From: a virus | Lineage: Duplodnaviria; Heunggongvirae; Uroviricota; Caudoviricetes | Virus record (IMG/VR): IMGVR_UViG_2512047041_000008 | Length of the DNA stretch: 56,009 nucleotides | Reading direction: 5' to 3' (one strand) | Shown: one piece after another, positions 1-56,009 of the stretch | How the letters are laid out: the number at the start of each line of letters is the position of its first letter | How positions within the stretch are numbered: the first letter of the stretch is position 1 | Program-made: the position numbers and the translations under genes | Notes under the pieces: model-generated | Databases searched by the model: none | What the model saw: the letters and a program-made list of their open reading frames with translations, nothing else | What the model was told of the DNA's origin: nothing

Positions 1-1284
1 TTACAGACTTCTTGAAGGTTGCGCAGCTGCTACAACACGCGGTTGATCTTCCGCGGCATCTTCCAGTGCACTTAAATCACGGTCTTTCACTTCTGGCATT
101 TTCAGCGCAGAGATTAAACCAATCACTGAATATGCCATGATCATAATGGCGATCGGATACCAGGATTCCGTCATGGTGCAGAAAATACCCGCCAGGATAG
201 GACCAAAACCGGAAGCGATAAGACCACCAATTTCTTTAGAAATAGCCATCCGGGTAAAGCGGTTTTTACAGCCGAACATTTCTGCCATGGTAATGTTTTC
301 CAGAGCAAATAATCCCAGCACCGCACAGTTATGAATCACAATCAGTGCAACCATAATGGTGCTCGGGGCATAGCTTTTATCTACGATGATAGAAAGCATT
401 GGCCACGCCAGCACAATCGCAGAGGTATTCATAATAATATACGGGATCCGGCGACCTATTTTATCGGATAACCAACCAAGGAACGGAATGGTCATAAAGC
501 CGAGAATCGAACTGATCATCAATGCATCTGTTGGAATTGCTTTGTTAAACAATAACGTCTGCACTAAATAGCCTGCAAGGAAAGTCTGAATTAAACCGGA
601 GTTACCAGCCTGACCAAAACGCAGCCCTGTTGCCAGCCAGAAGGATTTGCTCTGGAACATGCTACCAGCAGGTGCAGGTTTTGCTGTCGGTTGGTTACTG
701 TCGTTAACCTTCTCAAAGACCGGGCTTTCTTTCAGATTCATACGCAACCAGATAGCAAAGACCATCACGACAACGCTCGCCAGGAAAGGTATACGCCATC
801 CCCACGCCAGCAGTTCCTCTTTACTGAGAATGAAGAACATAAAGGCCCAGATTGCCGTTGCGCTCAAGGTTCCGCAGTTAGTTCCCATAGCCACAAATGA
901 GGAGATAATTCCGCGCTTACCTTTTGGCGCATATTCCGCCAGCATCGTACCGGCACCGGAAATTTCCGCGCCAGCCCCCAGCCCCTGAATAATACGCAGC
1001 GTCACCAGCAAAATTGGCGCAAACACACCAATTTGTGCATAGGTCGGCAGCACACCAATTAAGGTGGTACAGATCCCCATCATGGTGATGGTAATAAAGA
1101 GCACTTTTTTACGCCCTATTCTGTCGCCCATTTTGCCGAAAATAAATGCTCCGACAATACGTGCCACATAACCTGCACCATAGGTTCCCATTGCCAGAAT
1201 TAACGCCATTGCCGTTGACGATTCAGGAAAAAATATTTCATGAAAAACTAACGCTGCGCCGAGCGAATATAACTGGAAATCCAT
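1..1284 (-). CDS. ydfJ: MFS-family transporter (metabolite:H+ symporter-like), chromosomal gene flanking the prophage
   Basis: 427-aa ORF, multi-TM, MFS signature around GRKKVLF; matches recalled E. coli YdfJ, which is the Qin prophage neighbour. Confidence 0.8.
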   Translation of the reverse strand: MDFQLYSLGAALVFHEIFFPESSTAMALILAMGTYGAGYVARIVGAFIFGKMGDRIGRKKVLFITITMMGICTTLIGVLPTYAQIGVFAPILLVTLRIIQGLGAGAEISGAGTMLAEYAPKGKRGIISSFVAMGTNCGTLSATAIWAFMFFILSKEELLAWGWRIPFLASVVVMVFAIWLRMNLKESPVFEKVNDSNQPTAKPAPAGSMFQSKSFWLATGLRFGQAGNSGLIQTFLAGYLVQTLLFNKAIPTDALMISSILGFMTIPFLGWLSDKIGRRIPYIIMNTSAIVLAWPMLSIIVDKSYAPSTIMVALIVIHNCAVLGLFALENITMAEMFGCKNRFTRMAISKEIGGLIASGFGPILAGIFCTMTESWYPIAIMIMAYSVIGLISALKMPEVKDRDLSALEDAAEDQPRVVAAAQPSRSL

Positions 1285-2069
1285 AATTCACAGGTGTTTT
1301 TTCCCATCCTGTGGTTTCCTTGGCGTTTTCTAGGTTTTTTCAGATAGTTGCATTTTTTAAAAAGCATCCTAAGTTCGATCTCAGTGTCTATCTGGGGCCT
1401 ATTTCTGTCCCATATATGCCCCAAAAAAACTCCTCAACAGATAAGTAGTTTTTTCATGGAGTTACGCGTAAAATCAATAACGGCTGGAAATCATTCAATA
1501 CTCGCACTATCGAAAAATTTACCAGCCAACCGCAGCACGTTCTTGCATAAGGCGTGTCTGCGGTTTTTCAACTATTCAGATACATCACTCCCATCACATT
1601 CATTCCTCCGCATCAAAGGCATATAGGCTATATCACCTTGATATTTTTCTTCTTCAGATAAAAACTGTTATCTATGTATACTTTTAAACCCAATCCGTGT
1701 AGAGTCTCTGCATAAGATAGTTTGCAGTTGCCACTTCAGCTTGCGCCATAAACCGCCTGATTTTTGCCGCCATCTGTTAGCATTCCTGTATACCTGAAAC
1801 GACAATGTTTATCTACGAACTTTAAGAACACCCAGGATAAAAATTGTCAACTATATCATATATAACACATTACTAATTCGAGGCTATATGAACAGCATAC
1901 TGATAATCACTTCGCTCCTTATCATATTCAGCATTTTTAGTCATGCTCTAATAAAATTAGGGATTGGCATATCCAATAACCCAGACAAAACCGATGTATA
2001 AGTCAACATATCCTGAATCAGACATACAATATCGCAATGAAAATCAATAATATTTTAAGGAATATATTC

Positions 2070-2303
2070 ATGAAATCAAAAGACACCCTAAAGTGGTTCC
2101 CTGCGCAGCTTCCTGAAGTCAGAATTATCCTAGGGGATGCTGTAGTGGAAGTAGCAAAACAGGGAAGACCTATCAATACCAGAACATTGCTTGATTACAT
2201 TGAAGGAAACATAAAGAAAAAATCATGGCTGGATAACAAAGAATTATTACAAACAGCGATATCAGTTCTTAAAGACAACCAAAATTTAAATGGTAAAATG
2301 TAA
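2070..2303 (+). CDS. ydfK: YdfK/YnaE-like cold-shock-inducible prophage protein
   Basis: ORF 2037..2303; internal start MKSKDTLKWFPAQLPE matches recalled YdfK/YnaE. Confidence 0.65.
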   Translation: MKSKDTLKWFPAQLPEVRIILGDAVVEVAKQGRPINTRTLLDYIEGNIKKKSWLDNKELLQTAISVLKDNQNLNGKM

Positions 2304-2619
2304 TATAATAAACTTACTTTTTTATCATTTTTCCACTTTAACAACATTTTGCTCCACTTTTCCACGACCAAACAACTTGAAATCTGGTTAAAATAACACG
2401 CAACACTATTCTTCTTCCTTGAGTCCGCCCGGAACTCGAAAAACAAACCGAGTTAAAGCCATTTTTCACAAAATCGATTTTGGGTCTCACCAAAATTACG
2501 GGGTTGCATACGCATTCGTTTATTTTCGAACGTGTACATACAAACATGCACAAAAATAATCAAAATTATTTTCTGAGATGCATTATGATATGAACACCAA
2601 TTTCGTATAGAGTCTCACT

Positions 2620-2979
2620 ATGTCTCGAATTTTTGCTTACTGTCGGATATCAACGCTGGATCAGACCACCGAAAATCAATGCCGGGAAATCGAAAGTGCA
2701 GGTTTTAAAATCAAACCTCAGCAAATAATCGAAGAACACATTAGCGGCTCAGCAGCAACCAGTGAGCGTCCTGGTTTTAACCGGTTGCTTGCTCGCCTGA
2801 AATGTGGTGATCAATTGATTGTGACAAAACTGGATCGCCTTGGTTGTAATGCAATGGATATCAGGAAAACAGTGGAACAACTGACCGAAACAGGTATCAG
2901 AGTGCATTGCTTAGCATTGGGGGGCATTGACCTGACCAGTCCAACAGGAAAAATGATGATGCAAGTAATTTCAGCAGTC
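2620..2979 (+). pseudogene. pin: Serine recombinase / DNA invertase (Pin-like), N-terminal part, interrupted by IS629
   Basis: N-terminus [15 protein letters not shown] is a resolvase/invertase catalytic-Ser motif; reading frame runs straight into the IS629 end, which supplies the stop codon. Confidence 0.8.
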
Positions 2980-3021
2980 TGAACCGCCCCGGGTTTCCTG
3001 GAGAGTGTTTTATCTGTGAAC

Positions 3022-3912
3022 TCAGGCTGCCAGATCATCGTTTCCGATGGAAGCATAATAAGCTTTTTCTGCTTCTGCCGGAGGAGTATGGCCCAGCCTT
3101 TCCAGCAATCGTCGATTGTTATACCAGTCCACCCACGTGAGTGTGGCCAGTTCCACTTCTGCACGGTTTTTCCAGCTCTTACGGTGTATTACCTCCGCTT
3201 TGTAAAGACCATTGATGCTCTCCGCCATCGCGTTGTCATACGAGTCGCCTGTACTTCCTGTTGATGCCAGTAATCCGGCTTCCTTAAGCCGCTGTGTGTA
3301 GGCCAGCGATACATACTGAGAACCTTTATCACTGTGATGGACCGTGCCGGACGGTCGACGGGCCCATAACGCCTGCTCCAGTGCATCCAGCACGAATGTC
3401 GTTTCCATGGACGATGAGACCCGCCACCCCACGATGTATCCGGCAAACACATCAATGATGAACGCCACATAGACGAAGCCCCGCCATGTGCTGACGTAAG
3501 TAAAATCAGCCACCCACAGCTGGTCAGGTCGTTCTGCCACGAACTGACGGTTTACGCGGTCGCCTGCGGCAACGGCTTTCCGGCTGATGGTCGTACGGAC
3601 CTTTTTACCCCGGAGAACACCGGCAAGTCCCATAACCGCCATGAGACGTGCCACAGTGCATCTGGCCACTCTGATACCTTCCCGTAACAACTGACGCCAG
3701 ACTTTACGCACACCGTATACCTTGTGATTTTCATCGTATACGCGCTGTATCTCTTTCTTCAGCCAGTCATCGCGCTGCGCACGGGCACTGCGTTTATCCG
3801 GATGATGTCGCTGTTGCTGACAGTGGTAATACGTTGACGGGGCAATATGCAGTTCGCTGCATAGCGGTCCGACCCCGTACTGCTCACGCAGCTTATCCAG
3901 CAGTGGCATCAT
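3022..3912 (-). CDS. IS629 transposase OrfB (DDE catalytic domain)
   Basis: 296 aa, DDE/rve-type; start overlaps orfA stop (ATGA). Confidence 0.85.
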
Positions 3913-4235
3913 TTTTTCCAGAGGCGGTCGAACTCCGCCTTCGCAAAATAAGCGGAAGCCTGGCGAAGGATATCGTTACTGCGGCGCAGTTCACGATTTT
4001 CACGTTCCAGCTCTTTCAGACGCTGACGTTCAGCGGTGGTGAGCCCTCCATCACCGCCCCCGGTATCCCGCTCATGCTGGCGAACCCAGACACGCAGAGT
4101 CTCCGGCGTACAGCCAATCTTTGGAGCAATGGAACAAATTGTCGCCCATTGTGAGTCATATTCGCTCTGACTTTCCAGAACCATACGGACTGCCCGTTGA
4201 CGGACTTCGGGGGAAAAACGAGTATTTTTAGTCAT
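3909..4235 (-). CDS. IS629 transposase OrfA (HTH)
   Basis: 108 aa, [19 protein letters not shown]...; IS3-family OrfA. Confidence 0.85.
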
Positions 4236-4289
4236 CCTGTTTACCTCTTTCTCAGGAAGTTTAGTCTCCAGGATTCCCGGGGCGGTTCA

Positions 4290-4523
4290 GTCGCTGAATT
4301 TGAACGAGACCTTTTACTTGAACGCACTCATTCCGGGATAGTAAGAGCCCGGGGCGCAGGAAAACGTTTTGGTCGACCACCTGTGTTAAATGAAGAACAG
4401 AAACAGGTGGTATTCGAACGGATTAAGTCAGGTGTAAGTATAAGTGCCATTGCCCGGGAATTCAAAACCTCGCGGCAAACCATTTTAAGAGCCAAAGCAA
4501 AACTTCAGACACCTGACATATAA
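4290..4523 (+). pseudogene. pin: Pin-like invertase C-terminal part (HTH DNA-binding domain), separated from N-part by IS629
   Basis: After removing the IS and one GTC copy the frame continues ...[19 protein letters not shown]...; Fis/Hin-type C-terminal HTH. Confidence 0.75.
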
Positions 4524-4750
4524 AAAATAATCTCGGTGTGAGATGCCTTACGTCTTCCAAGCCCCCTTCCTTGCCGTAAATGGAAAGATACATCTAATTA
4601 TAGAATTTATATGTTTTACCCTACGGCAGTGCTGGCCATTCAATATCCTGTGCAGTTGACGTATCAACACGGTTCAGCAACACCCGATACTTCTTCCAGG
4701 CTTCCCGCAACGAGGTTTCTTCCTCCGTTGCATATACAGCTCACCTTTTT

Positions 4751-5044
4751 TCACCCACGATTAACCAACAGCCAGACCAGCAGACACGCCACCACCGGCA
4801 CAGCAAAATCCATCAGACTTGTCACATCCCACGCGCGCGGATCAAAACCGCCCCACCACGGCATATTCATTCGCTTGCCATGCCCGAACATTTCAATCCA
4901 GCGATATTCTGCCTGGGTATGTTCACGCGCAATGAAGAACGTACAACCGGCTATCGCCCCGTAAGCCCAGTTTCCGGTAAAAAGACCAACCAGTACCTGC
5001 GCAGCCACAGCACAAAGTGCATGAAGGAAAGGTGTTATATCCAT
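4751..5044 (-). CDS. Hypothetical small membrane protein (2-3 predicted TM segments)
   Basis: 97-aa ORF with hydrophobic stretches; no recognised family. Confidence 0.45.
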   Translation of the reverse strand: MDITPFLHALCAVAAQVLVGLFTGNWAYGAIAGCTFFIAREHTQAEYRWIEMFGHGKRMNMPWWGGFDPRAWDVTSLMDFAVPVVACLLVWLLVNRG

Positions 5045-5054
5045 TACTCCTCCT

Positions 5055-5759
5055 TTATCCGATATCGCTTCGGGAAGTTGATAACAACTTTAATTCTGAC
5101 TCAAGTTCATCAACTCTTTCAGTCAGTTTCTGGATATGGTGAATCAGTGGAACAACCAGACGTTCGTACATTACACCTTCGGCAACAAGGCCATTGCTGG
5201 AAATAGCTTCAGGAGCATCATTCTCGTTAGCTGGTCGCCAGTGAACAAACTGAGGGGCAATTTCTCCTACTTCCTCGGCAATCAATCCATAGAATCCCCA
5301 ATCGCGCCTGTCATTTTCGCATTGCGACCTGTACCACACAGGGCGCATCCTGAAAATGAGATCGGCGTGCTCCGAATCTATCGTCTCTACTGAATGTTTA
5401 TAGCGGATAGACGATGTGGACCGCAGTACAGACGAAATTGCGGGGTCAGGATTAAGATAAAGGTTTGCCGCCGCTGTAGTCGTGCCCAATCCCCACAAAT
5501 AAAACGCTTCACGACCAGTCAGCGGGTAAAAATCTCCACCATAACGACCACTTTCCAGATCGTTCACTTCCACTTTGTTTTTCAGCTTATTATCAACTTC
5601 AGTTTTTGTGTATCTGGTGCTGATATCCTGCTTTGCACTGGTCATATCAGTCTGAAGCGTTGATACTTTTCCGTTAATTGAGGAAATATCTTCCTTGGCT
5701 TTACTGACATCTCCCTTTAACGTGGTGATGTCTCCTGGAATTACTGTCGATGTAGCCAT
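5055..5759 (-). CDS. Tail-fibre-like protein with N-terminal coiled coil and C-terminal intramolecular-chaperone (peptidase S74-like) domain
   Basis: 234 aa; C-terminal pattern SSIRYKHSV...GLIAEEV...YERLVVPLIHHIQKL...LESEL resembles S74 auto-cleaving chaperone domains of tail spikes/fibres. Confidence 0.5.
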   Translation of the reverse strand: MATSTVIPGDITTLKGDVSKAKEDISSINGKVSTLQTDMTSAKQDISTRYTKTEVDNKLKNKVEVNDLESGRYGGDFYPLTGREAFYLWGLGTTTAAANLYLNPDPAISSVLRSTSSIRYKHSVETIDSEHADLIFRMRPVWYRSQCENDRRDWGFYGLIAEEVGEIAPQFVHWRPANENDAPEAISSNGLVAEGVMYERLVVPLIHHIQKLTERVDELESELKLLSTSRSDIG

Positions 5760-5768
5760 TTGTCTCCC

Positions 5769-6050
5769 TCACATCCAGCCACGAAGTTGATGCTCAACAA
5801 CAATCGCGTATTTATCGAATATTGACGATTTTTTTGCATCATTAATGATGCGCACGTTTACAAAATATCCGTCCTCCTTAACACATACCGGTTCGCCATC
5901 TTCAGTCAGTTCTCCGGTTTCTTTGTACACGTTACCTATCACGTCAATAAGAATATCATCCTGCATCGACTCGTCATCATAATAGCCAATACTCTCCATA
6001 AAGGCCGAAAAGTCGGCCCTGTCTGCAAATTTGAGCGTTAAATCTTTCAT
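5769..6050 (-). CDS. Hypothetical acidic protein between stf and the S74-domain gene
   Basis: 93-aa ORF, start overlaps stf stop (coupled); no recognised family. Confidence 0.4.
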   Translation of the reverse strand: MKDLTLKFADRADFSAFMESIGYYDDESMQDDILIDVIGNVYKETGELTEDGEPVCVKEDGYFVNVRIINDAKKSSIFDKYAIVVEHQLRGWM

Positions 6051-8452
6051 TTAATACTCTCCCCCATTTGCGCATCAGTTAATTCTTTATGCCAGAGACG
6101 AAGATTTCTCAAATGGCCGAATAGATGACGAGTTCCCGATGTGGCTTGACCTCCAATTCGAATAAAGGTCCGTGTTTTTACGCCCGTCCACTCCGTTTTC
6201 ATGGTTTTAGTAGCCTCACCGTTAGAAACTACTCGTTTAGTACCATCAGAATAAATATTAAAACCACCAATGAATTTTCGAACATCAGTTCGACCAGCAA
6301 ACACACTAGAAACGTAAGTACTTGTCGACGCTTTATAAGTTTGCATATAAAGCTGACCGTAATATTTCTCAGTTGTGTTAAAAGCGTATGTAATTGACTC
6401 AATAGGTGGCACACCAGAAAAATCAAAAATACGCGGTGCTACATTAGGAGGAATATCGCCCCAATTTCTATTAACCTCGACCAGGCACGTAAGCGGTCTA
6501 TTATAGATATTATTTTCAGTTGGGATCGTCACCATATCACTGGAGCGGGTTGCGGGTACAGTTGTCGTAATAACAAAAGATGAAGCACATCCGCCGTTTT
6601 CAAATTGTGGTGTTGCAAGGTAAATATAATCTCCCGCTTCAGTTACACCACCTTTTTTCGGCGCATACTGAATCATTGCGCCAATTAAGGTTTCACCTTC
6701 AACAGCTTCTATAGTTGCCTCATAGAAAATCCACCCTGTAACCGGATCTTTAGTTGCAGTAGCTGCTATTCTATTGGCTGCTCCGCCAGTTTTTTCTATT
6801 ATCAGAGTTCCGAAAGTTAAATAAGCATCTCCTAAAAATGTATAAACCGACCCATCGTATTTTTCAAAACGCAAACGACAACGAAGACCATCAGGAGCTT
6901 TAACCCTGCATGAAACAGTGCAATACTTATTATCGCCACTAACATCAATCCCCCGGGATGCACTGCATGTATGCAGACTAAGTGCAGATGATTGTCCTGT
7001 CATATTATCTTTTGTTCGCATTTTGGCATATGAAAAACCAAATTCATCAACACCATTATTAGTTTTATCGATATTGCTGGTACTCGTCCATTCAGCGGGG
7101 ATATTGGATTTAACAAAATAGTTAGTGCGCTGTCCTTCAATCAATAAACCTTCTTTTTCAAATCGTGGCTCATCAATTTTAGCAACACTAAATACGCCTG
7201 ATTTATTGATATATGTGGCAGTTGATGCGCGTTTAAACTTTACAACCTTATCGCCAGGCATCGTTATTTCATCATCACCAATAACAATCTTTTTATATGA
7301 CGGCGAAAAGCCCGTAATCATATCCAGTGAATCGTTAAACGGTATCCACACATCGGGAAGCGGCTGCAAAACTTGTTTATACGGCTCCGCAGCCTGGCTT
7401 GCATACTCTCTGGCTGCGTCTTCACTTGCTTTTGCAGCCGTCTGGCTTGCTGCCGATGCTTTCGCTGAGTTAGCCGCCGCAGTCTCGCTCGCCTTTGCGT
7501 TGGTTTCACTGGTTTTTGCAGCTTTTTGACTGTTGGCTGATGCAGAGGCAGAAGAAGCCGCCGCACTTGCAGAACCAGCTGCGGCACTCTCGCTTTGGGC
7601 TGCTGCATCCTGACTGTTTTTCGCCGCAGTTTCACTGGCTTTGGCATTCGTTTCGCTGGTCTTCGCTGCCGTCTGGCTGGACTTTGCGTTAGTTTCACTC
7701 GTCTTCGCAGCTTTCTGGCTGTTAGCCGCAGCAGTTGCTGATCCAGTTGCTGAAGTCGCAGAACCGGCTGCCGCGCTCTCGCTTTGGGCTGCTGCAACCT
7801 GGCTGTTTTTTGCCGCAGTTTCACTGGCTTTGGCATTCGTTTCGCTGGTCTTCGCTGCCGTCTGGCTGGACTTTGCGTTGGTTTCGCTCGTCTTTGCGGC
7901 TGTCTCGCTATTTTTCGCGTTGGTTTCTGATTTTTTGGCTGCTGTCGCGGAGTTTTCTGATGCAGTCTGTGAGGTCGCTGCCGCCTGTGCACTATTAGCT
8001 GCATTCGTTTCTGAGGTTTTCGCCGCGTTCTTCGATGATGCCGCTGCAGTTTCGGATTTCTTTGCCGCCGCTGCGCTCTGAGAGGCGGCTTCGGCGTTGC
8101 GTGCCGCTTCTTCCACCATTTCCTCAAAACGACGCAATGCCTCCGGCATGACATCATCTTCCGTCATGGCACCGAGAAAATCATTCAGCGTACCTGGTCT
8201 GGAACCTTCATAGACGGTAATGGTTCCGGCATGTGAAGGCGGAAAACCTTCAACAAGCAGGATAACGCTGTACTGGCCATACTCAACATCCATGCTGTAA
8301 CGCCCGGCTTCATCCGGATTTTCAGAGGCCACCGTGTTCACCAGTACCGTGGTGCTGTTACGCTTTGCCTTCAGTTGAATAGTGCAGTTCTGTATTGGTT
8401 TTCCCGCACCATCTTTCAGCACACCTGAGATTTTTACTGCTGCCATATCCAC
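6047..8452 (-). CDS. stf: Side tail fibre protein (lambda Stf-like N-terminus, Ala/Ser/Thr-rich repeat shaft, lectin-like C-terminal domain)
   Basis: 801 aa; N-terminus MAAVKISGVLKDGAGKP matches recalled lambda Stf; internal tandem repeats. Confidence 0.75.
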   Translation of the reverse strand: MDMAAVKISGVLKDGAGKPIQNCTIQLKAKRNSTTVLVNTVASENPDEAGRYSMDVEYGQYSVILLVEGFPPSHAGTITVYEGSRPGTLNDFLGAMTEDDVMPEALRRFEEMVEEAARNAEAASQSAAAAKKSETAAASSKNAAKTSETNAANSAQAAATSQTASENSATAAKKSETNAKNSETAAKTSETNAKSSQTAAKTSETNAKASETAAKNSQVAAAQSESAAAGSATSATGSATAAANSQKAAKTSETNAKSSQTAAKTSETNAKASETAAKNSQDAAAQSESAAAGSASAAASSASASANSQKAAKTSETNAKASETAAANSAKASAASQTAAKASEDAAREYASQAAEPYKQVLQPLPDVWIPFNDSLDMITGFSPSYKKIVIGDDEITMPGDKVVKFKRASTATYINKSGVFSVAKIDEPRFEKEGLLIEGQRTNYFVKSNIPAEWTSTSNIDKTNNGVDEFGFSYAKMRTKDNMTGQSSALSLHTCSASRGIDVSGDNKYCTVSCRVKAPDGLRCRLRFEKYDGSVYTFLGDAYLTFGTLIIEKTGGAANRIAATATKDPVTGWIFYEATIEAVEGETLIGAMIQYAPKKGGVTEAGDYIYLATPQFENGGCASSFVITTTVPATRSSDMVTIPTENNIYNRPLTCLVEVNRNWGDIPPNVAPRIFDFSGVPPIESITYAFNTTEKYYGQLYMQTYKASTSTYVSSVFAGRTDVRKFIGGFNIYSDGTKRVVSNGEATKTMKTEWTGVKTRTFIRIGGQATSGTRHLFGHLRNLRLWHKELTDAQMGESIK
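7569..7946. repeat. Two tandem 189-bp (63-codon) repeat units inside stf, within a longer degenerate repeat tract
   Basis: Sequence from 7569 recurs at 7758 with near identity over about 120 bp; encodes repeated SETNAK..TAAK motifs. Confidence 0.8.
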
Positions 8453-8510
8453 TCCACAAAAAAGCCCGCCTGAACCGGCGGGCTGTCATAACACTGTGTT
8501 ACCTGGCTAA

Positions 8511-9110
8511 TCAGAACTTATAACCGACACCCACGATGAAACCGTCAGTGCGCCAGTCGCCACTGCCGGAGCCTTCATAAGCAATATCAATGGCCACGGA
8601 TTCGGTCGGGTTAAACTGCACGCCAGCTCCCCACGCCAGAGACGTGTTGCTGTGGCGATCGTCATCACTTCCGGTCAGCACATCGTGCGTTTTCCCCTTG
8701 TTGTCAGTTACGCGGAGATAATCCCCGGAGAACGTCGAAACACGGCTGTAAGCCACACCTGCCATCGCATAAGCACTGAACCATTCATTCACGCGTACAG
8801 ATGGCCCCGCCATCATGCTGAACCAGCGGTTACGCACGGAATCTTCATGCCAGCGGGTATCGCTGTAATGCGTTTTTTGCTCATCTTTGGCATTGGCATA
8901 ACTGAATGACGTCACCAGCCCCAGCGTGTCCGTAAATTCATAACGGTATTTCACGTTAATGCCCTTCAGGTCATCACTGCCTGGCATATCAGTATGGGTC
9001 TGAAGATACCCGGCGCTTAGTGTGGACTGATGCTCTGCTGCGCTCGCTGGCGTACCAGCGGCAACCAGCCAGACTACTGCGGACAGAATAACAGCACATA
9101 ATTTACGCAT
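8511..9110 (-). CDS. lom: Lom outer-membrane protein (Ail/Lom family)
   Basis: 199 aa with signal peptide and beta-barrel pattern; position after J as in lambda. Confidence 0.85.
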   Translation of the reverse strand: MRKLCAVILSAVVWLVAAGTPASAAEHQSTLSAGYLQTHTDMPGSDDLKGINVKYRYEFTDTLGLVTSFSYANAKDEQKTHYSDTRWHEDSVRNRWFSMMAGPSVRVNEWFSAYAMAGVAYSRVSTFSGDYLRVTDNKGKTHDVLTGSDDDRHSNTSLAWGAGVQFNPTESVAIDIAYEGSGSGDWRTDGFIVGVGYKF

Positions 9111-9177
9111 AATTACCTCTCGCTTTTCTGCAATAAAAAAGGCGTCATTTCTGACGCCCGTATTGGGGTTATAAAAT

Positions 9178-12100
9178 TCAGCTGATACTGATGCCTGCGG
9201 TGGCTTTCTTCATCACCACAACCAGCAAATCGCTGATACTTGCTGTGGGATACCAGTCATTTACCAGCCATGCTGACACCGAAAACTCCAGCGTCATGTG
9301 ACCGTGACCGGCAGGCATATCAATAACGCCACTGTAAATCAGCGTATTATCCAGCGCGGTACGGTTATAAATTTCAGCACCGTTTTTCCGCACTATCAGA
9401 CGGCATGAGGAGTAAATATCAGTATGCTCTCTCTCATGTTTAGCGCCGCTGAATGCCACCGCCGGAATAACAATCTGCCGGTCAAACGGCTGATCGTCAT
9501 AAATCCTGACGGTAATGGTCCCTGATGGCCACCGTTCCGGTGCACGGGAGTCCCGGGGGAAAGCTTTACCCACTGTTTTAACGAGATCGCCTTCAATCTG
9601 GTTCGCGGACAGTTTTCCCAGAACCCGGCAGTTCTCGTTAATCGTGACGTTGTTGAGCGTCCCGGAGTTCGCATTCACGTTACCGCTGATATCGGCATTT
9701 TTCGCCGTCAGCCGCCCGTCCGGTGTCAGGGAAAATGCCGGAGGATTACCGCCGCTGGTAATGGTGGGAGCCGTCAGATATTTCAGGAACACTTCGTTCA
9801 TGAATATCTGATCGCCCTGACCAACAAACATCGGCTTTGTGTTGCCATTCGCAGGATTAACCATCGCAATCCTGTCCGCCGCCAGCAGCACCTGACTCTG
9901 CATGCCGTCAGGGGTGTTCTCAATACCGGCACCAATACCCGCGATATAAAGGCGTCCGTCCTGCATCTGCTGCAGCTTCACAGCCCACATGCTGTTCAGG
10001 TTATTATTTGTATCAACCTGAACCTTCTGTATCTGCTGAATTGCCGCACTCTGGTCTTCCAGTTTCTTATTGACGGTCTGCGTGATTTCATTGCTGACAT
10101 CCGTAATGGACGTCCTGATTTCAGCCAGGTCAGGCGCAAGCTGACCGTTATCAATCTGCGTCCACAGCTCCTGAGCCAGATGGCTTTTCCCTATCTCGCC
10201 TTTGAAAAAATCCAGATAGCCGGATGCATCATCACTCGGCTGGCCAACAGCCTCCACAAATGCCGATTTGCCAACGGTGTTCACACTGCGGATGTAAAAA
10301 TAATAATCATGGCCCGGTTTGATATTGATACTGGCAGCTATCCAGTACAGCGCCGTGCCAAGATAGCGGGCTGTGGTTTCAACCTGCCTGATATCCGCAA
10401 TCCGCTTTTCCGAGAACCAGAACTCAAACTGTACCGTCGGATCATAAACGGCAAGATGGGGCGTGGCGGTTATCTGAAAATAGCCCGGCGTCAGCTCAAT
10501 CCGCGACGGCGCTGCCGGTGCGGCAATACGGAACGATACCGATGCCGGATCGCCCTGCTGCCCCCAGGCATTTGCCGCCCGGACTGTCAGCCTGTAGTTT
10601 CCCAGCGCCAGTTGCGTGAAGCGGTATGTGGTTTCCGTCGTCCGGGCCGTGCTGACCAGCCGCTCACTGCCGTCATCCGCTGCCACGGTCAGGCGAAGCA
10701 GGAAGCTCACGCCCTTCACCACCTTCGGTGTGTCCCATCGCGCCAGCACCTGATATTCCCCGCTGTCTGCAGTGACTTCTGCGGTCAGGTGCTGCACCGC
10801 TGGCGGCGTGACACCATTCACCGTGCCACTCTGTTCGCCGTCAAAGTGCGCCCCGTTATCCACGATGGCCTCTTTTTCCGGCACATGCTGCACGGCGGTG
10901 ATGGCATACGTGCCGTCGTCGTTCTCACGGATACTCACGCAGCGGAACAGTCGCTGGCGCAGCGTCGGCAGCTTCAGCCCCCATACGCTGTATTCAGCAA
11001 CACCGTCAGGAACACGGCTCACTTTTACCTTCACGCCGTCGGTGACGGACTGAACCTCCACGCTGACCGGATTGCCACTTCCGTCAACCAGGCTTATCAG
11101 CGTGGTACCGGAGGATGGCAGCGTGATTTCACGGTCGAGCGTCAGCGTCCGGGTCTGGCTGTTCACCGCCAGCACGCGACCACCGGTGCTGATACCGGCA
11201 TAGTCATCATCGCAGATTTCAATGACATCGCCCGGCACATGGCGAAGCCCTTCTGCGCCCACGCTGAAATCCACGGTCTGCGTTTCCAGCAGTTCCGTTT
11301 TAATCAGCCACAGCCCGGCGCGGTGTGCCTGCCCCCGGCTGGTACAGCCAAAGGCATCCATCTTCGTGACATTACGACCGTAACGGGCAATGGCCTGCGT
11401 ATCTTCAACAAGCTCTGTCGCCGTCTCCCAGCCGTTGTCCGGGTCAATCCAGTTCACCTCAACGGCATTATGGCGGTCCTTCAGGGCGCTGAAGCTGTAG
11501 CGGAACGGCGCGCCATCATCCGGCATCACCACATTACTGCGGTTATAGGTCCACACCTTATCCGACTGTCGGTCCTGCACGAACGTCAGCGTCTGCCCGT
11601 TCCATACCGGCATACAGCGCATCGCCGAGCAGAAATCACTGAGCACATCCCACGCCTTGCGCTGTGTGGTCAGGTACGCATTACAGGTGATGCGCGGCTC
11701 CGTGCCGCCAAAGCCGTCCGGCACTGACTGGTCGCAGTACTGGCCGATGACATACAGCGCCCATTTGTCCACATCCGCCGCACCAAGACGTTTCCCCATG
11801 CCGTAGCGCGGGTGGGTCAGCATATCCCACAGACACCAGGCCATGTTGTTGCTGTATACTGGTTTTAACGTTCCGTCCCAGATACCGCTGTATTGTCGCG
11901 TCTGCGGGTTATAGTTCGACGGCACCTGCAGAATGCGCCCGCGAAGATGATAATTACGGCTCACCTGCTGGCTGCCGAACTGCTCCGAGTCCACCTGTAC
12001 GCCGACCAGTGCCGTGTTCGGGTAGCACTGTTTCACATCGATGATCTCGGTGTATGACGACCAGAGCGTTTTGTTCTGCAGCTGGTCTGTGGTGCTGTCC

Positions 12101-12657
12101 GGCGTCATCCTGCGCATCCGGATATTGAACGGGCGCGGCGGCAGGTTATCCACCACCACCGAGGCCAGATACTGCGAGGTGGTTTTGCCCTTAATGGTGA
12201 TGTCTTTTTCCGTCACCCAGCCACCGTTACGCTGTATCTGAACCAGCAGGCGGACTTCCGACGGATTCCTGTCTCCCTTTGAGGTGGTTTCCACCAGTGC
12301 CTGTACACCGAAGGTAAAGCGCAGACGGTCGATGTTTGCCGACGTGATGGTCCGGGTGATCGGCGTTTCATATTTCACTTCCGTACCGAGCACCGTCTCG
12401 GAACCGGAGGATTCAAATCCCTCCGGCGGTGACTGCTCCTGCTCACCTGCCCGGAACACCACCGTGACGCCGGAGATATTGGTATTCCCCTCACTGTCCA
12501 GCACCGGCGTACTGTTCAGCAGCACGCTTTTTAATCCATCCACCGGACCTTCAATCGGCCCTTCGCTGATGGCATCAATCGCACTCAACAGCTGCGTGGA
12601 TTTCAGGTTATCTTTCGCTTCGCGCGGGGTATGCCCCTTACTGCTGCCTGTACCCAT
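9178..12657 (-). CDS. J: Tail tip / host specificity protein J
   Basis: 1159 aa; position and size as lambda J (1132 aa). Confidence 0.9.
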
Positions 12658-12717
12658 TCGTCATGCTCCATAAACGACAAAACCGCCCGGAGGCGGTTTC
12701 ACATAAAACATTTTGCA

Positions 12718-13389
12718 TCAGCGACCAATCACCACAACCTGACCACCGTCCCCTTCGTCTGCCGTGCTGATCTCCTGAGAAACCACCCGCGACCCCACAC
12801 GCATTTCACCGTACAGAACAGGCAGAACATTGCCCTGAGCAACCATGTTATCCAGTGAGGAAAAATAGGTGTTCTGTTTGCCGTTATCCGTTGTCTGTGT
12901 ACGGGGAGTTCTGGCTTTCGGTGCCAGCATCTGCGCCACACCACCGAGCACCATACTGGCACCGAGAGAAAACAGGATGCCGGTCATACCACCGGCCCCA
13001 ATGGCTGCCCCCCATGCTGCAAGGGTGGCTCCGGCAGTAAAGAATGATCCGGCAATGGCGGCAGCTCCCAGGACAATCTGGAATACACCACCTGACTTGG
13101 CCCCGGCGACTCTGGGAACAATATGAATCACAGCGCCATCAGGCAGAGTCTCATGTAACTGCGCCGTTAATCCGGACGTGCTGACGTCCCGCCCGGCAAT
13201 CCGTACCTGATACCAGCCGTCGCTCAGTTTCTGACGAAACGCCGGGAGCTGTGTGGCCAGTGCGCGGATGGCTTCAGCCCCCGTTTTCACACGAAGGTCG
13301 ATGCGGCGGCCAAATCGTTGCAAATCCCCGTAAAGGCAGATGCGTGCCATTCCCGGTGACGCCAGAGGGAGTGTGTGCGTCGCTGCCAT
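12718..13389 (-). CDS. I: Tail assembly protein I
   Basis: 223 aa, same length and position as lambda I. Confidence 0.85.
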   Translation of the reverse strand: MAATHTLPLASPGMARICLYGDLQRFGRRIDLRVKTGAEAIRALATQLPAFRQKLSDGWYQVRIAGRDVSTSGLTAQLHETLPDGAVIHIVPRVAGAKSGGVFQIVLGAAAIAGSFFTAGATLAAWGAAIGAGGMTGILFSLGASMVLGGVAQMLAPKARTPRTQTTDNGKQNTYFSSLDNMVAQGNVLPVLYGEMRVGSRVVSQEISTADEGDGGQVVVIGR

Positions 13390-14030
13390 TTGTCGGTATA
13401 CCTCTCTCGTTTGCTCAGTTGTTCAGGAATATGGTGCAGCAGCTCGCCGTCGCCGCAGTAAATTGCGGCATGATTCGGCACCGATGAACCAAAGCAGCAC
13501 AGCAGCACGTCGCCAGGCTGCGCCTCTGTCAGTGCGACACGGTAAAAACCAGTCGCCTCCATATTGCCAAGATAGAGATTCTGACCGTTACGCCACCAGT
13601 CATCCCCGCGATGAAAATCCGGCATCTCAATCCCCGCCAGATGATAAGCATCCCGGAACAGCGTGTAACAGTCCGTCACCCCGTGCTCAAAGCGACGCCC
13701 GGTAAGATGTGGCACACAGCGGAACTTGTGAATCGCCCCCCGGCAGACCAGCCACCACGGCAAATCACTCTGCACCTGCAGCCGCCGGTCAGCCTCACTC
13801 AGCCAGGGCAGACCACCGGGATGACTGTGGACCAGTGCCACAATCTCACCCTGCATCTCTGCCTGCAGCCAGTCCTCCGGAGCCATCCGGAAATAATCCT
13901 CCGGCTCACCGGAAATATTCACGCAGGGAAAATATCTTTCCCCCTCCGGCGCTCTCACCACGAAGCCGCACGACTCCGCTGGCGCACATCGCAGGGCGTG
14001 CGCCAGAATCGCTGATTCTGTCTCTGTCAT
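13287..14030 (-). CDS. K: Tail tip assembly protein K (JAB/MPN plus NlpC/P60-like)
   Basis: ORF 13287..14072; start placed at the MTETES ATG (14028-14030), which overlaps the L stop; HSH motif present; a later start giving 199 aa is also possible. Confidence 0.75.
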   Translation of the reverse strand: MTETESAILAHALRCAPAESCGFVVRAPEGERYFPCVNISGEPEDYFRMAPEDWLQAEMQGEIVALVHSHPGGLPWLSEADRRLQVQSDLPWWLVCRGAIHKFRCVPHLTGRRFEHGVTDCYTLFRDAYHLAGIEMPDFHRGDDWWRNGQNLYLGNMEATGFYRVALTEAQPGDVLLCCFGSSVPNHAAIYCGDGELLHHIPEQLSKRERYTDKWQRRTHSLWRHREWHASAFTGICNDLAAASTFV

Positions 14031-14034
14031 GGGA

Positions 14035-14733
14035 TTACTGCGAAAGTTTGTTAATGGAAAGGAAGCCGCCAAAGTTGCCGACGTTATTGCGAAACTTACA
14101 GCCGCTCAGGCATTTGCTGCATTTATCCTTCGTGATATCGGACGTCGGCTGGTCATATTCATCCGCGACCGCCGGACCGCTATAACCGCACTCATCACCG
14201 CGATAGGTCCAGGTGCAGGTGTTGGCCAGCATGATGCGCCCCGGAAAAACAGCACCATCCGTTTCCGTCGGCGTGGACAACACAAAGGAGGCACTGACCG
14301 CGCTCAGTTCGCTGCACTGCTCGACGCGCCAGCGGCTGATCACCTCCTGCTCCGGATCGGCATCGCTGTTTCCGTTGACGAAATTCACCGCATCCAGAAA
14401 ACGGGCGTAAACCTTACGCCTGACCACCGTTCCGCCGACCAGACTCTGCAGATCTTCCACCATCCCGGTGACCATACCGTACAGGTTAGAAACCGTCAGC
14501 GTGGGGCGCGTACTGGTGCCTTTGCCATTCAGTTCAAAACCACTCCCCTGAATGGGATACGGCTGATACTGTCGCCCCTGCCAGGTGACCGGCTCACCTT
14601 TTTCGTTCTGCTCATTACAGAAAAAATAACGTTCTCCACCGACCTCTGTCAGGTCGATTTCCCAGAGCACCACGCTGGCCGACTGCTCCGCACGGGTGCA
14701 TTCATTCAGTGTTTCCTGCCGGATATCCTGCAT
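14035..14733 (-). CDS. L: Minor tail protein L
   Basis: 232 aa, as lambda L. Confidence 0.85.
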   Translation of the reverse strand: MQDIRQETLNECTRAEQSASVVLWEIDLTEVGGERYFFCNEQNEKGEPVTWQGRQYQPYPIQGSGFELNGKGTSTRPTLTVSNLYGMVTGMVEDLQSLVGGTVVRRKVYARFLDAVNFVNGNSDADPEQEVISRWRVEQCSELSAVSASFVLSTPTETDGAVFPGRIMLANTCTWTYRGDECGYSGPAVADEYDQPTSDITKDKCSKCLSGCKFRNNVGNFGGFLSINKLSQ

Positions 14734-15062
14734 CAGTTCACCACCTGTTCAAACTCTGCGCTGAACTCAACACGCAGCATACTGACCCGCGACGACCATT
14801 TTGCGCAGGTCACCTTTATCTGCCGCCACTCATAAGGCGGCGTCCACAGAAAGGCTTTCCAGCCCCCGTGCTCTTCCAGAAACGACTCCAGCGCCGCGGC
14901 CTCCCAACGGGGAACAGAAAGCGTCACGCTGTACGTTTTCAGGTTGGCATTCAGCCCGGCAGGCGCTCGCTGGGAATAGCCATCACCAAAGCGCACCTTT
15001 CTTACAGAAGGGGCCGAAGCCACATCCATACCGGGTTTCACTTTCCAGCGGAAGGTTTTCAT
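14733..15062 (-). CDS. M: Minor tail protein M
   Basis: 109 aa, as lambda M. Confidence 0.85.
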   Translation of the reverse strand: MKTFRWKVKPGMDVASAPSVRKVRFGDGYSQRAPAGLNANLKTYSVTLSVPRWEAAALESFLEEHGGWKAFLWTPPYEWRQIKVTCAKWSSRVSMLRVEFSAEFEQVVN

Positions 15063-17623
15063 CGTCCACCTCCGGAGAACAGACCACCATCACGCATCTG
15101 CCCGGTCACAACATCCATTGCCGCCTTACGGGCTACGTCATAAACAGCCTTCAGCGCCTGTGGCCCTATCTGACCGTTCGTGCCGTCGTTGTTAATCACC
15201 ACATGGTTATTCTGCTCAAACGTCCCGGACGCCTGCGACCGACTGTCCGCCATGCTGCCCGGTGTACCGACATAACCGCCGGTGGCATAGCCGCGCATAA
15301 GCCGGTAAAGATTCCCCACGCCAATCCGGCTGGTTGCCTCCTTCGTGAAGACAAATTCACCACGGTGAACAATCCCCGCTGGCTCATATTTGCCGCCGGT
15401 TCCCGTAAATCCTCCGGTCGCAAAATGGAATTTCGCCGCAGATGCCTGAATGGCTGTACCGCCTGACGCTGATGCACCGCCAATGACACTGCCGACACTC
15501 CCGACGATCCCCACCATTGCCTGCTTAAGCAGAATTTCTGTCATCATGGACAGCACGGAACGGGTGAAGCTGCGCCAGTTCTGTTCACTGCCGGTCAGCA
15601 TCGCCGCCATATTCTGTGCAATACCATCAAAGGTCTGCGTGGCTGCACTTTTAACCTGCGACATACTGTCCGTGGCGCTCTCTTCCCACTCACTCCAGCC
15701 TGACCTGAGGCCTGCCATCCAGCTCCCGCGAAGCTGGTCTTCAGCCGCCCAGGTCTTTTTCTGCTCTGACATGACGCTATTCAGCGCCAGCGGATTATCG
15801 CCATACTGTTCCTTCAGGCGCTGTTCCGTGGCGTCCCGCGCTGCCTGCCGGTCAGTCAGCCCCCGGTTTTTCGCCTCAATGGCTGCCCGTTTTGCCCGTT
15901 GCTGCTGTGCGAATTTATCCGCCTGCTGCGCCAGCGCGTTCAGGTGCTCCTGATACGTGACCTTGTCGCCAAGTGCAGCCAGCTGGCGTTTGTACTCCAG
16001 CGTCTCATCTTTATGCGCCAGCAGGGATTTCTCCTGTGCGGACAGCTGGCGACGTTGCGCCGCCTCCTCCAGTACCGCGAACTGACTTTCCGCCTTCCAC
16101 AAATCCCGGCGCTGCTGGCTGATTTTCTCATTCGCTCCGGCATGCTTCTCCAGTGTCCGGAGTTCTGCCTGAAGCGTCAGCAGGGCAGCATGAGCACTGT
16201 CTTCCTGACGATCGCCCGCAGACACTTTCACGCCGGACTGCTTCGGCTTTTTCAGCGTCGCTTCATAGTCCTTTTTCGCCGCCGCCATCAGCGTGTTGTA
16301 ATCTGCCTGCAGGATTTTTCCGTCTTTCAGTGCCTTATTCAGTTCCTCCTGGCGGGCGGTATATTTCTCCAGCGGTGTCTGCAGGCGTTCGTAAGCCTTC
16401 TGCGCCTCTTCGGTATATTTCAGCCGTGATGCCTCAGACTCGGCCCGATCTTTTGCTGCCATCTCACTGGCCTTTTCAAGATCTGCCTGCAACGTGGCGG
16501 CTGAAAGCCCAAGTCGCGCATTCTCTCTCTTCTCCCATGCCCCCCGGAGATTGGCAAGAAATGCTGACGTTTTACCGCGCCGGTGGCTTCGGCTCTGATA
16601 CCACTGCCATTTTTTATCCGCTTCATCAAAAGCCTTTTCAGCTTTGGCGAGCATATCTGCAGAGGAGTCCGGGCGACCAATATCCAGCACCGCATCCCAC
16701 ATGGATTTGAATACCTGTGCAGTCTTGTCTGCCCAGGTCTCCAGCGTACCCATGTTATCTTTCAGTTTACGGGTCTGGTCATCAAACCCTTTCGTTGCGG
16801 CCTCGTTCGCCGCCTGCAATGCCCCGGCCCCATCGCCGGAACGCTGCAACTGAGCAACATACGCAATCTGTTCCGCCGTCACGTTATGGAACTGGCGCGC
16901 CATCGCCGTCAACCCAGACGTCGGGTCAGTGGTCAGCTTCCCGAAGGCTTCAGCGACCTTGTCCACCTCCACGCCGGATGCAGAGGAGAAACGCGCCACA
17001 CTCTGGCTGATTGCCTCAAACTGCTCACCACCACGCACACCGGCATTCACCAGCGCCGTCAGTGACTCGCTGGTCTGGTTAAACGTCAGCCCTGCCGCCT
17101 GCCCGGATCTGGACAGGGCCAGCATACGATCTGCCGTCAGTCCCGCCTGATTACCGGAAAGGACCAGCGTTTTATTGAAATTGGACAGGGTTGAGTCACC
17201 CTGATACCAGGCATACGCCAGCGCACCGGTCGCCACCGCCAGCGAGGTGGCCCCGACCATCGGCAGGGTGATCGCACCGGCAAGCCCCCTGAACATGGGG
17301 ATCATCCCGCCGAAGGAGTCCTTCACCTGACCACCCTGTTGCAGCAGGATCAGCCACGGACTTTGCCCGCCTGCAAGCTGCGTGGCCACGTCAGTGAACT
17401 GCGCAGGCAGCATACGCATGGCAGCTTTATACTGCCCGACGGAAATCCCCGCTTTCTGTGCAGCCAGCGCCTGCCGGTTCATTGACTGTTCAACGACTGC
17501 CGCTGTTTTTTTCGCATCACTTTCCGTACCGGAAAAATGACGCCTGACTCTGGCCATCTGCTCGTCAAATCTGGCCGCATCCAGACTTAAATCAACGACC
17601 AGATCGCCTACCGGTGCAGCCAT
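15059..17623 (-). CDS. H: Tail tape measure protein H
   Basis: 854 aa; close match to recalled lambda H along most of its length. Confidence 0.9.
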   Translation of the reverse strand: MAAPVGDLVVDLSLDAARFDEQMARVRRHFSGTESDAKKTAAVVEQSMNRQALAAQKAGISVGQYKAAMRMLPAQFTDVATQLAGGQSPWLILLQQGGQVKDSFGGMIPMFRGLAGAITLPMVGATSLAVATGALAYAWYQGDSTLSNFNKTLVLSGNQAGLTADRMLALSRSGQAAGLTFNQTSESLTALVNAGVRGGEQFEAISQSVARFSSASGVEVDKVAEAFGKLTTDPTSGLTAMARQFHNVTAEQIAYVAQLQRSGDGAGALQAANEAATKGFDDQTRKLKDNMGTLETWADKTAQVFKSMWDAVLDIGRPDSSADMLAKAEKAFDEADKKWQWYQSRSHRRGKTSAFLANLRGAWEKRENARLGLSAATLQADLEKASEMAAKDRAESEASRLKYTEEAQKAYERLQTPLEKYTARQEELNKALKDGKILQADYNTLMAAAKKDYEATLKKPKQSGVKVSAGDRQEDSAHAALLTLQAELRTLEKHAGANEKISQQRRDLWKAESQFAVLEEAAQRRQLSAQEKSLLAHKDETLEYKRQLAALGDKVTYQEHLNALAQQADKFAQQQRAKRAAIEAKNRGLTDRQAARDATEQRLKEQYGDNPLALNSVMSEQKKTWAAEDQLRGSWMAGLRSGWSEWEESATDSMSQVKSAATQTFDGIAQNMAAMLTGSEQNWRSFTRSVLSMMTEILLKQAMVGIVGSVGSVIGGASASGGTAIQASAAKFHFATGGFTGTGGKYEPAGIVHRGEFVFTKEATSRIGVGNLYRLMRGYATGGYVGTPGSMADSRSQASGTFEQNNHVVINNDGTNGQIGPQALKAVYDVARKAAMDVVTGQMRDGGLFSGGGR

Positions 17624-18050
17624 ACCGGACTCCTCCTGCGATCCCTTCTGATACTGTCATCAGCATTACGTCATCCTCCGTCATGTCCGCCACATACGGG
17701 GAAGCGGGGATAACTTCATTCCCGTCCGGGCCAAAACGAACGCCTCCGGCAAGCCCTGCCGCTTTCTGCATCAGCACATCATCTTCAGGCTCTTCGTCAG
17801 CCTCGCGCCGATTCAGCAGACTGAAATCCAGCGGATGCATCTCCGGATCGCTGAAAAACAGGCTGAGCACGGTGTACGTCAGCCCGGAAAAGTGCATATC
17901 CAGCAGAACATCATGAAAATAATGGGTACTGTAAAAGCGGTGCCAGTCGGCATACTCCGTGGATGACATCCCGGCAAGCATGGCACGCCAGTCGGGTCGC
18001 CCCATCTCACGCGCCAGTTTCAGGGCAAAACTCAGCTCACCGTCGAACAC
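17592..18050 (-). CDS. T: Tail assembly chaperone T region (expressed as G-T fusion by -1 frameshift)
   Basis: ORF in the -1 frame overlapping the G 3' end; slippery GGGAAAG at the overlap. Confidence 0.7.
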   Translation of the reverse strand: MFDGELSFALKLAREMGRPDWRAMLAGMSSTEYADWHRFYSTHYFHDVLLDMHFSGLTYTVLSLFFSDPEMHPLDFSLLNRREADEEPEDDVLMQKAAGLAGGVRFGPDGNEVIPASPYVADMTEDDVMLMTVSEGIAGGVRYGCTGRRSGR

Positions 18051-18454
18051 TTTCCCGCAGAAACAGGCTCTGCGGGCCCGGCGTCCTCTGTCTGTTCAGG
18101 GGCATTATTCACCACAAACTCATACATACCAGACAGCCGGTACACCACGTTTTCAGCATGAGAAATTGCCTCCGTGGGCCAGGTGGTAAGCACTTCCTGC
18201 TCAATCTGTTTAACGGCTTCATTCATGGACGGCATCTGCGTCTTCTGCGGATGGTTATGCCACAGGGACATCGCCACCAGAAACGCGCCGGTTCTGATGG
18301 CGTCTTCCACAGTAAACTTCCGGTTGCTGTCTGACTCCGCCTGTTCTGCCTGCCGTTTCATCAGGGCGAGATGCTCAATGCGCTGCAGGGCTGACAGTTC
18401 AGAAAGCGTGACGGTCACACCGTTATGTTCAAATGATTCGGTTTTCAGGAACAT
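18032..18454 (-). CDS. G: Tail assembly chaperone G
   Basis: 140 aa, as lambda G. Confidence 0.85.
   Translation of the reverse strand: MFLKTESFEHNGVTVTLSELSALQRIEHLALMKRQAEQAESDSNRKFTVEDAIRTGAFLVAMSLWHNHPQKTQMPSMNEAVKQIEQEVLTTWPTEAISHAENVVYRLSGMYEFVVNNAPEQTEDAGPAEPVSAGKCSTVS
18050..18056 (-). other. Programmed -1 ribosomal frameshift slippery heptamer G GGA AAG (G/GT)
   Basis: Plus-strand CTTTCCC at 18050-18056 is GGGAAAG on the coding strand, in the G/T overlap. Confidence 0.6.
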
Positions 18455-18469
18455 CGCTGACTCTCCGGA

Positions 18470-19210
18470 TTAACTGGCGGTGACGGTAATTTCTGCAACC
18501 GCAGCAAACTCACCATTACCGGATACAACCGGAATGTTGACCTTGCCTGCAGCAACGCCGTTCACGGTGATGGTCATACCACTGACCGACACGGTGGCTT
18601 TTGTTTTATCCGCAGACACCGCACGGAAGCTCTTGTCGGTTACGCCTTCCGGCTGGAATGCCACGGTCAGCGTGGTGCTCTGCCCTTTCACTACGGACGC
18701 ACTGGCTGGCGTTACCGTCATGCCGGTTGCCGCCGTCACCGTACTGCGATCTTCAGCCATCGACGGGCGTCCCACATTGGTGACCTTCACCGTGCGGGTG
18801 ATCACTTCCTTCGCCGTCACCGCCTTACCGATACTGCTGACCCAGCCACGGAACACATCGACCGTGCCGTTCGGAAAGCGGATTTTATAGGCACGGGTAT
18901 CACCTTCATTAAACCACGCCAGCAGCGCCTGCTGCCCCTGCTCTCCGGGCATCCACGCCAGCGTGAAGCTGGTATCTCCGGCAGATTTCTGCCCCTGCCC
19001 GGTCGCAGTCCAGTCCGCATCCTCATCATCGAGATAGCTGTCGTCATAGGACTCAGCGGTCAGTTCGCCGGGCGTCAGGTCTTTAACTTTTGCCAGACGC
19101 GACCAGTCAACGTCTGAAAGCGGGTTCGCATAAGGGTCACCGTTCCCCTTATAAACCCACAGTGTGGTCCCGGCACCTTTCACCGGCATTACTGGATTTG
19201 GTACAGGCAT
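18470..19210 (-). CDS. V: Major tail protein V
   Basis: ORF 18470..19240; start at internal MPVPNP as in lambda V (246 aa). Confidence 0.85.
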
Positions 19211-19217
19211 ATCGTCC

Positions 19218-19613
19218 TCACATTTCATAGGTAATGACATACGTCAGATCGGCTGAACTCCACAGGCCCGCATCATCGTCGCGTCGGTAGTCATAGCCAC
19301 TGGCCACCATACTGGTGATCAAATCTGACAGTGCCGGAATATCGCTCATCACCGGATAAATCCGGGACTCCATCCACGAATCCAGCTCTGAATCCGGCAC
19401 CTGAGCAGGCAGGAAAACTTCAATATGCAGCTCCGCCTGCCAGGTATCGCTGTCCAGCTCTTCGCCCGTGTATTCAGCGCCGGTGAGATAAACGGCAATT
19501 GCCGGAAAATCCGCCTCATCAAAAACAGCGGGGCGACCATCAAAAAGCGTCGCCCCGGTGTCATGCTTCTCCAGTGCATCCAGTACGGCTGCACGGAGTT
19601 CAGTATGTTTCAT
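19218..19613 (-). CDS. U: Tail terminator protein U
   Basis: 131 aa, as lambda U. Confidence 0.85.
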
Positions 19614-20188
19614 CGCTTTATTACCATTCTCAGTTGATGCTGCAGCGCATAGCCCAGCTCTTTCGGAAGACGCTCACGCCGTATCCGTTCAATATTCTGT
19701 TTAAACGCCGTGGTCAGTGGCACCGCCATCGGGATTTTCACCACATCAATGGGGTAACGGTTTTTCCCGGCCACACGCTGCATAACATGCCAGCGGCCAT
19801 TTTTCAGTTGCTGAATAAACGCGCCGGGAATACGACGGTTTCCCACCACAAGCACGCTGCCGCCACCTTTCAGGGCTGAACGCTGCCCCTTTTTACGACG
19901 CCTGCGTCGGGACAGGACAATCCGCGCGTTACCCAGCTTTATTACGGGCAAATCCCCCCGGTTAACCTTGATTCTGGCCTGCGGATTTTTAACCGTGGCC
20001 CTTTTCAGCCTGGCCCTTTCCTTTACCAGTTTCCGGCGTACCTTTGTCTCACGGGCAACCTGTGACGCCGACTGCGATATCGCGGATGAAGCAACGCGGT
20101 TAATGGCCATTGCGGCGGCACCAGGCACCGCCGTTTTGCTGATACGGCTGAGGTTTTCAACGGCCTGCTCAAGACCTTTTATGGCCAT
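19610..20188 (-). CDS. Z: Tail completion protein Z
   Basis: 192 aa, as lambda Z. Confidence 0.85.
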   Translation of the reverse strand: MAIKGLEQAVENLSRISKTAVPGAAAMAINRVASSAISQSASQVARETKVRRKLVKERARLKRATVKNPQARIKVNRGDLPVIKLGNARIVLSRRRRRKKGQRSALKGGGSVLVVGNRRIPGAFIQQLKNGRWHVMQRVAGKNRYPIDVVKIPMAVPLTTAFKQNIERIRRERLPKELGYALQHQLRMVIKR

Positions 20189-20199
20189 ACATCCCCCTT

Positions 20200-20553
20200 T
20201 CAGCGGCGACGGTTAACGGCAGGCGGTACGCCCCGCCCAAGCCAGAGATGACAGCTTCCGCCATCATCCGGCGAAATCCGGTCTATCCAGAAGTTTTCCT
20301 CACCGATGGTCAGCGTGTCGCCGCGCCGCAGCTGCCGCACCTCATCAGTCCGGACAAACAGGGACGGGCTGGAGCCTTCAACGCGCACGCCCTGTCCGGC
20401 ATAGCTGATATTTTCAGGGTCATCAAAAACACCACGTATCACAGCACCGGACTGCTCACCGGATGTCATGGTGGCTGACGTTCCCATGTACCCGCGTATC
20501 GTTTCATCGGCGCAGGCAATGGCAGCATCGAACAGGTTATCGAAATCAGCCAC
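20200..20553 (-). CDS. FII: Head-tail joining protein FII (GTG start)
   Basis: 117 aa, MADFDNLFDAAI..., as lambda FII. Confidence 0.85.
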   Translation of the reverse strand: MADFDNLFDAAIACADETIRGYMGTSATMTSGEQSGAVIRGVFDDPENISYAGQGVRVEGSSPSLFVRTDEVRQLRRGDTLTIGEENFWIDRISPDDGGSCHLWLGRGVPPAVNRRR

Positions 20554-20564
20554 AGCGCCTCCCG

Positions 20565-21905
<1,341 letters not shown>

Positions 21906-21913
21906 CCACTACA

Positions 21914-22260
21914 ACAGCCTCATCCCGCGTGGCGTGAAGTGCATCAGTATGCAGCGTCACCAGTGCCACAACCGTGACCAGATCAGCCGTATCAGTCACG
22001 GTATCCGGCTGCGCTGATACAACCTCATTTTCATGTCCGGTCAGCACATTTTCCGGGCTGAGAGGGGTCTCCTGACCGGCAGTGTCGCCCGTGTCATCAA
22101 GCTCTTCTTCCAGCTCTGCCACACGGAGCGCCAGTTCTTCTTTCGTCCCCGTCAGGCTGATATCACGGTTCAGTTGTTCACCCAGCGAGCGGAGACGGGC
22201 AATCAGTTCATCTTTCGTCATGGACTCCTCCACAGAGAAACAATGGCCCCGAAGGGCCAT
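21914..22260 (-). pseudogene. FI: FI N-terminal portion (DNA-packaging accessory protein), truncated by IS insertion
   Basis: MTKDELIARLRSLGEQLNR... matches recalled lambda FI; frame runs into the IS end after ...HATRDEA. Confidence 0.8.
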
Positions 22261-22262
22261 GA

Positions 22263-23288
22263 TTACGCCAGTTGTACAGACACGAACTCATCAGGGTCAG
22301 CCAGCAGCATCAGCGGTGCTGACTGAATCATGGTGAACTCACGCGCCGGGTCGCCGGTGGTCACCCAGTTTTTCGGGTAACGGGCAGAGGCGTTAATGCC
22401 TTCGCGCTGTGCGTCCGCATCCTGAATGCAACCATAGGTGCGCAGACCGCGTGCCTGAGTGTTCCCCAGCACCATCGTGTTGTCCGGCAGGAAGTTCTTT
22501 TTGACGCCGTTTTCCACGTACTGTCCGGAATACACGACGATGGCCACATCGCCATACATTCCCTTATAAGACACCGCTTTGCCCAGGTCTTTTACCGCTG
22601 TCTCCAGCTCGGAATGAGAGCCGCGACGGGTATCCAGCTTCTCCCTGACGGCCTTGAAGGAACGGAACAGCGCCCAGCCTTTCGGATCAAACACGATGAT
22701 ATTCACCACACCGCTGGCGTTCAGCGCGTAGGCTTCGATATCGTCGGTCGGGTCATACGTGGACTTGTCACGCTTGCTCCACTCCGTGCCGCCGGACTGC
22801 GTGATGTTATTCGCCGCACTGCGGCCCATATCCACCTCAACCGGATCGAAGGCTTCACCGGTCATGGTGTATTTGCCCTTAAGCACGGCAGAAACTGCCT
22901 GCATCTCTTCGACCTGGGCAATCGCCAGATTTTCATCCAGCATATTCTGCCGAATAATACGGCGACGACGGTAAGCCGGGTCAGCCAGGTTCTGCGGATC
23001 TTCATCCGGCAGGCGACGCAGGGTCATCTGCGGATTCACCTCATGCTTGGGTTTGACATAACCCGGCGTAAATTCAGAGGTGGAGCCGCCACGGGATCGG
23101 ATAACCTCACCGGAAACAATCGGCGAAACGTACAGCGCCATGTTTACCAGTCCCGGAATTTGTGAGAGATAGACTTTTTCCGTGGTGAAAGGATAGGTTT
23201 CACGGAAAAACAGGCGCAGAAACAGCGGATCGAACTTAAAGTGATGCTGGGTCGATGCCAGTAATTCTGCAGTTGTATATACAGACAT
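22263..23288 (-). CDS. E: Major capsid protein E
   Basis: 341 aa, as lambda E. Confidence 0.9.
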   Translation of the reverse strand: MSVYTTAELLASTQHHFKFDPLFLRLFFRETYPFTTEKVYLSQIPGLVNMALYVSPIVSGEVIRSRGGSTSEFTPGYVKPKHEVNPQMTLRRLPDEDPQNLADPAYRRRRIIRQNMLDENLAIAQVEEMQAVSAVLKGKYTMTGEAFDPVEVDMGRSAANNITQSGGTEWSKRDKSTYDPTDDIEAYALNASGVVNIIVFDPKGWALFRSFKAVREKLDTRRGSHSELETAVKDLGKAVSYKGMYGDVAIVVYSGQYVENGVKKNFLPDNTMVLGNTQARGLRTYGCIQDADAQREGINASARYPKNWVTTGDPAREFTMIQSAPLMLLADPDEFVSVQLA

Positions 23289-23343
23289 AAATTATTTCCA
23301 TAAAAAAAGCCGCACAGGCGGCCTTTGTTGATGAAGGGGAAGA

Positions 23344-23676
23344 TTAAACGATGCTGATTGCCGTTCCGGCAAACGCGGTCCGTTTTTTAGTCTCGTCGCT
23401 GGCAGCCTCCGGCCAGAGCACATCCTCATAACGGAACGAGCCGGACTTGTAGAACGTCAGTGTGGTGCTGGTCTGGTCAGCAGCAACCGCCAGAATGCCA
23501 ACGGCTGCACCGTCGGTGGTGCCATCCCACACAACCAGCTTACGGGTAGTGCCATCCAGCATCAGCGGGGTCATTGCAGGCGTTTTCGCACTCAATCCGC
23601 CAGGCGCAATTGCTGTATGAGCCGGATCACTGTTACCCAGCGGCTGGTAATGGTTAAACTCTTCTTTTGTCGCCAT
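23344..23676 (-). CDS. D: Capsid decoration protein D
   Basis: 110 aa; sequence matches recalled lambda D. Confidence 0.9.
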
Positions 23677-23685
23677 AACTGCCTC

Positions 23686-24997
23686 TTATACCGGTAAAGC
23701 TTCAGGTGTATTAAGTAATTCTTTATTGGTATCAGATGCCAGGTTACCTGCAGCCAGCGGTGCCGGTGCACCCTGCATCAGACGATCCAGCGCAGTGTCA
23801 CTGCGCGCCTGTGCACTCTGTGGTGCTGCAGCCAGAATGCGGCGGGCCGTTTCCACGGTCATTCCGGGGGTTTCTGCCAGAACGCGCGCCTGTTCTTCGC
23901 GTCCGTGAGCCTCCTCACAGTTGAGGATCCCCATAATGCGGCTGTTTTCTGCCGCAACCGCTGCGGTGATCTGCGCGTTCACGTCCGGCTGCGCCGCGCT
24001 GGCGTTTTCGCCCTCCGTCGCTGGCACCACGTCAGTAACGTCAGCCTGCGAAGCAGTGGCTGAAACAGTTGTTGATTGAGTCTCTTTGGTCATTCGCCCT
24101 CCTGAGAGACGGGATTTACGCGCATCCAGTGCATCACGCATGACGGTGATCGCATCGGTGCTGTTAACAAGTTCATCAGCCAGTCCGGCATCAATGGCCT
24201 CCTGACCGCTGTACACTGCAGCCTCGGTATCCAGCACAGCCTGCACAGACAGGCCGGTATATGCCGACACCTTCTGCGCAAACATCTGGCGGGTTGCGTC
24301 CATCCGGGACTGCAGTGTCTCCCGGACGTCATCCGGAAGATGGCTGTAGGGATTGCCATCCACCTTATGGCTGCCGCTGTAAATCAGCGTGATTTCCACA
24401 CCCTGTTTCTCCAGGGCAGCACCGTAATTACTGTGAGCCATCATGACGCCGATGGAGCCTGTCCGGGCGGTCTGCGTGACCAGGCGCCGGGAGGCGGCAC
24501 TGGCAAGCAGCTGACCTGCACTGCAGTTCATGTCGTTGGCCAGCGCCCATACCGGTTTTATGTCACGCACACGGGCGATGATGTCAGCGCAGTCAAATGC
24601 CCCCGCCACCATTCCGCCTGGCGTGTCCATATCGAGCAGAATGCCGTCCACCATCGGGTCGCTGGCAGCCTGTTGCAGACGGGCGATAATGCCGTTGTAA
24701 CCGGTCATCCCCGAGTACGGCTGCAGCGCCCGCGTCCGGCTGACCAGCGTGCCGGACACCGGCAGCACGGCGATGCCGTTCATGACCTGATAACTGCAGG
24801 CCTGTCGTGGTCCGTCATCATCACCGGATAATGCCAGCGTCGCGAGTGCCTCCTGGGCAGTCAGGCTGTCGGCGGACACCGCATCCGTCAGGCGGCTGAT
24901 CCCAAGCTGGCCTGCAAGCGCACAAAAGAAAACCCGCGCATAGGCGGGTTCAAGCATCAGCGGCTCATTAAAGGCCATGCTGGCAATATGCGGGAGA

Positions 24998-25017
<20 letters not shown>
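23686..25017 (-). CDS. C: Head protease/scaffold C (with nested Nu3 frame)
   Basis: ORF 23686..25152; likely start near VTAELRNLPHIASMAF (lambda C N-terminus), overlapping the B 3' end. Confidence 0.8.
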
Positions 25018-28698
<3,681 letters not shown>

Positions 28699-28724
<26 letters not shown>

Positions 28725-29244
28725 TCAGCAACCCCGGTATCAGTTCATCCAGCGCGGCTGCTTTGTTCATGGCTTTGATGATATCCCGTTTCAGGAAATC
28801 AACATGTCGGTTTTCCAGTTCCGGAAAACGCCGCTGCACCGACAGGGGGATCCCGTCGAGAATACTGGCAATTTCACCTGCGATCCGCGACAGCACGAAA
28901 GTACAGAATGCGGTTTCCACCACTTCAGCGGAGTCTCTGGCATTTTTCAGCTCCTGTGCGTCGGCCTGTGCACGCGTAAGTCGGTGGCGTTCGTACTCAA
29001 TAGTCCCTGGCTGGAGATCTGTCTCGCTGGCCTGCCGCAGTTCTTCAACTTCCCGGCGCAGCTTTTCGTTCTCAATTTCAGCATCCCTTTCGGCATACCA
29101 TTTTATAACGGCGGCAGAGTCATAAAGCACCTCATTACCCTTGCCACCGCCTCGCAGAACGGGCATTCCCTGTTCCTGCCAGTTCTGAATGGTACGGATA
29201 CTCGCACCGAAAATGTCAGCCAGCTGCTTTTTGTTGACTTCCAT
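28699..29244 (-). CDS. Nu1: Terminase small subunit Nu1
   Basis: 181 aa, MEVNKKQLADIFGAS... as lambda Nu1. Confidence 0.9.
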
Positions 29245-29421
29245 TGTTCATTCCACGGCCAAAAACAGAGAAAGGAAACGACAGAGGCCCAAAAGTTCGT
29301 TTTCAGCACCTGTCGTTTCCTTTCTTTTCAGGGGGTATTTTAAATAAAAACATTAAGTTACGACGAAGAAGAACGGAAACGCCTTAAACCGGAAAATTTT
29401 CATAAATAGCGAAAACCCGCG

Positions 29422-29433
29422 AGGTCGCCGCCC
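29422..29433 (-). other. cos cohesive-end site (cosN 12-nt overhang GGGCGGCGACCT on the minus strand)
   Basis: Flanks on both sides match the lambda left and right genome ends as I recall them. Confidence 0.8.
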
Positions 29434-29632
29434 CGTAACCTGTCGGATCACCGGAAAGGACCCGTAAAGTGATAATGATTATCATCTACATATCACAACG
29501 TGCGTGGAGGCCATCAAACCACGTCAAATAATCAATTATGACGCAGGTATCGTATTAATTGATCTGCATCAACTTAACGTAAAAACAACTTCAGACAATA
29601 CAAATCAGCGACACTGAATACGGGGCAACCTC

Positions 29633-29866
29633 ATGTCAACGAAGAACAGAACCCGCAGAACAACAACCCGCAACATCCGCTTTCCTAACCAAATGATTGA
29701 ACAAATTAACATCGCTCTTGAGCAAAAAGGGTCCGGGAATTTCTCAGCCTGGGTCATTGAAGCCTGCCGCCGGAGACTGTGCTCAGAAAAAAGAGTTTCT
29801 TCTGAAGCAAACAAAGAAAAGAGTGACATTACTGAATTGCTCAGAAAACAGGTCAGACCAGATTGA
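29633..29866 (+). CDS. Hypothetical basic protein (YnfO-like), adjacent to cos
   Basis: 77-aa ORF; an equivalent ORF exists at the lambda right end. Confidence 0.5.
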   Translation: MSTKNRTRRTTTRNIRFPNQMIEQINIALEQKGSGNFSAWVIEACRRRLCSEKRVSSEANKEKSDITELLRKQVRPD

Positions 29867-29908
29867 AGCAATTTAGATAATCGTGCAGACTACGCCCCCT
29901 CATATCAC

Positions 29909-30334
29909 ATGGAAGGTTTATCTATGGATCAGGTAGTCATTTTTAAACAAATATTTGATAAAGTTCGAAACGATTTAAACTATCAATGGTTTTATTCTGA
30001 GCTAAAACGTCACAATGTCTCACATTACATTTACTATTTAGCCACAGAGAATGTTCATATTGTATTAAAAAATGATAATACAGTGTTATTAAAGGGCCTA
30101 AAAAACATTGTGTCTGTCAAATTTTCAAAGGATAGGCATCTTATAGAAACGACCTCTAATAAGCTGAAATCCAGAGAGATCACATTTCAGGAATACAGAA
30201 GAAACCTTGCTAAAGCAGGAGTTTTTCGGTGGGTTACAAATATCCACGAACAAAAAAGATATTACTATACCTTTGATAATTCATTACTATTTACTGAAAG
30301 CATCCAGAAAACTACACAGATCTTACCACTCTAA
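29909..30334 (+). CDS. ydfO: YdfO-like prophage protein
   Basis: 141-aa ORF; position as ydfO in Qin. Confidence 0.6.
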
Positions 30335-30485
30335 ACCATAACGTCCGGCTTCTCTCACTCCTGAGCCGGACTGCATTGGTTTAATAAAAACCATCAACAA
30401 TTGTGATTTAGATATTCGGAACCATTCAAATATAACAAAACCCCGTAAAAACGAGGTTTATGGATAAATTTTATTATTGAATACA

Positions 30486-30659
30486 TCAGATTAAATTAAT
30501 CTTGACATCATAGCTTTCAAGACCCGTCATTTTTTCCCGTGCGGTAAACTGAATACTGGTAACTTCTTTCCCGGTCTTTTTCTTAAGTTCAATAATTTTT
30601 TTTGTTATATATTCAGAAATATCTGCTTCTGCTTTTGTTTTTAAGTTTTCAATATTCAT
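30486..30659 (-). CDS. gnsB: GnsB-like small protein (GnsA/GnsB family)
   Basis: 57 codons translated by hand from the minus strand, MNIENLKTKAEADISEYI...FTAREKMTGLESYDVKINLI; below the ORF-track cutoff. Confidence 0.7.
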   Translation of the reverse strand: MNIENLKTKAEADISEYITKKIIELKKKTGKEVTSIQFTAREKMTGLESYDVKINLI

Positions 30660-30830
30660 CATTTCCTCTTTTAGTCTGTTATGACTTTCCAGTTACACAG
30701 TAAGTCGATTATATGGTGCAAACGTGTAAAAGATAAGATGAAACATCGCAATAATCAACATACGATAGTCTAAATTTTACACAAACAGACAAAGAGAATT
30801 TTCCTGAATTATCAATGCAATAGCATCAAA

Positions 30831-31022
30831 TCAACTCAAGAGCCTTATTGCTGCTTCCAGAATTTCTTCTGAAGTAACATGTCGATCCGCGGCTACATAA
30901 ATGACTTTATGATCTCCGGTCAGAGATGGAAACCCTGCGGCCATTACAGTAAGGTGTGTTTTTTCGCCATTTGGATATTCACGCATGATGGTGTTAACTC
31001 CAGTCATCGCTGGCACTACCAC
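30831..31022 (-). CDS. Hypothetical small protein (YnfN-like position)
   Basis: 63-aa ORF between gnsB and cspI. Confidence 0.35.
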   Translation of the reverse strand: MVVPAMTGVNTIMREYPNGEKTHLTVMAAGFPSLTGDHKVIYVAADRHVTSEEILEAAIRLLS

Positions 31023-31163
31023 TGCTGGTTCAGAGTTAAAAAAACTATGATTTTTTTCATGATGTTACCGTAGTATGTGAGTATCCATCGAATAGACACC
31101 AAGCAAAAAAGCTCCCGAAGGAGCCTTCATTTTCACTTTTTTAAATCCAACGACAGACGGCTG

Positions 31164-32589
31164 TAATGCCAGTCAGTTAAGCAACTGACTGGCTCTTTTT
31201 CGGGGCTGTGGGGTATTTCCAGGGCCTCTCCTTTACCACTCTCGGGAAGGCCCTTTCCCTTCTTGTCGGTAATTTCACAAGTTGTCCCATACTTGCAAGA
31301 TCGCGCATCAGCTCCGGTATACGTCCCGGTGAAGCGCCCTGCAATGTCATCAGCATTCTCATCACCATTCCACATGATTCTGAGAAACTCAGTTGATTCG
31401 GCCAGTAACCTTTCAGATGTTCTGCCATTTTAATCATCTGATATCTCACCAGATTATAAGCCAGTAAGACACCCCACAGCTCTTGCTCCACAAGCTCCGG
31501 TTTTTTACTTCTCAGCGTCAGCCTGCTCAGTTGCATCGTCTGTTTTATCTCCCTGTATCCCAGTTCGATTTCCCAGCGATGACTGTACAGATCCGCCATT
31601 TCTCCTCCGGGGAAGCGCATGGCGTCCGTCATCGACGTCAGCAGATGGCAGACTTTTCCTTTGCGCGTCACGGTCAGCAGGCGGGCTGTCACTTCATTTC
31701 CCAGTCCCGGCCACTTTTTTCGTGCCTGCGGGCTGGTTTTCAGCTTCACCAGATGATCGCCTTTACCCAGTTTTCTGATCTCTTCATATTGCGCTCCCTT
31801 TCTGAGAGGTATCATCCAGTGGCGGTGTTCTCCCGCCAGGCTCCAGGCATTTAACAGTCCCAGTGAGTAATAACCTTTATCCATTAACGTCAGAGTGTTA
31901 TCGCCGGTTTGTTCTATAAGTTGCTCAGCAAGCTCATTTTCGCTGTTCTTCATCGTGCCGAAGGCTGCAGCCGTCAGCAGATGGCTGGTCAGTTCCATCT
32001 GGCAGACCATTTTGACCTGCGGGTAGAGCGCCGGGTTCCCGGCATGTGTCTGGCGGGGGAAGGCTGCATCGTTCTCTGGTGTATCCGGTGTGCGCCAGAA
32101 CACACCATCGATGGCCAGCAGGGTCAGGCCGCACCAGTGCGGATGCGGCGTGGCGTTATGCCAGAGCTGCGCTGTTTTCGTGAACACGCGGCGGACAGCC
32201 TCACTTCCCAGGCGCTGGCGGGCCTGAATAACGGCACTGGGGGCAACGAAGGGGCGATTGCCCGGCAGCATGATGTCCAGGCGATTCACAATCTGGTGAA
32301 GAGGTTCTTTACGCTCAAGCGCCATGCCAACAATACACCAGACCATCATTTCGAGGGGAAGACGGCGCTTGCGTAGCGTTACAGTACCTGATTCGGCAAG
32401 GCAACGAGAGATGAGTTCGGGGTCGAGGTAATCCCCCAGAGAAGTCAGTGGGTTACGCAGAGAATCGTAACGGGATACCAGATCAAGAGCCTGTCCAATG
32501 TGCATAAAAAAATCCGGAAACAAGTGAGCGTTTCCGGATTCTTACACAGCCACTGGATCGGTCAACTGATCCTTAACTGATCGGCATTA
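31164..32589 (-). mobile_element. IS4, 1426 bp, flanked by 13-bp target-site duplication CGACAGACGGCTG
   Basis: Terminal repeats TAATGCC(A/G)(G/A)TCAGTTAAG; identical 13-mers at 31151-31163 and 32590-32602. Confidence 0.9.
31177..32523 (-). CDS. IS4 transposase
   Basis: 448-aa ORF matching recalled IS4 transposase (probable true start MHIGQALDL, 442 aa). Confidence 0.9.
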
Positions 32590-32770
32590 CGACAGACGGC
32601 TGGCATTTAAGTATTGTGAAATATTATCAAATGTAATCATCATTGATTTACAAAAGATACATTTTGCCCCGAAAGGATTCATGTCAGAAACATCAAAAGA
32701 TGATGTTCTATACTGGGAACCATGACAACACGGGCATCTAAAGTGAATATGGTTTGTAATATTGTCTACC

Positions 32771-32983
32771 TCAAAGCGCCACTACATGAACAGCGGCAGG
32801 ACCTTTAGGTCCGTTCTCAATACCAAATTCAACTTCCTGATTCTCAGTTAATGTTTTGAAATCGTTGCTCTGAATTGCTGAGAAATGGACAAACACATCT
32901 TTGCTGCCATCTTTCGGCGTGATGAAACCAAAACCTTTTTCAGGGTTAAACCATTTCACTAAACCAGTCATTTTGTTAGACAT
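32771..32983 (-). CDS. cspI: Cold-shock protein CspI-like
   Basis: 70 aa; RNP motifs KGFGFI and VFVHF. Confidence 0.85.
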
Positions 32984-33345
32984 AATTATTACCTTTTGAA
33001 GAAATTAGCCCTTGGGCAGAATGGTCCGAAAAAAAATATCAGAGAGAAAAACCAACAAGGAAATCTCAAGAGGTACAAATAATAAAATTATAACAATGAC
33101 TGCTTCAGATAAATTTGTAACAAACCAGAACACCATTAACGCATGATTAACCACCCATAGCAAGGATTACTTTTGTAAAGAAAAACACAGCAATGAAAGA
33201 ATAGCTTTATTTATTAATAAAACGTGTCATTCTGATTAAGACCTTTTATCTTACCCTTAAGATTTCAGGAATTTTGGCTCATGGAAGAGTCCTTTTTATT
33301 TAAATTTTACATTCCGCGATGTAAATGTTCCGATTTAATATTACC

Positions 33346-34369
<1,024 letters not shown>

Positions 34370-34373
<4 letters not shown>

Positions 34374-34681
34374 AGATATTTATGATGAGGACGCTCGTGC
34401 TTATTGGCAGGATTTTCAATCTTAAAGGAGTACTGATGCTGCAGATAAGACTCAACTTTTTCTGACAATTTTTCTGCTACTTCCAGGAAGACTTGCCGGA
34501 CGCTCCTTCTGGCTGCTGCCTCATAAAACTCCAGCGCAGCTCCTTCAACACGGTCCATGGCGACATCCAGGTCAAAAATTTCACCGTCAAAGCGTTCTTT
34601 GTCCTGTAAGGCTACAGTTACCGTAACTTTATTCTCAAAATTACGGACTCCTTTCACAACCAGTTCATAGTCTTGAGTCAT
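34370..34681 (-). CDS. ydfR: YdfR-like protein
   Basis: 103 aa, between holin and lysozyme as in Qin. Confidence 0.7.
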
Positions 34682-34685
34682 TGGA

Positions 34686-34901
34686 TTACTCTCCTCTCGC
34701 AGCCTTACGCCTGTCTTCTTTAATCTTGAAATAAAGATTTGTCAGATACGTCAGCAGGCCAAAAACCAGGCTACCCAGCACACCGATTGCAGCCCACTGT
34801 GACGGAGTTACTTTATCGAGTAACTGCAATGCCCAGAAACCAGCATTACCCGCCGATGTGCCATAGGCAACACCTGTTGTTAACTTATCCATTGATTTCA
34901 T
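34686..34901 (-). CDS. essQ: Holin
   Basis: ORF 34686..34976; probable start MKSMDKL (ATG at 34899-34901), 71 aa with TM segments. Confidence 0.75.
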
Positions 34902-35069
34902 ATCCTCACCCCGATGTACACGGATGGTGCAATATGTTTGAAAAGATCGGAGTCTACGGGGTAGTTTTGACAGCACACGTTGTTCTCAACGGCGCTAAAA
35001 AAACATACACATTAAAAATGTGGGTAATTATTTTGAAAGAAAGTCATATATAAAATAATAATACGAGAA

Positions 35070-35291
35070 ATGTTTTCATATTTAGTGTACTGTATACGGC
35101 CATTTATACAGGAAAAGCCTATGTCAGAACGTAAAAACTCAAAATCACGCCGTAATTATCTCGTTAAATGTTCCTGCCCAAACTGCACCCAAGAGTCAGA
35201 ACACAGTTTTTCAAGAGTACAAAAAGGTGCCCTTTTGATCTGCCCTCATTGCAACAAAGTATTCCAGACAAATCTTAAAGCTGTAGCCTGA
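35070..35291 (+). CDS. Hypothetical small zinc-ribbon protein
   Basis: CxxC...CxxC (CPNC, CPHC); likely start MSERKNSKS. Confidence 0.4.
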   Translation: MFSYLVYCIRPFIQEKPMSERKNSKSRRNYLVKCSCPNCTQESEHSFSRVQKGALLICPHCNKVFQTNLKAVA

Positions 35292-35654
35292 TTGATTTTA
35301 TTAGTAACAAGTATTTTTTATATTTTAATAATATATTTAAAGCAGATAATAAAAAACCCGCCTGAGCGGGTTTGAGATTGTGGTGCTTTTTGTGGGAGTC
35401 ATCCACTTACGCACTTTGTTTTGCCATGCCAGCAGTTAGCTTCTGCTGTAAAACTATTCATGCAGCAAACCTGCACTTCACCACAATGGTTAGCATACTT
35501 TTCCTGATTAAGATTTTGCCAAATATGCTAGCCATTGTTTCATGTATTGGACCTCCTTACTTTTTATTAAAGAGATCCAATATTCACTACTCTGTCCGTA
35601 TCTCTACTCAGGCATCAGCCTTCTTCGTTATCGTATACAGACGAGCGATGAATT

Positions 35655-35870
35655 TTAATCAGTAATGATGACATTTGCTGCTGCAGGACCTTTAGCACCA
35701 CTCTCTATAGAGAAGGTAACCTTTTGACCTTCAAATAAGGTTCGATAATTATCATTCTGAATCGCAGAAAAATGCACAAACACATCTTTACTACCATCAA
35801 CAGGAGAAATAAAGCCGAAACCTTTATCAGCGTTAAACCATTTTACTAAACCAGTCATTTTATTTGACAT
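35655..35870 (-). CDS. cspB: Cold-shock protein CspB-like
   Basis: 71 aa with CspA-family RNP motifs. Confidence 0.85.
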
Positions 35871-36170
35871 TCTACATTCCTTAACTTGAGCCTTTCGGCA
35901 TAAATGGTTTGCATAACAGAAACGACTTCGTACTTAATTGGAGAGACTCAAAGAAGGAATAAGTGAATAACACCTGAAATGAGAACTGCTTTAGTAAACT
36001 ACTTCGTATATCGTCTGTTCTTCAAACCGACGCAATCATTAACGCATAGTTGAACATATGAAGCAATGTTTATTTTAGACATCCAGCCATCTTCAACCCC
36101 ATCAAAAAACTATAGCTTTCTTCAGGAACGTGTGTATAGTGCGCCAAGTTATCAGTATTAAGGAATTTTT

Positions 36171-36383
36171 TTGTCCCGTAAAATGACAGGAATTGTCAAA
36201 ACCTTTGACGGCAAAAGCGGCAAGGGTCTTATCACCCCATCCGATGGTCGTATCGATGTCCAGCTTCATGTTTCAGCGCTCAATCTCCGCGATGCAGAAG
36301 AAATTACCACCGGATTACGCGTGGAATTTTGCCGGATAAATGGTCTGCGTGGCCCTTCAGCTGCCAATGTTTACCTTTCATGA
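36171..36383 (+). CDS. cspF: Cold-shock protein CspF-like
   Basis: 70 aa, [13 protein letters not shown]... Confidence 0.85.
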
Positions 36384-36804
36384 GCTATATTAAAGCTTTA
36401 ATTTCAGGCCCCATCGGATCACACATGGAGAGTTTTTATGAATAACCCCGTCTGTCTTGATGACTGGTTGATTGGCTTTAAAAGCTTATGCTGTACTTTG
36501 GCCGTAATAGCTCTGCTAATAATATAATAAGCAGACTCATTGTGTTTAGGGACATTGTACTGGAAGAAAACATTTTAAACATCAGGCAAATAACCAAGTC
36601 ACCAGCTAAATAATAAGTTAACAGACATGAGTCCCGGGATGAGATTCAACATTACCATTGCCCCATTTAAAGCACAAAACCCGCTCATCAGCGGGTTTTC
36701 TACTTTTTCTTAACGTCGGGTATACAAAGCCCATCGTTGAAAAAATTTTATCCATATTTTTTGAAAAATGCAAACATCATGTCGCCATCTTCAGCAAAAA
36801 TCAT

Positions 36805-39502
<2,698 letters not shown>

Positions 39503-39545
39503 TGAGGTGTACTGGCAATAGCGGACACAACCATTTGTTCTTTTT

Positions 39546-40364
39546 TTAAGCAGCCATCTGATGATATTTTTCCCTGAAGGCTGCCGGGGAGATATTCCCC
39601 AGACGAGAGTGACGACGCTGACGATTGTAGAAAATCTCAATGTATTCCCGTATTACTGAGATGGCTTCATCCCGGTTATTAAAACGATAGTGGCTCAGGC
39701 TCTCATTTTTCAGCGTTCCCCAGAAGCTTTCCATCGGAGCGTTGTCGTAACAGTTACCTTTACGCGACATTGATGTTTTCAGACCAAACTGCTCCTGTAT
39801 GACCCGGTAATCGTATGCGCAGTACTGTGAACCTCGATCAGAGTGGTGGATTAGCCCGGCAGGTGGGCGCTGGCTCCTGAGCGCCATAAACAGGGCTTTA
39901 CCTGTCAGCTCTTTTGTCATGCGCTCTCCCATGGCGTAGCCGACAATTTCGCACGTATAAACATCTTTGATGCCAGCGAGGTACAACCATCCCTCCTGTG
40001 TGGCAACATACGTCAGGTCCGCCACCCAGACCTGATTTGGTGCTGTAGGAGTGAACGTCTGGTTCAGCAGATTTGGCGCAACTGGCAGATTGTGGTTCGG
40101 GTTCGTAGTCGCTCTGAACTTGCGTTTCTGCTTACAGCGTAGCCTTAGCTCCTTACGAAGACGTGCCAGTCGGTCACGACCAACGATGATGCCATTCTCT
40201 GCCAGCTCCGTCTGGAGCCGCCGGGTTCCATATGTTTCGCGAGTGCGGATATGTGCCACCTTAATCTCCAGTTTTAGCCGCTCATCACTTTGTTTTCTGT
40301 CTGAGGGTTCATGCTGTACCCAGTTGTAATAACCGCTCCTGGATACACCAAATACCTGACACAT
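39546..40364 (-). CDS. IS600 transposase OrfB
   Basis: 272 aa DDE. Confidence 0.85.
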   Translation of the reverse strand: MCQVFGVSRSGYYNWVQHEPSDRKQSDERLKLEIKVAHIRTRETYGTRRLQTELAENGIIVGRDRLARLRKELRLRCKQKRKFRATTNPNHNLPVAPNLLNQTFTPTAPNQVWVADLTYVATQEGWLYLAGIKDVYTCEIVGYAMGERMTKELTGKALFMALRSQRPPAGLIHHSDRGSQYCAYDYRVIQEQFGLKTSMSRKGNCYDNAPMESFWGTLKNESLSHYRFNNRDEAISVIREYIEIFYNRQRRHSRLGNISPAAFREKYHQMAA

Positions 40365-40399
40365 CGCTTCAATGGGAAATTGTTGTCGCCATTGTTCGA

Positions 40400-40702
40400 T
40401 TAACGCGTATTTTTCAGCGACTCCTGTGCAAAATACGCTGTTGCTTTTTTTAATATATCTCGCTCAAGGCGAGCTTCATTTAACGCCTTACGCAGTTGCA
40501 GAATTTCAGATTCCAGTTCAGCCACCGTGCGGGAACCAGGAGTACCGAGCCCTTTTCTGGCGGCGGTAACCCATTGTCCTAAAGTGCCTTCAGGAAGAGA
40601 TAATCGGGAAGCGCCTTCGCTGATCGAAAGTTGATTTTCAAGAACCGTTCTGACAGCTTCGGCTTTGAACTCTTTAGAGTAACGTTGGTTTTTTCTGCTC
40701 AT
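40400..40702 (-). CDS. IS600 transposase OrfA
   Basis: 100 aa HTH, MSRKNQRYSKEFK... Confidence 0.85.
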   Translation of the reverse strand: MSRKNQRYSKEFKAEAVRTVLENQLSISEGASRLSLPEGTLGQWVTAARKGLGTPGSRTVAELESEILQLRKALNEARLERDILKKATAYFAQESLKNTR

Positions 40703-40766
40703 TATTAGCTCCTTCTGATGCCATTCTATTTCAGGAAGGAGTGTCCGTTAAACTCAGGCTACCTCA

Positions 40767-40784
40767 TAAGGCTTCAAGGTTCAT
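40767..40784 (-). pseudogene. quuQ: Antiterminator Q 5' end (first 6 codons, MNLEAL) upstream of the IS600 insertion
   Basis: ATG at 40782-40784 preceded by a GGAGAA ribosome-binding site; frame continues on the far side of IS600 as PKYYSPKSPKL... Confidence 0.55.
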
Positions 40785-40797
40785 GCTCGTTCTCCAC

Positions 40798-41886
40798 TTA
40801 CGCCAGTACGCCAATTGCCAGCGCGCGATCGATAAAACGAAATATCAGCTCCAGTTGGGAGCCATACTTATCTTCAAATGCCACTGTATCCGTATGCAGC
40901 TCGTTGTGATGCTTTCTGCACAAAGGCAACACAAAGAGATCATGTGCTTTTGTTCCCATTCCGCCCTGCCCGTGACCAATCAGATGATGCGGATCGTCGG
41001 CTGGCATACCGCAGCAAGCACACGGCTGTGTCTTAACCCAACGTGTGTATTTCTCCTTAACCCAGCGGCGACGTTTAGGCAGCTTCATGAAAGATTCCGG
41101 AGACTCTGGATCAACGGTGATGCTTACCACCGTCTTTTCCTGTGGTGATTTTTGTTGCTGGTGGGCGTAAGGCAACGGTGCAAGATTTTTTGTGCGTTGT
41201 TTCAATATGCTGGTGGCGGTCTGCTCTCCCGGTACGATGTCGCTTTCGCGGTACACCGAGCAGATTTTTTCCGCTGGTAATCCCAGCGAACGACGCGATA
41301 CAGCCTCAGGTAGTGCATCCACCACCTGATTGCAGACCGCCCACCAGGATAATTCAGCCAAAGATAATTCCCGCTCCTGCGTACCGCTTATTGCGTGACG
41401 GATGACGTCAATCACCCATGCTGTCAGATTTTGTTGAGCAAGCAGCTCCAGTGATTCCGATGTCTGGTCACGCAGTTGGTTGTCGCAGTGCCAGCACAAC
41501 ACCATTGCGCCGGTACCATAACGGTGAATGACTGTTTCAGTGTGATGGTAATCGCCATTAGGCCACTGGCAGGATGTAACATGACGTAATAGCCAGTCGG
41601 ACAATGCGCCAACGCCGCCAGCAGCACGAATCACCCGTTCGTTACTAAAAAACGGCAGCAATGTTTTGTCTTCCGCCAGCGGCTGGCGAACGGCAGGAAC
41701 GACTCCGGATGGCAGATTACGCATGCTTTTTGGTTCCGGTTCCACCAGCACTCGAGGATTATGAAATATCTGTATGGATTCACGGCCCGGCTTAAGGACC
41801 ACCAGCCCAAGCTCAGGCACCAGAACAGGTCTAAGTAATACCCGCACGTTACCTCCAGATCCGTTGCTGGAAAGTGCGGGACGCAC
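40798..41886 (-). CDS. ydfU: YdfU-like protein
   Basis: 362-aa ORF; true start may be internal (about 349 aa); position as in Qin. Confidence 0.7.
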   Translation of the reverse strand: MRPALSSNGSGGNVRVLLRPVLVPELGLVVLKPGRESIQIFHNPRVLVEPEPKSMRNLPSGVVPAVRQPLAEDKTLLPFFSNERVIRAAGGVGALSDWLLRHVTSCQWPNGDYHHTETVIHRYGTGAMVLCWHCDNQLRDQTSESLELLAQQNLTAWVIDVIRHAISGTQERELSLAELSWWAVCNQVVDALPEAVSRRSLGLPAEKICSVYRESDIVPGEQTATSILKQRTKNLAPLPYAHQQQKSPQEKTVVSITVDPESPESFMKLPKRRRWVKEKYTRWVKTQPCACCGMPADDPHHLIGHGQGGMGTKAHDLFVLPLCRKHHNELHTDTVAFEDKYGSQLELIFRFIDRALAIGVLA

Positions 41887-42127
41887 GTGGTGGGCGTTCG
41901 GAATAAGGCAGCCTGACAGAGATTATCCAGTGCCGATAGTCGAGACTGAGAGCTTTCTTAACCTCGAACCCGCGCCTGCGGTAAGAATGAATCAGCCATT
42001 CGGCCTGTTCTGCAGTGCATGGAGGGTGCTGGAACCATTCAGACTTGAATGCGTGAGAATACCGCCCGTGCGTGCAGGCAAGAACGGGCGAATTATCAGA
42101 ATTGTAATATTTTGCGTTGCGTGCCAT
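41849..42127 (-). CDS. rem: Rem-like protein
   Basis: 92-aa ORF positioned between ydfU and hokD. Confidence 0.6.
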   Translation of the reverse strand: MARNAKYYNSDNSPVLACTHGRYSHAFKSEWFQHPPCTAEQAEWLIHSYRRRGFEVKKALSLDYRHWIISVRLPYSERPPRASRTFQQRIWR

Positions 42128-42193
42128 CGGTTTTCTCCGGTGGCACGGTGTTACTCAGCGGGAGTTCAGCCCCGCGCAAGATTGTAGATGAGT

Positions 42194-42445
42194 TTATTCT
42201 CCTGAAAAAGCAGAAAAGCCAGCTTTTATTCCGATCTCTTTCAATGCCTGTAATGAAGTGACAAACTCACCTTCGCGCAAGATAAATCCGTCCGTGACCC
42301 GAGCATCCACAAAATTAATTAACGCAGCCCCATTCTTTCGCAAACACATAATGCGGTAATGACTAACAAGATTTCCATTTTCAACGCACACAGCATAGAG
42401 GCCATCTTCACAAAAAATTTTACGCAGTTCTTCGATGTTCATCAT
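42194..42445 (-). CDS. Hypothetical small protein
   Basis: 83-aa ORF, no recognised family. Confidence 0.4.
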   Translation of the reverse strand: MMNIEELRKIFCEDGLYAVCVENGNLVSHYRIMCLRKNGAALINFVDARVTDGFILREGEFVTSLQALKEIGIKAGFSAFSGE

Positions 42446-42661
42446 CAGAATCCTTCCGGATAATTAGCTCTCCCCTTTAAGGGACCATCCCTCTTATCCC
42501 TGCGCGCTACTTAAGTATTTTTGATTCTATTCCGGCACCGTCCAGAACTTCAAACGCGTTGAAAATAAAAACAAAAACCCGCCGAAGCGGGTTAAGTGCG
42601 GGTGCGTTGAGGATGCCTGCCACATCAGAGGTGGCGAGGGATTTCTCCCCCGCCGGGTCTC

Positions 42662-42817
42662 TTACTCCTCAGGTTCGTAAGCTGTGAAGACAGCGACCTC
42701 CGTCTGGCCGGTTCGGATTCGTACCTCGCAGAGGTCTTTCCTCGTTACCAGTGCCGTCACTATGACGGTTAAACAGATGACGATCAGGGCGATTAACATC
42801 GCCTTTTGCTGCTTCAT
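42662..42817 (-). CDS. hokD: Hok-family toxin
   Basis: 51 aa translated by hand from the minus strand, MKQQKAMLIALIVICLTVIVTALVTRKDLCEVRIRTGQTEVAVFTAYEPEE. Confidence 0.85.
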   Translation of the reverse strand: MKQQKAMLIALIVICLTVIVTALVTRKDLCEVRIRTGQTEVAVFTAYEPEE

Positions 42818-42888
42818 AGCCTGCTTCTCCTGTCAACGCAAAGCAGAAGTGTCACCTTCGGTGCGAAACAGAGATGTCATGCTTTGGT

Positions 42889-43176
42889 TCAGAGAATGCG
42901 TTTGACCGCCTCGCTATATACTTCCGAGCGTTCTCTTTTCCCAACAGAAATCACGAAAACGACAACTTTCTCGTCTATAACCTGGTATACAAGGCGATAG
43001 CCTGAAGACCGGAGCTTAATCTTGTAACAATCAGGCATACCACGGAGCTTGTTTGCTTCAATCCGGGGTGACTCAAGTACTTCAACCAGCTTCTTTTTCA
43101 ACTGTTCACGTACCGTCGAGCCCAGCTTTCGCCATTCCTTTAGTGCCCGCTCGTCAAAATCCAGAAAATACGCCAT
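42889..43176 (-). CDS. relE: RelE mRNA interferase toxin
   Basis: 95 aa, matches recalled RelE. Confidence 0.9.
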   Translation of the reverse strand: MAYFLDFDERALKEWRKLGSTVREQLKKKLVEVLESPRIEANKLRGMPDCYKIKLRSSGYRLVYQVIDEKVVVFVISVGKRERSEVYSEAVKRIL

Positions 43177-43415
43177 CAGAGTTCATCCAGCGTCACACGT
43201 ACTGGCTTAGGATTACGAAGCCGTTCTTTCACTATCTCCACAAGTTCAGCATCTTCATCACTCAGGAGTGTCTGTTTGAACGGCAAGCGTTCATTGTCAG
43301 CGATATACTCGAGCATGAGACGAAGCGCTTCAGAAGGAGTTACACCCATTTTTTCAAGCGCGGCGTAAGAACGCGCTTTAAGTTCATCGTCAATACGCAG
43401 GTTAATGCTACCCAT
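43176..43415 (-). CDS. relB: RelB antitoxin
   Basis: 79 aa, matches recalled RelB; overlaps relE start. Confidence 0.9.
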   Translation of the reverse strand: MGSINLRIDDELKARSYAALEKMGVTPSEALRLMLEYIADNERLPFKQTLLSDEDAELVEIVKERLRNPKPVRVTLDEL

Positions 43416-43419
43416 GTCT

Positions 43420-43456
43420 TACACCTCTTGTAATTACAAATGTCATTACAAGTATC
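43420..43456 (-). promoter_or_regulatory. relBE operator/promoter region (relO repeats)
   Basis: CTTGTAATGACATTTGTAATTACAAG repeats immediately upstream of the relB ATG. Confidence 0.55.
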
Positions 43457-43745
43457 GCACTACAACATGCTTAGGGCAAGTCACGAAGGAAGTCAGAAAG
43501 TAGTCGTAAGAACGGTGATCACTGTCCGCTTTGTGCCAGGAGCAGCCATTGCTAAGTCCATCCTGTATTGTGCAGGTCAGCTCGTTTTTAAAGAGTCCGG
43601 CCATCATCTTACTGGTACAGACACCATATACTTTGTGACGGTCAGGCTACATATGCACAACTCAACTTATTCATCTATTTTTTGCTTTAGCATGTCAGTG
43701 TTGCTTTCTCGTCGGCGGGTGAGCGGTGACCTGAACTGTCGATAA
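43440..43745 (+). CDS. ydfV: YdfV-like hypothetical protein
   Basis: 101-aa ORF divergent from relB, as in Qin. Confidence 0.5.
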   Translation: MSLQVSHYNMLRASHEGSQKVVVRTVITVRFVPGAAIAKSILYCAGQLVFKESGHHLTGTDTIYFVTVRLHMHNSTYSSIFCFSMSVLLSRRRVSGDLNCR

Positions 43746-43947
43746 AGGAACGTAACACGTTTTATGCAACACCCGCATGCGGCAGAAAATTATTGCCGAA
43801 CGTTTACCCCTGTCAACAAGCTTTACTTTCTGAGGCGCGCCAGCCCGCGAGGAAAACAATCTGAACATCAAACAATTAATGACACAAGAAATACGATTAA
43901 AGATTTTTTTGTGCATGCCGATAGTGCTTTTTTAAAAGGAGAAATCT

Positions 43948-44280
43948 ATGTCTGTCACAATTCAGGGAAATACCTCAACCGTTATTTCAAACAACTCCGC
44001 CCCGGAAGGAACATCAGAAATAGCCAAAATCACAAGACAAATTCAGGTGCTGACTGAAAAGCTTGGGAAAATCTCATCGGAAGAGGGGATGACGACACAG
44101 CAGAAAAAAGAAATGGCTGCATTGGTACAGAAGCAAATTGAAAGCCTCTGGGCTCAACTGGAGCAGTTGTTAAGGCAGCAGGCAGAGAAAAAGAATGAAG
44201 ACGCGACAGTTCAGCCTGATAAAAAAGAAGAGAAAAAAGACGATACAAATACCGCTGGCACCATTGATATTTACGTCTAA
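43948..44280 (+). CDS. flxA: FlxA-like protein
   Basis: 110 aa, coiled coil, KE-rich C-terminus. Confidence 0.75.
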   Translation: MSVTIQGNTSTVISNNSAPEGTSEIAKITRQIQVLTEKLGKISSEEGMTTQQKKEMAALVQKQIESLWAQLEQLLRQQAEKKNEDATVQPDKKEEKKDDTNTAGTIDIYV

Positions 44281-44323
44281 GTGAACCGCCCCGGGTTTCC
44301 TGGAGAGTGTTTTATCTGTGAAC

Positions 44324-45214
44324 TCAGGCTGCCAGATCATCGTTTCCGATGGAAGCATAATAAGCTTTTTCTGCTTCTGCCGGAGGAGTATGGCCCAGCC
44401 TTTCCAGCAATCGTCGATTGTTATACCAGTCCACCCACGTGAGTGTGGCCAGTTCCACTTCTGCACGGTTTTTCCAGCTCTTACGGTGTATTACCTCCGC
44501 TTTGTAAAGACCATTGATGCTCTCCGCCATCGCGTTGTCATACGAGTCGCCTGTACTTCCTGTTGATGCCAGTAATCCGGCTTCCTTAAGCCGCTGTGTG
44601 TAGGCCAGCGATACATACTGAGAACCTTTATCACTGTGATGGACCGTGCCGGACGGTCGACGGGCCCATAACGCCTGCTCCAGTGCATCCAGCACGAATG
44701 TCGTTTCCATGGACGATGAGACCCGCCACCCCACGATGTATCCGGCAAACACATCAATGATGAACGCCACATAGACGAAGCCCCGCCATGTGCTGACGTA
44801 AGTAAAATCAGCCACCCACAGCTGGTCAGGTCGTTCTGCCACGAACTGACGGTTTACGCGGTCGCCTGCGGCAACGGCTTTCCGGCTGATGGTCGTACGG
44901 ACCTTTTTACCCCGGAGAACACCGGCAAGTCCCATAACCGCCATGAGACGTGCCACAGTGCATCTGGCCACTCTGATACCTTCCCGTAACAACTGACGCC
45001 AGACTTTACGCACACCGTATACCTTGTGATTTTCATCGTATACGCGCTGTATCTCTTTCTTCAGCCAGTCATCGCGCTGCGCACGGGCACTGCGTTTATC
45101 CGGATGATGTCGCTGTTGCTGACAGTGGTAATACGTTGACGGGGCAATATGCAGTTCGCTGCATAGCGGTCCGACCCCGTACTGCTCACGCAGCTTATCC
45201 AGCAGTGGCATCAT
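44324..45214 (-). CDS. IS629 transposase OrfB
   Basis: Identical to the copy 1 OrfB. Confidence 0.85.
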
Positions 45215-45537
45215 TTTTTCCAGAGGCGGTCGAACTCCGCCTTCGCAAAATAAGCGGAAGCCTGGCGAAGGATATCGTTACTGCGGCGCAGTTCACGATT
45301 TTCACGTTCCAGCTCTTTCAGACGCTGACGTTCAGCGGTGGTGAGCCCTCCATCACCGCCCCCGGTATCCCGCTCATGCTGGCGAACCCAGACACGCAGA
45401 GTCTCCGGCGTACAGCCAATCTTTGGAGCAATGGAACAAATTGTCGCCCATTGTGAGTCATATTCGCTCTGACTTTCCAGAACCATACGGACTGCCCGTT
45501 GACGGACTTCGGGGGAAAAACGAGTATTTTTAGTCAT
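45211..45537 (-). CDS. IS629 transposase OrfA
   Basis: Identical to the copy 1 OrfA. Confidence 0.85.
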
Positions 45538-46029
45538 CCTGTTTACCTCTTTCTCAGGAAGTTTAGTCTCCAGGATTCCCGGGGCGGTTCAAAGTGACAG
45601 CCGTATTGTGGCCCTCATCGGGCCACTTTTCGCCATCAGCCTTTTCTTTAAAGACATATTATCTTTGTATCATTTCTGATAGTTAACATTACAAGATATA
45701 AGTAATGGACGCACTCCCAATTAGTCTATTTAAATCGCCACGAGTTTAACTGACAACCCATGATCAATTATGAATTGCAACTATTTCTGTAGTCACTTTT
45801 GTGGGGACAGTCCACAAAACTGCCAACTTCCGCTTCTTGCTCTTAGCGGACATTAGCATAGGCTATTTACCATAACGCCTCATTACGCGCACCGCCCAGA
45901 CTGACTCAGCGCGTTTCTGGCATATCCCCGGTAAAACAAGTAACAAACCACCCGAAAATGAACACCAGAAACGCGACTTAAGAATCTACCCTATGAATGG
46001 ATATGCACTCAACCGAATCGATCTTGGTT

Positions 46030-46125
46030 TCAATCTTTTTTATCGGGATCAGGCTTCTTTTTAGGTAACTTCGGGGGCTTAACTTGCTGATGACTTTGCG
46101 TTCGGCGCGTAAGCCAGGGATGGTC
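46030..46125 (-). pseudogene. C-terminal tail of a DDE transposase gene, split from its body by IS600 copy 2
   Basis: Frame continues ...YYVKPKAD-HPWLTRRTQSHQQVKPPKLPKKKPDPDKKD* after removing the IS and one GTC copy. Confidence 0.6.
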
Positions 46126-46168
46126 TGAGGTGTACTGGCAATAGCGGACACAACCATTTGTTCTTTTT

Positions 46169-46987
46169 TTAAGCAGCCATCTGATGATATTTTTCCCTGA
46201 AGGCTGCCGGGGAGATATTCCCCAGACGAGAGTGACGACGCTGACGATTGTAGAAAATCTCAATGTATTCCCGTATTACTGAGATGGCTTCATCCCGGTT
46301 ATTAAAACGATAGTGGCTCAGGCTCTCATTTTTCAGCGTTCCCCAGAAGCTTTCCATCGGAGCGTTGTCGTAACAGTTACCTTTACGCGACATTGATGTT
46401 TTCAGACCAAACTGCTCCTGTATGACCCGGTAATCGTATGCGCAGTACTGTGAACCTCGATCAGAGTGGTGGATTAGCCCGGCAGGTGGGCGCTGGCTCC
46501 TGAGCGCCATAAACAGGGCTTTACCTGTCAGCTCTTTTGTCATGCGCTCTCCCATGGCGTAGCCGACAATTTCGCACGTATAAACATCTTTGATGCCAGC
46601 GAGGTACAACCATCCCTCCTGTGTGGCAACATACGTCAGGTCCGCCACCCAGACCTGATTTGGTGCTGTAGGAGTGAACGTCTGGTTCAGCAGATTTGGC
46701 GCAACTGGCAGATTGTGGTTCGGGTTCGTAGTCGCTCTGAACTTGCGTTTCTGCTTACAGCGTAGCCTTAGCTCCTTACGAAGACGTGCCAGTCGGTCAC
46801 GACCAACGATGATGCCATTCTCTGCCAGCTCCGTCTGGAGCCGCCGGGTTCCATATGTTTCGCGAGTGCGGATATGTGCCACCTTAATCTCCAGTTTTAG
46901 CCGCTCATCACTTTGTTTTCTGTCTGAGGGTTCATGCTGTACCCAGTTGTAATAACCGCTCCTGGATACACCAAATACCTGACACAT
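46169..46987 (-). CDS. IS600 transposase OrfB
   Basis: Identical to the copy 1 OrfB. Confidence 0.85.
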   Translation of the reverse strand: MCQVFGVSRSGYYNWVQHEPSDRKQSDERLKLEIKVAHIRTRETYGTRRLQTELAENGIIVGRDRLARLRKELRLRCKQKRKFRATTNPNHNLPVAPNLLNQTFTPTAPNQVWVADLTYVATQEGWLYLAGIKDVYTCEIVGYAMGERMTKELTGKALFMALRSQRPPAGLIHHSDRGSQYCAYDYRVIQEQFGLKTSMSRKGNCYDNAPMESFWGTLKNESLSHYRFNNRDEAISVIREYIEIFYNRQRRHSRLGNISPAAFREKYHQMAA

Positions 46988-47022
46988 CGCTTCAATGGGA
47001 AATTGTTGTCGCCATTGTTCGA

Positions 47023-47325
47023 TTAACGCGTATTTTTCAGCGACTCCTGTGCAAAATACGCTGTTGCTTTTTTTAATATATCTCGCTCAAGGCGAGCTTC
47101 ATTTAACGCCTTACGCAGTTGCAGAATTTCAGATTCCAGTTCAGCCACCGTGCGGGAACCAGGAGTACCGAGCCCTTTTCTGGCGGCGGTAACCCATTGT
47201 CCTAAAGTGCCTTCAGGAAGAGATAATCGGGAAGCGCCTTCGCTGATCGAAAGTTGATTTTCAAGAACCGTTCTGACAGCTTCGGCTTTGAACTCTTTAG
47301 AGTAACGTTGGTTTTTTCTGCTCAT
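47023..47325 (-). CDS. IS600 transposase OrfA
   Basis: Identical to the copy 1 OrfA. Confidence 0.85.
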   Translation of the reverse strand: MSRKNQRYSKEFKAEAVRTVLENQLSISEGASRLSLPEGTLGQWVTAARKGLGTPGSRTVAELESEILQLRKALNEARLERDILKKATAYFAQESLKNTR

Positions 47326-47389
47326 TATTAGCTCCTTCTGATGCCATTCTATTTCAGGAAGGAGTGTCCGTTAAACTCAGGCTACCTCA

Positions 47390-48610
47390 GTCAGCTTTAG
47401 GTTTAACATAGTATTTTGAGCGTAAATCAATACGGGCATTATCCACTCGTTCATGGACACTCTTTTCATCATCCAGTGGTATAGGCTCCGGGCCATCAAC
47501 ATACTTTTCCCAGCCCAGCGCTTTCCCGTCATACAGAACGTTAATTTCACCGTCAAAGTTCTCGCATACAGTAACAACCGAATGCCTAAGTCGATATCCC
47601 CGACCCTCACTGCGTACCTGAAACGCACTGCTTTTGTACTGGAAAGTGAGATTTTTAGACAGAACGCGCTTCGCCTGTAGGCTGAAGATATAACCCAGTT
47701 CCTCTTCAGAATGGTGCACATCAAGATGAGCATTATCAGTAGTACGAGGCGACGTAGCGAACCGGTTGTTATAGGCTTCAATAAAGGTCGGCAACCATGC
47801 ATTTGCTGTTTCAATATCACTGATATTCTGAAGCCGCATTTCTTTGACCAGCCTGTCCTGTAGTGTCTGATTGGCGCGCTCTACCCGCCCTTTTGCCTGC
47901 GGGCTGTTGGCATGGATTGGCTCGATGCCCAGTGTCTTTATCGCACGAGTGAACTGGGTCAGCTCACCTTCCCGCTCTGGGTTATTTACCCTGAATATAC
48001 TGTGTCTATCAGAGTAGAGAGCGAGCGGTACGCCATGATCATTAAGGTAACCCCGGAGGGTTTCCATGTAAGCCCGGGTTGTTTCAGCAGGCACAAAACG
48101 CAACGCCATCAACGCACTGGTGGCATCATCAATGAAAACGATCAGTGTACATCTGGGGCCTCGATTTTCAAACCAGTCATGAGGTGAGCCATCAATCTGG
48201 ATCAGTTCACCGTAAGATGGTCGTCGCATGCGGCGTTGATATATACGGGCAATTTTACGACGGCGTTCACGCCATAACCCCTCTTCTATCATCCACTTTC
48301 TGAGAGTTTCAACGGATAAAGATAAACCGTGTATCTCGCGCAATTTTTCGCACGCAAACGTAGGTCCAAAATCAGCGTAACGGCCTTTGAGGAGTGAAAT
48401 TACTGTTGCTCTGAATTCAGTAGAAAAGGAATTATTAGGACGCTTTCCACGTCGGTGGGAAACCAGACCAGAAGGCCCTTCATTTCTATACCGTTGCACC
48501 AGACGTTTAACCTGCCGAATAGAAATGCCAATGCGTGCCGCAGCTTGTTCCTGAATAATCTGAAGTCGGTGGAGTTCCTTATGACTCATCGTAACAGTCT
48601 CTTTGATCAT
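47390..48610 (-). pseudogene. DDE transposase (HTH plus rve-type core; IS481/ISNCY-like, family uncertain), 3' end truncated by IS600
   Basis: 407-aa ORF with D...D...E spacing (IQIDGS, YSDRHS, RVERAN); its stop codon is formed by the IS600 terminus. Confidence 0.65.
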
Positions 48611-48944
48611 GAAAAATCCCCCAGAGAATTGTCTGGGGACATTTTAGAATGGTTCAAAGGGGACATTACAGCTTGGTGTTAACAATAGCCTGCTTCTCCG
48701 TGCCTTTCGGCACGTAAGAGGCTAACCTACATGTGTCTAGCATGAAATTGGCCTCAGATTAATGTTAAGCGTCTTGCAGGACGCGTAATGTTAACTGGGG
48801 CTTTTCTCTATCTGCCGTTGGTGTCCATGCCCGAGGCAGATAGCCTCAAGCACCCGCAGTCATTCTACTTAACTAAGATTTCCCCGCAAACCGTTTTTGT
48901 CCAGCACAGTAAATATCCAACTAAACCAATGGAGTTCGCTGTAT

Positions 48945-49163
48945 TTACCGCCAGTATTCAATGCACATGACCGCCATGAACACCCCTAAAAAAAGGGCAT
49001 TTATATATCCAAATATTAATATCAAAACATCAACTTTTTCCATATACCTTGCTGTGAAGATGATGGGCATACATGATGCGAACAACCAGAACGCAACAAA
49101 CAAAAACTGCAATGCGTTTTTCATTATTCCTCCTACAATCAATGTGCAATTACATTTAAACAC
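48945..49163 (-). CDS. Hypothetical small membrane protein
   Basis: 72-aa hydrophobic ORF; weak support. Confidence 0.3.
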   Translation of the reverse strand: MFKCNCTLIVGGIMKNALQFLFVAFWLFASCMPIIFTARYMEKVDVLILIFGYINALFLGVFMAVMCIEYWR

Positions 49164-50276
49164 ACCTCAATTTGGCCGGACATATAAATATCTAAACCAG
49201 AAAAAATCACTTACATAGCGTTACAAACTCTTTAGTCTAAAGGTTCATCGTAAAACATTCCCCATACTTATCAGTCCGTTCCGCGCCAGGTAGCTCATTG
49301 CCTTATCTGGCAACCTGTAATCAGGTTTCCGCTTTTTCAGTTGGCTGGTCGTTTAACCGACATAGTTAATCCATTAATCTAGTTGCCGGATGTTGGTGGA
49401 TTTTCGCGTTTTAGTTGTTCATAAAAGTGCACAGCTTTAACCAGTTCTTCTGATGTAACTGGGACTGGTGAGGCAGTGAATAAGGCCTGAATTTGATAGT
49501 TCGGCCTGTCGTTACAATCCTCTTTTTTCGGTACATATTTCCAGTCACCAGACCACTACTTCCCCTGAAAGTCCGTAACGCCTTTTTTCACGTAGCGATA
49601 TCGCCATGCCACTGGTTTTGCTTGCCCCGCCGTTTCATGCCCTTCCTGATAATTAATCTCGCTCATTCATCGCCCCACTCATCACAATATGCTTCGACCG
49701 GAGTTTTTCCCGCTTCATAGTCATCACGCTAGGATTCGACATCAGCAGCACTTCCACCGCGTAACTCACCATAGTCCATTAATAGTTCATCCCGCTCTTC
49801 AAAACTGATGTTATATTTAGCTGAACAAAAATCAGCCACTTTGTTCTTCCTCATCGTCTTTTATTTCGTGGTATGAGTAATTGCAGTAGTTAAAGAAAAT
49901 TTCTTATGCTCCGTCATGAATTTCCTCAGGTGTTGCGTCATCGTCCACTTCGAATACATCCTCAAAATCTCCACCAGCTATTCCCGTTTCAATAATAATT
50001 TTGAACTTTCGCATTTCACTACCGCCCTTTCGGGCGGCCTCCTGATGTTCTGAGGGTGCAGAAATCCATCCGGTTAAGGATTAAATTTTATTTACAGAAC
50101 TGAATTTAATTATTCAGATATACGTATCTGTAGCCTTACGAATCTACTCACTGGATGCCTCTTTCATAAAAATAATCCAGTGGGTTTTATCGTTTTTTCC
50201 CTGTTCGTTGACAGATAACAGGTTTTCTGTCTGTCAGTGCCAGAATCTGGCTTACCGGTATTTGCGTTTCATTCCA

Positions 50277-50633
50277 TTAAAAAATCAGAACGCCGTGCGG
50301 CCTCAACACCCGAAAGGCTTCTTTAAATCTCTGTCGCGAATCATCACGCCAGGCATCTTTATTCAGCCGTCCATATTTCTTTCCCATCCAGGCGTTATCA
50401 CCAACACTCTCAAGATGCGGAGGGTCTAATACAACCATCGAAAAAGATGCGTCTGCAAATGATAATGCACGAAAATCTGCGATAATGTCAGGGCTGATAA
50501 TCAAGCGTCTCCCATTGCGTAATGTGTATCCTTCTTTTCTGATATCGCTGAATATCGCCCGTTCGTCAGACTTATCGAACCAGAACATGCGGCTGCCACA
50601 GCACATATCAAGAATGGTTGCCGGTGCACTCAC
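50277..50633 (-). CDS. DNA methyltransferase-like protein (short, possibly truncated)
   Basis: SAM-binding-like DMCCGS and catalytic DPPH motifs; only 118 aa. Confidence 0.5.
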   Translation of the reverse strand: MSAPATILDMCCGSRMFWFDKSDERAIFSDIRKEGYTLRNGRRLIISPDIIADFRALSFADASFSMVVLDPPHLESVGDNAWMGKKYGRLNKDAWRDDSRQRFKEAFRVLRPHGVLIF

Positions 50634-51052
50634 TGCGCCACGTCCTGAAAATTACCCTGATAGAAAGCCAGTATGCGCTGCATAACTTCGCTCTTCCGGC
50701 ACTCGCGACAGATTATGTTTAGGCGACTGTCGTAGCGACGTATTTCTCCGTCAGGTGATGACCAGATAAGGTCCGGATCAACCACAGCAGGTTTCTTCAC
50801 CTTTGCCCTCGAGAGTTTTTTGCGGGCGTTTTGCCAGTCCTTACGCGCCTGTTCAGAGGGGAATAACCCGTAGCCGGAGTTGTATACATCGCCACTGGCT
50901 ACCAGCTCTCTGGCAAGAACGCTCATCAGATATCTAGTCGCACCTGTTTTAGCTTCCAGTTGCCGTAACGTCTCACGGCCGCTCTGGCGCACGAGTTCCA
51001 CCACCTGCCATTTAATTTTTTCCCGCTCTTCTTGTGTAAAAACTTTTGCCAC
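50630..51052 (-). CDS. Hypothetical phage protein downstream of the replication gene
   Basis: 140-aa ORF overlapping the methyltransferase start. Confidence 0.45.
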   Translation of the reverse strand: MAKVFTQEEREKIKWQVVELVRQSGRETLRQLEAKTGATRYLMSVLARELVASGDVYNSGYGLFPSEQARKDWQNARKKLSRAKVKKPAVVDPDLIWSSPDGEIRRYDSRLNIICRECRKSEVMQRILAFYQGNFQDVAQ

Positions 51053-51092
51053 AAGTCCCCCTTAAAATTACCTCATGACCTGAAATCAACAC

Positions 51093-52112
51093 TTATCCTC
51101 TGAAACCAGGCGGAATTTCTGTATCCGGTTCAGAAATATGATTAACACAACGCTGTACAGGTGAACGTCCCAGGCGGATGACCAGTTCGTCCCATTTTTC
51201 GCGGAGCTTTGACGGGCTCATGATGTTTTTTACCCAGAATGGATCTCGCTGAACCCGACCAAACATTTCGCAAATTTGTCTGTGGCTTCTGCCATCCAGC
51301 ATCCGCATTGTGCGCACGTCATTGGCCCAGGCAGTCCAGTTAGGCTCTTTTGGTCGCATGATCTCGCCATCATCACTGGCTGCCTGTTCGTAGAGACCCA
51401 CGATCCGCCCCCAGATCCACTGCGCACACGCCAAATCCTCCCTGCTACCCCACTGGCGTTTTTTCGCACTAAACACAACCGCGTCGGAGTTCCGGGTTAA
51501 AAAATCCTGTTCAGTCGTCTGCGGGTCCGGTTGCGAAGCTTCCGGACGAAAAGTGTTTTTATTCTCTGTAGTAATCTCTGTTGTATTCTCTGTAAGATCA
51601 TCAGGCCATTTTGACCCGATGACATTGGGTCGTTTTGAACCAATGGAGCGTTTCATTTTGACCTCTTCCATCGTGTCATTTTGACCTGATGGAGCGGCGC
51701 ATTTTGAACCGATGGATTCGCTCAATTTGCCACCATCTAAAAGCTCGCTCCCATAGTTGATCGTGTAGAAATTGGTCATATCGCGCTTTGATTTATTGAG
51801 CTTTTCACAACGCAAAAGCCCCAGCGTTTTCAGACTTGCAAACGCGCGCTTTAACGTTGACTCTGACCAGAATGGGAACTGTTCCAGCCATTGTTCCGTT
51901 GTGTTATAAATCCAGCGAACACCATCACATTCCATGCCGGAGTTGGTATCTCTCAACCAGTAGTGCAGTTGTTGCAAAACAATGGCTTCGTTTAAGCCAA
52001 TTTTCATTGCCAGCTGCGTGTTTATAACCAGTGGGCGTTCAGCAAAAAGAAGGCTCATAATTCCATCCAGCTTTTTGTTGGTATTGCTGTCGATACGCAA
52101 GTTTGAAAGCAA
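51093..52112 (-). CDS. Replication initiation protein (lambda O-like role) with internal iterons
   Basis: 339 aa; iteron array inside the gene, as for lambda ori within O; repeated IGSK peptide motifs encoded by the iterons. Confidence 0.6.
   Translation of the reverse strand: MLSNLRIDSNTNKKLDGIMSLLFAERPLVINTQLAMKIGLNEAIVLQQLHYWLRDTNSGMECDGVRWIYNTTEQWLEQFPFWSESTLKRAFASLKTLGLLRCEKLNKSKRDMTNFYTINYGSELLDGGKLSESIGSKCAAPSGQNDTMEEVKMKRSIGSKRPNVIGSKWPDDLTENTTEITTENKNTFRPEASQPDPQTTEQDFLTRNSDAVVFSAKKRQWGSREDLACAQWIWGRIVGLYEQAASDDGEIMRPKEPNWTAWANDVRTMRMLDGRSHRQICEMFGRVQRDPFWVKNIMSPSKLREKWDELVIRLGRSPVQRCVNHISEPDTEIPPGFRG
51605..51740. repeat. Putative replication origin: about 6 direct iterons (core ATTTTGA(A/C)C, period 22-24 bp) within the replication gene
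   Basis: Cores at about 51609, 51633, 51655, 51678, 51702, 51724. Confidence 0.6.
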
Positions 52113-52452
52113 TTGCTTTTTCTATAAGTTCGTCAGTTTCACGATCCACTACGGCAGGATCAGCAAAAAGCAGTCCGGACTCCACCACATCGCCATATTC
52201 TTTGTTTAACCCGGCGATCATGCACGTGATGCTTTTTCCGTCAGTAATTTCACGATACAACCTGAAATCATTAATCCGGATAGCCTCCATAATTGCAGGC
52301 ACTAGCGCCGTGAACTTTTCACGCTTATCCCTGGTGTCGATAGCCTTCCAGCGTTCAAATATCTTCACTCGATTAACGCCAAGCGCTCGCTGATCAATCG
52401 CGCCACCTTCATATGTGACACGCTGAACATCGATGTTCGGGCGCTCTTTCAA
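52039..52452 (-). CDS. Hypothetical phage protein; start lies 18 bp from the IS629-like copy 3 boundary (possibly 5'-truncated)
   Basis: 137-aa ORF overlapping the replication gene start. Confidence 0.35.
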   Translation of the reverse strand: MKERPNIDVQRVTYEGGAIDQRALGVNRVKIFERWKAIDTRDKREKFTALVPAIMEAIRINDFRLYREITDGKSITCMIAGLNKEYGDVVESGLLFADPAVVDRETDELIEKAIAFKLAYRQQYQQKAGWNYEPSFC

Positions 52453-52511
52453 AGCCCAGAATGCTTCAGTGAACCGCCCCGGGTTTCCTGGAGAGTGTTT
52501 TATCTGTGAAC

Positions 52512-53399
52512 TCAGGCTGCCAGATCATTGTTTCCGATGGAAGCATAATAAGCTTTTTCTGCTTCTGCCGGAGGAGTATGGCCCAGCCTTCCCAGTAATC
52601 GTCGATTGTTATACCAGTCCACCCACGTTAGTGTGGCCAGTTCCACTTCTGCACGGTTTTTCCAGCTCTTACGGTGTATTACCTCCGCTTTGTAAAGACC
52701 ATTGATGCTCTCAGCCATCGCGTTGTCATACGAGTCGCCTGTACTTCCTGTTGATGCCAGTAATCCGGCTTCTTTTAGTCGCTCCGTATAGGCCAGTGAC
52801 ACATACTGAGAGCCTTTATCGCTGTGATGGATGGTGCCAGACGGACGACGGGCCCACAACGCCTGCTCCAGCGCATCCAGCACGAATGTCGTTTCCATAG
52901 ACGATGAGACCCGCCACCCCACGATGTATCCAGCAAACACATCAATGATAAACGCCACATAGACGAAGCCCTGCCATGTGCTGACGTAAGTAAAATCAGC
53001 CACCCACAGCTGGTCAGGACGTTCTGCCACGAACTGACGGTTTACGCGGTCACCTGTGGCAACGGTTTTCCGGCTGACGGTAGTGCGGACCTTTTTACCC
53101 CGGAGAACACCGGCAAGTCCCATAACCGCCATGAGGCGCGCCACTGTACATCTGGCCACCCTGATTCCTTCCCGTAACAACTGACGCCAGACTTTACGCA
53201 CACCGTACACCTGATGATTTTCATCGTATACGCGCTGTATCTCTCTCTTCAGCCAGTCATCGCGCTGCGCACGGGTACAGCGTTTATCAGGATGATGCCG
53301 CTGCTGCTGACAGTGGTAATACGTTGACGGGGCAATATGCAGTTCACTGCATACAGGTCCGACCCCGTACTGCTCACGCAGCTTATCCAGCAGTGGCAT
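52512..53399 (-). CDS. IS629-like transposase OrfB (variant)
   Basis: 295 aa, DDE. Confidence 0.8.
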   Translation of the reverse strand: MPLLDKLREQYGVGPVCSELHIAPSTYYHCQQQRHHPDKRCTRAQRDDWLKREIQRVYDENHQVYGVRKVWRQLLREGIRVARCTVARLMAVMGLAGVLRGKKVRTTVSRKTVATGDRVNRQFVAERPDQLWVADFTYVSTWQGFVYVAFIIDVFAGYIVGWRVSSSMETTFVLDALEQALWARRPSGTIHHSDKGSQYVSLAYTERLKEAGLLASTGSTGDSYDNAMAESINGLYKAEVIHRKSWKNRAEVELATLTWVDWYNNRRLLGRLGHTPPAEAEKAYYASIGNNDLAA

Positions 53400-53725
53400 T
53401 ATTTTTTCCAGAGGCGGTCGAACTCCGCCTTCGCAAAATAAGCGGAAGCCTGGCGAAGGATATCGTTACTGCGGCGCAGTTCACGATTTTCACGTTCCAG
53501 CTCTTTCAGACGCTGACGTTCAGCGGTGGTGAGCCCACCATCACCGCCCCCGGTATCCCGCTCATGCTGGCGAACCCAGACACGCAGAGTCTCTGGCGTA
53601 CAGCCAGTCTTTGGAGCAATGGAACAAATTGCCGCCCATTGTGAGTCATATTCGTCCTGACTTTCCAGAACCATACGAACTGCCCGTTGACGGACTTCGG
53701 GGGAAAAACGTGTATTTTTAGTCAT
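53399..53725 (-). CDS. IS629-like transposase OrfA (variant)
   Basis: 108 aa, a few substitutions relative to copies 1 and 2. Confidence 0.8.
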
Positions 53726-53828
53726 CCTGTTTACCTCTTTCTCAGGAAGTTTAGTCTCCAGGATTCCCGGGGCGGTTCAGAACGGTCATCACGAAATCAC
53801 ATCCACCAGCAGGACGTGTGACCATCTA

Positions 53829-54371
53829 ATGATCGACCTTGAAACCATGGGAAAAAATCCTGATGCCCCGATCATCTCAATAGGTGCAATATTTTTCGAT
53901 CCGCAAACCGGAGATATGGGACCGGAATTTAGTAAGACTATCGATCTGGAAACTGCTGGCGGAGTCATTGATCGGGACACCATTAAATGGTGGCTTAAGC
54001 AATCACGCGAAGCGCAATCTGCCATTATGACCGATGAAATCCCGTTAGATGATGCACTGTTACAATTGCGAGAATTTATCGACGAAAACTCCGGTGAATT
54101 TTTTGTTCAGGTTTGGGGAAATGGAGCCAACTTCGACAACACGATTTTGCGCCGTTCATACGAACGGCAGGGGATCCCCTGCCCGTGGCGTTACTACAAC
54201 GATCGCGATGTACGCACAATCGTTGAGCTGGGGAAAGCCATAGACTTCGATGCCAGAACGGCTATTCCATTCGAAGGTGAGCGCCATAATGCACTTGATG
54301 ACGCCCGTTACCAGGCAAAATACGTTTCAGTTATCTGGCAAAAACTGATCCCGAGTCAGGCTGATTCTTAA
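53829..54371 (+). CDS. 3'-5' exonuclease, DEDD (DnaQ-like) superfamily
   Basis: Exo I-like DLETMG and Exo III-like HNALDDARY motifs; co-oriented with int. Confidence 0.7.
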   Translation: MIDLETMGKNPDAPIISIGAIFFDPQTGDMGPEFSKTIDLETAGGVIDRDTIKWWLKQSREAQSAIMTDEIPLDDALLQLREFIDENSGEFFVQVWGNGANFDNTILRRSYERQGIPCPWRYYNDRDVRTIVELGKAIDFDARTAIPFEGERHNALDDARYQAKYVSVIWQKLIPSQADS

Positions 54372-54443
54372 TGTTCAACTGTCGCCGGTTGTGACTGGTA
54401 TTCTGCAACCGGCGCTCGTCTGATGTAAGAGATAAAGAAATCG

Positions 54444-54694
54444 ATGAGCGAAGTAATCATGATTGTCTCTCCCGGCAAATGGGTATCCGAAGAGCAGTTA
54501 ATTGCGCTGAAAGGAATAAAAAAGGTACGTTAAAAAAGGCCCGGGAAAAATCGTTTATGGAAGGAAGGGAATATAAGCATGTCGCTCATGACGGTATGCC
54601 ATGGGATAACAGTCCATGCTTTTACAACCTGGAAGAAATTGATCGCTGGATTGAGCGCCAGGCATCAGCGAGACCAAGACGTCATCTTACTTGA
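54444..54694 (+). pseudogene. xis: Possible excisionase (xis) with a frameshift at an A6 run
   Basis: Frame 1 MSEVIMIVSPGKWVSEEQLIALKGIKK then frame 2 ...GTLKKAREKSFMEGREYKHV...; the GREY segment resembles lambda Xis DGREYLF; A-run at about 54519-54524. Confidence 0.35.
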
Positions 54695-54713
54695 CTAAAA
54701 ACCACACTAACTA

Positions 54714-56009
54714 ATGAGAGAAGTTGAAATGAAATATCCGACAGGCGTGGAAAACCATGGAGGGAAATTACGTATCTGGTTTGTTTATAAAGACGTAAGA
54801 GTCAGGGAAAATCTGGGGGTTCCTGACACAGCAAAAAACAGGCGCGTTGCAGGTGAACTACGCTCCTCTGTTTGTTACGCAATAAAAACTGGTGTTTTCG
54901 ACTATGCAAAACAGTTTCCCTCCTCACGCAATCTGGAAAAATTTGGTGAGGCCCGACAAGATTTAACCATAAAAGAACTGGCTGAAAAATTTCTGGCACT
55001 GAAAGAAACTGAAGTCGCCAAAACATCACTCAACACATACCGTGCCGTCATCAAAAATATCCTGAGCATAATCGGTGAAAAAAATCTTGCCTCATCGATT
55101 AATAAAGAAAAATTACTGGAGGTTCGTAAAGAGTTACTGACTGGATACCAGATCCCCAAAAGTAACTATATTGTTACACAACCAGGGAGATCGGCTGTAA
55201 CTGTAAATAATTACATGACAAATCTTAACGCCGTGTTCCAGTTTGGTGTTGATAACGGTTACCTGGCAGATAATCCGTTTAAGGGGATCTCGCCATTAAA
55301 GGAATCAAGAACCATTCCGGATCCTCTTTCGCGGGAAGAATTTATCCGTCTTATCGATGCGTGCAGAAATCAGCAAGCAAAAAATTTATGGTGTGTTTCT
55401 GTTTATACTGGAGTTCGCCCTGGTGAGCTGTGTGCACTTGGATGGGAGGACATAGATCTGAAAAATGGAACAATGATGATCAGGAGAAATTTAGCAAAAG
55501 ACCGTTTCACGGTACCAAAAACACAGGCGGGAACCAATCGGGTCATTCATCTTATTAAGCCAGCAATCGACGCTCTCCGGAGTCAGATGACATTAACGAG
55601 ACTGAGCAAAGAGCATATCATTGATGTTCACCTCAGAGAGTATGGCAGAACAGAAAAACAAAAATGCACCTTTGTTTTTCAACCTGAAGTGTCAGCGAGA
55701 GTAAAAAATTATGGTGACCATTTTACCGTTGACTCAATAAGGCAGATGTGGGACGCAGCGATAAAACGTGCCGGACTCCGCCATCGAAAATCATATCAGT
55801 CGAGACATACTTATGCCTGCTGGTCGCTGACAGCTGGTGCTAACCCGGCATTTATAGCAAACCAGATGGGCCATGCAGATGCGCAAATGGTATTTCAGGT
55901 ATACGGAAAATGGATGTCTGAAAACAATAATGCACAGGTAGCTTTGTTAAATACACAGTTAAGCGAGTTTGCCCCAACCATGCCCCATAACGAAGCAATG
56001 AAAAATTAA
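54714..56009 (+). CDS. int: Tyrosine integrase (phage integrase family)
   Basis: 431-aa ORF with C-terminal R...H-x-x-R...Y catalytic pattern; possible internal start MKYPTG; ends at the window edge. Confidence 0.85.
   Translation: MREVEMKYPTGVENHGGKLRIWFVYKDVRVRENLGVPDTAKNRRVAGELRSSVCYAIKTGVFDYAKQFPSSRNLEKFGEARQDLTIKELAEKFLALKETEVAKTSLNTYRAVIKNILSIIGEKNLASSINKEKLLEVRKELLTGYQIPKSNYIVTQPGRSAVTVNNYMTNLNAVFQFGVDNGYLADNPFKGISPLKESRTIPDPLSREEFIRLIDACRNQQAKNLWCVSVYTGVRPGELCALGWEDIDLKNGTMMIRRNLAKDRFTVPKTQAGTNRVIHLIKPAIDALRSQMTLTRLSKEHIIDVHLREYGRTEKQKCTFVFQPEVSARVKNYGDHFTVDSIRQMWDAAIKRAGLRHRKSYQSRHTYACWSLTAGANPAFIANQMGHADAQMVFQVYGKWMSENNNAQVALLNTQLSEFAPTMPHNEAMKN

Follow-up and report, generated by a model that had tools for sequence, protein, structure and literature searches.

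A pinQ-type serine recombinase gene split by an IS629-group element in a Qin-type prophage of Escherichia coli

The DNA invertases of the Hin, Gin, Cin and Pin group, which belong to the H segment of Salmonella, the G segment of Mu, the C segment of P1 and the P segment of e14, are roughly 60-70% identical to one another and depend on a recombinational enhancer that binds Fis. The Tn3 and gamma-delta resolvases are members of the same superfamily; in a gamma-delta-type res, the three subsites measure 28, 34 and 25 bp, and their half-sites read CGTCCGAAA / TGTCCGATA. In Tn3 resolvase, the substitutions R71A and R71K abolish recombination (PMC2794168). Escherichia coli K-12 carries PinQ (b1545) in the Qin prophage and PinR (b1374) in Rac. 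The one activity published for PinQ is to invert, in trans, the P segment of e14: overproduction of the K-12 protein shifted P-segment inversion from about 30% to 88%, deletion of pinE locked the segment, and K-12 PinQ was found to contribute to resistance to phage T2 (Kirigo et al. 2025, PMC12529663). That paper reports neither a catalytic mutant nor an in vitro assay, and in its BLAST survey inversions were confined to e14, with none in Qin or Rac (PMC12529663). The insertion sequences IS629, IS1203 and IS3411 (IS51 group) also frequent E. coli prophages; IS629 sub-types lie 4-5% apart and make target duplications of 3-4 bp (PMC3271280).

We analyzed a 56,009-nucleotide stretch of DNA (hereafter the window; IMG/VR record IMGVR_UViG_2512047041_000008), in which a first-pass annotation had described a Pin-like DNA invertase gene that is split by IS629, shows a clean 3-bp duplication and resumes in frame after the element. 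Rebuilding the open reading frame bore out a serine recombinase gene split in this way. The gene lies at the ydfJ end of a lambdoid prophage of the Qin type, which shows the following features:

1-1284, minus strand: ydfJ', an MFS transporter gene truncated by prophage integration, marking the chromosomal boundary (from the ORF list; ydfJ is likewise a pseudogene in N32, IAI39 and K-12)
2070-2303, plus strand: ydfK, a cold-shock protein gene upstream of pinQ (annotation transfer from N32 and synteny with K-12 Qin)
2495-2619, plus strand: decayed res-like region, in which traces of three dyad subsites with TGTCCGAAA-type half-sites persist (from the family consensus and the fixed subsite positions)
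2620-2979, plus strand: pinQ 5' fragment, codons 1-120, holding Ser11, Arg9, Asp72/Arg73, Cys76 at the position of resolvase Arg71, and R21C
2977-2979, no strand: left GTC copy of the target-site duplication, codon 120 (Val)
2980-4289, minus strand: IS629-group (IS3 family) element, 1310 bp, transposase genes antisense to pinQ
2980-3004 and 4265-4289: terminal inverted repeats of the element (inverted-repeat scan)
3022-3912, minus strand: orfB, 296 aa (rve DDE integrase core, 8.3e-28; transpos_IS3, 1e-93)
3838-3954, minus strand: ALIL frameshift-stimulating pseudoknot (Rfam RF01497, 120.2 bits; gathering score 50)
3909-4235, minus strand: orfA, 108 aa (HTH_Tnp_1, 7.4e-13)
4290-4292, no strand: right GTC copy of the target-site duplication (boundary computation)
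4293-4523, plus strand: pinQ 3' fragment, codons 121-196 and stop, with the end of helix E, the linker and the HTH_7 DNA-binding domain
4621-4731, minus strand: 3' end remnant of tfa, a tail-fibre assembly gene, converging on pinQ (annotation of N32 and strain 50579417)

The interrupted gene is 591 nt long, and the element in it is flanked by a 3-bp duplication, GTC, with boundaries both read and computed; no longer duplication fits at the ends of the element (for k=4, AGTC versus GTCG). From the ATG at 2620, the reading frame runs through 119 codons and the GTC codon before reaching a TGA contributed by the IS, giving an ORF of 120 aa (2620-2982), while the GTC at 4290 is in frame with the stop at 4521-4523. 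Joining 2620-2979 to 4293-4523 restores the 591-nt ORF of 196 aa. The 3' fragment is annotated in N32 as [quoted passage not shown] and an ORF at 4197-4523 would allow this C-terminal fragment to be read out of the IS end. We scanned the surroundings of the gene and the IS ends for promoters and terminators that might govern read-out into the 3' fragment and found nothing above background. Either the 120-aa N-terminal fragment or the C-terminal fragment encoded by ORF 4197-4523 may retain some residual function.

The element starts TGAACCGCCCCGGG and ends CCCGGGGCGGTTCA, with 26-nt terminal inverted repeats that are 92% complementary. Its length of ~1310 bp and its imperfect terminal repeats beginning TGAAC are those of the IS629 group, and orfA, orfB, the ALIL pseudoknot and the inverted repeats are all intact; the linking of orfA to orfB by a programmed -1 frameshift is taken from the PGAP annotation of N32 and IAI39 ("IS3 family transposase, programmed frameshift"). 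We measured nucleotide identities of 96.3% to the O157 copies annotated as IS629 and 96.2% to IS1203v, above the isoform-level threshold of at least about 95% to elements called IS629; the match with the copy from the phage 21 int record AF017626 is 100%. These identities mark the element as an isoform of the IS629 group (IS629/IS1203/IS3411) that belongs to a sub-type other than that of O157, and so the name IS629 in the first-pass annotation holds for the group and fails for the O157 sub-type. In its 1310-bp length, its orfA/orfB arrangement with frameshift, its ALIL pseudoknot and its 3-bp duplication, the insertion resembles those of IS629, IS1203 and IS3411 in E. coli prophages, as it does in lying in prophage DNA, which these elements prefer (PMC3271280); it differs in being another sub-type in a non-O157 lineage (IAI39/N32). 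The window holds three IS629-type copies, and N32 many more. The second, at 44282-45591, is 100% identical to the first and has its own 3-bp duplication (AAG), and the third lies at 53780.

The rebuilt 196-aa protein matches Pfam Resolvase (PF00239, E=9e-36, residues 4-144) and HTH_7 (PF02796, E=3.8e-11, residues 147-190), and thus has the architecture of a small serine recombinase, with an N-terminal catalytic domain containing the serine and a C-terminal HTH. It is one residue from K-12 PinR (195/196, 99.5%), the sole difference being R21C, and differs from K-12 PinQ at 3 positions (193/196, 98.5%). Identity of at least 98% and a location at the end of the prophage, flanked by ydfK/ynaE and tfa, place the gene in the PinQ/PinR orthologous group. 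Matches to NCBIfam were only sub-threshold (the Mpi, XisF and CcrB models), and no named equivalog applies. The protein shares superfamily, size and domain order with the Hin/Gin/Cin/PinE invertases, and Gin is its best match among solved structures (3e-28, versus ~1e-22 for the gamma-delta and Tn3 resolvases). However, it is only 36-39% identical to phage proteins of the Gin, Cin, Hin and Fin type and 37% identical to PinE, which places it outside close kinship with the Hin/Gin/Cin/Pin group, and a Gin score that is modestly better than those of the resolvases, together with 37% identity to PinE, leaves a reading of invertase function unsupported. By sequence comparison, PinQ is "Pin-like" mainly by name.

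Ser11 aligns to the nucleophile of both Gin and gamma-delta resolvase. Set against the Tn3 residues Y6, R8, S10, D36, R68 and R71, the rebuilt protein has Y7, R9, S11, E39 (for D36) and R73, with Cys76 in place of R71, so the full essential catalytic set is incomplete. The arginine at this position is kept in 115 of the 120 nearest cluster representatives, and the cysteine is common to PinQ and PinR of K-12.

Relatives of PinQ with 64-84% identity have a Tn3-like res of three subsites within the 120 nt before their ATG. The family res consists of three dyad subsites at fixed positions, built of TGTCCGAAA-type half-sites; two of them span about 26 and 32 bp, and the third overlaps a TATAAT-like box. 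Across the wider family (69 unique loci), half-sites at fixed positions occur at 3.9 per 200 nt versus 0.04 expected. This arrangement resembles res of the gamma-delta type described above. At the E. coli PinQ/PinR loci the site has decayed. In the window, no 12-nt half of subsite A matches with fewer than 4 mismatches, and the figures are 3/10 for the left half of subsite B and 1/9 for subsite C. Searches across the whole window found the family half-site at chance level (11 versus 13.9 expected) and no instance of the family 26-bp dyad. The relatives of PinQ resemble the Tn3/gamma-delta resolvases in their res, and the rebuilt protein resembles them in its score; there is no transposase partner, and E. 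coli PinQ/PinR, including the window gene, differ further in their decayed subsites and the change of Arg71 to Cys. An 84%-identical homologue lies on a plasmid as a lone gene amid IS66 elements and hypothetical genes, a setting that is functionally uninformative, and live phages conserve PinQ/PinR at an identity of about 99%. It is conceivable, though on balance doubtful, that PinQ/PinR of the E. coli lambdoid prophages and phages is a relic of a plasmid or Tn3-type resolvase instead of a bona fide invertase. If so, its effect on the e14 P segment would be indirect or PinE-dependent, for example through mixed tetramers or site occupancy, and the IS knock-out would remove a DNA-binding modulator instead of an active recombinase.

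The gene order of the locus is that of K-12 Qin (ydfJ'-ynfT-ydfK-pinQ-tfa-stf), and the window gene has the same neighbours as PinQ and PinR of K-12, with ydfJ', ynfT and ydfK upstream and tfa and stf converging downstream; it also shares with them Cys76 and the decayed upstream site. It differs in its interruption by the IS, in R21C and in the adjacent tfa, which is a 3' remnant where K-12 carries full tfaQ/tfaR; the remainder of the tail-fibre module has been swapped for another one. The prophage has taken at least nine insertions of IS elements or transposases.

We compared the locus with 5426 complete E. coli genomes. The rebuilt empty site, annotated as pinQ, has matches over at least 80% of its length in 2671 of them, with identities up to 99.8%, so the in-frame reconstruction is no product of chance; the 5' half of pinQ is present in 2839, and intact alleles are common. 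In contrast, the left junction occurs in only 4 of the 5426, all independently assembled, and both junctions occur only in N32. RefSeq already annotates both gene halves and the IS in N32, which is near-identical, and in IAI39. Compared directly, the window and N32 show 11 mismatches in the first 24 kb and match at >99.9% to about 40.7 kb, beyond which the window differs from N32 in an extra IS4-family element and a retained prophage early region that is absent from N32; its own strain is thus not one of the 5426. IAI39 has an 863-bp deletion abutting the IS (window 4290-5152). AR_0013 and AF57 run from the same IS into sequence bordering the third IS copy at 53780, and that IS also contains a group II intron. 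Of the insertion carriers compared, the window and N32 have R21C (T at 2680) and IAI39 and AR_0013 lack it, which indicates that it arose after the insertion. These comparisons establish the anatomy of the split gene, its orthology and the order of events, and they trace the junctions to a single origin, after which descendants underwent differing secondary rearrangements.

Our explanation, which we hold with high confidence, is that an IS629-group insertion inactivated pinQ, once, in a decaying prophage. In a Qin-type prophage at ydfJ, an active IS629-group element jumped into the pinQ orthologue at codon 120, making the usual 3-bp duplication. The insertion parts the catalytic domain (residues 1-120, then the TGA of the IS) from the last part of helix E and from the HTH domain; with the catalytic domain severed from the DNA-binding domain, the recombinase is predicted to be inactive. 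It is one of many IS hits in this decaying prophage, whose E. coli lineage (IAI39, N32 and their relatives) is rich in IS elements, and one insertion in a common ancestor was followed by different later rearrangements in its descendants.

It had also been suggested that tail-fibre inversion switching, if this prophage had it, would now be frozen. That a Pin/Gin/Hin-type invertase once ran an invertible tail-fibre segment here, until the IS fixed one orientation, is suggested by the place of the gene beside tail-fibre genes and the tfa remnant, a feature shared with the Hin/Gin/Cin/PinE systems, by Gin as the best match among solved structures, and by the historical gene name, "P segment inversion." The 37% identity to PinE argues against it, as does the DNA around the gene, which lacks the adjacent 26-bp inverted crossover sites and the alternative Sv/U cassette of those systems. 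Searches of the window with the e14 crossover repeat TTGGTTTGGGAGAAGG and with the hix/gix-type 26-bp consensus returned no match, so that none bounds an invertible segment in the flanks, where the first-pass annotation had proposed looking for them; the pix half-site TTCTCCCAAACCAA gave one 3-mismatch match, at 41051, a position remote from the tail-fibre genes, which is fewer than expected by chance. Scanning window positions 1-12000 for inverted repeats, we found the IS termini as the only convincing pair, the others being weak (70-80% complementarity), and around pinQ/pinR in K-12 Qin, in Rac and in phage 2H10 we found only chance-level pairs (70-80% complementarity). A GTAATCAA-centred pair between the stf 3' region and ydfK recurred in all three of these loci; its recurrence is due to locus homology, and we did not accept it as a site. 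The window, K-12 Qin and Rac, and the live phages 2H10 and Kati all show J-lom-stf-tfa running towards pinQ with just one tail-fibre set, and we found no inverted second tail-fibre cassette in any of these. With one stf/tfa set and no crossover sites, there is no local switch to freeze, and the published survey likewise confines inversions to e14 (PMC12529663). A frozen switch is largely refuted and, in our judgment, very improbable; the conditional wording of the original suggestion was apt.

Other readings concern what the insertion does, or whether it is real. The IS might abolish an anti-phage role in trans, in which PinQ inverts an e14-type P segment elsewhere to yield an adsorption-blocking StfE2 chimera, so that defence is lost. 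The K-12 data of Kirigo et al. (PMC12529663) point this way, and N32, with its one pinQ-type copy, has no back-up. However, the icd locus of N32, where such a segment was looked for, holds another prophage remnant with no pinE, stfP or stfE annotated, and e14 is absent from this, its usual site; the locking of the P segment by pinE deletion suggests that PinQ action may depend on PinE; catalytic-mutant and in vitro evidence are missing from the paper (PMC12529663); and PinQ has a cysteine at the essential Arg71 position. We consider this role improbable here. Less probable still is a reversible switch, in which pinQ is restored by precise excision, promoted for instance by an IS-excision enhancer (IEE), as happens with IS629 in EHEC. 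The duplication and flanks are intact, such that precise excision would rebuild the full ORF with R21C, and IEE-promoted excision of IS629 restoring a gene is documented in PMC9397093 and bioRxiv 10.1101/2023.06.07.543989; yet we found no revertant among the genomes sharing the insertion, each of which kept the IS or lost more DNA. Misplacement of a multicopy IS into pinQ during assembly is conceivable given the number of copies in the window and N32, but the duplication and the in-frame rebuild are perfect, and the identical left junction in four independently assembled complete genomes, with the right junction in N32, makes an artefact the most remote of these readings.

We return to an insertion that inactivated pinQ once in a decaying prophage. 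Because the prophage has neither crossover sites nor an alternative cassette, this loss would be without consequence for tail-fibre switching. It was probably near-neutral more broadly, since the PinQ/PinR lineage lacks an intact cis site and the canonical catalytic arginine, and since e14, which holds the sole trans target reported, is missing from icd in the closest complete genome. Against this, K-12 PinQ is reported to contribute to T2 resistance (PMC12529663), and losing pinQ could carry a cost in a strain with a P-type invertible segment at another place in its genome.

The split pinQ is a real, ordinary gene loss that is already known and annotated. IS629-group insertions into prophage genes are common, and the pseudogene and IS already stand in RefSeq genomes of the lineage, so the finding in itself matters little. 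It does mark the lineage cleanly, with events whose order can be read (insertion, R21C, then deletions that differ by descendant), and it is a pinQ knock-out that arose naturally in a lineage of clinical origin, N32 being a CSF isolate. It also serves as a corrective, in that a gene called "Pin" beside tail-fibre genes need not imply a tail-fibre switch. Finally, the res of the wider family, its decay in E. coli and the change of Arg71 to Cys bear on the 2025 claim of PinQ as an anti-phage recombinase.

The window holds one Qin-type lambdoid prophage, running from a truncated ydfJ to a tyrosine integrase (54714 to the window end). The neighborhood of its recombinase gene matches that of the Qin prophage in E. 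coli K-12: truncated ydfJ, ynfT, ydfK and pinQ, then tail-fiber genes converging on pinQ. In the sequence of window 2000-5200, pinQ begins with an ATG at 2620 and continues for 119 codons and then a GTC (2977-2979); the TGA that comes next in frame already belongs to an inserted element, as its first three bases. Directly after the element ends at 4289, GTC is repeated (4290-4292), and the frame from 4290 stays open to a stop at 4521-4523; no duplication longer than 3 bp fits. Deleting the element and one GTC copy (2620-2979 joined to 4293-4523) restores an ORF of 591 nt and 196 aa with Pfam Resolvase (9e-36) and HTH_7 (3.8e-11) domains. This rebuilt protein has a single difference, R21C, from PinR, the serine recombinase of the K-12 Rac prophage, and three differences from K-12 PinQ. 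The first-pass annotation, a serine-recombinase gene split by an IS with a clean 3-bp duplication, its N-terminal 119 codons reaching the IS and its C-terminal HTH part resuming in frame, is thus borne out.

Of 5426 complete E. coli genomes, 2671 match the rebuilt empty site across 80% or more of its length, annotated as pinQ, and 2839 have the 5' half of the gene. The split is already known from public genome annotation: RefSeq has both halves as pseudogene fragments on either side of an IS3-family transposase. We regard this as an ordinary insertion by an IS into a prophage that is decaying and has at least nine IS or transposase insertions in all (three IS629-type, an IS3-family, an IS4-family, IS100, two IS600 and one ISNCY transposase). 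The mobile elements are as follows.

2980-4289: IS in pinQ, exactly 1310 bp, 26-nt terminal inverted repeats (92% complementary)
Within it, minus strand: OrfA, 108 aa, HTH_Tnp_1
Within it, minus strand: OrfB, 296 aa, rve; NCBIfam transpos_IS3 (1e-93)
Within it: ALIL frameshift pseudoknot, Rfam RF01497 (120 bits)
44282-45591: second IS629-type copy, 100% identical to the pinQ copy, own 3-bp duplication AAG
52470-53779: third IS629-type copy, 95.5% identical to the pinQ copy, different sub-type
31177-32523: IS4-family element, absent from the E. coli genome N32
20692-22000, 37142-38943, 39546-40364, 46126-47391 and 47387-48610: the other five of eight mobile-element intervals besides the pinQ IS
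In gpFI: IS3-family element
In the Q antiterminator gene: IS100

The element in pinQ is identical (100%) to the IS of the phage 21 int record AF017626, 99.2-99.5% identical to copies from several Stx phages, 96.3% to O157 copies annotated as IS629 and 96.2% to IS1203v. Judged by these identities, the name IS629 can stand for the group, because IS629 sub-types lie 4-5% apart, IS1203 and IS3411 are counted as isoforms, and the target duplications made are of 3-4 bp (PMC3271280); this copy is not of the O157 sub-type. The element has evidently been active recently. At the third copy there is no target-site duplication (flanks CAG and GAA), which suggests a past rearrangement there.

Several RNA features accompany these genes. 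A full-length Rfam match to the Hfq-binding sRNA isrC (20724-20846, plus strand, 145 bits) lies at the start of the IS3-family element interrupting gpFI and is probably part of that element's end rather than of the phage. Two cspA-type thermoregulator leaders (32744-33129 and 35639-36031, both minus strand) correspond to genes annotated in N32 as cspI and cspB. A sok antisense RNA (48684-48855, minus strand) probably pairs with the toxin gene hokD, which a related prophage carries. The csp leaders and sok are usual Qin cargo.

Only four complete genomes share the left pinQ/IS junction (IAI39, AR_0013, N32 and AF57, accession OZ546943), and N32 alone shares the right one; a fifth record was rejected as it matched the left junction only as two separate pieces. 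Across the first 24 kb the window and N32 differ by 11 mismatches; farther along they diverge, the window keeping an early region that is absent from N32, so that the source strain is a close relative of N32 outside the set of complete genomes searched. IAI39 has lost 863 bp directly next to the IS (window 4290-5152), and with them the 3' part of pinQ. In both AR_0013 and AF57, this IS has acquired a group II intron (ltrA) and meets the flank of the third IS copy at 53780; the stretch of prophage that separated these two direct copies is deleted. The window shares R21C (T at 2680, CGC to TGC) with N32 only. The substitution arose after pinQ was broken, because IAI39 and AR_0013 share the insertion and lack it. 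Events thus began with a single insertion in a common ancestor; R21C followed, and deletions came last, independently of one another. In N32 the Qin-type prophage is cut short at an IS600 and abuts ydcL'/tehB, in a region whose orientation is opposite to that of K-12; this points to a rearrangement near the terminus, mediated by IS elements and absent from the window's strain.

It had also been proposed that the insertion froze a tail-fiber switch, if the prophage had one, but this is unsupported: no crossover sites were found in the window, which has a single tail-fiber set and no inverted second cassette. A search of the window for 26-bp gix/hix-like sites found none, with no match to the hix/gix-type consensus or to the crossover repeat of the e14 P segment; the pix half-site gave one distant match with 3 mismatches, below chance expectation. 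The first 12 kb contain no convincing inverted repeats except the IS itself. The same gene, at 98.5-99.5% identity, is found in K-12 Qin, Rac and the live phages 2H10 and Kati, each with the order J-lom-stf-tfa converging on pinQ and a single tail-fiber set with no inverted second cassette. A published survey likewise reported inversions in e14 only, and none in Qin or Rac (PMC12529663). The label "Pin-like" fits mainly as a name: identity is only 37% to PinE, the e14 invertase, and 36-39% to phage invertases of the Gin/Cin/Hin/Fin type. Solved-structure matches of the protein include Gin (3e-28) and the gamma-delta and Tn3 resolvases (about 1e-22).

The side tail-fiber gene itself (6047-8452, minus strand) is a single ORF of 801 aa in the window, in which a unit rich in Ala, Ser, Thr and Glu is repeated (repeat pairs near 7475-7723 and 7664-7909). 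For the near-identical sequence in N32, PGAP gives a set of pseudogene fragments and short ORFs. The window's distal tail-fiber module is also present at the icd prophage of N32.

PinQ of K-12 has been reported to act in trans (Kirigo et al., NAR 2025; PMC12529663). Its overproduction leads to inversion of the e14 P segment (1797 bp), which yields a chimeric StfE2 that blocks T2 adsorption, and deletion of pinE locks the segment (PMC12529663); we found no catalytic-mutant or in vitro test in that paper. In N32, the closest complete genome, the single pinQ-type copy is the split one, and the icd site, the e14 position in K-12, holds a different prophage remnant. Judging from this one locus of a relative, loss of pinQ probably had no consequence for the P-segment pathway in this lineage, because pinE, stfP and stfE are not annotated at the N32 icd site.

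The rebuilt protein and K-12 PinQ and PinR have a cysteine at position 76 (TGT, 2845-2847), where Gin, PinE, gamma-delta and Tn3 have the essential catalytic Arg of KLDRLGR. The aligned Tn3 residue, R71, is one of six whose mutation abolishes recombination (PMC2794168). Among the closest 120 cluster representatives (75-99% identity) Arg is kept in 115, and Cys is confined to the PinQ and PinR clusters of E. coli plus a single cluster at 84%. Arg is likewise found in relatives of 86-92% identity, in an Erwinia-phage homolog (61%) and in two phage homologs of about 45%.

We surveyed 69 unique loci of PinQ-family members (64-84% identity), which lie on both plasmids and chromosomes and come from Enterobacterales, Methylomonas, Nitrosomonas and Paraburkholderia. 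Within the 120 nt that precede the ATG there are TGTCCGAAA-type half-sites at fixed positions, with a density of 3.9 per 200 nt versus 0.04 expected by chance. Those at about -115 and -98 form a 26-bp dyad, TGTCCGAAACCG-NN-CGGTTTCGGACA, those at about -75 and -52 form a 32-bp dyad, and a third subsite at about -33 and/or -21 overlaps a TATAAT-like box. This follows the logic of Tn3/gamma-delta res, with three subsites before the gene; we read a gamma-delta-type transposon res as CGTCCGAAATATTATAAATTATCGCACA, a 34-bp subsite and TGTCCGATATTTGATTTAGGATACA, then the ATG. The subsites are decayed in the window (2495-2619), K-12 Qin, Rac, 2H10 and Kati, where neither 12-nt half of the first dyad has a match with fewer than 4 mismatches, and no res site of the PinQ-family type was found elsewhere in the window. 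Because relatives have a res-like site, and here the subsites are decayed and Cys replaces Arg, the gene of the PinQ/PinR lineage appears to derive from a resolvase and to have lost both its cis site and a canonical catalytic residue.

Follow-up and report, generated by a model that had tools for sequence, protein, structure and literature searches.

Candidate accessory genes of a two-part side tail fibre, with a neighbouring putative membrane cargo gene, in a lambdoid prophage

We analysed a 56,009-nucleotide stretch of a tailed virus (IMG/VR record IMGVR_UViG_2512047041_000008; hereafter, the window), in which the side tail fibre gene stf is followed by three small genes that encode proteins of 93, 234 and 97 aa. 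Our best explanation, which we hold with moderate confidence, is that the first two are accessory genes of a two-part side tail fibre, in which the 234-aa protein is a distal or branch subunit docked on Stf, and that the 97-aa gene is cargo. Overall, the module is ordinary yet uncharacterised phage biology.

Three genes follow stf

The three open reading frames lie on the minus strand with intergenic gaps of 9–10 nt (Table 1). The start of the 93-aa gene overlaps the stop of the upstream 801-aa stf in an ATGA at positions 6047–6050, which points to translational coupling, and each of the three starts is preceded by a strong Shine–Dalgarno sequence (GGGGGAGAG, GAGGGAG and AGGAGG for the 93-, 234- and 97-aa genes, respectively). 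The 93-aa frame is intact in 87 of 87 related loci, and among the 57 loci with the 234-aa allele, 47 have a frame of exactly 234 aa. Purifying selection is indicated by median dN/dS values of 0.28 (93 aa), 0.16 (234 aa) and 0.16 (97 aa). Because the frames are intact across loci and dN/dS is low, the three are real genes and not chance open reading frames. We found no promoter-like or terminator-like site within the module on the minus strand of this window; terminators were found after J and after lom. It appears that stf and the 93-, 234- and 97-aa genes are carried on one late transcript. The literature yielded neither virion proteomics nor genetics on the three proteins, and searches by phage names, by RefSeq protein accessions and for virion proteomics of a small S74 protein returned nothing specific.

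Table 1. Features of stf and the downstream module, with window positions; the coordinates of the three small genes are from the list of open reading frames
Feature	Position	Strand	Details
tfa 3' remnant (~111 bp), right-hand recombination junction of the module	~4621-4731	-	RefSeq annotation, K-12 homology
97-aa three-helix inner-membrane protein, uncharacterised family	4751..5044	-	Invariant loop AREHTQAEYRWI..FG.GKR.NMPWWGGFD
234-aa small fibre protein	5055..5759	-	N-terminal anchor, coiled coil, short beta tip, C-terminal S74 intramolecular chaperone (predicted)
S74 domain, residues 116-234, predicted released part	5058..5414	-	Pfam match at 116-172; heptad helix 198-226
Predicted autocleavage Thr115-Ser116 (codon 5412-5414), with Lys121 (codon 5397-5399)	5397..5417	-	Invariant dyad
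Coiled coil (predicted trimeric), codons 11-46, five heptads	5622..5729	-	11/11 a/d positions hydrophobic, none elsewhere
N-terminal module, codons 1-32 (MATSTVIPGDITTLK...), proposed docking segment	5664..5759	-	Common to the 346-, 348- and 510-aa alleles
93-aa acidic alpha/beta protein	5769..6050	-	Start overlaps stf stop; proposed Stf assembly factor or junction adaptor
stf, 801-aa side tail fibre	6047..8452	-	Proximal subunit; N-terminal tail-attachment domain and Ala/Ser/Thr-rich repeat shaft

An earlier note, made from the sequence alone, had described an acidic 93-aa protein, a 234-aa protein with a coiled coil and an S74-like end, and a 97-aa membrane protein; coordinates, pI, heptads, Pfam matches and the structural model all agree with that description. 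The note recognised none of them as lambda or K-12 Qin genes, and indeed K-12 carries tfaQ–stfQ here and homology to Qin ends at window position 4732. Its further statement that the module stands in place of tfa is right in part: K-12 has tfaQ–stfQ at the site, but the last ~111 bp of tfa survive. The RefSeq annotation of strain N32, which is 99.9% identical, lists this remnant as an incomplete tail fiber assembly protein, and homology to K-12 tfaQ/pinQ spans window positions 4288–4732. We also considered the module as an invertible cassette of the neighbouring Pin-type invertase and rejected this, because no inverted repeat flanks it; the only significant inverted repeat is formed by the IS3 ends (2979–3004 and 4265–4290). 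The tail-to-tail arrangement of pin and tfa is the same in K-12 Qin and Tritos.

The fibre gene and its cassette in other phages

Stf has the make-up of a side tail fibre. Residues 5–134 match Pfam phage_tail_N (6e-67), residues 437–637 match the NCBIfam GTA_spike_fiber domain, and chain 9e7m_Ta, deposited as 'Tail fiber protein', is matched by residues 5–97. A profile of 71 Stf alleles revealed a conserved neck (~352–450), a variable lectin-like region (~452–771) and a conserved C-terminal tail (772–801). Pfam and NCBIfam searches detected neither an intramolecular chaperone of its own nor a Tfa-type partner. Stf would be the proximal fibre, holding the tail through its N-terminal domain and bearing the variable lectin-like domains at its end.

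The same gene order recurs well beyond lambdoid prophages. In KarlJaspers and PeterMerian (Drexlerviridae), a lateral fibre gene is followed by a 92-aa gene and then by an S74 gene of 225–231 aa; residues 265–801 of Stf share 46% identity with the lateral tail fibre of KarlJaspers, the 92-aa proteins are 46–53% identical to the 93-aa protein (53% for the one at this position in KarlJaspers), and the stand-alone homologues of the 234-aa protein are 57–62% identical to it. KurtStettler and JenP2 (Queuovirinae) have the same order with third genes of 510 and 348 aa, and a metagenomic locus (~29% identity) encodes GpJ, a 565-aa fibre, a 100-aa protein and a 332-aa S74 protein. Thus the module is conserved elsewhere, the cassette recurring in lambdoids, Drexlerviridae, Queuovirinae and metagenomic phages, and the idea of a lambda-specific substitute for tfa falls, because virulent Drexlerviridae and Queuovirinae carry the same cassette. 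Judged by these sequence comparisons, the order of fibre, ~93-aa and S74 genes is a cassette that travels with the type of Stf that ends in a lectin-like 'GTA head-spike fibre' C-terminal domain.

The S74 domain of the 234-aa protein

The second gene of the module encodes a protein with an S74 intramolecular-chaperone domain and its Ser–Lys dyad at the C terminus. Residues 116–172 match Peptidase_S74 (PF13884) with 27.3 bits against a gathering score of 22, over profile positions 1–57 of 58, which bears out the resemblance to an auto-cleaving chaperone that had been noticed earlier. PF13884 is also precomputed on close homologues, the C terminus of phrog_3299 and several tail-fibre PHROGs were matched, and RefSeq names the protein 'tail fiber domain-containing protein'. 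The proposed catalytic dyad is in place: Ser116 and Lys121 are invariant in an alignment of nine third-gene products and align to the Ser and Lys positions of MYRF (7dc3) and of a T5-like fibre (8hqz). The cleavage motif of T5 pb1, Thr1263–Ser1264...Lys1269, has the same spacing as Thr115–Ser116...Lys121 (PMC4690869). Within the 234-aa protein the S74 domain has the lowest dN/dS (0.12), and in its C-terminal heptad helix (198–226) nine of nine a/d positions are hydrophobic.

We infer autocleavage at Thr115–Ser116, with predicted products of 12.4 kDa and 13.8 kDa. The S74 domain would nucleate the folding of a short beta tip (residues ~63–115) and would then cut itself off between Thr115 and Ser116, with Lys121 activating Ser116, so that the mature protein, of 12.4 kDa, would have its tip freshly exposed. 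This stretch of ~50 aa, which links the coiled coil to Ser116, has its homologue in the pre-cleavage segment of the long fibres P0036 and P0042.

Kinship with long fibres allows another reading, in which the 234-aa frame is a non-functional C-terminal leftover of a long S74 fibre that was stranded by an incoming stf/93-aa cassette. The protein aligns to positions 1147–1384 of the 1,385 in phrog_3299, long fibres with homologous ends exist (P0036, P0042, P0045 and P0050), and the region is a recombination hot spot with the tfa remnant adjoining. However, the ATG is conserved and has a strong Shine–Dalgarno sequence, dN/dS is 0.16 for the whole protein and reaches only 0.26 in residues 1–35, full-length homologues at the identities given above are retained in compact virulent phage genomes, the N terminus is found on other stand-alone proteins as well, and 745 of the 5426 complete genomes of E. 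coli contain the gene. We regard a stranded leftover as most improbable.

An exchangeable third gene

All alleles of the third-gene slot (234, 332, 346, 348 and 510 aa) share the S74 end. Residues 1–32 of the 234-aa protein are 66% identical to the Tritos 346-aa protein, and nothing else is alignable between the two until the S74 domain. The same N terminus is found on the 225-, 231-, 348- and 510-aa third-gene products of Drexlerviridae and Queuovirinae; the third-gene alleles of E. coli phages share ~30 N-terminal residues. This N terminus also matches the N termini of phrog_4563 and phrog_19752. The coiled coil that overlaps this module weakly matches that of the P22 tail-needle protein gp26 (4lin), and Pfam detected no phage_tail_N tail-attachment domain in the protein. 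Three chains would trimerise through the five heptads, and we infer that the first ~30 residues dock the protein onto Stf or onto the 93-aa protein.

The third gene is exchanged independently of its neighbours. Across 80 IMG/VR loci, the 234- and 346-aa alleles each pair with Stf C-terminal alleles of 40–100% identity. Among loci found through the 97-aa gene (n = 79), the 234 type is present in 30 and the 346 type in 23, whereas 20 have no third gene; overall, it is absent from about one quarter of lambdoid loci, and in phage 21 stf is followed by a 92-aa and then a 97-aa gene. Against Tritos, nucleotide homology is lost precisely where the body of the third gene begins and ends, and it resumes at window position 5716. 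The conserved flanks (the 93- and 97-aa genes) would let recombination swap the body of the third gene or delete the gene, and the alleles swapped in may carry larger receptor-binding domains. The earlier note's proposal of a receptor-binding or fibre-maturation module therefore stands in that the genes are fibre-related, whereas the evidence favours a second, swappable fibre subunit over a maturation factor, because the alleles share an N terminus and differ in their middles, are independent of the Stf allele and are absent from loci of the phage 21 type.

A rival reading makes the 234-aa protein a trans-acting S74 chaperone that, perhaps with the 93-aa protein, folds and trimerises the Stf C-terminal domains without entering the virion, as a functional replacement of Tfa. 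Stf lacks both an intramolecular chaperone and a Tfa partner, the gene stands at the usual position of fibre chaperones, hardly anything that could be a domain in its own right lies between the coiled coil and S74, and the BASEL authors annotate its homologue in KarlJaspers and PeterMerian as 'putative lateral tail fiber chaperone'. To our knowledge, however, every S74 domain studied to date works in cis, on the chain that it ends, and is then removed by cleavage, as in the endosialidases. The S74 domain of T5 pb1 likewise acts in cis and is then cleaved off (PMC4690869). Sister alleles in the slot have middle domains of 110–170 aa, for which a chaperone role makes no sense; the third-gene allele does not depend on which Stf allele is present; a related Stf and a 92-aa gene stand with no third gene in about a quarter of lambdoid loci, phage 21 included; and the conserved N-terminal module with its heptads resembles a structural anchor. 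A trans-acting chaperone is thus unlikely in our judgement. For the distal subunit that we prefer, size sets a bound on function: the mature 234-aa product has only ~50 residues outside the coiled coil, which is very small for a receptor-binding domain, and the 234 allele may therefore be a structural cap and not an adhesin.

The 93-aa acidic protein

The first gene of the module encodes a protein of pI 4.31 that belongs to phrog_1361 (function unknown) and has no Pfam, NCBIfam or PADLOC match; its AF2 model (pLDDT 86.6) gave no informative match in a fold search. At 50% identity, 1.84 billion proteins contain only 67 clusters of this family. Two candidate relatives with marginal profile matches (P0368 and P0369) proved repeat-rich on inspection and were discarded as spurious.

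Its placement is that of Tfa, directly downstream of a fibre gene whose stop overlaps its start. In 96 fetched loci, the start of a gene of the 93-aa type coincides with, or adjoins, the end of an open reading frame longer than 300 aa. Overlap or abutment of the fibre stop and the start of the small gene is also seen in phage 21, KarlJaspers, PeterMerian, KurtStettler, JenP2 and the loci L091 and L094. Comparison with Tfa-type chaperones (lambda Tfa, Mu U and P2 G) revealed no similarity in sequence or fold. In the IMG/VR loci the 93-aa protein retains at least 90% identity while the Stf C terminus ranges from 40 to 100%; such constancy is odd for a dedicated chaperone of variable Stf domains, although conserved Stf blocks do exist. 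The 93-aa protein is probably an assembly factor or adaptor of Stf, and may bind the conserved neck or C-terminal tail of Stf, either to assist its assembly or as a piece of the junction. It could represent a new type of fibre junction or assembly protein that is specific to fibres with lectin-like ends.

The 97-aa membrane protein

The third protein of the trio has a GRAVY of 0.49, and its AF2 model (pLDDT ~93; 93.4) has helices at residues 4–23, 26–52 and 74–96. Its N terminus (MDITPFLHALCAV), read from the sequence, has no lipobox. It belongs to phrog_1443 (function unknown) and has no match in Pfam, NCBIfam or PADLOC, defence systems included; a fold comparison against BFVD gave nothing significant, and Pfam searches with 35 diverse homologues at E values up to 1 returned only scattered noise (PhoR, cytochrome b561 and one holin_8). 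The family is nonetheless broad, with 580 clusters across Gamma-, Beta- and Alphaproteobacteria, and members from E. coli, Aeromonas and Comamonas are 57–60% identical.

In neighbourhoods taken from called-gene tables, the gene adjoins a receptor-binding gene in every phage context examined, and these neighbours differ: S74 fibres, P22-type tailspikes, P2-type fibres and J-type tips. A near-invariant protein beside unrelated receptor-binding proteins does not co-vary with the receptor and therefore does not track it. Because virulent relatives of the cassette lack the gene and the receptor-binding neighbours elsewhere are unrelated, the 97-aa protein is not needed for the fibre. This agrees with the suggestion of a membrane cargo gene made in the earlier note, the product being a membrane protein that the fibre does not need and that virulent relatives do without. 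The protein would act outside the fibre and, as a low-confidence guess, on the envelope, for instance in superinfection exclusion or by limiting re-adsorption. Aeromonas and Leclercia carry stand-alone copies in their chromosomes, which suggests a general role in the cell.

More specifically, the gene may be a lysogenic-conversion or superinfection-exclusion moron whose product protects the lysogen or progeny phage by altering or masking the envelope, for example in surface glycan assembly or DNA entry. It sits after receptor-binding genes, the usual slot of conversion and exclusion genes; in P22 and epsilon15, O-antigen conversion genes lie downstream of the tailspike. Phage Gally, which is P22-like, has it between tailspike and integrase with its own upstream terminator and a promoter-like site; the gene is present in lambdoids and absent from virulent siphoviruses with the same fibre cassette, and the model is that of a membrane protein. 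By contrast, this window lacks the signature of a moron at the gene, which has no promoter or terminator of its own, no GC shift and only a 10-nt gap upstream; the PADLOC, Pfam and NCBIfam searches gave no match; the protein does not track the receptor, its neighbours being unrelated; and the family is also present in large, probably virulent phages and stand-alone in Aeromonas and Leclercia chromosomes. We therefore treat conversion or exclusion as possible but doubtful.

A length of ~100 aa with three modelled helices would also suit a holin-like lysis protein, and in some Comamonas-type prophages the gene lies between the tail genes and the endolysin/Rz/Rz1 cluster; one family member had a marginal match to Phage_holin_8 (E = 0.042). 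Such a role is very unlikely, however. The protein has a 36-residue invariant polar loop and ends in ...LLVNRG with no charged C-terminal tail, and in E. coli lambdoids and in P22-like, P2-like and other phages its gene lies beside fibre genes and far from lysis genes; in this window, too, no lysis gene adjoins it. Holins are notoriously diverse, and the 57–60% identity across members is higher than would be expected of them. The gene is also found stand-alone on chromosomes.

Discussion

Side tail fibres determine which E. coli surface glycans a lambdoid phage grips, and they are being engineered to retarget phage-derived vectors. The fibre type described here is very common: at megablast-level similarity, the 93-, 234- and 97-aa genes are found in 987, 745 and 1886 of 5426 complete E. 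coli genomes, respectively. Once the fibre, its ~93-aa partner and the exchangeable S74-ended distal piece are recognised as one cassette, those who annotate or engineer such fibres know which genes have to be transferred as a unit and at which points swapping occurs in nature. The distal-subunit reading would also correct the 'chaperone' label that the third gene bears in deposited records of phages. A cheap, testable lead is the 97-aa family, a single small gene beside receptor-binding genes across very different phages. As a tentative proposal, to which we give rather low weight, this widespread and unnamed inner-membrane family, encoded after receptor-binding genes in all three tailed morphotypes, could have a new, conserved envelope-directed activity; separately, the 93-aa protein could be of a new kind that joins or assembles fibres. 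The activity on the envelope could be a generic block to DNA entry or interference with a conserved step of surface-glycan assembly.

Compared with lambda Stf/Tfa and K-12 Qin stfQ/tfaQ, the module occupies the same slot after J and lom, follows an Stf with a homologous N-terminal domain and begins with a small gene whose start overlaps the fibre stop; however, the 93-aa protein has no Tfa similarity in sequence or fold, and only the 3' remnant of tfa remains. With the S74 domains of T5 pb1, K1F endosialidase and GA-1 gp12, the 234-aa protein shares the Pfam match, a Thr-Ser-x4-Lys at the start of the domain, its C-terminal position and a heptad helix after a mixed alpha/beta part; there is also a weak direct match to the T5-like fibre 8hqz. 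Whereas T5 pb1 is a fibre of ~1260 residues with a bullet-shaped tip, the predicted mature part here has 115 residues, ~60 of them coiled coil.

Fibres made of two proteins are known. LtfA and LtfB of DT57C form a branched fibre; each ends in S74, and LtfB starts with a shared anchoring module of 45 residues (PMC4728585; PMC10713586), and phages of the BASEL collection have distal fibres with a T5-like tip and intramolecular chaperone on proximal fibres with a lectin-like end (PMC11990801). Like the pairs of DT57C, phiEco32 (gp14/gp15) and IrisVonRoten, the module has two consecutive fibre genes, the second without a tail-attachment domain; it also shares with them a short conserved N-terminal module and an S74 end on the second protein, a lectin-like proximal end and a horizontally exchanged distal gene. 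It differs in that the proximal Stf has no S74, the two fibre genes are always separated by a ~93-aa gene that those systems lack, and the distal subunit can be absent. In a tblastn search with residues 1–38 of the 234-aa protein, 95 of 50,697 phage records matched, and T5-like phages and phiEco32 were absent among the 60 matches listed and from the organism counts. Because this search showed no similarity of the anchor to those of LtfB or gp15, the resemblance is by analogy only.

The loci of Drexlerviridae and Queuovirinae differ from ours in that the phages are virulent and do not have the 97-aa gene. The deposited annotation of KarlJaspers and PeterMerian calls the third gene a chaperone, for which we found no supporting experiments. 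Their fibre, small and S74 genes are nevertheless true homologues of those described here, in the same order and with a fibre stop that overlaps or abuts the start of the small gene.

A conserved gene set behind the side tail fibre

The three genes downstream of stf, which encode proteins of 93, 234 and 97 amino acids (aa), form a conserved, horizontally mobile accessory set for a proposed two-part side tail fibre, together with a widespread membrane cargo gene. All three ORFs described in an earlier note were recovered at their exact coordinates (see table), and they are genuine, common genes. All 87 fetched related loci have an intact 93-aa ORF, 47 of 57 have a 234-aa ORF of precisely that length, and the start codon is ATG throughout the fetched relatives. 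Median pairwise dN/dS values are 0.28 for the 93-aa gene and 0.16 for both the 234-aa and the 97-aa genes; the reading of the 234-aa ORF as a dead remnant was rejected, with ORF intactness and these ratios against it. At megablast-level similarity, the 93-, 234- and 97-aa genes occur in 987, 745 and 1,886 of 5,426 complete Escherichia coli genomes, respectively, with up to seven copies of the 97-aa gene in one genome, and module genes are also found in deposited phage genomes (for example, PhiR49_1, IdasGreatGrand, Tritos, HannyBb and phage 21). No published experimental study of any of the three proteins was apparent.

Features of the fibre module and its surroundings
Feature	Coordinates	Strand	Setting
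ydfJ, ydfK, Pin-type invertase (IS3-split)			Start of window
tfa remnant (final ~111 bp only)	4621–4731		
97-aa ORF	4751–5044	minus	
234-aa ORF	5055–5759	minus	
93-aa ORF	5769–6050	minus	
stf (801 aa)	6047–8452	minus	Lambdoid tail region
lom	8511–9110	minus	Lambdoid tail region
J	9178–12657	minus	Lambdoid tail region

The prophage occupies the Qin attachment region of E. coli, where the K-12 gene order is ydfJ-ynfT-ydfK-pinQ-tfaQ-stfQ-nohA. Nucleotide homology to K-12 covers positions 1–2979 and 4288–4732, flanking an IS3 insertion, and breaks off there; K-12 Qin therefore has no counterpart of the sequence that runs leftwards from 4733 into stf. The Pin-type invertase gene (2620–4523, a homologue of K-12 pinQ) is interrupted by this IS3-family element (approximately 2980–4287), which has a two-ORF frameshifted transposase and 26-nt terminal inverted repeats (2979–3004 and 4265–4290). 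The possibility that the module is an invertible cassette was rejected after an inverted-repeat search of the window, in which these IS3 ends were the one significant pair and no repeats bordered the module.

The stf stop and the 93-aa start overlap as ATGA, the two remaining intergenic gaps are 9 and 10 nt, and a strong Shine–Dalgarno sequence precedes each of the three starts. On the minus strand, terminator-like hairpins are present downstream of J and of lom, and no promoter-like or terminator-like site was seen inside stf-93-234-97; judged by these signals, the four genes look like a single late transcription unit. The hairpins after lom (8463–8484) and J (9140–9159), both strong and resembling intrinsic terminators, lie immediately upstream of stf, so that stf and the module would have to be transcribed by read-through (for example, by Q-type antitermination) or from an unrecognized promoter.

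The fibre cassette is shared with virulent phages

The closest full-length non-prophage homologues of the 234-aa protein are stand-alone proteins of 221–234 aa in virulent Drexlerviridae (57–62% identity), which have the identical gene order. In the BASEL phages KarlJaspers and PeterMerian, a lateral tail fibre of 651–655 aa is followed by a 92-aa gene abutting or overlapping its stop, and then by a protein with the self-cleaving chaperone domain Peptidase_S74 (S74; PF13884). In KarlJaspers, the fibre shares 46% identity with Stf residues 265–801, and the 92-aa protein shares 53% with its 93-aa counterpart. The same order recurs in Queuovirinae, with a third gene of 510 aa (KurtStettler) or 348 aa (JenP2), and in a metagenomic prophage (GpJ, 565-aa fibre, 100-aa protein, 332-aa S74 protein) whose small protein is only around 29% identical; another locus has a fibre and a 100-aa protein without the S74 gene. 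All third-gene products in these cassettes carry PF13884 at the C-terminal end. Given this shared order and these ends, the conserved unit comprises a fibre with a lectin-like C terminus, a protein of around 93 aa and, optionally, a small fibre that ends in S74.

Across 71 distinct C-terminal alleles of Stf, residues 332–450 and 772–801 are conserved (0.70–0.87 identical to the window residue) and residues 452–771 are variable (0.33–0.66); a 'GTA head spike fiber' domain (NCBIfam) spans 437–637. The variable region is likely to be the glycan-binding part, and the 93-aa protein and the third-gene product may make their contacts with Stf at the conserved blocks. The stf shaft (7300–8160) consists of nested tandem repeats of 21, 42 and 189 nt with Ala/Ser/Thr-rich 'SETNAK..AAKT' units, which give rise to long but spurious ORFs in both orientations (such as 279 aa at 7318–8157 on the minus strand and 146 aa at 7641–8081 on the plus strand). 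In the window, stf is one intact 801-aa ORF; in the RefSeq annotation of strain N32 (99.9% identical), it is recorded as two pseudogene fragments separated by 'hypothetical proteins'.

The 93-aa protein is acidic (pI 4.31), matches no model in Pfam, NCBIfam or PADLOC and belongs to a PHROG of unknown function. With 67 clusters at 50% identity among 1.84 billion proteins, its family is small, and nearly all members are stand-alone proteins of 85–110 aa; matches to large repeat proteins were spurious. In 96 fetched loci, the start of the gene coincides with or adjoins the end of an ORF longer than 300 aa. Although it sits in the 'tfa position', the protein is not a Tfa. Because the gene is retained where the third gene is missing (in phage 21 and in the locus with a fibre and a 100-aa protein), its function must be linked to the fibre upstream, and with medium to low confidence we consider it an Stf assembly factor or junction piece.

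A widespread cargo gene follows receptor-binding genes

The most promising lead of the module is the 97-aa family, for which no assignment was found in Pfam, NCBIfam or PADLOC. At 90% identity, the family comprises 580 clusters from genera that include Escherichia, Salmonella, Leclercia, Citrobacter, Pantoea, Aeromonas, Halomonas, Comamonas, Acidovorax and Sphingomonas, and the window protein is 57–60% identical to Aeromonas and Comamonas members. Among 35 diverse members, 25 columns are invariant, concentrated in the loop AREHTQAEYRWI..FG.GKR.NMPWWGGFD; the structural model (pLDDT 93.4) has helices at 4–23, 26–52 and 74–96. Virulent phages with the same fibre cassette lack the gene, and the fibre therefore does not need the 97-aa protein.

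The position of the gene is strikingly constant, immediately downstream of the final receptor-binding gene or of that gene's chaperone. This holds in phage 21, the P22-like phage Gally (between tailspike and integrase), the myovirus phiHAP-1, Cobetia phage Carin-5 and a P2-like Leclercia prophage (after an S74 tailspike and an S74 fibre, respectively), a 160-kb Salmonella contig (flanked by two tailspikes) and prophages of Comamonas and Acidovorax (following gpJ or fibres). In a prophage of Comamonas nitrativorans (locus L121, approximately 3785–7404), the homologue lies between a 383-aa putative variable fibre or receptor-binding gene and genes that, judged by eye from the ORF translations, resemble avd (four-helix accessory protein) and the reverse transcriptase of a diversity-generating retroelement. 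Identified in the same way, a second short fibre gene of 347 aa with an stf-like N terminus and a 197-aa tfa-like gene lie downstream of the 97-aa gene in a lambdoid IMG/VR locus (L204, 5041–6685), so the gene can sit between two fibre sets.

In Gally (locus L148, 3260–3790), the 95-aa homologue lies in the tailspike-to-integrase gap, the usual place of O-antigen conversion genes in P22-like phages. It looks like an autonomous moron, because a terminator-like hairpin (3289–3309) and a promoter-like site (3326–3355) precede it, whereas nothing divides the window gene from the fibre operon. Stand-alone chromosomal homologues in Aeromonas and Leclercia have no phage genes nearby (L009, 6001–6309; L108, 5001–5321; L110, 4989–5321) and may be domesticated genes or old prophage remnants. 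The Aeromonas copy lies between pirin and RIO1 kinase, near two lipid A acyltransferase genes, and the Leclercia copy has dcp on one side and a metE-like gene with urea-transporter genes on the other.

As to function, our leading guess, held tentatively, is an envelope-directed role such as exclusion. In Comamonas-type prophages (L154, 4758–6536; L155, 4805–6715), the homologue lies where the tail-fibre genes give way to a lysis cluster with a holin-like gene, endolysin, Rz and an embedded Rz1 lipoprotein. No other context found hints at a lysis link for the family; that the protein is itself a holin is unlikely.

The third gene probably encodes an exchangeable S74-ended subunit

Pfam detects Peptidase_S74 at residues 116–172 of the 234-aa protein (27.3 bits; gathering score 22), bearing out the S74 call of the earlier note. 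In PHROGs, the protein aligns to the C terminus of several tail-fibre families, and the best-matching solved structures are 8hqz (T5-like L-shaped fibre) and 7dc3 (MYRF auto-cleavage domain); alignment to MYRF places the catalytic Ser/Lys pair at Ser116/Lys121. T5 pb1 is cleaved between Thr1263 and Ser1264, with the serine activated by Lys1269 (PMC4690869), and the 234-aa protein has the corresponding Thr115-Ser116-...-Lys121. Only eight columns are invariant among nine aligned third-gene products, S116 and K121 among them. Residues 11–46 form five perfect heptads (11 of 11 a/d positions hydrophobic, and no other position so), and residues 198–226 form a second heptad helix of the kind expected for the central coiled coil of the chaperone domain. 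Maturation is predicted to release the chaperone (13.8 kDa) and to leave an N-terminal product of 12.4 kDa.

The slot after the 93-aa gene is variable. In Tritos it holds a 346-aa protein that has residues 1–32 (66% identity) and the S74 fold in common with the 234-aa protein, and nothing alike between them. Window–Tritos nucleotide homology runs through the 97-aa gene to 5045 and resumes from 5716, about 15 codons into the third gene, on through the 93-aa gene; these conserved flanks serve as natural recombination handles. In the alignment, longer alleles have an extra beta-rich domain of 110–170 residues between the coiled coil and the cleavage site, where the 234-aa type has just around 50 residues; with so little mature sequence, this allele may be a cap or stub instead of an adhesin. 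The order stf-93-(234 or 346 type)-97 holds in 80 of 80 IMG/VR loci, across which the 93-aa protein is at least 90% identical and both third-gene alleles pair freely with Stf C-terminal alleles of 40–100% identity. Directly upstream of the 97-aa gene, in the 79 loci retrieved through that gene, lie the 234 type (30), the 346 type (23), the 93-aa gene without a third gene (20, the kind to which phage 21 belongs) or other genes (6).

BASEL records name the third-gene homologue a 'putative lateral tail fiber chaperone'. However, variable middle domains, assortment independent of the client and absence from a quarter of loci would all be unexpected for a dedicated chaperone, and for these reasons we prefer to view the third-gene product as a distal or branch fibre subunit. 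Its pattern matches that described for LtfB of the T5-like phage DT57C, in which a short N-terminal anchoring module, also present in phiEco32 gp15, is followed by a variable body and a terminal S74 domain, and for which LtfA provides the attachment (PMC4728585; PMC10713586). Similar, too, are the distal fibres of BASEL phages, which have a T5-like tip and are attached to proximal fibres (PMC11990801).

Follow-up and report, generated by a model that had tools for sequence, protein, structure and literature searches.

A probable old nine-heptad duplication in the putative proximal rod of a lambda-type side tail fibre, and its one- and two-unit alleles

The side tail fibre gene (stf) in the 56,009-nt stretch of viral DNA analysed here (IMG/VR record IMGVR_UViG_2512047041_000008, hereafter the window), which derives from an E. 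coli lambda-like prophage, contains a tandem repeat of 189 nt. The repeat very probably reflects an old in-frame duplication of nine heptads in the proximal coiled-coil rod of a lambda-type Stf, from which one unit is occasionally lost by way of homology between the repeats. In the mechanism that we propose, a nine-heptad (63-residue) block would have been duplicated in frame long ago, and perfectly matching blocks of 68 nt and 21 nt in the two units (U1 and U2) would occasionally support unequal recombination or replication slippage, which would remove one unit and perhaps sometimes regenerate two. The outcome would be a two-unit majority and a one-unit minority in the population, together with a variant lacking a single heptad. 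The stf repeat amounts to a commonplace length polymorphism in a protein already known. Public databases contain the exact 799-aa sequence of the window protein on 154 contigs, closed chromosomes among them.

The side tail fibre gene and its neighbours

The stf gene lies on the minus strand at 6047..8446 and encodes 799 aa from an ATG at 8446, or 801 aa if the open frame is read from a GTG at 8452. It contains the PF08400 prophage tail fibre N-terminal domain (E = 6e-67, above the family cut-off) and matches phrog_1419 (tail protein) end to end. Upstream of it, also on the minus strand, are lom (8511..9110; PF06316 Ail_Lom, E = 1.7e-127) and J, the central tail fibre or tail tip gene (9178..12657), a 1159-aa ORF annotated as gpJ in the identical region of strain LST200A. 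The order J-lom-stf is the same in the related sequences L001-L009. The PF08400 domain, a match to the lambda fibre structure PDB 9e7m and the position after J and lom establish the repeat-bearing gene as a side tail fibre gene, as the preliminary description had called it.

The structural match covers the N-terminal collar, or tail-attachment, domain (8162..8440, minus strand). A phmmer search aligned residues 5-97 of the query with residues 2-94 of the ‘Tail fiber protein’ in PDB 9e7m/9mgh (E = 1.6e-49), and in the Ur-lambda paper the collar comprises Stf residues 1-91 (PMC12617516). The distal domain (6542..7144, minus strand; residues 435-635) is of the ‘phage head spike fiber’ (GTA_spike_fiber) type and matches NCBIfam NF048003 (E = 2.4e-14). 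Homology to many phages stops near gene nt 1296, where this domain starts. The T4 gp37-like distal tip of lambda Stf is absent from the window fibre, the NF048003 match standing in its place, and no Tfa assembly chaperone is present. The genes downstream of stf are instead a 93-aa ORF (5769..6050, minus strand; phrog_1361), which overlaps the stf stop codon by 4 nt, and a 234-aa fibre-like protein (5055..5759, minus strand), which corresponds to the C-terminal part of phrog_3299 and ends in an S74 intramolecular-chaperone domain (PF13884, E = 4.6e-6). The 93-aa ORF always accompanies the window fibre type and has the same position in L002-L007. The window protein is a member of the lambda-type Stf (PF08400) family through its proximal half only.

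A 189-nt repeat within a strict heptad array

Tandem Repeats Finder (TRF), applied to the whole window, returned a 189-nt period at 7569-7909 (1.8 copies, 92% matches, 0% indels, score 598), with the second copy beginning at 7758 (7569 + 189) and nested periods of 21 nt and 42 nt over the same interval. It is the sole tandem repeat in the 56 kb with a score of at least 80. The preliminary description had placed two near-identical 189-bp units at 7569 and 7758 and had proposed TRF as the check; the coordinates agree. A separate repeat search extended the periodicity to 7475-7852, where the 189-nt copies 7475-7663 and 7664-7852 align with each other at 83% identity (family D2), so that the tract also holds a partial third copy. 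The repeat is in frame, as had been stated, within the 801-codon minus-strand ORF.

In heptad register, U1 occupies 7718..7906 (minus strand; aa 183-245, GTG numbering) and U2 occupies 7529..7717 (minus strand; aa 246-308, GTG numbering), each encoding 63 aa, or exactly nine heptads. The partial third copy, delimited by the repeat search and a per-heptad comparison at a lag of 189, lies at 7466..7528 (minus strand) and comprises heptads one to three of the unit (QKAAKTS ETNAKAS ETAAANS). U1 and U2 are identical at 160 of 189 nt and differ at the other 29, the differing codons being 16 synonymous and 9 non-synonymous. The longest exact run that they have in common is 68 nt, at 7812..7879 in U1 (minus strand) and 7623-7690 in U2; a shorter block of 21 nt at 7775..7796 in U1 (minus strand) is identical to 7586-7607 in U2. 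As a null for the 189-nt signal, the order of the heptads was shuffled 2000 times and the best nine-heptad diagonal was scored. The true diagonal is 85.2% identical, compared with 60.4 ± 2.3% (maximum 71.4%) after shuffling, and none of the 2000 shuffles reached 85.2%. The 189-nt repeat is stronger than the underlying 21-nt repeat alone would give.

The repeat sits in an unbroken array of 35 heptads of the form x-x-x-A-x-x-S at 7382..8116 (minus strand), a putative proximal, trimeric α-helical coiled-coil rod. Ala occupies position 4, and Ser position 7, in 32 of the 35 heptads each. The 245 residues keep strict heptad phase without a break, contain no Pro and have few Gly. The degenerate tract had originally been given as 7430-8050, and although its existence is confirmed, the heptads cover the wider interval. 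Its description as Ala/Ser/Thr-rich shaft repeats of the SETNAK/TAAK type holds well, the tract being a strict heptad array like the proximal coiled coil of lambda, whose Stf heptads carry the same Ala/Ser signature. In a study by cryo-EM and cryo-ET, lambda Stf residues 102-393 are termed the proximal coiled coil of the trimer, and this homologous segment appears as a rigid proximal rod in cryo-ET (PMC12617516). By homology to Ur-lambda Stf, the window tract would likewise be a trimeric coiled coil. An AlphaFold2 (AF2) monomer model places helix at residues 99-226 and 233-357 with a hairpin-like break at 227-232, at a pLDDT of only 53-76 in the tract (overall mean 55, pTM 0.30).

Because 63 = 9 × 7, a unit can be gained or lost with neither the reading frame nor the coiled-coil register being disturbed, and length variants can therefore still assemble. 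Each unit would alter the length of the rod by ~9.3 nm (63 residues × ~0.148 nm).

Divergence and age of the two units

The conservation of each unit was measured over 171 two-unit homologues. U1 is 97% identical to other U1 copies and U2 is 96.9% identical to other U2 copies, while identity between U1 and U2 is 87.3% within a protein and 86.8% between proteins. These latter values are nearly the same, and no concerted evolution (homogenisation) of the units was seen in the 171 homologues. A converted unit end, with a U2-type 3′ end in both units, is present in three alleles only (closed genome 8178, P0109 and P0118). By sequence comparison, the two units appear to be old, individually conserved paralogues. 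The 29 differences in 189 nt between them, and the ~97% conservation of each over 171 diverged alleles, would place the duplication before present diversity. These diverged alleles are joined to many different distal domains.

Copy number among relatives

The preliminary description had suggested that fibre length could differ from strain to strain through the repeat and that copy number should be compared in homologous fibres. This comparison found either one or two units. Of 196 cluster representatives, ~174 have two units and 22 have one; three or more units were seen neither in these nor in 62 IMG/VR loci, and the two-unit share over both sets is ~90-95%. A search for expanded alleles with a synthetic four-unit protein query retrieved no protein longer than 802 aa. 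The two-unit majority form has 34-35 heptads and the one-unit minority form 25, and taking exactly 63 aa out of the window tract gives the one-unit tract.

We also searched 5,426 complete E. coli genomes with synthetic one- and three-unit DNA queries, using the spans of the matches listed. Counts of ‘80% covered’ genomes were left out, since overlapping pieces are joined and two-unit genomes then fully cover the three-unit query; single HSPs from two-unit genomes can also pass for partial one-unit matches. Intact one-unit genes are present in the closed E. coli genomes AVS0655 and CB209 and in the isolated phage IdasGreatGrand, and strain-to-strain variation is thus borne out at the level of the gene. 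The C-terminal domain of the CB209 protein is 97.9% identical to a 791-aa two-unit family, and the dimorphism therefore recurs in a second fibre type.

Variation is also documented by alleles that lack exactly 189 nt, otherwise match the window gene and have their junctions in repeat homology. Outside the deletion (2211 nt), L002 and L003 match the window gene with 0 mismatches and L004 with one. Their junction can slide over 68 nt, the length of the identical block, which would be the crossover site of this commonest exact deletion allele. L090 (protein P0003) has a 189-nt deletion with one mismatch elsewhere, and its junction falls within the 21-nt identical block, where the crossover behind a second deletion allele, independent of the first, would have taken place. 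Copy number thus differs between alleles that are otherwise near-identical (0-1 mismatches in L002-L004 and L090), all of them from draft assemblies. Alleles derived from the window allele by the exact deletion come from draft or metagenome assemblies only, on contigs of up to 279 kb. Some draft one-unit alleles could be assembly errors, since closed genomes give only about five records, among the matches listed, with a contiguous one-unit tract and the same flanks. No Chi site that might drive recombination occurs between 5,000 and 10,000 of the window.

Other common length differences also come in heptads. The closed genome 203740 carries a single-heptad (21-nt) deletion, and one heptad is missing from 15 of the 62 IMG/VR loci that were parsed, though not necessarily through the same deletion. 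Tracts of other lambdoid Stf proteins differ by 315 nt, or 15 heptads. The common tract length classes of 25, 33 and 34 heptads are separated by whole-heptad steps, and departures from this rule are confined to singleton alleles. Out-of-register variants of +3, -4, -6 and -44 aa occur in P0002, P0117, P0123 and P0009, respectively, each a singleton.

Alternative explanations

If copy number were truly fixed at two, the one-unit alleles would be collapses of short-read assemblies, and the commonest junction does lie in the 68-nt identical block, where collapse is expected. Moreover, the exact one-unit derivative P0004 is found on draft contigs of up to 279 kb only and on no closed chromosome, and many ‘partial’ cluster proteins (521-641 aa) stop at contig edges; their lengths would place several of the breaks in or near the repeat, so that short-read assemblies may break there. 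This explanation is nevertheless distinctly unlikely. The one-unit genes of the complete genomes AVS0655 and CB209 and of the isolated phage are intact, with their own substitutions and different distal domains, and there are at least two classes of junction. L002 is a k141 contig, with k larger than the 68-nt block, and the 21-nt block at the L090 junction is too short for collapse at the usual final k-mer sizes. It is very unlikely that one unit is instead the ancestral state and that the variation reflects a spreading duplication, an expansion rather than a loss. A duplication had to occur once, and the U2-type 3′ end in both units of 8178, P0109 and P0118 is the product expected from a re-duplicated one-unit allele. 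The divergence between the units and their conservation in 171 alleles, however, put the duplication before present diversity; one-unit alleles are chimeras with a U1 head and a U2 tail, as deletion yields and an ancestral state does not; and P0004 and P0003, both of the one-unit alleles checked at the DNA level, differ by 0-1 nt from a two-unit allele of the present day.

The tandem, in-frame and in-register structure with its 68-nt perfect block, together with recurrent deletion at two or more junctions, might suggest a hypermutable contingency locus with high-frequency switching of fibre length within a population. We consider this highly improbable, as there are two main states only, three or more units occur in no allele even with the synthetic four-unit query, the units are not homogenised and ~90-95% of alleles have two. 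The low-complexity composition of the tract and its modest AF2 confidence (~53-76) would fit a disordered Ala/Ser-rich linker in which unit number has almost no structural meaning, but this reading is barely credible given the strict heptad phase across 245 residues, the lack of Pro and scarcity of Gly, the whole-heptad spacing of the common length classes (25, 33 and 34, singletons excepted), the helix predicted by AF2 and the rigid proximal rod formed by the homologous lambda segment in cryo-ET (PMC12617516). Unlikely as well is an adaptive, recurrent length switch, in which the 25- and 34-heptad forms would tune the reach of the side fibre by ~9 nm to the thickness of O-antigen or capsule. 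Lambdoid phages would then lose or regain the nine-heptad block by repeat-mediated recombination, and the missing three-unit alleles would reflect a ceiling on useful fibre length.

We therefore favour an old duplication with occasional loss of one unit. The repeat had been described as prone to slippage or recombination; occasional deletion or duplication agrees with the data, whereas a slippage-prone VNTR does not, because alleles have one or two units only and the units are old paralogues, each of them conserved. The evidence supports an occasional deletion/duplication polymorphism. The lack of three-unit alleles could result from a deletion-biased mechanism or from selection.

Comparison with known systems

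The window fibre resembles Ur-lambda Stf (PDB 9e7m/9mgh; PMC12617516) in its collar domain, in the J-lom-stf gene order and in the x-x-x-A-x-x-S heptads that directly follow the linker. The lambda tract is longer, with ~37-41 heptads, and the distal halves differ: lambda has a hinge, a T4 gp37-like tip and Tfa, whereas the window has a GTA/head-spike-fibre-type domain, the 93-aa ORF and a separate S74-domain protein. The Stf alleles of the E. coli prophages and phages 2G7b, Tritos, HannyBb, PhiR49_1 and IdasGreatGrand share the N-terminal domain and heptad tract at 92-97% nucleotide identity and differ mainly in the number of units (one in IdasGreatGrand) and in the distal receptor-binding module, homology breaking near gene nt 897 or near 1296-1337. 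We found no earlier account in the literature of the stf repeat or of its copy-number variation, and only the Ur-lambda structure paper was relevant (PMC12617516).

Comparable variation is familiar from other proteins. Among coiled-coil surface fibrils with repeat blocks of variable size, streptococcal M protein contains in-frame tandem blocks of whole heptads in an α-helical coiled coil, and homologous recombination between blocks yields longer or shorter fibres. M-protein arrays have many copies and change frequently under immune selection, unlike the window fibre with its one or two copies and its old, diverged units. In the adenovirus fibre shaft and the lambda tape measure protein gpH, the number of repeated units sets the length of an elongated part of the virion, although these are other proteins with other folds (a triple β-spiral and a tape measure).

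The biological principle is not new and the practical value is modest. Whole-heptad changes of 1, 9 or 15 are tolerated naturally in the lambda-type proximal rod, which may be useful for chimeric Stf proteins and host-range work. Any effect on adsorption is conjectural, and if fibre length does affect adsorption to encapsulated or smooth strains, the one-/two-unit dimorphism offers a simple natural test case. The repeat may also break short-read assemblies, many partial cluster proteins stopping at contig edges, and in annotation it produces spurious antisense ‘hypothetical proteins’. One such ORF, of 146 aa, lies within the heptad tract on the plus strand (7641..8081) and is annotated as a ‘hypothetical protein’ in LST200A. 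We rejected it as a candidate gene, and it is most likely not one: it has no Pfam match, and an analogous antisense frame, orf206b, lies inside lambda orf-401.

Results

The stf gene appears in the ORF list as a minus-strand frame of 801 codons at 6047–8452, and homologues of its product begin at the ATG at 8446, giving a protein of 799 aa. Stf contains the Pfam prophage tail fibre N-terminal domain (PF08400, E = 6e-67) and matches PHROG 1419 over its entire length. Residues 5–97 match a 94-residue ‘Tail fiber protein’ chain (PDB 9e7m/9mgh, E = 1.6e-49), which is the Stf collar domain in the Ur-lambda virion structure (PMC12617516). The genes J (9178–12657) and lom (8511–9110; PF06316, E = 1.7e-127) precede stf in the same order as in lambda. 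The window comes from a lambdoid prophage of E. coli: among 5,426 complete genomes of this species, 4,844 show some match to stf and 222 contain most of the gene, and the identical 799-aa protein is already present on 154 public contigs.

The proximal half of the protein belongs to the lambda Stf family by three features: its collar domain, the position of the gene and the heptad rod. The distal half, in contrast, is unlike that of lambda and carries a GTA/head-spike-fibre domain (NCBIfam NF048003, residues 435–635). Nucleotide homology to many phages ends near gene nt 1296, where the distal domain starts, and to some near nt 897, within the second repeat unit; such breaks reflect the well-known modular swapping of fibre tips. 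Whereas lambda has Tfa after stf, the window has a 93-aa ORF (5769–6050, minus; phrog_1361) overlapping the stf stop codon by 4 nt, followed by a 234-aa protein (5055–5759, minus) that carries an S74 chaperone domain. The 93-aa ORF adjoins every fibre of the window type examined and may be an assembly factor for the Stf distal domain.

Residues 113–357 of Stf (numbered from the GTG at 8452) form 35 heptads in unbroken phase, with alanine at position 4 and serine at position 7 in 32 of the 35 each. The same pattern extends over about 37 heptads in lambda orf-401, the N-terminal part of Stf. The Ur-lambda side fibre is a trimer whose Stf is divided into a collar (1–91), a linker (92–101) and a ‘proximal coiled-coil domain’ (102–393) (PMC12617516). 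Judged by sequence, the window tract is homologous to this proximal coiled-coil segment. An AlphaFold2 monomer places helices at 99–226 and 233–357, at moderate confidence in the tract (block means of 53–76) and poor confidence overall (mean pLDDT 55), and is weakly suggestive of a coiled-coil rod. The rise of a coiled coil is about 0.148 nm per residue, and the predicted lengths are ~9.3 nm for one 63-residue unit and ~36 nm for the entire tract. Since a unit comprises exactly nine heptads, its gain or loss disturbs neither the reading frame nor the register of the coiled coil.

The tandem 189-nt repeat reported in the preliminary description was confirmed, at the coordinates given there, by Tandem Repeats Finder, which returned a 189-nt period at 7569–7909 (1.8 copies, 92% matches, no indels, score 598) with 21-nt and 42-nt periods nested within it. 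No other tandem repeat in the 56-kb window scores 80 or more. In an ungapped repeat search, the 189-nt register continues over 7475–7852 at 83% identity, which indicates a partial third copy. When aligned to codons and heptads, the two units lie on the minus strand at 7718–7906 (U1, first in the protein) and 7529–7717 (U2). They are identical at 160 of 189 nt, with a longest perfect run of 68 nt, and their codon differences comprise 16 synonymous and 9 non-synonymous changes. Because a degenerate 21-nt repeat also runs through the tract, the background was estimated by shuffling the order of the heptads 2000 times. The best nine-heptad diagonal is 85.2% identical, compared to 60.4 ± 2.3% (maximum 71.4%) for the shuffles, none of which reached the observed value. 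The 189-nt period thus exceeds the 21-nt background, and the repeat is real.

A protein search returned 120 close homologues sharing the distal domain of the window Stf, which fall into classes of 798–799 and 735–736 aa whose heptad tracts, of 242 and 179 residues, differ in length by exactly 63. In a second search the query was a synthetic four-unit tract, so that expanded alleles would rank at the top, and nothing longer than 802 aa was returned. Two units are present in about 174 of the 196 cluster representatives and one unit in 22, and no three-unit allele occurs among them. In IMG/VR, the 80 viral contigs with the most similar collar domains were sampled; 59 of the 62 loci parsed have two units and three have one. 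The two-unit tract is joined there to at least eight protein length classes, and thus to several distal modules. Intact one-unit genes are found in the complete genomes of AVS0655 (735 aa) and CB209 (728 aa) and in the isolated phage IdasGreatGrand (731 aa). The distal domain of CB209 is 97.9% identical to a 791-aa two-unit family, so the dimorphism recurs in a second fibre type.

Other tract lengths also occur. The lambda-like phage Lambda_2E9 has 19 heptads, and in many genomes the tract is shorter by 315 nt (15 heptads). Strain 203740, a closed genome, is missing one heptad (21 nt) within U1 (QVAAAQS ESAAAGS to QVAAAGS). A tract of 33 instead of 34 heptads, perhaps through the same deletion, is also common in IMG/VR (784-aa Stf; 15 of 62 loci parsed), and rod length therefore varies by single heptads too. 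The common classes are separated by whole heptads, and the few out-of-register variants are all singletons. The proposed variation of fibre length between strains thus holds for one- and two-unit alleles, seen in closed genomes and a phage, but no three-unit allele is among those sampled.

The DNA of the one-unit protein P0004 was taken from three assemblies. In two of these (L002 and L003), all 2211 aligned positions agree with the window gene, and a clean 189-nt gap is the only difference; the other (L004) has one mismatch besides the gap, which can slide across the 68-nt perfect block. A second one-unit protein, P0003 (L090), is encoded by DNA with a single mismatch and with its 189-nt gap placed elsewhere, the junction lying in a 21-nt identical block at 7775–7796. 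In a third, more diverged one-unit allele (L092), the junction is close to the unit boundary. The window units differ at 29 sites, and P0004 and P0003 are chimeras with a U1 head and a U2 tail, which identifies these one-unit genes as deletions from a window-like parent and not its ancestors.

Discussion

It is very unlikely that all variation in unit number is an assembly artefact, even though some one-unit cases in drafts could stem from collapse of the repeat. Exact deletion derivatives of the window allele are found only on draft or metagenome contigs, the longest of 279 kb, whereas closed chromosomes carry the exact two-unit protein, and a contiguous one-unit tract with the window flanks occurs in only about five complete-genome records. 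Many ‘partial’ cluster members (521–641 aa) stop at contig edges, and their lengths suggest several breaks in or near the repeat, where short-read assemblers may struggle. Collapse, however, cannot explain closed genomes or a phage genome with one unit, and it is unlikely for L002, a k141 contig, or for the junction within the 21-nt block.

The deletions are flanked by homology and in register. Unequal homologous recombination between the direct repeats would produce them, as would replication slippage or single-strand annealing there. At 68 nt, the longer identical block is above the minimum generally quoted for recombination to be efficient in E. coli; the 21-nt junction would be better accommodated by slippage or phage Red-type annealing. 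No Chi site lies near the repeat. From about three independent events, the lack of three-unit alleles gives only a hint of mechanisms that act within one molecule and can only delete, or of selection disfavouring longer rods.

In a comparison of 171 two-unit proteins, identity is 97% among U1 copies and 96.9% among U2 copies, and U1 and U2 share 87%, within one protein as between proteins. The units are therefore not homogenised, and the duplication is older than the sampled diversity. Three two-unit alleles (P0109, P0118 and that of strain 8178, a closed genome) have a U2-type end in both units, which could reflect gene conversion or the renewed duplication of an allele with one unit. The reading in the preliminary description is supported with qualifications: the array is an old, mostly stable duplication that occasionally loses a unit, and is neither very dynamic nor a slippage-prone VNTR. 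It has the structure of a copy-number-variable repeat and differs between near-identical alleles, but shows neither many copy-number states nor concerted evolution. A literature search found no paper describing this duplication. Features of this kind are well known, the array being a well-documented example, and the sequence is common in databases.

Several further observations concern the locus. In strain LST200A (L001, 6001–9742), an otherwise 100% identical stf is disrupted by an IS3-family insertion and was split into fragments by the annotation pipeline, the last 186 nt being called ‘terminase’. Long wrong-frame or antisense ORFs cross the heptad tract at 7641–8081 (+), 7318–8157 (−) and 7125–7529 (+); the first, of 146 aa, is labelled ‘hypothetical protein’ in LST200A (WP_011076512.1), and lambda has the analogous antisense orf206b within orf-401. 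These ORFs are probably annotation artefacts of GCN-rich Ala/Ser codons. A serine invertase gene is broken into an N-terminal half (2620–2982, +; Resolvase domain, E = 5.8e-26) and a C-terminal half (4197–4523, +; HTH_7, E = 1.9e-11) by an IS3-family element (3022–4235, −) with orfA (HTH_Tnp_1) and orfB (rve), while L002 and L003 have an unbroken invertase at the corresponding position. In place of the 234-aa S74 protein, these two prophages encode a 346-aa protein (6499–7539 in L002), and CB209 has a 346-codon gene at the same position. The window and L002 proteins resemble each other only over roughly 25 N-terminal residues and in the S74 tail, and look like alternative distal cassettes beside the invertase, reminiscent of invertible tail-fibre segments.

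Follow-up and report, generated by a model that had tools for sequence, protein, structure and literature searches.

A lambda-type cos site in a Qin-family prophage of Escherichia coli

Does the lambda-like sequence at positions 29244-29640 of the window, by which we mean the whole stretch of 56,009 nucleotides analysed here, represent a complete packaging site (cos), which element carries it, and could that element still use it? The original prediction described the interval as a cos near-identical to that of phage lambda, with the cohesive-end 12-mer and several hundred bp on each side matching the lambda genome termini. Both parts are borne out by a base-by-base comparison with lambda DE3 (EU078592), in which 391 of the 397 positions in 29244-29640 are the same (98.5%). 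A BLAST check of 29200-29700 had also been proposed, with an identity below 85% or the absence of the 12-mer counting against a lambda cos. Megablast against 50,697 phage records aligns the reverse complement of this interval with lambda and DE3 records at 100% coverage and 98.8% identity (E=0), and the 12-mer is present. The match to lambda is far above chance.

The 12-mer GGGCGGCGACCT is found at 29422-29433 on the minus strand, and this is its sole exact copy in the 56-kb window. Hence, the left-to-right direction of lambda corresponds to falling window coordinates and the element is inverted with respect to the lambda map. A lambda position p converts to window position 29434-p, counted as in lambda strains without the extra G near bp 138. 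This additional base of the reference NC_001416, which is missing in DE3, phage 434 and the window, introduces one further 1-bp gap into the comparison with the reference. Around cosN, the window matches DE3 over a 408-bp run without a single mismatch (lambda -335 to +72). On the Nu1 side, lambda homology continues for at least 1.5 kb at 98.0% identity. On the right-end side, it stops about 360 bp past cosN, near window position 29795. Beyond about -360, lambda has p79, p78 and bor, whereas the window has the 3' end of ynfO, ydfO, gnsB and csp genes instead.

The coordinates of the cos subsites were taken from the annotated phage 434 record (OL657226) and from two published descriptions (PMC4669245, PMC4856287), and each subsite was compared with lambda (Table 1). 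All subsites and the Nu1 ribosome-binding site are the same as in lambda (joined ends of NC_001416/J02459; DE3). Order, orientation and spacing from cosQ to R1 are the same as well, and there are no indels relative to lambda DE3; thus, all spacings are kept. cosQ, which is needed for packaging termination (PMC4669245), is also kept in PhiR26_1 despite differing flanking bases. The inverted repeats R1/R2 and R2/R3 were recovered de novo from the window without lambda as a guide, and the same repeat search returns a weaker R-like match that overlaps cosQ. We take cosQ to be lambda 48473-48479, coordinates that agree with the sequence. A 238-bp lambda fragment (48446-182) is known to contain cosQ, cosN and cosB (PMC4856287), and its equivalent in the window, 29252-29490, differs only at six spacer positions. 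Judged by its sequence, the site is therefore a lambda-type cos with a complex cosB, as it comprises cosN, cosQ, R1, R2, R3, I1, I2 and a cognate Nu1. The same comparison agrees with the earlier view that the packaging site looks intact, every described subsite being base-for-base as in lambda. Within 29100-29900, no promoter-like sites were found, and the single terminator-like hairpin lies inside ynfO at a level equal to chance expectation. An Rfam scan of the whole window gave no match in the cos interval.

Table 1. Subsites of cos and neighbouring genes in the window, with lambda positions in brackets.
Feature	Window position	Strand	Remarks
cosQ heptamer GGGTCCT	29457-29463	-	Same as lambda; distance to cosN as in lambda
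cosN, 12-nt cohesive end GGGCGGCGACCT (lambda 1-12)	29422-29433	-	Aligns with the DE3 'cos site' and with bases 1-12 of phage 434 and lambda
I2, AT-rich spacer between cosN and cosB (bp 18-50)	29384-29416	-	As lambda, 73% A+T, same spacing; extent from PMC4856287
cosB R3, binding site of gpNu1 (small terminase) (bp 50-65)	29369-29384	-	As lambda; coordinates from the 434 annotation
cosB I1, IHF core AAACATTAAGTTA as read on the plus strand (bp 74-86)	29348-29360	.	As lambda and 434
cosB R2, gpNu1 site, orientation opposite to R3 and R1 (bp 108-123)	29311-29326	+	As lambda
cosB R1, accessory gpNu1 site (bp 151-166)	29268-29283	-	As lambda; coordinates from the 434 record
Nu1 ribosome-binding site (lambda 180-182)	29252-29254	-	As lambda
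408-bp block 100% identical to lambda (-335 to +72)	29362-29769	-	Spans cosQ, cosN, I2, R3 and the 5' part of ynfO
Nu1 (annotated nohA), terminase small subunit	28699-29244	-	Intact 181-aa ORF
Gene A, terminase large subunit (nuclease and ATPase)	26799-28724	-	Intact 641-aa ORF
ynfO (YlcI/YnfO family)	29633-29866	+	ORF; transcribed away from cos; bounds the cos interval on the right
gpFI split by IS3-family element	20565-22221	-	C-terminal fragment 20565-20654, transposase 20728-21905, N-terminal fragment 21904-22221
Late antiterminator Q split by IS100	36805-40702	-	Q fragments 36805-37053 and 38990-39553; istAB 37142-38943; IS600 39546-40702

The six substitutions relative to lambda fall at bp 73, 102, 134, 138, 144 and 175 (window 29361, 29332, 29300, 29296, 29290 and 29259), all of them in spacers between subsites. 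Each is the allele of the viable phage 434 and likewise of PhiR26_1. Phage 434 is viable and a classical member of the lambda cohesive-end group. Its cos (OL657226) has the subsite layout of the window and carries the window allele at all six positions that differ from lambda; four other differences separate it from the window in the first 204 bp (98.0% identity), one of which lies inside the annotated R3. PhiR26_1, PhiR34_1 and PhiR49_1 are closer, with one base in 204 unlike the window. A literature search on the viability of PhiR26_1-type phages found no paper, and the viability argument therefore rests on phage 434. As a caveat, the A-to-G change at bp 73 lies one base outside, and thus directly beside, the IHF core of I1, a change common to phage 434, and the changes in the spacer between R2 and R1 are known from 434 and not from lambda itself.

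Based on these alleles, the cos of the window reads as a lambda-identical right end joined to a 434/PhiR-type cosB spacer, a kind of mosaic that is common in lambdoid phages. Similarity changes sharply beside cos: the block without mismatch is followed by six mismatches in 103 bp (29259-29361), all of the 434 type. At a background divergence of about 2%, the chance of a perfect run of 408 bp is roughly 3 in 10,000. Because such a run is unlikely to arise by chance, the sequence hints at recombination in the past, with a junction between R3 and I1, which would fit the clustering beside cos reported in PMC3945230.

As is normal for a prophage, the site has the lysis/moron region on one side and the terminase genes on the other. 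Both terminase subunits are 99% identical to those of lambda: Nu1 shares 179 of its 181 residues and gpA 637 of 641. Residues 1-74 of Nu1 are unchanged, which include the DNA-binding domain and the specificity residues 20 and 24 (PMC4669245). Thus, the packaging specificity of the encoded enzyme should be that of lambda. On the other side of cos, the gene ynfO has a homologue in lambda itself. The complementary strand of NC_001416 (about 48112-48303) contains a 64-aa ORF of the YlcI/YnfO family that reads away from cos and whose first 49 residues are the same as in YnfO of the window. This ORF is unannotated in NC_001416, and the PhiR26_1 record has an ORF annotated at the corresponding position.

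Next to the question of the site stands that of its carrier. The whole window (1-56009) is one Qin-type lambdoid prophage that is inserted in ydfJ and fuller than Qin of K-12. Its cargo was annotated from 100% identical DNA in the genomes of IAI39 and N32 and from 99.8-99.9% identical DNA in other genomes. Positions 1-23000 are 100% identical to E. coli N32, and according to the annotation of N32 the left part holds a truncated ydfJ, ynfT, ydfK, an IS-interrupted pinQ-type recombinase and tail-fibre remnants. These are followed by a complete lambda-like tail module up to J, the split gpFI, and E, D, C, B, W, A and Nu1. To the right of cos lie ynfO, ydfO, gnsB, ynfN, cspI, rzpQ, rrrQ, ydfR, a holin gene, cspB, cspF and then the split Q; past Q there are ydfU, ydfV, flxA, relE-type genes, the early region and an intact integrase ORF at the window end. 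The insertion in ydfJ, with ynfT-ydfK-pinQ at the tail-fibre end, involves the same genes that flank Qin in K-12, and the cargo from ynfO to ydfR, together with cspB, cspF, ydfU, ydfV, flxA and relE, agrees with K-12 as well.

The comparison with K-12 Qin also indicates how far the element has decayed. Both prophages have the same neighbours (rrrQ-rzpQ-cspI-ynfN-gnsB-ydfO-ynfO-cos-nohA) and occupy the same site, with ydfJ', ynfT, ydfK and pinQ at one end, and the K-12 Qin cos, located between ynfO and nohA, is 99.2% identical to the window over the 239-bp core. In the K-12 annotation, nohA is directly followed by a tail-fibre remnant, tfaQ and pinQ, and the head and tail genes are absent. In contrast, the window retains full-length Nu1 and A, the head genes and the tail module, and it carries other IS insertions. 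The element looks like an intermediate stage of Qin decay.

That the prophage is defective in Q and FI, as the original prediction held, is confirmed, with FI split by an IS3-family element and Q by IS100 with IS600 abutting. The former was read from the N32 RefSeq annotation of DNA 100% identical to window 1-23000 and the latter from the IAI39 and N32 annotation of DNA 100% identical to window 32589-40766. The IS load amounts to three IS629-like copies, the IS3-family element in FI, IS4, IS100, IS600 and an ISNCY fragment. From ydfJ' to int, the prophage measures at least about 54.7 kb by estimated boundaries, attR lying outside the window. The capacity of the lambda head is about 51 kb, which the IS-loaded prophage, going by these estimated boundaries, probably exceeds.

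No single genome of the collection matches the window over its full length. N32 is 100% identical to 1-23000 and, leaving aside the IS4 of the window, to 20000-40766, and then runs into tehB and not into the early region of the prophage. IAI39 covers the centre and the right of the window at 98.8-100% identity and has neither the tail module nor the IS4. Its prophage contains two inverted IS629/IS3 copies, each invaded by a group II intron (ltrA; locus coordinates 9717-13206 and 35752-39235), and the head-gene end abuts cvrA-ldcA-emtA and not the tail genes and ydfJ. This arrangement suggests a large chromosomal inversion or rearrangement in IAI39 with an endpoint inside the prophage. The window, unlike IAI39, has no group II intron and no junction with cvrA-ldcA-emtA. 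Its own IS629-like repeats are potential substrates for rearrangement within the prophage.

The cos itself is widespread. The 1.7-kb cos junction is 100% identical in the complete genomes IAI39, EFF60 and N32 and is matched over at least 80% of its length in 2408 genomes. The 239-bp core has a match in 4592 of 5426 complete E. coli genomes (3967 of them over at least 80% of its length), and the median copy number per genome is two. Therefore, such sites are routine in the E. coli prophage pool.

What could this cos still do? In all likelihood, it is the complete but recently stranded cos of a lambdoid prophage, of lambda specificity and probably cleavable, and would be used only with a lambda-specificity terminase supplied in trans. 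Following the lambda literature (PMC4669245, PMC4856287), IHF would bend the DNA at I1, gpNu1 dimers would occupy R3 and R2 on either side of this bend and R1 would play an accessory role, and gpA would thereby be placed to make staggered nicks 12 nt apart in cosN. The DNA would then be translocated into the prohead from the cosB end, that is from 29422 through Nu1 and A towards lower coordinates, and the next cosQ and cosN would terminate the packaging run. For this cos to act, the terminase would have to come from a superinfecting or co-resident lambdoid phage. Cleavage in trans would be expected to leave a double-strand break, which would stimulate both recombination and marker rescue with the phage that supplied the enzyme; packaging may also start abortively and run into the tail genes and ydfJ. 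The prophage itself presumably cannot use the site autonomously, because IS100 and IS600 have destroyed Q, an IS interrupts FI and the prophage is probably oversize. The intact late genes might nevertheless be expressed by read-through or if a compatible Q were supplied in trans.

De Paepe et al. (2014, PMC3945230) showed that lambda recombines with the defective prophage DLP12 preferentially beside cos and that viable hybrids result. The cos/nohD region of DLP12 in K-12 resembles the window in that a lambda-like cos, flanked by homology to the lysis and terminase genes, is left stranded in a prophage that is defective. However, DLP12 is another prophage at another locus, and the recombination experiment used neither a Qin-type element nor this strain. 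By analogy, recombination with an infecting lambda beside cos appears to be the most plausible present-day activity of the window cos. A literature search on Qin-specific cos function returned nothing directly relevant.

Helper phages might have a more far-reaching effect on the element. Given a compatible Q or terminase, another lambdoid phage resident in the same cell might trans-activate it, cut the chromosomal cos and package unidirectionally via the tail genes into ydfJ, ydfI and beyond. This is conceivable since cos, the terminase and nearly all head and tail modules are intact and IS damage is confined to Q, FI and accessory genes, but we consider it unlikely. In cos phages, a particle is completed only when a second cos in the right orientation lies 38-51 kb downstream. 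With one mismatch tolerated, no second cos able to end a packaging run was found in the window, which offers 29 kb downstream of the site. If trans-activation did take place, the stranded cos would serve as a constant starting point from which a helper could mobilise or rescue genes of the Qin region, much as in the pool of defective prophages reported for O157 (PMC2669165). Full self-sufficiency, in which a working cos serves an inducible prophage that still makes infectious particles, is highly improbable. In 100% identical DNA, cos, the ORFs of Nu1, A, W, B, C/Nu3, D and E and the tail module from Z to J are annotated as intact; the integrase ORF is intact as well. Against this stand the disruption of Q, which is essential for lambdoid late transcription, by IS100 with IS600 at its flank and the splitting of FI by the IS3-family element. 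Moreover, at least eight IS copies or fragments bring the prophage to a length that probably exceeds what lambda can package, truncations affect the exonuclease and tail-fibre genes, and xis is frameshifted in the related IAI39 locus.

Two further explanations concern the origin of the site, and we give hardly any weight to either. One would make the element satellite-like, keeping a helper-compatible cos in order to hijack helper capsids in the manner of PICI-type elements. E. coli phage-inducible chromosomal islands indeed carry cos (PMC9026076, PMC6739421) and rely on the terminase of a lambda-like helper, and the element of the window would likewise be packageable only with help. Yet, it has its own full-length lambda-type terminase together with head and tail genes, the Qin gene order and the Qin site in ydfJ; its helper dependence stems from IS damage and not from design, and it is far oversize for a satellite. 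Furthermore, cosB and Nu1 are lambda's own and exhibit no redirected specificity. The other would attribute the identity to assembly contamination by lambda vector, cosmid or spike-in DNA, a thought prompted by 408 bp without mismatch to laboratory lambda and by the frequency of lambda DNA as a laboratory contaminant. This explanation was rejected: the block is continuous with non-lambda or diverged flanks, namely the ynfO 3' end and ydfO on one side and the 434-type cosB spacer and head genes at 98% identity on the other, and the same junction is shared by the independent complete genomes named above, with at least 80% of its length found in 2408 genomes.

In terms of significance, the site is an ordinary lambda-type cos in a Qin-family prophage, already known and not novel. 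Its importance beyond annotation is small: the cos subsites of the window are placed at base resolution, and the element is identified as a less-decayed relative of the K-12 cryptic prophage Qin in which the head and tail modules are still present. The cos also marks a place where the chromosome could be cut by a foreign terminase of lambda specificity, which would favour recombination with incoming lambdoid phages.

The prophage has several further features. The IS4 copy (31164-32588, transposase ORF 31177-32523) is inserted just past ynfR, where it falls in the 3' end of ymcF/ynfQ, a small cold-shock gene; it has an apparent target duplication of about 14 bp and is missing in the otherwise identical IAI39 and N32 loci. 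Among the Rfam matches in the window, the Hfq-binding sRNA isrC gives a strong one (145 bits, 20724-20846) at the border of the IS3-family insertion in gpFI. ALIL frameshift pseudoknots at 3838-3954, 45140-45256 and 53328-53444 mark the three IS629-like IS3-family copies. Leaders of the cspA-type thermoregulator are located at 32744-33129 and 35639-36031, upstream of the prophage cold-shock genes cspI and cspB, and a sok antitoxin RNA is found at 48684-48855 in the relBE/hok region.

Follow-up and report, generated by a model that had tools for sequence, protein, structure and literature searches.

In the 56,009-nt stretch of Caudoviricetes DNA analysed here (IMG/VR record IMGVR_UViG_2512047041_000008; hereafter the window), a copy of IS600 very probably interrupts the transposase gene (tnp) of an ISEsa1-type transposon that carries relBE and that had itself entered a hok locus; this reading is the best explanation overall. 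What was observed directly is the ends of the transposon, its target-site duplication and the empty site, along with independent insertions that recur at the equivalent position of many different hok loci. The features on which the argument draws are listed by window position.

42662..42817, minus: hokD, a toxin gene downstream of relBE (51 aa, MKQQKAML...)
42816..42830, minus: target-site duplication on the hokD side, GGAGAAGCAGGCTAT, from the hok Shine-Dalgarno sequence through the AT of the ATG
42831..42856, minus: right inverted repeat (IRR), GGTGACACTTCTGCTTTGCGTTGACA, ending ACA-3', identical in all plasmid copies
42889..43176, minus: relE, conserved right arm
43176..43415, minus: relB, conserved right arm
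43440..43745, plus: ydfV, variable cargo
43948..44280, plus: flxA, variable cargo
44279..44281 and 45592..45594: 3-bp duplication AAG around IS629
44282..45591, minus: IS629 (1310 bp), inserted within the cargo at the stop codon of flxA
45827..45855, minus: imperfect palindrome TAATGTCCGC-N12-GCGGAAG, end of the transposase arm
46033..46125, minus: 3' part of the host tnp, last 30 codons and stop (HPWLTRRTQ...KKD*)
46123..46125 and 47390..47392: 3-bp duplication GTC around IS600
46126..47389, minus: IS600 (IS3 family, 1264 bp), with orfA/orfB and the GTC duplication
46169..46987, minus: IS600 orfB (272 aa)
47023..47325, minus: IS600 orfA (100 aa)
47390..48610, minus: 5' part of the host tnp, first 407 codons, with the HTH domains and DDE residues
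48549..48559, minus: site of a 27-bp in-frame deletion between ATTAYTCAGGA direct repeats
48618..48639, minus: terminator-like hairpin, then ATTTTTC, with its end 8 nt ahead of the tnp ATG
48659..48684, minus: left inverted repeat (IRL), TGTTAACACCAAGCTGTAATGTCCCC, a sharp similarity boundary in more than 20 independent contexts
48684..48855, minus: orphaned hok mRNA leader/sok region (Rfam RF01794, full length)
48685..48699, minus: target-site duplication on the leader side, GGAGAAGCAGGCTAT

The inner element is IS600 by length, identity, orfA/orfB organisation and 3-bp duplication. Its full 1264 bp are 100-99.6% identical to copies annotated 'IS3-like element IS600', and its termini read TGAGGTGTACTGG... 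and ...CAGGCTACCTCA. A preliminary description had proposed that the terminus of IS600 supplies the stop codon of a 407-aa transposase ORF; this minus-strand ORF (47387..48610) does end in a TGA (47387..47389) that is the final three bases of IS600, and the conserved D-HPW motif of the host transposase is broken by the insertion. In-silico excision of IS600 and one GTC gives an uninterrupted 437-aa ORF, in agreement with the earlier claim that the last 30 codons resume in frame after a duplicated GTC. The restored ORF is not a chance product, because the 3274 bp that remain after removal of IS600/GTC and IS629/AAG align to E. coli K-12 DH5alpha with no gap and four mismatches, and because the protein matches WP_004196353.1, a 446-aa plasmid transposase to which it is identical except for the loss of nine residues. 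Restoration of the ORF and colinearity with K-12 confirm that IS600 lies within the transposase gene of another DDE element, where it inserted at codon 407 of an ISEsa1-type tnp with duplication of GTC. This IS600 insertion was found in none of 5,426 complete E. coli genomes; nesting itself is ordinary, nested IS elements being routine in Shigella-like genomes.

The host had been called 'IS481/ISNCY-like', its family otherwise unplaced. The ISNCY part of that label holds, with a score of 456 bits against the NCBIfam model NF033594 ('ISNCY family transposase', ISNCY_2; cutoff 250), and the IS481 part was rejected, as the score against NF033577 (125.7 bits) is under the curated cutoff of 224. 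Judged by its sequence, the host element is of ISEsa1 type and belongs to the IS1202 family (formerly ISNCY). The assignment to ISEsa1 is based on PGAP names, plasmid copies 98-100% identical to the window DNA being annotated 'IS1202-like element ISEsa1', and on the transposase arm's length (1606 bp, against a published 1609 bp). The protein has the N-terminal HTH and DDE core of a 400-500 aa IS1202-family transposase, with Pfam matches to HTH_32, HTH_29, HTH_28 and rve_3; a PDB sequence search returned a marginal match only, to a retroviral-integrase core (E = 0.0099). The catalytic triad is D140, D201 and E244, followed by Q251 at E+7 in the motif RVE(244)RANQTLQ(251), where the Q is invariant in four aligned relatives. 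A Q instead of K/R seven residues past the catalytic E is a signature of the IS1202 family (PMC10132070). Imperfect inverted repeats of 24-26 bp with 5'-TGT...ACA-3' termini are also expected of the family, and the host element has them. The ends of a related Hahella IS (1449 bp, 62% aa identity) are homologous, and its duplications, of 15-17 bp, are clean.

IRL begins TGTTAACACC... and IRR finishes ...GCGTTGACA; the two match at 19 of 26 positions and have the form 5'-TGT...ACA-3'. When the whole window was scanned for 26-mers with at least 19 of 26 matches to IRL, just IRL itself and IRR were returned. Both are adjoined by the 15-bp direct repeat, in which the hokD ribosome-binding site and start codon lie. 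The host had been expected to be a simple IS with ends inside 45600..48800, but IRR and the second copy of the duplication (42816..42856) lie about 5.85 kb from IRL, past flxA, ydfV, relB and relE, and a search of the flanks in 45600..48800 for terminal repeats yielded the imperfect palindrome only, with no IRL match and no duplication. Terminal repeats had been missed at first since the 1.6-kb 'IS' makes up just the left arm of a bigger transposon. The right arm, relBE with IRR, measures about 715 bp including IRR and is common to versions of 3.3, 6.1 and 12.8 kb; in collection scans, 140 of 151 IRR matches have the 3' end of relE directly before them. The ORFs of the 3.3-kb unit are tnp, flxA, ydfV, relB and relE only, and its order is IRL, tnp, variable cargo (flxA and ydfV here), relB-relE and IRR. 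An IS in the strict sense has no passenger genes between its ends; with relB, relE, ydfV and flxA within, the host element is a transposon, or 'tIS'.

The sequences outside these ends are the two parts of one hok locus. On one side, hokD is the same DNA as the hokD annotated in K-12 DH5alpha; on the other, the RF01794 match scores 104 bits (gathering score 59; E = 9e-24), with the final AUG of the model on the IRL junction. Leader/sok structure and the ORF of about 50 aa expected of Hok are contiguous in unoccupied sites: many E. coli genomes have hokD, one repeat copy and the leader in a single run at 98.9-99.2% identity, and the empty site of E. coli CP53 carries one copy of GGAGAAGCAGGCTAT. 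An early empty-site query, which joined 45596..45826 to 48685..48930, gave no contiguous match; 45596..45826 is internal cargo. The transposon very probably entered a hok/sok-type locus of a Qin-like prophage, duplicating 15 bp from the Shine-Dalgarno sequence to the AT, and parted the leader/sok region, now upstream of tnp, from hokD, now downstream of relBE, to give the 'relBEF' arrangement of K-12.

The same arms, with differing cargo and lengths from 3.3 to 12.8 kb, occur in IncF, IncI, IncK and IncHI2 plasmids, each copy with its own 13-16 bp duplication at the equivalent position of a different hok locus. To illustrate, the duplication reads GAGAAGAAGGCCA in pYK16-mcr-10, TGGAGGGGCTATGAT in a Salmonella IncI plasmid, TGGAGGGGCTGCGATG in an E. 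coli IncK2/Z plasmid, GGAGAAGAAGGCCAT in pEnt261 and GGAGAAGTCAGCTAT in a 12,843-bp version with ncr/chr genes; a 6,093-bp IncHI2 version and a 7,694-bp metagenome copy are further independent hok insertions with duplications of their own. The duplication lengths (15 bp for the window copy, 13-16 bp for these seven insertions, 15-17 bp for the Hahella relative) agree with the long-duplication, ISTde1-like class of the IS1202 family (15-17 bp). A one-ended mode of mobilisation that uses surrogate ends, as for ISEcp1, was dropped in view of the fixed, well-matched IRR at every complete copy. In place of ydfV/flxA, the cargo consists of ncr/chr genes in some versions and of cytochrome b with a CDF transporter in another. 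The kinds of exchangeable cargo seen are phage genes, nickel/chromate resistance and a cation transporter.

Of 22 clusters of IRL flanks, 16 are hok leaders. At least 15 distinct events begin 0-1 nt past one and the same hairpin, and almost all share an orientation (L018 has the opposite one). Rfam sok matches stop exactly at IRL in eight contexts at the gathering score and in two more below it. Inclusion of the leader in the element was rejected, as transposase arms that are 100% identical adjoin hok leaders only 77-88% alike. Two sites bear on what sets the position: in L092 the duplication consists of 4 nt of the hok Shine-Dalgarno sequence and the end of another IS, and in L011 it extends 9 nt into a hokE-like ORF. 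Both begin right after the hairpin, and from these two sequences the insertion position appears to be set by the hok leader. Sequences other than hok make up five of the 22 IRL-flank clusters and eight of the 26 IRR junction types, so either the specificity is not absolute or these copies have been rearranged. Next to the L037 copy, Rfam gives an rdlD match of 40.8 bits, short of its gathering score (50); this flank looks hok-like by eye and is not counted as an ldr/rdl target. The Hahella relative has no hok preference, so this specificity does not extend to the entire subgroup.

We infer targeting from natural insertions. The transposase, or a factor that it recruits, would recognise hok leader DNA with its GCC-N4-GGCA hairpin just upstream of the Shine-Dalgarno sequence, and would cut directly 3' of the hairpin with a stagger of about 15 bp, tnp being usually co-directional with hok. 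Such a 'hok hunter' would ride conjugative plasmids and prophages. We lean, if only slightly, towards regarding the ISEsa1 type as a family of 'hok-hunting' transposons, with fixed tnp and relBE-IRR arms, exchangeable cargo and insertion at a fixed distance downstream of the leader, which would uncouple the resident type I addiction module and install a type II module of their own; relBEF would be a fossil of this process.

It is very improbable that the host is a simple 1.6-kb IS, the catalogued ISEsa1, with ends flanking tnp within about 45800..48700. Many copies do show a sharp boundary, ...GCTAAGAGC, at 1606 bp from IRL, in agreement with the published length and the reported lack of a duplication (PMC10132070). 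However, this boundary marks either the insertion place of another IS or a change of cargo, and in other copies ISEsa2 (IS110-like) or an IS30-type IS sits exactly at the palindrome (45827..45855). The boundary sequence is unlike IRL (by eye, and there is no third 26-mer at 19/26 or better) and has no duplication; a good IRR with a duplication lies past relBE in every complete copy examined, with 13-16 bp at each plasmid site. The right end of the 1609-bp ISEsa1 of ISfinder must fall roughly at the palindrome, which is possibly a vestigial inner IRR motif. ISEsa1 was probably listed without a duplication (PMC10132070) because its right end and duplication lie beyond relBE.

Little credence can likewise be given to an association with hok that arises from selection or ascertainment, in which the element lands at random and survives where hok is disarmed or in the leading region of plasmids. 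IS150 and IS186 reportedly lie near hok loci of K-12 (Pedersen & Gerdes 1999). IS elements are also frequent near hok in general (bioRxiv 10.1101/2025.08.07.668861). Under selection, insertions would nevertheless be spread across promoter, mok and hok, at odds with the repeated start after one hairpin; moreover, hok retains its Shine-Dalgarno sequence and ATG thanks to the duplication, which spares the toxin gene, and in L092 the hok ORF side had been replaced earlier by another IS, yet the insertion position was kept. Least credible of all is that recombination between hok paralogues gave rise to the repeats, or that relBE was captured without transposition and the transposase arm is a passenger. 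In its favour, hok loci are multi-copy and similar, and relBE was regarded in earlier work as a self-contained operon that moves horizontally (PMC5120126, with reference to Ramisetty & Santhosh 2016). The repeats nonetheless vary by site and always adjoin TGT.../...ACA repeats homologous to those of the clean IS relative, with its 15-17 bp duplications, and copies of the unit on plasmids from three genera and on a chromosome of E. coli are 99.8% identical. Transposition of an ISEsa1-type element into hok loci remains our preferred explanation.

The window copy is itself of little import, a dead relic. The 27-bp deletion removes nine residues (QESINRHIT) in the N-terminal HTH region and is also present in K-12; this inherited deletion, the IS600 that splits tnp and the IS629 within the cargo leave the copy immobile. 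The wider reading would answer an open item for the IS1202 family, namely the missing duplication and target of ISEsa1, and would add hok loci to dif sites as a second target specificity in that family. It would also offer a concrete mechanism for the entry of relBE into the Qin prophage and many IncF, IncI, IncK and IncHI2 plasmids, with metal-resistance cargo carried by the same vehicle, and it suggests that annotation pipelines should not label the left arm as a complete IS.

The orthologous locus is Qin relBEF (relB-relE-hokD) of K-12 with ydfW and an ISNCY transposase pseudogene, which shares the 27-bp deletion but, unlike the window, is free of IS600 and IS629; in the K-12 record the parts are annotated as unrelated genes and the orphan hok leader bears no annotation. 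Integration of relBE into hokD has already been reported by Ramisetty & Santhosh 2016, as cited in PMC6379469, and those authors may also have seen the repeats. The searchable literature yielded nothing relevant on a link between ISEsa1/ISNCY and hok or on a named transposon, and the hok-hunting transposon appears to be undescribed. The catalogued ISEsa1 (Harmer, Pong & Hall 2023, PMC10132070) is 1609 bp long with repeats that match at 15/22, and neither a duplication nor a target is known for it. It has the same transposase (about 439-446 aa), DNA 98-100% identical and a 5'-TGT left end, whereas the unit described here runs from IRL to relBE-IRR, is 3.3-12.8 kb long, has repeats that match at 19/26 and makes duplications of 13-16 bp at its hok target. 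The right boundary given in the catalogue is the site of ISEsa2/IS30-type elements and cargo junctions. By its length (1609 bp against 1606 bp), the ISfinder entry would correspond to the left arm.

The ISTde1 subgroup of the IS1202 family makes direct repeats of 15-17 bp (bioRxiv 10.1101/2022.12.17.520857) and resembles the present element in duplication length class, TGT termini, a conserved inner repeat motif near position 20 and the presence of one DDE transposase that has N-terminal HTH domains. ISTde1-type IS differ in being 1.3-1.7 kb long and cargo-free with no reported target preference, as is the Hahella relative. Tn7 (attTn7) and the 'res hunters' Tn5053/Tn402 likewise use a conserved, widespread safe site on plasmids and chromosomes; the ORFs of the 3.3-kb unit encode no TnsA/TnsC/TnsD(E)-type accessory proteins, and TniB/Q-like accessory genes are also absent from it. 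The 'dif/pdif hunters' ISAjo2/ISAba32 are members of the same family that show an orientation bias and insert at a fixed short distance from a small conserved site common on plasmids, although the transposases of their subgroup share only about 41% identity with the ISEsa1 type (PMC10132070, Table 7). Their duplications are of 5-6 bp beside the XerC arm of dif-like sites, and those described here are of about 15 bp beside the hok leader hairpin.

The preliminary description of an IS600 lying within a transposase gene, with a stop codon made by the IS and a GTC duplication, is accurate: GTC flanks IS600 on each side (46123..46125 and 47390..47392), the TGA that closes the 407-aa minus-strand ORF (47387..48610) is the final three bases of IS600, and in silico deletion of IS600 plus one GTC restores a 437-aa ORF ending at 46033. 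The insertion splits the invariant D-HPW motif near the transposase C-terminus. The nested arrangement is real and ordinary, and the interesting part of the region is the host element. The inserted copy consists of:

46126..47389, minus strand, IS600, 1264 bp, ends TGAGGTGTACTGG... and ...CAGGCTACCTCA
47023..47325, minus strand, IS600 orfA
46169..46987, minus strand, IS600 orfB

Plasmid copies annotated as 'IS3-like element IS600' are 100-99.6% identical to it over the full length. A second IS600 in the window (39503..40766) is 100% identical.

The family of the host element, previously left unplaced with a guess of 'IS481/ISNCY-like', can now be assigned. The ISNCY half of that guess holds, with the restored protein scoring 456 bits against NCBIfam NF033594 'ISNCY family transposase' (cutoff 250); IS481 is rejected, its model giving only 126 bits (cutoff 224). 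Megablast against plasmids returns copies 98-99% identical and annotated 'IS1202-like element ISEsa1 family transposase'. The restored protein, in which Pfam recognizes N-terminal HTH domains and an rve_3 core, equals the 446-aa WP_004196353.1 except that it lacks nine residues (QESINRHIT) of the HTH region. Its catalytic residues are D140, D201 and E244, with Q251 at E+7, the proposed signature of the IS1202 family (PMC10132070). In E. coli K-12 DH5alpha the ortholog belongs to the Qin prophage, with flxA on one side and an unannotated region on the other. The record divides it into ydfW, encoding a 49-aa 'YdfW', and a partial pseudogene labelled 'ISNCY family transposase'. The K-12 gene (2114..3406 of the collected locus) reads as a single unbroken 437-aa ORF.

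In the description by Harmer, Pong and Hall, ISEsa1 measures 1609 bp, its terminal repeats match at 15/22, and neither a target duplication nor a target was found (PMC10132070). Across 79 loci encoding relatives, gathered from one genome per species, the upstream boundary is sharp and constant, at TGTTAACACCAAGCTGTAATGTCCCC (window 48684 down to 48659), the left inverted repeat (IRL). An apparent downstream boundary at ...TAATGTCCGCTAAGAGC, 1606 bp from IRL, was rejected as the true right end, since the sequence there does not resemble IRL and the position is merely where neighbours diverge, through an ISEsa2 (IS110-like) insertion, an IS30-type insertion or a change of cargo, depending on the copy. 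The palindrome closing the transposase arm (...GCTAAGAGC) is a recurrent insertion point for ISEsa2 and an IS30-family element, as seen in L005 and L007 (each from 4033 onward) and an IncHI2 plasmid; cargo also differs between versions there.

The right end was sought instead as a downstream recurrence of the 15 bases preceding IRL. This 15-mer, GGAGAAGCAGGCTAT, recurs at 42816..42830, directly after GGTGACACTTCTGCTTTGCGTTGACA (42831..42856, minus strand), a 26-mer that matches IRL at 19/26 positions and terminates in ACA. On both strands of the 56-kb window, only two 26-mers match IRL at 19/26 or better, namely IRL itself and this right inverted repeat (IRR). The terminal repeats that the preliminary description could not find are therefore located, each abutted by a 15-bp repeat. 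Between them, beside the transposase gene (tnp), lie:

43948..44280, flxA
43440..43745, ydfV
43176..43415, relB
42889..43176, relE
44282..45591, IS629, 1310 bp, AAG duplication (44279..44281 and 45592..45594), exactly at the flxA stop codon, which is retained

IS629 also occurs in the window at 2980..4289 (100% identical) and 52470..53779 (95.5%). Stripped of both insertions, IS600 and IS629, the unit measures 3274 bp and aligns to the K-12 copy with 4 mismatches and zero gaps. In plasmid copies and one Shigella flexneri chromosome the corresponding unit is 3301 bp, lacks a 27-bp deletion, and has 5-8 differing positions. The parts constant across versions are the 1.6-kb transposase arm and a relBE-IRR arm of ~715 bp.

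The insertion site of the transposon is a hok locus. Rfam RF01794, the model of the hok mRNA leader/sok region, matches over its full length (104 bits, E = 9e-24) to the 172 bases just outside IRL (48855..48684, minus strand), and its final AUG coincides with the IRL junction; on the opposite side the repeat is followed by G-AAG-CAG... and the 51-aa hokD ORF (42662..42817). The duplication spans the Shine-Dalgarno to the AT of the start codon. Many E. coli genomes contain the reconstructed empty site of 532 nt (hokD, one repeat and the leader) uninterrupted, at 98.9-99.2% identity; in the alignment with E. coli CP53, the two window junctions converge precisely on a single copy of the 15-mer, which is direct evidence of insertion. 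Insertion at hok also explains the K-12 'relBEF' layout, in which hokD is without its own leader; a report cited in PMC6379469 had relBE integrated into hokD. The leader/sok region is left orphaned (48684..48855, minus strand; 3501..3670 in the DH5alpha locus), and has no annotated feature in the DH5alpha RefSeq record.

Plasmids carry the same transposon arms, and every such copy occupies a different hok locus and has a duplication of its own.

Plasmid copies of the transposon: unit length and target duplication
pYK16-mcr-10 (Enterobacter): 3.3 kb; GAGAAGAAGGCCA
Salmonella IncI plasmid: 3.3 kb; TGGAGGGGCTATGAT
E. coli IncK2/Z plasmid: 3.3 kb; TGGAGGGGCTGCGATG
pEnt261 (IncF): 3.3 kb; GGAGAAGAAGGCCAT
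Phytobacter IncF plasmid NZ_AP018757.1 (1516..14358 of the collected locus): 12,843 bp; GGAGAAGTCAGCTAT; hok locus adjoining psiA
IncHI2 plasmid: 6,093 bp; GGAGAAGAAGGCCAT; cargo cytochrome b, CDF transporter, nested ISEsa2

The Phytobacter version carries nickel (ncrYCBA) and chromate (chrBA) resistance genes, among others, between the same IRL and IRR. Transposase arms 100% identical over 1606 bp adjoin hok leaders just 77-88% alike, and in seven further loci (one being the Qin site again) an Rfam sok match at the gathering score stops precisely at IRL, as do two matches below that score. Exact-pattern IRR scans of metagenomes and viral contigs yielded 151 loci, in 140 of which the relE 3' end precedes IRR. 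The Qin hokD junction makes up 106 of the 145 readable right junctions; about 14 further junction types fall at the Shine-Dalgarno/ATG of other Hok genes, and 8 types are unrelated or are deletions. Hok leaders form 16 of 22 IRL-flank clusters, with one more at the same position in opposite orientation. Taken together, these junctions argue that insertion at hok is a repeated, targeted event.

In L125 and three other loci, IRR runs straight into mid-hokD sequence (CTGCGAGGTACGAATC...), and these loci apparently derive from the Qin junction by deletion. A Leclercia sp. locus (L019, ~2340..2430) has, in order, the relE 3' end, IRR, GAAGGCTATG and the IRL of a relative that is 70% identical, as if a second element had inserted in tandem at the site restored by the duplication. 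In a Kluyvera sp. locus (L015, 2337..2450, minus strand), an Rfam isrO match of 58.8 bits lies over the IRL terminus of an ISEsa1-type copy whose flank is not hok. The isrO RNA is a Salmonella Hfq-binding sRNA, and the match suggests that the family may have been defined on sequence beside or including an ISEsa1-type element.

The window copy is dead several times over: the HTH region has the 27-bp in-frame deletion, tnp is interrupted by IS600, and the cargo holds IS629. The deletion is shared with K-12 and so predates the Shigella-type IS insertions. The IS600/tnp junction is absent from all 5,426 complete E. coli genomes searched, which, along with the IS600 and IS629 load, suggests a Shigella-type host.

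Already known were the IS1202 family with three duplication classes and a dif-targeting subgroup, IS600, the catalogued ISEsa1, the K-12 relBEF operon and the claim that relBE had integrated at hokD. In the searchable literature nothing was found on ISEsa1 being one arm of a transposon that bears relBE, on where it truly ends, on its 15-bp duplication or on its preference for hok loci, although priority is uncertain.

As for how the site may be chosen, the duplication in all events begins 0-1 nt past a hairpin, GCC-N4-GGCA(A/C), located ahead of the hok Shine-Dalgarno. Two loci part position from content. L092 (from metagenome contig OHRJ01000039.1) carries, at 3305..10999, a 7,694-bp version whose 16-bp duplication, GGAGATGTATGGGTCC, combines GGAG (4 nt of the hok Shine-Dalgarno) with the terminus of a different IS, which had earlier displaced the remainder of the site; L011 is hokE-like and has an earlier ATG, and its duplication extends 9 nt into the ORF. 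The determinant thus seems to lie upstream of the duplication, in leader DNA, with staggered cuts of ~15 bp probably made at a fixed distance; the transposase may read either the leader itself or a bound factor. The L092 junction type is common to twelve metagenome loci. A terminator-like hairpin (48639..48618, minus strand), followed by ATTTTTC, ends 8 nt ahead of the tnp ATG, and we conjecture that it could shield tnp from transcription running into IRL from the hok promoter.

About ten copies of an IS with a transposase 62% identical to that of the host element occur in Hahella sp., two of them in tandem at one locus (L024). This IS is a clean 1449 bp with ends TGTTAGCCCAAAGCTGTAATGTCCCC and GGGGACATTTTAGAATTGGGTTGACA and duplications of 15-17 bp, in agreement with the ISTde1 subgroup as described in bioRxiv 10.1101/2022.12.17.520857. 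The proposed fixed-distance insertion at hok resembles the behaviour of the ISAjo2 subgroup, whose insertions lie 5 bp away from the XerC arm in dif sites (PMC10132070).

Follow-up and report, generated by a model that had tools for sequence, protein, structure and literature searches.

The stretch of DNA analysed here (the window, 56,009 nt) carries on its minus strand a run of short open reading frames (ORFs), downstream of a DNA methyltransferase gene, which coincide with the remains of three small phage genes that we call A, B and C. Short minus-strand ORFs at 49700-50020 were the subject of the original prediction, and all four are present there in the ORF listing. The features of the locus, all on the minus strand, are as follows.

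50144..50633, minus strand: DNA methyltransferase pseudogene (phrog_954), with a premature TAA at 50279-50277 and one frameshift
50021..50043, minus strand: translation-initiation region of gene A, with AGGAGG at 50043-50038, a hairpin at 50037-50022 and the AUG at 50014
49832..50014, minus strand: gene A pseudogene, ancestrally 60 aa (DUF7167, Pfam PF23768; phrog_1997), with a premature TAA at 49906-49904
49663..49839, minus strand: gene B pseudogene, ancestrally 58 aa (phrog_519), with ATG changed to GTG at 49839-49837 and a TAG at 49731-49729
49245..49666, minus strand: gene C pseudogene (phrog_660; intact length 119 aa in L004 and L006), with a TAG at 49558-49556, codon 37
50014..49904, minus strand: 36-aa ORF of the ORF listing, MRKFKIIIETG..., the 5' stub of gene A
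49854..49729, minus strand: 41-aa ORF of the listing, MRKNKVADF... (MRKNKVADFCSAKYN...), covering the 5' part of gene B
49772..49653, minus strand: 39-aa ORF of the listing, MVSYAV..., out of frame
49666..49556, minus strand: 36-aa ORF of the listing, MSEINYQEGH... (MSEINYQEGHETAG...), the 5' stub of gene C
49974..49861, minus strand: 37-aa ORF of the listing with a GTG start

Four ATG-initiated ORFs of at least 35 codons lie on one strand within 481 nt, where dinucleotide shuffles yielded a mean of 0.77 and gave four or more in 0.2% of cases; the density of minus-strand ORFs is therefore above chance and the sequence is coding-like. When the stops were read through by straight translation, every short ORF was found to run on in its own frame, gene A as ...IHDGA-stop-EIFFNYCNYSYHEIKDDEEEQSG-stop, gene B as ...AADVES-stop-RDDYEAGKTPVEAYCDEWGDE-stop and gene C as ...DFQGK-stop-WSGDWKYVPKKEDCNDRPNYQIQALF.... 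The ORFs of 35-45 codons had been taken for genes, but homology that continues past their stops identifies them instead as 5' fragments of nonsense-mutated pseudogenes. The overlapping ATGA-type junctions described for them come down to one true ATGA (GATGAATGAGC, 49666-49663), which links gene C to the portion of B that follows the premature stop of B; the listed ORFs themselves touch one another solely via the out-of-frame 39-aa ORF. The latter (49653..49772, minus strand) was rejected as a gene and is considered spurious: it overlaps the 3' half of B and the start of C, it has no family match, its Shine-Dalgarno (SD) score of -4.1 is at background level, and it occupies a non-coding frame of a gene that is under purifying selection in relatives.

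Relatives at approximately 90-93% DNA identity carry a conserved trio of genes at this point, A, B and C, in the same order and with the same spacing. For gene A, DNA alignment with intact relatives places the lesion precisely, GCA AAA GAA having become GCA TAA GAA, so that Lys37 is replaced by an ochre codon. The intact A protein matches Pfam DUF7167 over positions 1-60 of 60 (E-value 7.9e-15; 55.1 bits against a cutoff of 24.4) and phrog_1997 with an E-value of 9e-31, but the A ORF of the window reaches only positions 1-36 of 57 of phrog_1997 and is family-derived but truncated, falling short of the whole domain. Gene A is 60 aa long in 71 of the 79 loci compared, and intact copies show a dN/dS of 0.07-0.09 (Nei-Gojobori). 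In an AlphaFold model the intact protein adopts a strand-strand-helix-strand fold (pLDDT ~79), from which the truncation would be predicted to take away strand 3 and half of the helix. The PGAP label for A is 'DUF7167 family protein, internal stop'. We also noted a database relative with a window-type gene A, P0025, in which a 7-codon in-frame deletion has taken out the TAA. A literature search for 'DUF7167' found no paper, sequence searches with A and B found no relative in the PDB, and Foldseek comparison of the predicted A and B structures with the PDB gave no match with an E-value below 1. A likeness of A to T7 Gp2 and phage p56 was discarded as evidence, the resemblance being weak (probability at most 0.33).

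Gene B carries two changes. Its start, ancestrally AAAATGGCTGA, now reads AAAGTGGCTGA (ATG to GTG, 49839), and at codon 37 TGG has become TAG, replacing Trp37 by an amber codon; the ancestral stop of B, TGA at 49665-49663, overlaps the ATG of C. The family membership of ancestral B was established by DNA alignment. Intact B matches phrog_519 with an E-value of 4.5e-23, and the 36-aa stub of B in the window gave no match to phrog_519 at E<=0.01. An NCBIfam scan of B and C returned no family. Gene B is an ATG-started gene of 58 aa in 68 of the 79 loci, and the dN/dS of intact copies is 0-0.05 (Nei-Gojobori). The AlphaFold model of intact B (pLDDT ~79) consists of three helices, and the truncation would, on this model, delete helices 2-3, which bear the invariant residues A36-W37-D40-Y41-A43-G44-K45. 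Beyond the stop, the protein sequence of B is still identical to that of intact copies, and few substitutions separate the broken from the intact alleles; the lesions are therefore relatively recent compared with the divergence of the alleles. We considered the possibility that the amino-acid changes of the window B represent drift after inactivation and rejected it: most of these 'window-branch' changes are carried by an intact allele, P0092, and must therefore predate the nonsense mutation. This window-type B, which has kept its ATG start and Trp37, is itself already substituted at W16 and H17, two residues that hardly vary otherwise.

The third gene is the most extensively altered in its downstream part. 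The codon that has become the TAG of C is ATG, CAG, CCG or TGG in intact copies and is thus a hypervariable position, and the 3' part of C has diverged, contains further stops and differs from L003 and L010 by a 57-nt indel. Elsewhere C occurs in longer mosaic forms (at least 119 aa overall). Intact C of 119 aa matches phrog_660 (E-value 6e-43) over positions 34-143 of 193, while the C stub of the window covers only positions 34-68 of 193 (4.8e-08) and, being truncated, does not qualify as a member of the family. Intact copies of C have a dN/dS of 0.2-0.3 (Nei-Gojobori), and the PGAP label for C is 'hypothetical protein, frameshifted; internal stop'. A run of A residues just upstream of the TAG (49580-49590) varies in length among phages (A6, A7 or A8); with A8 the frame is shifted and the TAG skipped, giving an 85-aa junk-frame ORF which is annotated in some phage records. 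This 85-aa 'C' frame of L003-type phages was rejected as a conserved overlapping gene, stops being present in the frame in intact L004 and L006. L004 (PP818812, 'Actinobacillus phage vB_Apl-pPE4') is attributed to Actinobacillus pleuropneumoniae, and its module is at 90% DNA identity to the window; it carries Ead/Ea22-like and Hok genes, and the host attribution looks odd.

Immediately upstream, the methyltransferase gene has been damaged in the same manner. Its 5' ORF (50633..50277, 118 aa) ends at a TAA where intact copies have Lys (AAA; TTT AAA TGG in L006), and reading past this stop gives ...VLIF-stop-WNETQIPV.... In addition, there is a +1 frameshift in a GGG/A-run near 50200, where L006 has one G fewer, and the ancestral C-terminus (GKNDKTHWIIFMKE...) can be read in another frame. 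When both the stop and the frameshift were repaired, the protein matched phrog_954 over positions 52-205 of 229 (E-value 6.7e-80). PGAP describes this gene in L007 and L008 as 'frameshifted; internal stop', and RefSeq treats the 118-aa ORF differently from genome to genome, sometimes as an intact protein (WP_001310834.1) and sometimes as a pseudogene.

The position of the trio is shown by L006, an apparently complete lambdoid prophage in which the order is cro, ydaT, replication genes, DUF1627, DUF977, methyltransferase, A, B and C, followed by a 69-aa gene, DUF551, hokD, DUF968, RusA and Q. The distance from the start of A to that of B is 175 nt in all 79 loci, and that from B to C is 173 nt in 72 of the 79. 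At intact junctions A and B overlap by 8 nt (ATGGCTGA) and B and C by 4 nt (ATGA), which is, judged by its sequence, the classic arrangement for translational coupling in the ancestral trio. The 36/36/36 length pattern is limited to the window type among the 79 loci. Here 49 nt separate the premature stop of A from the MRKNK ATG, and 64 nt separate it from the ancestral start of B; between the premature stop of B and the ATG of C there are 62 nt. With termination 49-64 nt ahead of the next start, coupling is broken in the window. The idea of small coupled genes is therefore correct for the ancestral genes (60 and 58 aa, coupled) but not for the copies in the window.

Start sites were scored by their pairing with the anti-SD sequence (background mean -3.6, sd 2.6). 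The start of A scored -8.2 kcal/mol, from an SD-like GGGCGGU in the 3' arm of the hairpin, the ancestral start of B, now GTG, scored -6.3, and that of C -7.6. Support from ribosome-binding sites, which the original prediction had proposed as a check, thus extends to the ancestral starts but neither to the 39-aa ORF, which is at background, nor to the MRKNK start, which has no SD (-0.9 kcal/mol). This ATG lies 15 nt upstream of the true B start and was rejected as a start in its own right: it is a fortuitous, SD-less in-frame ATG within the 3' end of gene A. The second proposed check, conservation, came out positively, the peptides being kept in related prophages.

Of 5,426 complete E. coli genomes searched with a 511-nt query, 2,084 contained the region. 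At least 99% identity, which corresponds to the broken allele in the Qin position, was found in 518 genomes (about 10% of the 5,426), and approximately 1,235 genomes matched at 90-95% and are annotated with three intact genes. All five of the copies at >=99% that were examined have every lesion in common. One of them, L007, has decayed further, with the TAG of B changed to TAA and a 1-nt deletion (frameshift) in C, and L010 is an independently decayed copy with different lesions. Within the >=99% group we counted approximately four nonsynonymous and three synonymous changes, one frameshift and one TAG-to-TAA change, too few events for selection statistics. In RefSeq, A and C are already marked as pseudogenes and the remnant of B is not annotated; in the phage record PhiR42_1 the stubs are called hypothetical proteins. 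Public protein collections contain exact copies of all four listed peptides under the name 'hypothetical protein' (E. coli W/KO11FL and IAI1 are examples), with 565, at least 1000, 75 and 25 contigs per peptide in the order listed above, and PGAP at times gives the 36-aa A stub a WP accession, i.e. treats it as an intact protein. The broken genes are therefore already known, in that reference annotation largely flags them.

Sequence and gene order identify the locus as the rightward early arm of an old and decaying E. coli prophage, cryptic and of the Qin type. A region of 1,501 nt is 100% identical in many independently sequenced complete E. coli genomes, including ATCC 8739, ML35 and a strain labelled DH5alpha, and PhiR42_1 is 99.9% identical to this 1.5-kb region. 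In ATCC 8739 the order is ydfB, ydfA, dicA, dicC, a ydaT-family gene, a replication gene, DUF977, methyltransferase, this region, ISNCY, ydfW and flxA. The proposed nin-like or Qin setting is borne out, as the prophage is of the Qin type and the ancestral genes are flanked by the replication genes and Q, a position equivalent to nin. In the window there is no match for dicA, dicC or ydfA/B, and ydaT lacks its first 88 nt, an IS3-family element standing in their place; the dicA/dicC side and the ydaT 5' end having been lost to this element, the arm is without its native early-right promoter in the window. A promoter and terminator scan of 49100-50700 gave counts near shuffle expectation and nothing convincing. 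An Rfam scan of the whole window gave no match in 49200-50300, so that no known sRNA or cis-element accounts for the region.

A number of further observations concern the surroundings of the locus. The IS3-family element that truncates ydaT (52473-53725) has an ALIL frameshift pseudoknot. It stands in place of the entire dicC-dicA-ydfABC-dicB side of the prophage, and directly adjoining it are genes for a 3'-5' exoribonuclease and a tyrosine integrase. There are three such IS copies in the window (ALIL hits at 3838, 45140 and 53328) plus one ISNCY element, and with this IS load the segment 44000-56009 is unmatched end to end among the complete E. coli genomes searched, the best coverage being 89%, in pieces. 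A hok/sok-type locus is present in two parts (48685-48868 and 42181-42831): the leader/sok part (Rfam sok, 104 bits) is found a short way downstream of gene C, and the hok coding part with its downstream sequence lies approximately 5.8 kb from it, ISNCY and IS3-family elements intervening. Elsewhere in the window Rfam recognized two cspA-type thermoregulator leaders and one isrC sRNA (32744-33129, 35639-36031 and 20724-20846), the former in agreement with Qin-borne csp genes. Finally, a very hydrophobic 59-aa ORF (MKNALQFLFVAFWLF...) occupies 48945-49121 on the minus strand, with a perfect AGGAGG 4 nt before its ATG. It is unannotated by RefSeq in identical loci, phage records annotate the opposite strand ('hornerin'), it has tblastn matches in three phage records only, and it has no PHROG or Pfam family.

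We consider it very probable that the short ORFs represent the 5' portions of three small phage genes, all of them stopped at codon 37, and that the locus has undergone ordinary gene decay. In working relatives, A, B and C (an acidic protein of 60 aa, an acidic three-helix protein of 58 aa and a protein of at least 119 aa) would be read successively from the early-right transcript, after the replication genes, DUF977 and the DNA methyltransferase, and ribosomes would move from A to B to C via the overlapping stop and start signals. In the lineage of the window, each gene has acquired an in-frame stop at codon 37, B has lost its ATG and C its 3' end, and the methyltransferase has gained a stop and a frameshift; in the window itself, the arm has also been severed from its promoter by the IS element. 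What is left over are stubs of 36-41 codons without the conserved C-terminal parts. Such stubs are most likely non-functional and are probably barely expressed.

An alternative in which the in-frame stops are leaky and act as expression attenuators, with low readthrough giving full-length A, B and C, has been proposed in general terms for many in-frame stops of bacteria: Belinky et al. (2021; PMC7918605) report that stops of this type which are conserved and show dN/dS below 1 occur widely in bacterial genes. Such a role would agree with the fact that the three lesions are clean nonsense changes in which the frame is kept, with the unchanged protein sequence of B after its stop and with the persistence of the alleles in approximately 10% of complete E. 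coli genomes, although the vertical inheritance of a cryptic prophage accounts for this. In E. coli termination, TAA is the least leaky stop. It is this codon that interrupts A, and readthrough is further at odds with the loss of the ATG of B, the scrambled 3' end of C with its additional stops, the frameshift in the methyltransferase and the absence of the operon promoter region from the window; in L007, moreover, a frameshift in C and a change from TAG to TAA have been added. We regard readthrough of this kind as highly improbable, and equally little can be said for the view that the ORFs of 36-41 codons are genuine small-protein genes whose truncated peptides have gained or kept a function. 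It is true that the annotation of many genomes includes these exact peptides as hypothetical proteins, the A stub sometimes with a WP accession, and that the A and C stubs keep good ribosome-binding sites. However, database entries of this type are the output of gene callers and not functional evidence, and the stubs are missing the conserved C-terminal cores. Moreover, MRKNK has no SD and the true start of B is now GTG, gaps of 49-64 nt break the coupling, the 39-aa ORF is without a family match, and the stub pattern is restricted to one clonal allele family. That the stops are sequencing or assembly errors in the window is scarcely conceivable, since 1,501 nt are 100% identical in many independent complete genomes and 99.9% identical in a phage record; identical independent copies that share every lesion refute this explanation. 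Decay of three formerly intact genes accordingly remains our preferred reading of the short ORFs.

The translation-initiation region of gene A has a further feature. A hairpin, CCGCCC-GAAA-GGGCGG, follows directly after the AGGAGG, with an optional G.U closing pair (50038/50021; 6-7 bp in all); its predicted stability is -15.5 kcal/mol and it is present in both the MFE and the centroid fold. The linear distance from AGGAGG to AUG is 23 nt, of which 7 nt (50021-50015) lie between the hairpin and the AUG. The layout of AGGAGG, hairpin and AUG is kept in 76 of the 79 loci. Variants include one compensatory double change from G-C to A-U (seven loci) and one-sided changes that preserve pairing in five pairs, several of them C-to-U changes that keep a G.U, with 96.6% of cells paired; covariation of the hairpin over the 79 loci was not significant, being equalled by 81 of 500 shuffles. 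The possibility that this GC hairpin is an intrinsic terminator was excluded, there being no U-tract on either strand. In the split ribosome-binding site of T4 gene 38/25, the SD is brought to a functional distance from the AUG by an intervening hairpin, and such sites have been defined by an SD more than 20 nt from the AUG, a stable hairpin between the two and a restored spacing of 5-11 nt (PMC3014915). The gene A leader fits this geometry, with 23 nt of linear distance, a hairpin of -15.5 kcal/mol and 7 nt left. Our tentative suggestion, which is rather less likely than the contrary, is that the leader functions as a split ribosome-binding site like those of T4 gene 38/25; alternatively, the hairpin may instead mask the weaker SD-like GGGCGGU in its own 3' arm. 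We also observed, at 50047-50070 on the minus strand, a CCCUC upstream of the SD that has two potential pairing partners, the SD (GAGG) and a GGAGGG farther upstream, the latter partner being mutated to GGAUGG in the window; that the conserved leader of approximately 110 nt contains an alternative-pairing switch is purely speculative.

If the gene A leader does operate as a split site, such a site would occur in the early operon of lambdoid prophages in approximately one-third of E. coli genomes, and it would set or regulate the production of two tightly coupled small acidic proteins, A and B, which are under strong purifying selection. Intact A and B are both small and very acidic. Early phage proteins that are small and acidic typically inhibit host proteins, and by analogy intact A and B may do so too. 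The intact A-B pair, which over 1,200 complete E. coli genomes contain, and the ribosome-binding site bridged by the hairpin would be reasonable small targets for the study of early lambdoid accessory genes, as features of the intact genes and not of the broken copies of the window; the hairpin leader is the only part of the locus with residual interest. Otherwise the locus is of little import beyond annotation hygiene: it illustrates how nonsense mutations in a decaying prophage can mimic 'coupled small ORFs', which gene callers then deposit hundreds of times.

Comparison with known systems places these features in context. The leader of gene A resembles that of T4 gene 38/25 in that its hairpin would cut the effective spacing to approximately 7 nt, but it bears no sequence relationship to the T4 leader and is known here from its sequence and predicted fold. 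In intact L006 the trio occupies a position equivalent to the nin region of lambda, with which it shares small, tightly packed genes and overlapping junctions; Pfam, PHROG and NCBIfam scans gave no family match between the trio and the lambda Nin proteins. Relative to the intact DUF7167/phrog_1997, phrog_519 and phrog_660 genes, which are uncharacterized and belong to the early region of lambdoid prophages in E. coli, the window copies of A, B and C show 90-93% DNA identity and the same order, spacing and junction layout, but each copy in the window is stopped at codon 37, B is without its start and C without its 3' end. The original prediction had likened the short ORFs to the ydfA/B/C genes of Qin; however, A, B and C belong to other families, and ydfA/B/C, which are absent from the window, are unrelated to them in sequence and form part of a leftward operon beyond dicA. 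Indeed, ydfA and ydfB are annotated at positions 1-269 of L001, to the left of dicA, in a segment that is unmatched in the window. The Qin prophage of K-12 presumably lacks the rightward segment described here. With Qin as a whole, the agreement is that of the same prophage, identical copies of the region lying between dicA-dicC-ydaT-replication-DUF977 on one side and ISNCY-ydfW-flxA on the other.

Follow-up and report, generated by a model that had tools for sequence, protein, structure and literature searches.

Methyltransferases in which motif I is followed by a (D/N)PP(Y/F/H) motif typically methylate exocyclic amino groups in nucleic acids, producing m6A, m4C, or m2G. Archaeal Trm11 (m2G10 in tRNA), M.TaqI (m6A in DNA), and the archaeal rRNA m4,2C synthase are amino-methyltransferases of this kind, with motif I preceding a (D/N)PP(Y/F/H) motif IV. 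The phage proteins closest to the one considered here are the members of PHROG 954 in temperate phages, which RefSeq names "class I SAM-dependent methyltransferase," among them WP_001275731.1, a 164-aa protein of an E. coli O104:H4 prophage, which shares with our locus an LDMCCGS motif I (residues 8-14), a DPPH motif, and a position immediately after a DUF977 gene. Phage records label such proteins "DNA methyltransferase," "DNA N-4 cytosine methyltransferase," or simply "methyltransferase." "DNA methyltransferase" is an annotation label for this family and not a demonstrated activity, and we found no experimental or biochemical work in the literature on the family of ~160-aa DPPH methyltransferases or on the methyltransferase pseudogene of the Qin prophage.

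The stretch of DNA analyzed here (the window; 56,009 nt, IMG/VR record IMGVR_UViG_2512047041_000008) contains a 118-aa ORF with both of these motifs. We conclude that this ORF is almost certainly the 5' part of a methyltransferase pseudogene that arose by ordinary decay in a Qin-type cryptic prophage, a reading that rests on directly observed lesions, a C-terminal remnant, the pattern of conservation, the spread of the allele in the population, and the genomic context. The features of the ORF and of the gene upstream of it are as follows.

50277..50633, minus strand: the 118-aa ORF with a GTG start, from the ORF list; the N-terminal ~73% of the enzyme
50592..50609, minus strand: motif I, DMCCGS, residues 9-14
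50415..50426, minus strand: motif IV, DPPH, residues 70-73
50630..51052, minus strand: DUF977/LygF gene upstream of the ORF, 140 aa, apparently intact (Pfam DUF977, E = 5.1e-29)

The first-pass annotation had described a 118-aa ORF with a SAM-binding-like DMCCGS motif and a DPPH motif, and both the ORF list and the match to PHROG 954 agree with that description. The ORF (MSAPATILDMCCGSRMFWFDK...VVLDPPHLESVGD...FRVLRPHGVLIF) matches PHROG 954 "DNA methyltransferase" with E = 6.7e-58 and 196.6 bits over profile positions 52-165 of 229, and it has 1,630 homologs at E <= 1e-3 in a large protein collection. Since none of D9, G13, S14, D70, P71, P72, and H73 varies in an alignment of 15 sequences that includes the LDMCCGS and DPPH motifs, these are genuine family motifs and not chance resemblances; the concern that they might be spurious does not hold up against this invariance and the strength of the PHROG match. 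In a weak profile match to PH0226 (1ve3), LDMCCGS lines up with LDLACGVGG, which is rich in glycine, and FPVVVF, the strand preceding DPPH, lines up with FDYVIF. By this alignment DPPH falls where strand 4 ends, which is the position of motif IV. The stop codon of the DUF977/LygF gene overlaps the methyltransferase start (GTGA), as it does at intact loci, and this overlap suggests translational coupling of the two genes.

Assignment of the family to a substrate class is less direct. The Pfam models of the classical DNA amino-methyltransferases (N6_N4_Mtase PF01555, N6_Mtase PF02384, MT-A70 PF05063, and the phage Dam PF05869) gave no match to the window ORF or to three intact homologs, and the Pfam matches that these four proteins do have are weak ones to Methyltransf_11 and Methyltransf_25 only, in searches that admitted E up to 0.1; for the 118-aa ORF itself, the Methyltransf_11 score of 21.6 bits is narrowly above the cut-off of 21.2. 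NCBIfam gave no usable family for the methyltransferase, and the intact family has no specific Pfam or NCBIfam model. Searches of PDB sequences returned nothing significant with an intact homolog (best E = 0.93) or with a profile of 92 sequences (best E = 0.031). The intact protein is a ~160-aa DPPH enzyme with no recognizable target-recognition domain, and its best structural matches include Trm11. Because it lacks a target-recognition domain, is broadly spread among phages, and has Trm11 among its best structural matches, the intact family might methylate something other than DNA, a reading to which we give very little weight.

Intact members of the family are considerably longer than the window ORF. 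Both close and distant intact homologs measure about 157-167 aa, and in 244 of the 256 phage records with a homolog, a 161-aa member is covered to 80% or more. With a profile built from 92 intact members, 2,460 clusters (formed at 50% identity) match at E <= 1e-3, and 316 of them at E <= 1e-30; by hand count, the match extends to profile position 150 or further in ~110 of the 150 top-ranking representatives. With full-length identities of 45-65%, the family is present in phages of Streptococcus, Listeria (A118), Enterococcus, Vibrio, Acinetobacter, Gordonia, and Porphyromonas, hosts that belong to the Proteobacteria, Firmicutes, Actinobacteria, and Bacteroidetes; named examples include Listeria phage A118, Streptococcus phage T12, Vibrio phage X29, and Gordonia phage Bosnia. 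It had been left open that full-length homologs of about 118 aa might exist, which would have made the short form normal, and we found such forms in a single allele lineage, that of the window ORF itself (entries P0001, P0002, P0004, P0005, and P0008). The five other short entries examined end in out-of-frame tails (P0071, P0077, and P0114), in an adapter-like artifact (P0055), or one residue later than the 118-aa form (P0032).

The portion missing from the window ORF is among the best-kept parts of the protein. Following the ...VLIF at which the window ORF ends, intact homologs read KWNETQIPV.QIL.LTD.KP.I.QRTGK.DKTHWIIF.K, and these C-terminal 40-odd residues are strongly conserved among the 92 intact homologs: K119, W120, N121, T123, Q124, I125, P126, Q142-K146, D148-W152, F155, and K157 are conserved in at least 90% of them, and E122 is invariant (92/92). 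An AlphaFold2 model was built for the intact homolog P0017 from a shallow alignment. Its mean pLDDT is 64.8, and residues 1-50, at below 50, are unreliable, and only the C-terminal two-thirds were used; 10-residue block means run from 64 to 89 over residues 91-160, with residues 121-160 at ~64-85. In the model, residues 110-119 form strand 5, 127-131 a short helix, 138-144 strand 6, and 149-156 strand 7, and the predicted strands 6 and 7 correspond to the usual antiparallel hairpin that closes the class I methyltransferase sheet. The window ORF lacks the in-frame C-terminal module (KWNETQIP...QRTGK.DKTHW..F.K; strands 6-7).

The missing module is still present in the DNA, where it has been separated from the ORF by two point lesions.

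50144..50633, minus strand: the whole methyltransferase pseudogene, 490 nt including one inserted base, from aligning its DNA with other copies, among them the intact O104:H4 gene
50277..50279, minus strand: premature stop TAA at codon 119, from DNA alignment
50199..50201, minus strand: one extra G in a GGG run (GG in intact copies), shifting the frame at codon 145, from DNA alignment
50144..50276, minus strand: untranslated C-terminal remnant in two frames, from the translations (WNETQIPVSQILALTDRKPVICQRTG in the first; KNDKTHWIIFMKEASSE and a stop in the second)

The ancestral gene starts with the GTG at 50633 and ends with the TAG at 50144..50146. At codon 119 the window has ATTTTTTAATGG, compared to ATTTTTAAATGG or ATTTTTAACTGG in intact copies, which carry AAA (Lys) or AAC (Asn) at this position; an A-to-T substitution turns AAA into TAA. 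At the second site the window has ACAGGGAAAAAAC versus ACA-GGAAAAAAC in other copies, with a gap column in the O157 copy and in the intact O104:H4 copy, and the resulting +1 frameshift at codon 145 brings a second stop into frame at codon 149. Reading through the TAA gives ...VLIF, the stop, WNETQIPVSQILALTDRKPVICQRTGKKR, and then this second stop, while the remnant followed across the shift reads WNETQIPVSQILALTDRKPVICQRTGK and then, in the neighboring frame, GKNDKTHWIIFMKEASSE up to the ancestral stop. Removing the extra G restores a gene of 489 nt whose last 43 codons are identical to those of the intact homolog P0010 at 38 of 43 positions. The remnant is therefore as similar to intact copies as the N-terminal part is (~87%), which is what would be expected of a young pseudogene. 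In the AlphaFold2 model, the remnant corresponds to the end of strand 5, the short helix, and the strand 6-strand 7 hairpin.

The abrupt end of the ORF is a TAA codon beyond which the homologous frame resumes. The suggestion that the downstream DNA be searched for a frameshift or a deletion was borne out in its first part, by the extra G together with the nonsense codon, and not in its second, as alignment with intact copies shows no deletion in 50144..50633 and two point lesions instead. Likewise, the proposal of a truncated nin-region methyltransferase stands as regards truncation, given the TAA at codon 119 and the readable C-terminus at 50144..50276. The term "nin region," on the other hand, applies by position only, to a location between the O-like and DUF977 replication genes and the Qin antiterminator gene ydfT.

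The 118 residues that remain readable also show signs of relaxed constraint. Within them, 73 columns are conserved at 90% or more, and the window ORF departs from the consensus at eight of these: H36Y, C39R, D40N, P58S, F69L, R76S, T94A, and G102R, with F69L adjoining DPPH. The 95 full-length homologs deviate at a mean of 1.4 columns and at most 4, and for P0010, P0013, and P0017, the closest intact ones, the counts are 1, 0, and 0. Entry P0008 has the same stop yet keeps the ancestral residue at most of the eight positions, a pattern that fits "stop first, drift afterwards," although recombination could produce a similar appearance.

In the sequence of events that we consider most consistent with these observations, the ancestor was a phage class I SAM-dependent methyltransferase of ~162 aa with a (D/N)PP(Y/F/H) motif, inactivated by the AAA-to-TAA change at codon 119 and the one-base G insertion at codon 145. 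Translation would yield a 118-aa fragment at most, incomplete in strand 5 and devoid of the QRTGK.DKTHW segment and of the hairpin that strands 6 and 7 make in the Rossmann-like fold. After inactivation the remaining ORF would have drifted; the downstream neighbors decayed as well, and in the window an IS-associated deletion took away the upstream control region. We infer the order of these events. From the absence of the hairpin and of the conserved QRTGK.DKTHW segment, we also infer that the 118-aa fragment is catalytically dead and cannot methylate anything, and it is probably unstable. Counting against a pseudogene, RefSeq also lists the 118-aa product as an ordinary protein, and the ORF has lost neither its start codon, nor motifs I and IV, nor the overlap with its upstream neighbor, so the fragment could still be made.

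The allele is widespread. Among 5,426 complete E. coli genomes, an exact match to the 97-nt context centered on the TAA lesion is present in 366, and to that centered on the extra G in 371. Both lesions are found in four independent records (L001, L003, L004, and L007), comprising phage PhiR42_1 and the chromosomes of C288, NCTC11129, and RM14721; PhiR42_1 is 100% identical over a 2.1-kb query, and a 601-nt query is 100% identical in C288 and 98.8% identical in NCTC11129. Recent common descent is consistent with an allele so nearly identical in hundreds of genomes, and selection on the fragment would also be compatible with it. RefSeq treats this one allele inconsistently: in C288 and RM14721 it appears as a normal protein of 118 aa, WP_001310834.1 ("class I SAM-dependent methyltransferase"), whereas in NCTC11129 the locus EL113_RS11255 is a PGAP pseudogene ([quoted passage not shown]). 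A related O157:H7 prophage copy carries an independent TGG-to-TAG stop, indicating that members of the family have been lost to decay on more than one occasion in the prophages of E. coli.

The breadth of this distribution (exact lesion contexts in about 366-371 of 5,426 genomes), the protein calls made by PGAP in many genomes, and the retention of the start codon, the coupling overlap, and motifs I and IV are the grounds on which the 118-aa protein could be regarded as a genuine short form that still functions, for instance in SAM binding or regulation, and that selection has kept since truncation. We consider this very improbable: the eight replacements at family-conserved positions, including F69 beside DPPH and the C39/D40 pair, far exceed what intact members show, the AlphaFold2 model indicates that two of the seven core strands are lost, the unused remnant has acquired a second lesion, the neighboring genes and upstream control region have decayed, and P0008, with the same stop and mostly ancestral residues, fits a stop followed by drift. 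Two separate proposals strike us as very long shots: that the fragment from motif I to strand 5 is stably expressed, binds SAM, and has taken on a new role in the many E. coli lineages with this allele, and that the intact family methylates a non-DNA target; if true, a non-DNA target of the intact family would make the window allele a natural knock-out.

Two further readings would retain a full-length enzyme, and we give both practically no chance. Programmed recoding, by UAA read-through and a +1 shift in the GGGAAAAAAC run, could draw on the 38/43 identity of the frame-restored remnant to intact copies and on the location of the second lesion within a G3A6 run; it would, however, require two independent low-efficiency events, for which direct reading of the sequence reveals no recognizable signal at either lesion (the run is not a zero-frame X_XXY_YYZ heptamer), intact relatives have neither lesion feature, and the remnant is no better preserved than the N-terminal part, as in a young pseudogene. 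The other reading is that the gene is intact and that mistakes of sequencing or assembly at homopolymers (T6, G3/A6) produced the stop and the frameshift, as their position in or beside such runs might suggest; it is countered by the presence of both in four independent records (one phage and three chromosomes) and hundreds of complete genomes, and by the nonsense change being a substitution and not an indel.

The surroundings of the pseudogene are those of a decaying prophage. RM14721 matches 87% of a 16-kb query (window 40000..56009) at 99.3% identity, and its gene order runs ydfT, ydfU, rem, hokD, relE, relB, ydfV, flxA, an ISNCY element, pseudogenes, DUF977, O-like, YdaT-family, dicC, dicA, ydfABC, dicB, ydfD, exonuclease, excisionase, integrase, and rspB. 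The genes from ydfT to flxA and an integrase next to rspB are as in Qin, and the host element is a Qin-type cryptic (lambdoid) prophage of E. coli. Downstream of the methyltransferase, the first-pass annotation had remarked on about 1 kb without long ORFs, and between the end of a transposase ORF at 48610 and the stop at 50277 we indeed find no ORF longer than 85 aa. The stretch is poor in ORFs because three small genes in it have been inactivated.

49835..50014, minus strand: downstream small gene 1, a DUF7167 homolog with a stop at codon 37, from tblastn with the intact 60-aa copy of phage vB_EcoS-640R1
49666..49839, minus strand: downstream small gene 2, 58 aa when intact, with its start changed from ATG to GTG and a Trp codon changed to a stop, by comparison with vB_EcoS-640R1
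49414..49666, minus strand: downstream small gene 3, 85 aa when intact, frameshifted at codon 28, by comparison with vB_EcoS-640R1
48684..48855, minus strand: sok antitoxin RNA (Rfam RF01794, 104 bits)

In identical DNA, PGAP annotates the first of these as "DUF7167 family protein, internal stop," and a PGAP "hypothetical protein, frameshifted; internal stop," equivalent to ~49245..49666 of the window, overlaps the third. The sok RNA is the only RNA gene that Rfam identified in the ORF-poor stretch. The hok/mok reading frame beside it is cut at 48684, with an ISNCY-family transposase ORF (47387..48610, minus strand) just beyond, and a separate intact hokD-like gene is present at 42665..42832. 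A promoter scan found no more promoter-like sites than chance would produce (4 versus 5.0 expected). A weak terminator-like hairpin at 50311..50288 on the minus strand ends in a T-run at the stop codon of the ORF.

On the other side of the pseudogene, the comparison with RM14721 revealed a deletion with an insertion element at its junction.

52470..53780: IS3-family element at the deletion junction, from blastn against RM14721 (L007)

Positions 10939..15349 of the RM14721 record are absent from the window, and the IS3-family element, which contains an ALIL pseudoknot at 53328..53444, occupies the junction. The deletion takes ~29 codons from the start of the YdaT-family gene together with dicC, dicA, ydfA-C, dicB, ydfD, and most of the exonuclease gene, and as a result the leftward operon containing the pseudogene has lost its native control region in the window. 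With these absences, the Qin remnant in the window has lost both its immunity and its control region.

Insertion elements are found elsewhere in the window as well. The ~1.31-kb IS3-family element is present three times (2977..4293, 44282..45591, and 52470..53780), each copy with an ALIL pseudoknot, and a 1264-bp IS3-family element, IS600-like by its size, is present as two 100% identical copies (39503..40766 and 46126..47389) with an orfA of 100 aa and an orfB of 272 aa. In the closest E. coli records, these sites have neither kind of element. Such a high IS load is typical of Shigella or of IS-rich E. coli lineages. Rfam also identified an isrC sRNA and two cspA-type thermoregulator leaders, at 20724..20846 (plus strand), 32744..33129 (minus strand), and 35639..36031 (minus strand); the cspA-type leaders presumably belong to prophage paralogs of cold-shock genes.

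In conclusion, the pseudogene is already known in public annotation and is ordinary, and its loss carries little biological weight, as the routine decay of a cryptic prophage gene. Since RefSeq annotates the same allele as a protein in some genomes and as a pseudogene in others, surveys of methylomes or defense systems should leave the 118-aa "methyltransferase" out of their tally of active orphan methyltransferases. The intact family is the more worthwhile subject, being very widely conserved in temperate phages and apparently uncharacterized. Like E. coli cryptic prophages such as Qin, Rac, e14, and others, the element in the window combines point-inactivated genes, IS insertions, and IS-associated deletions. 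The Qin variant that it represents keeps the replication-region genes, namely the YdaT-like, O-like, DUF977, and methyltransferase genes, in the same order as the intact O104:H4 locus, whereas the Qin of K-12 is not known to have them. Unlike the members of PHROG 954, the window copy stops at residue 118 of ~162, has the remainder frameshifted, and carries eight replacements at conserved positions. Compared to the allele in C288, NCTC11129, and RM14721, it shows no difference of substance, and the window adds to it another pattern of IS elements and deletion nearby.
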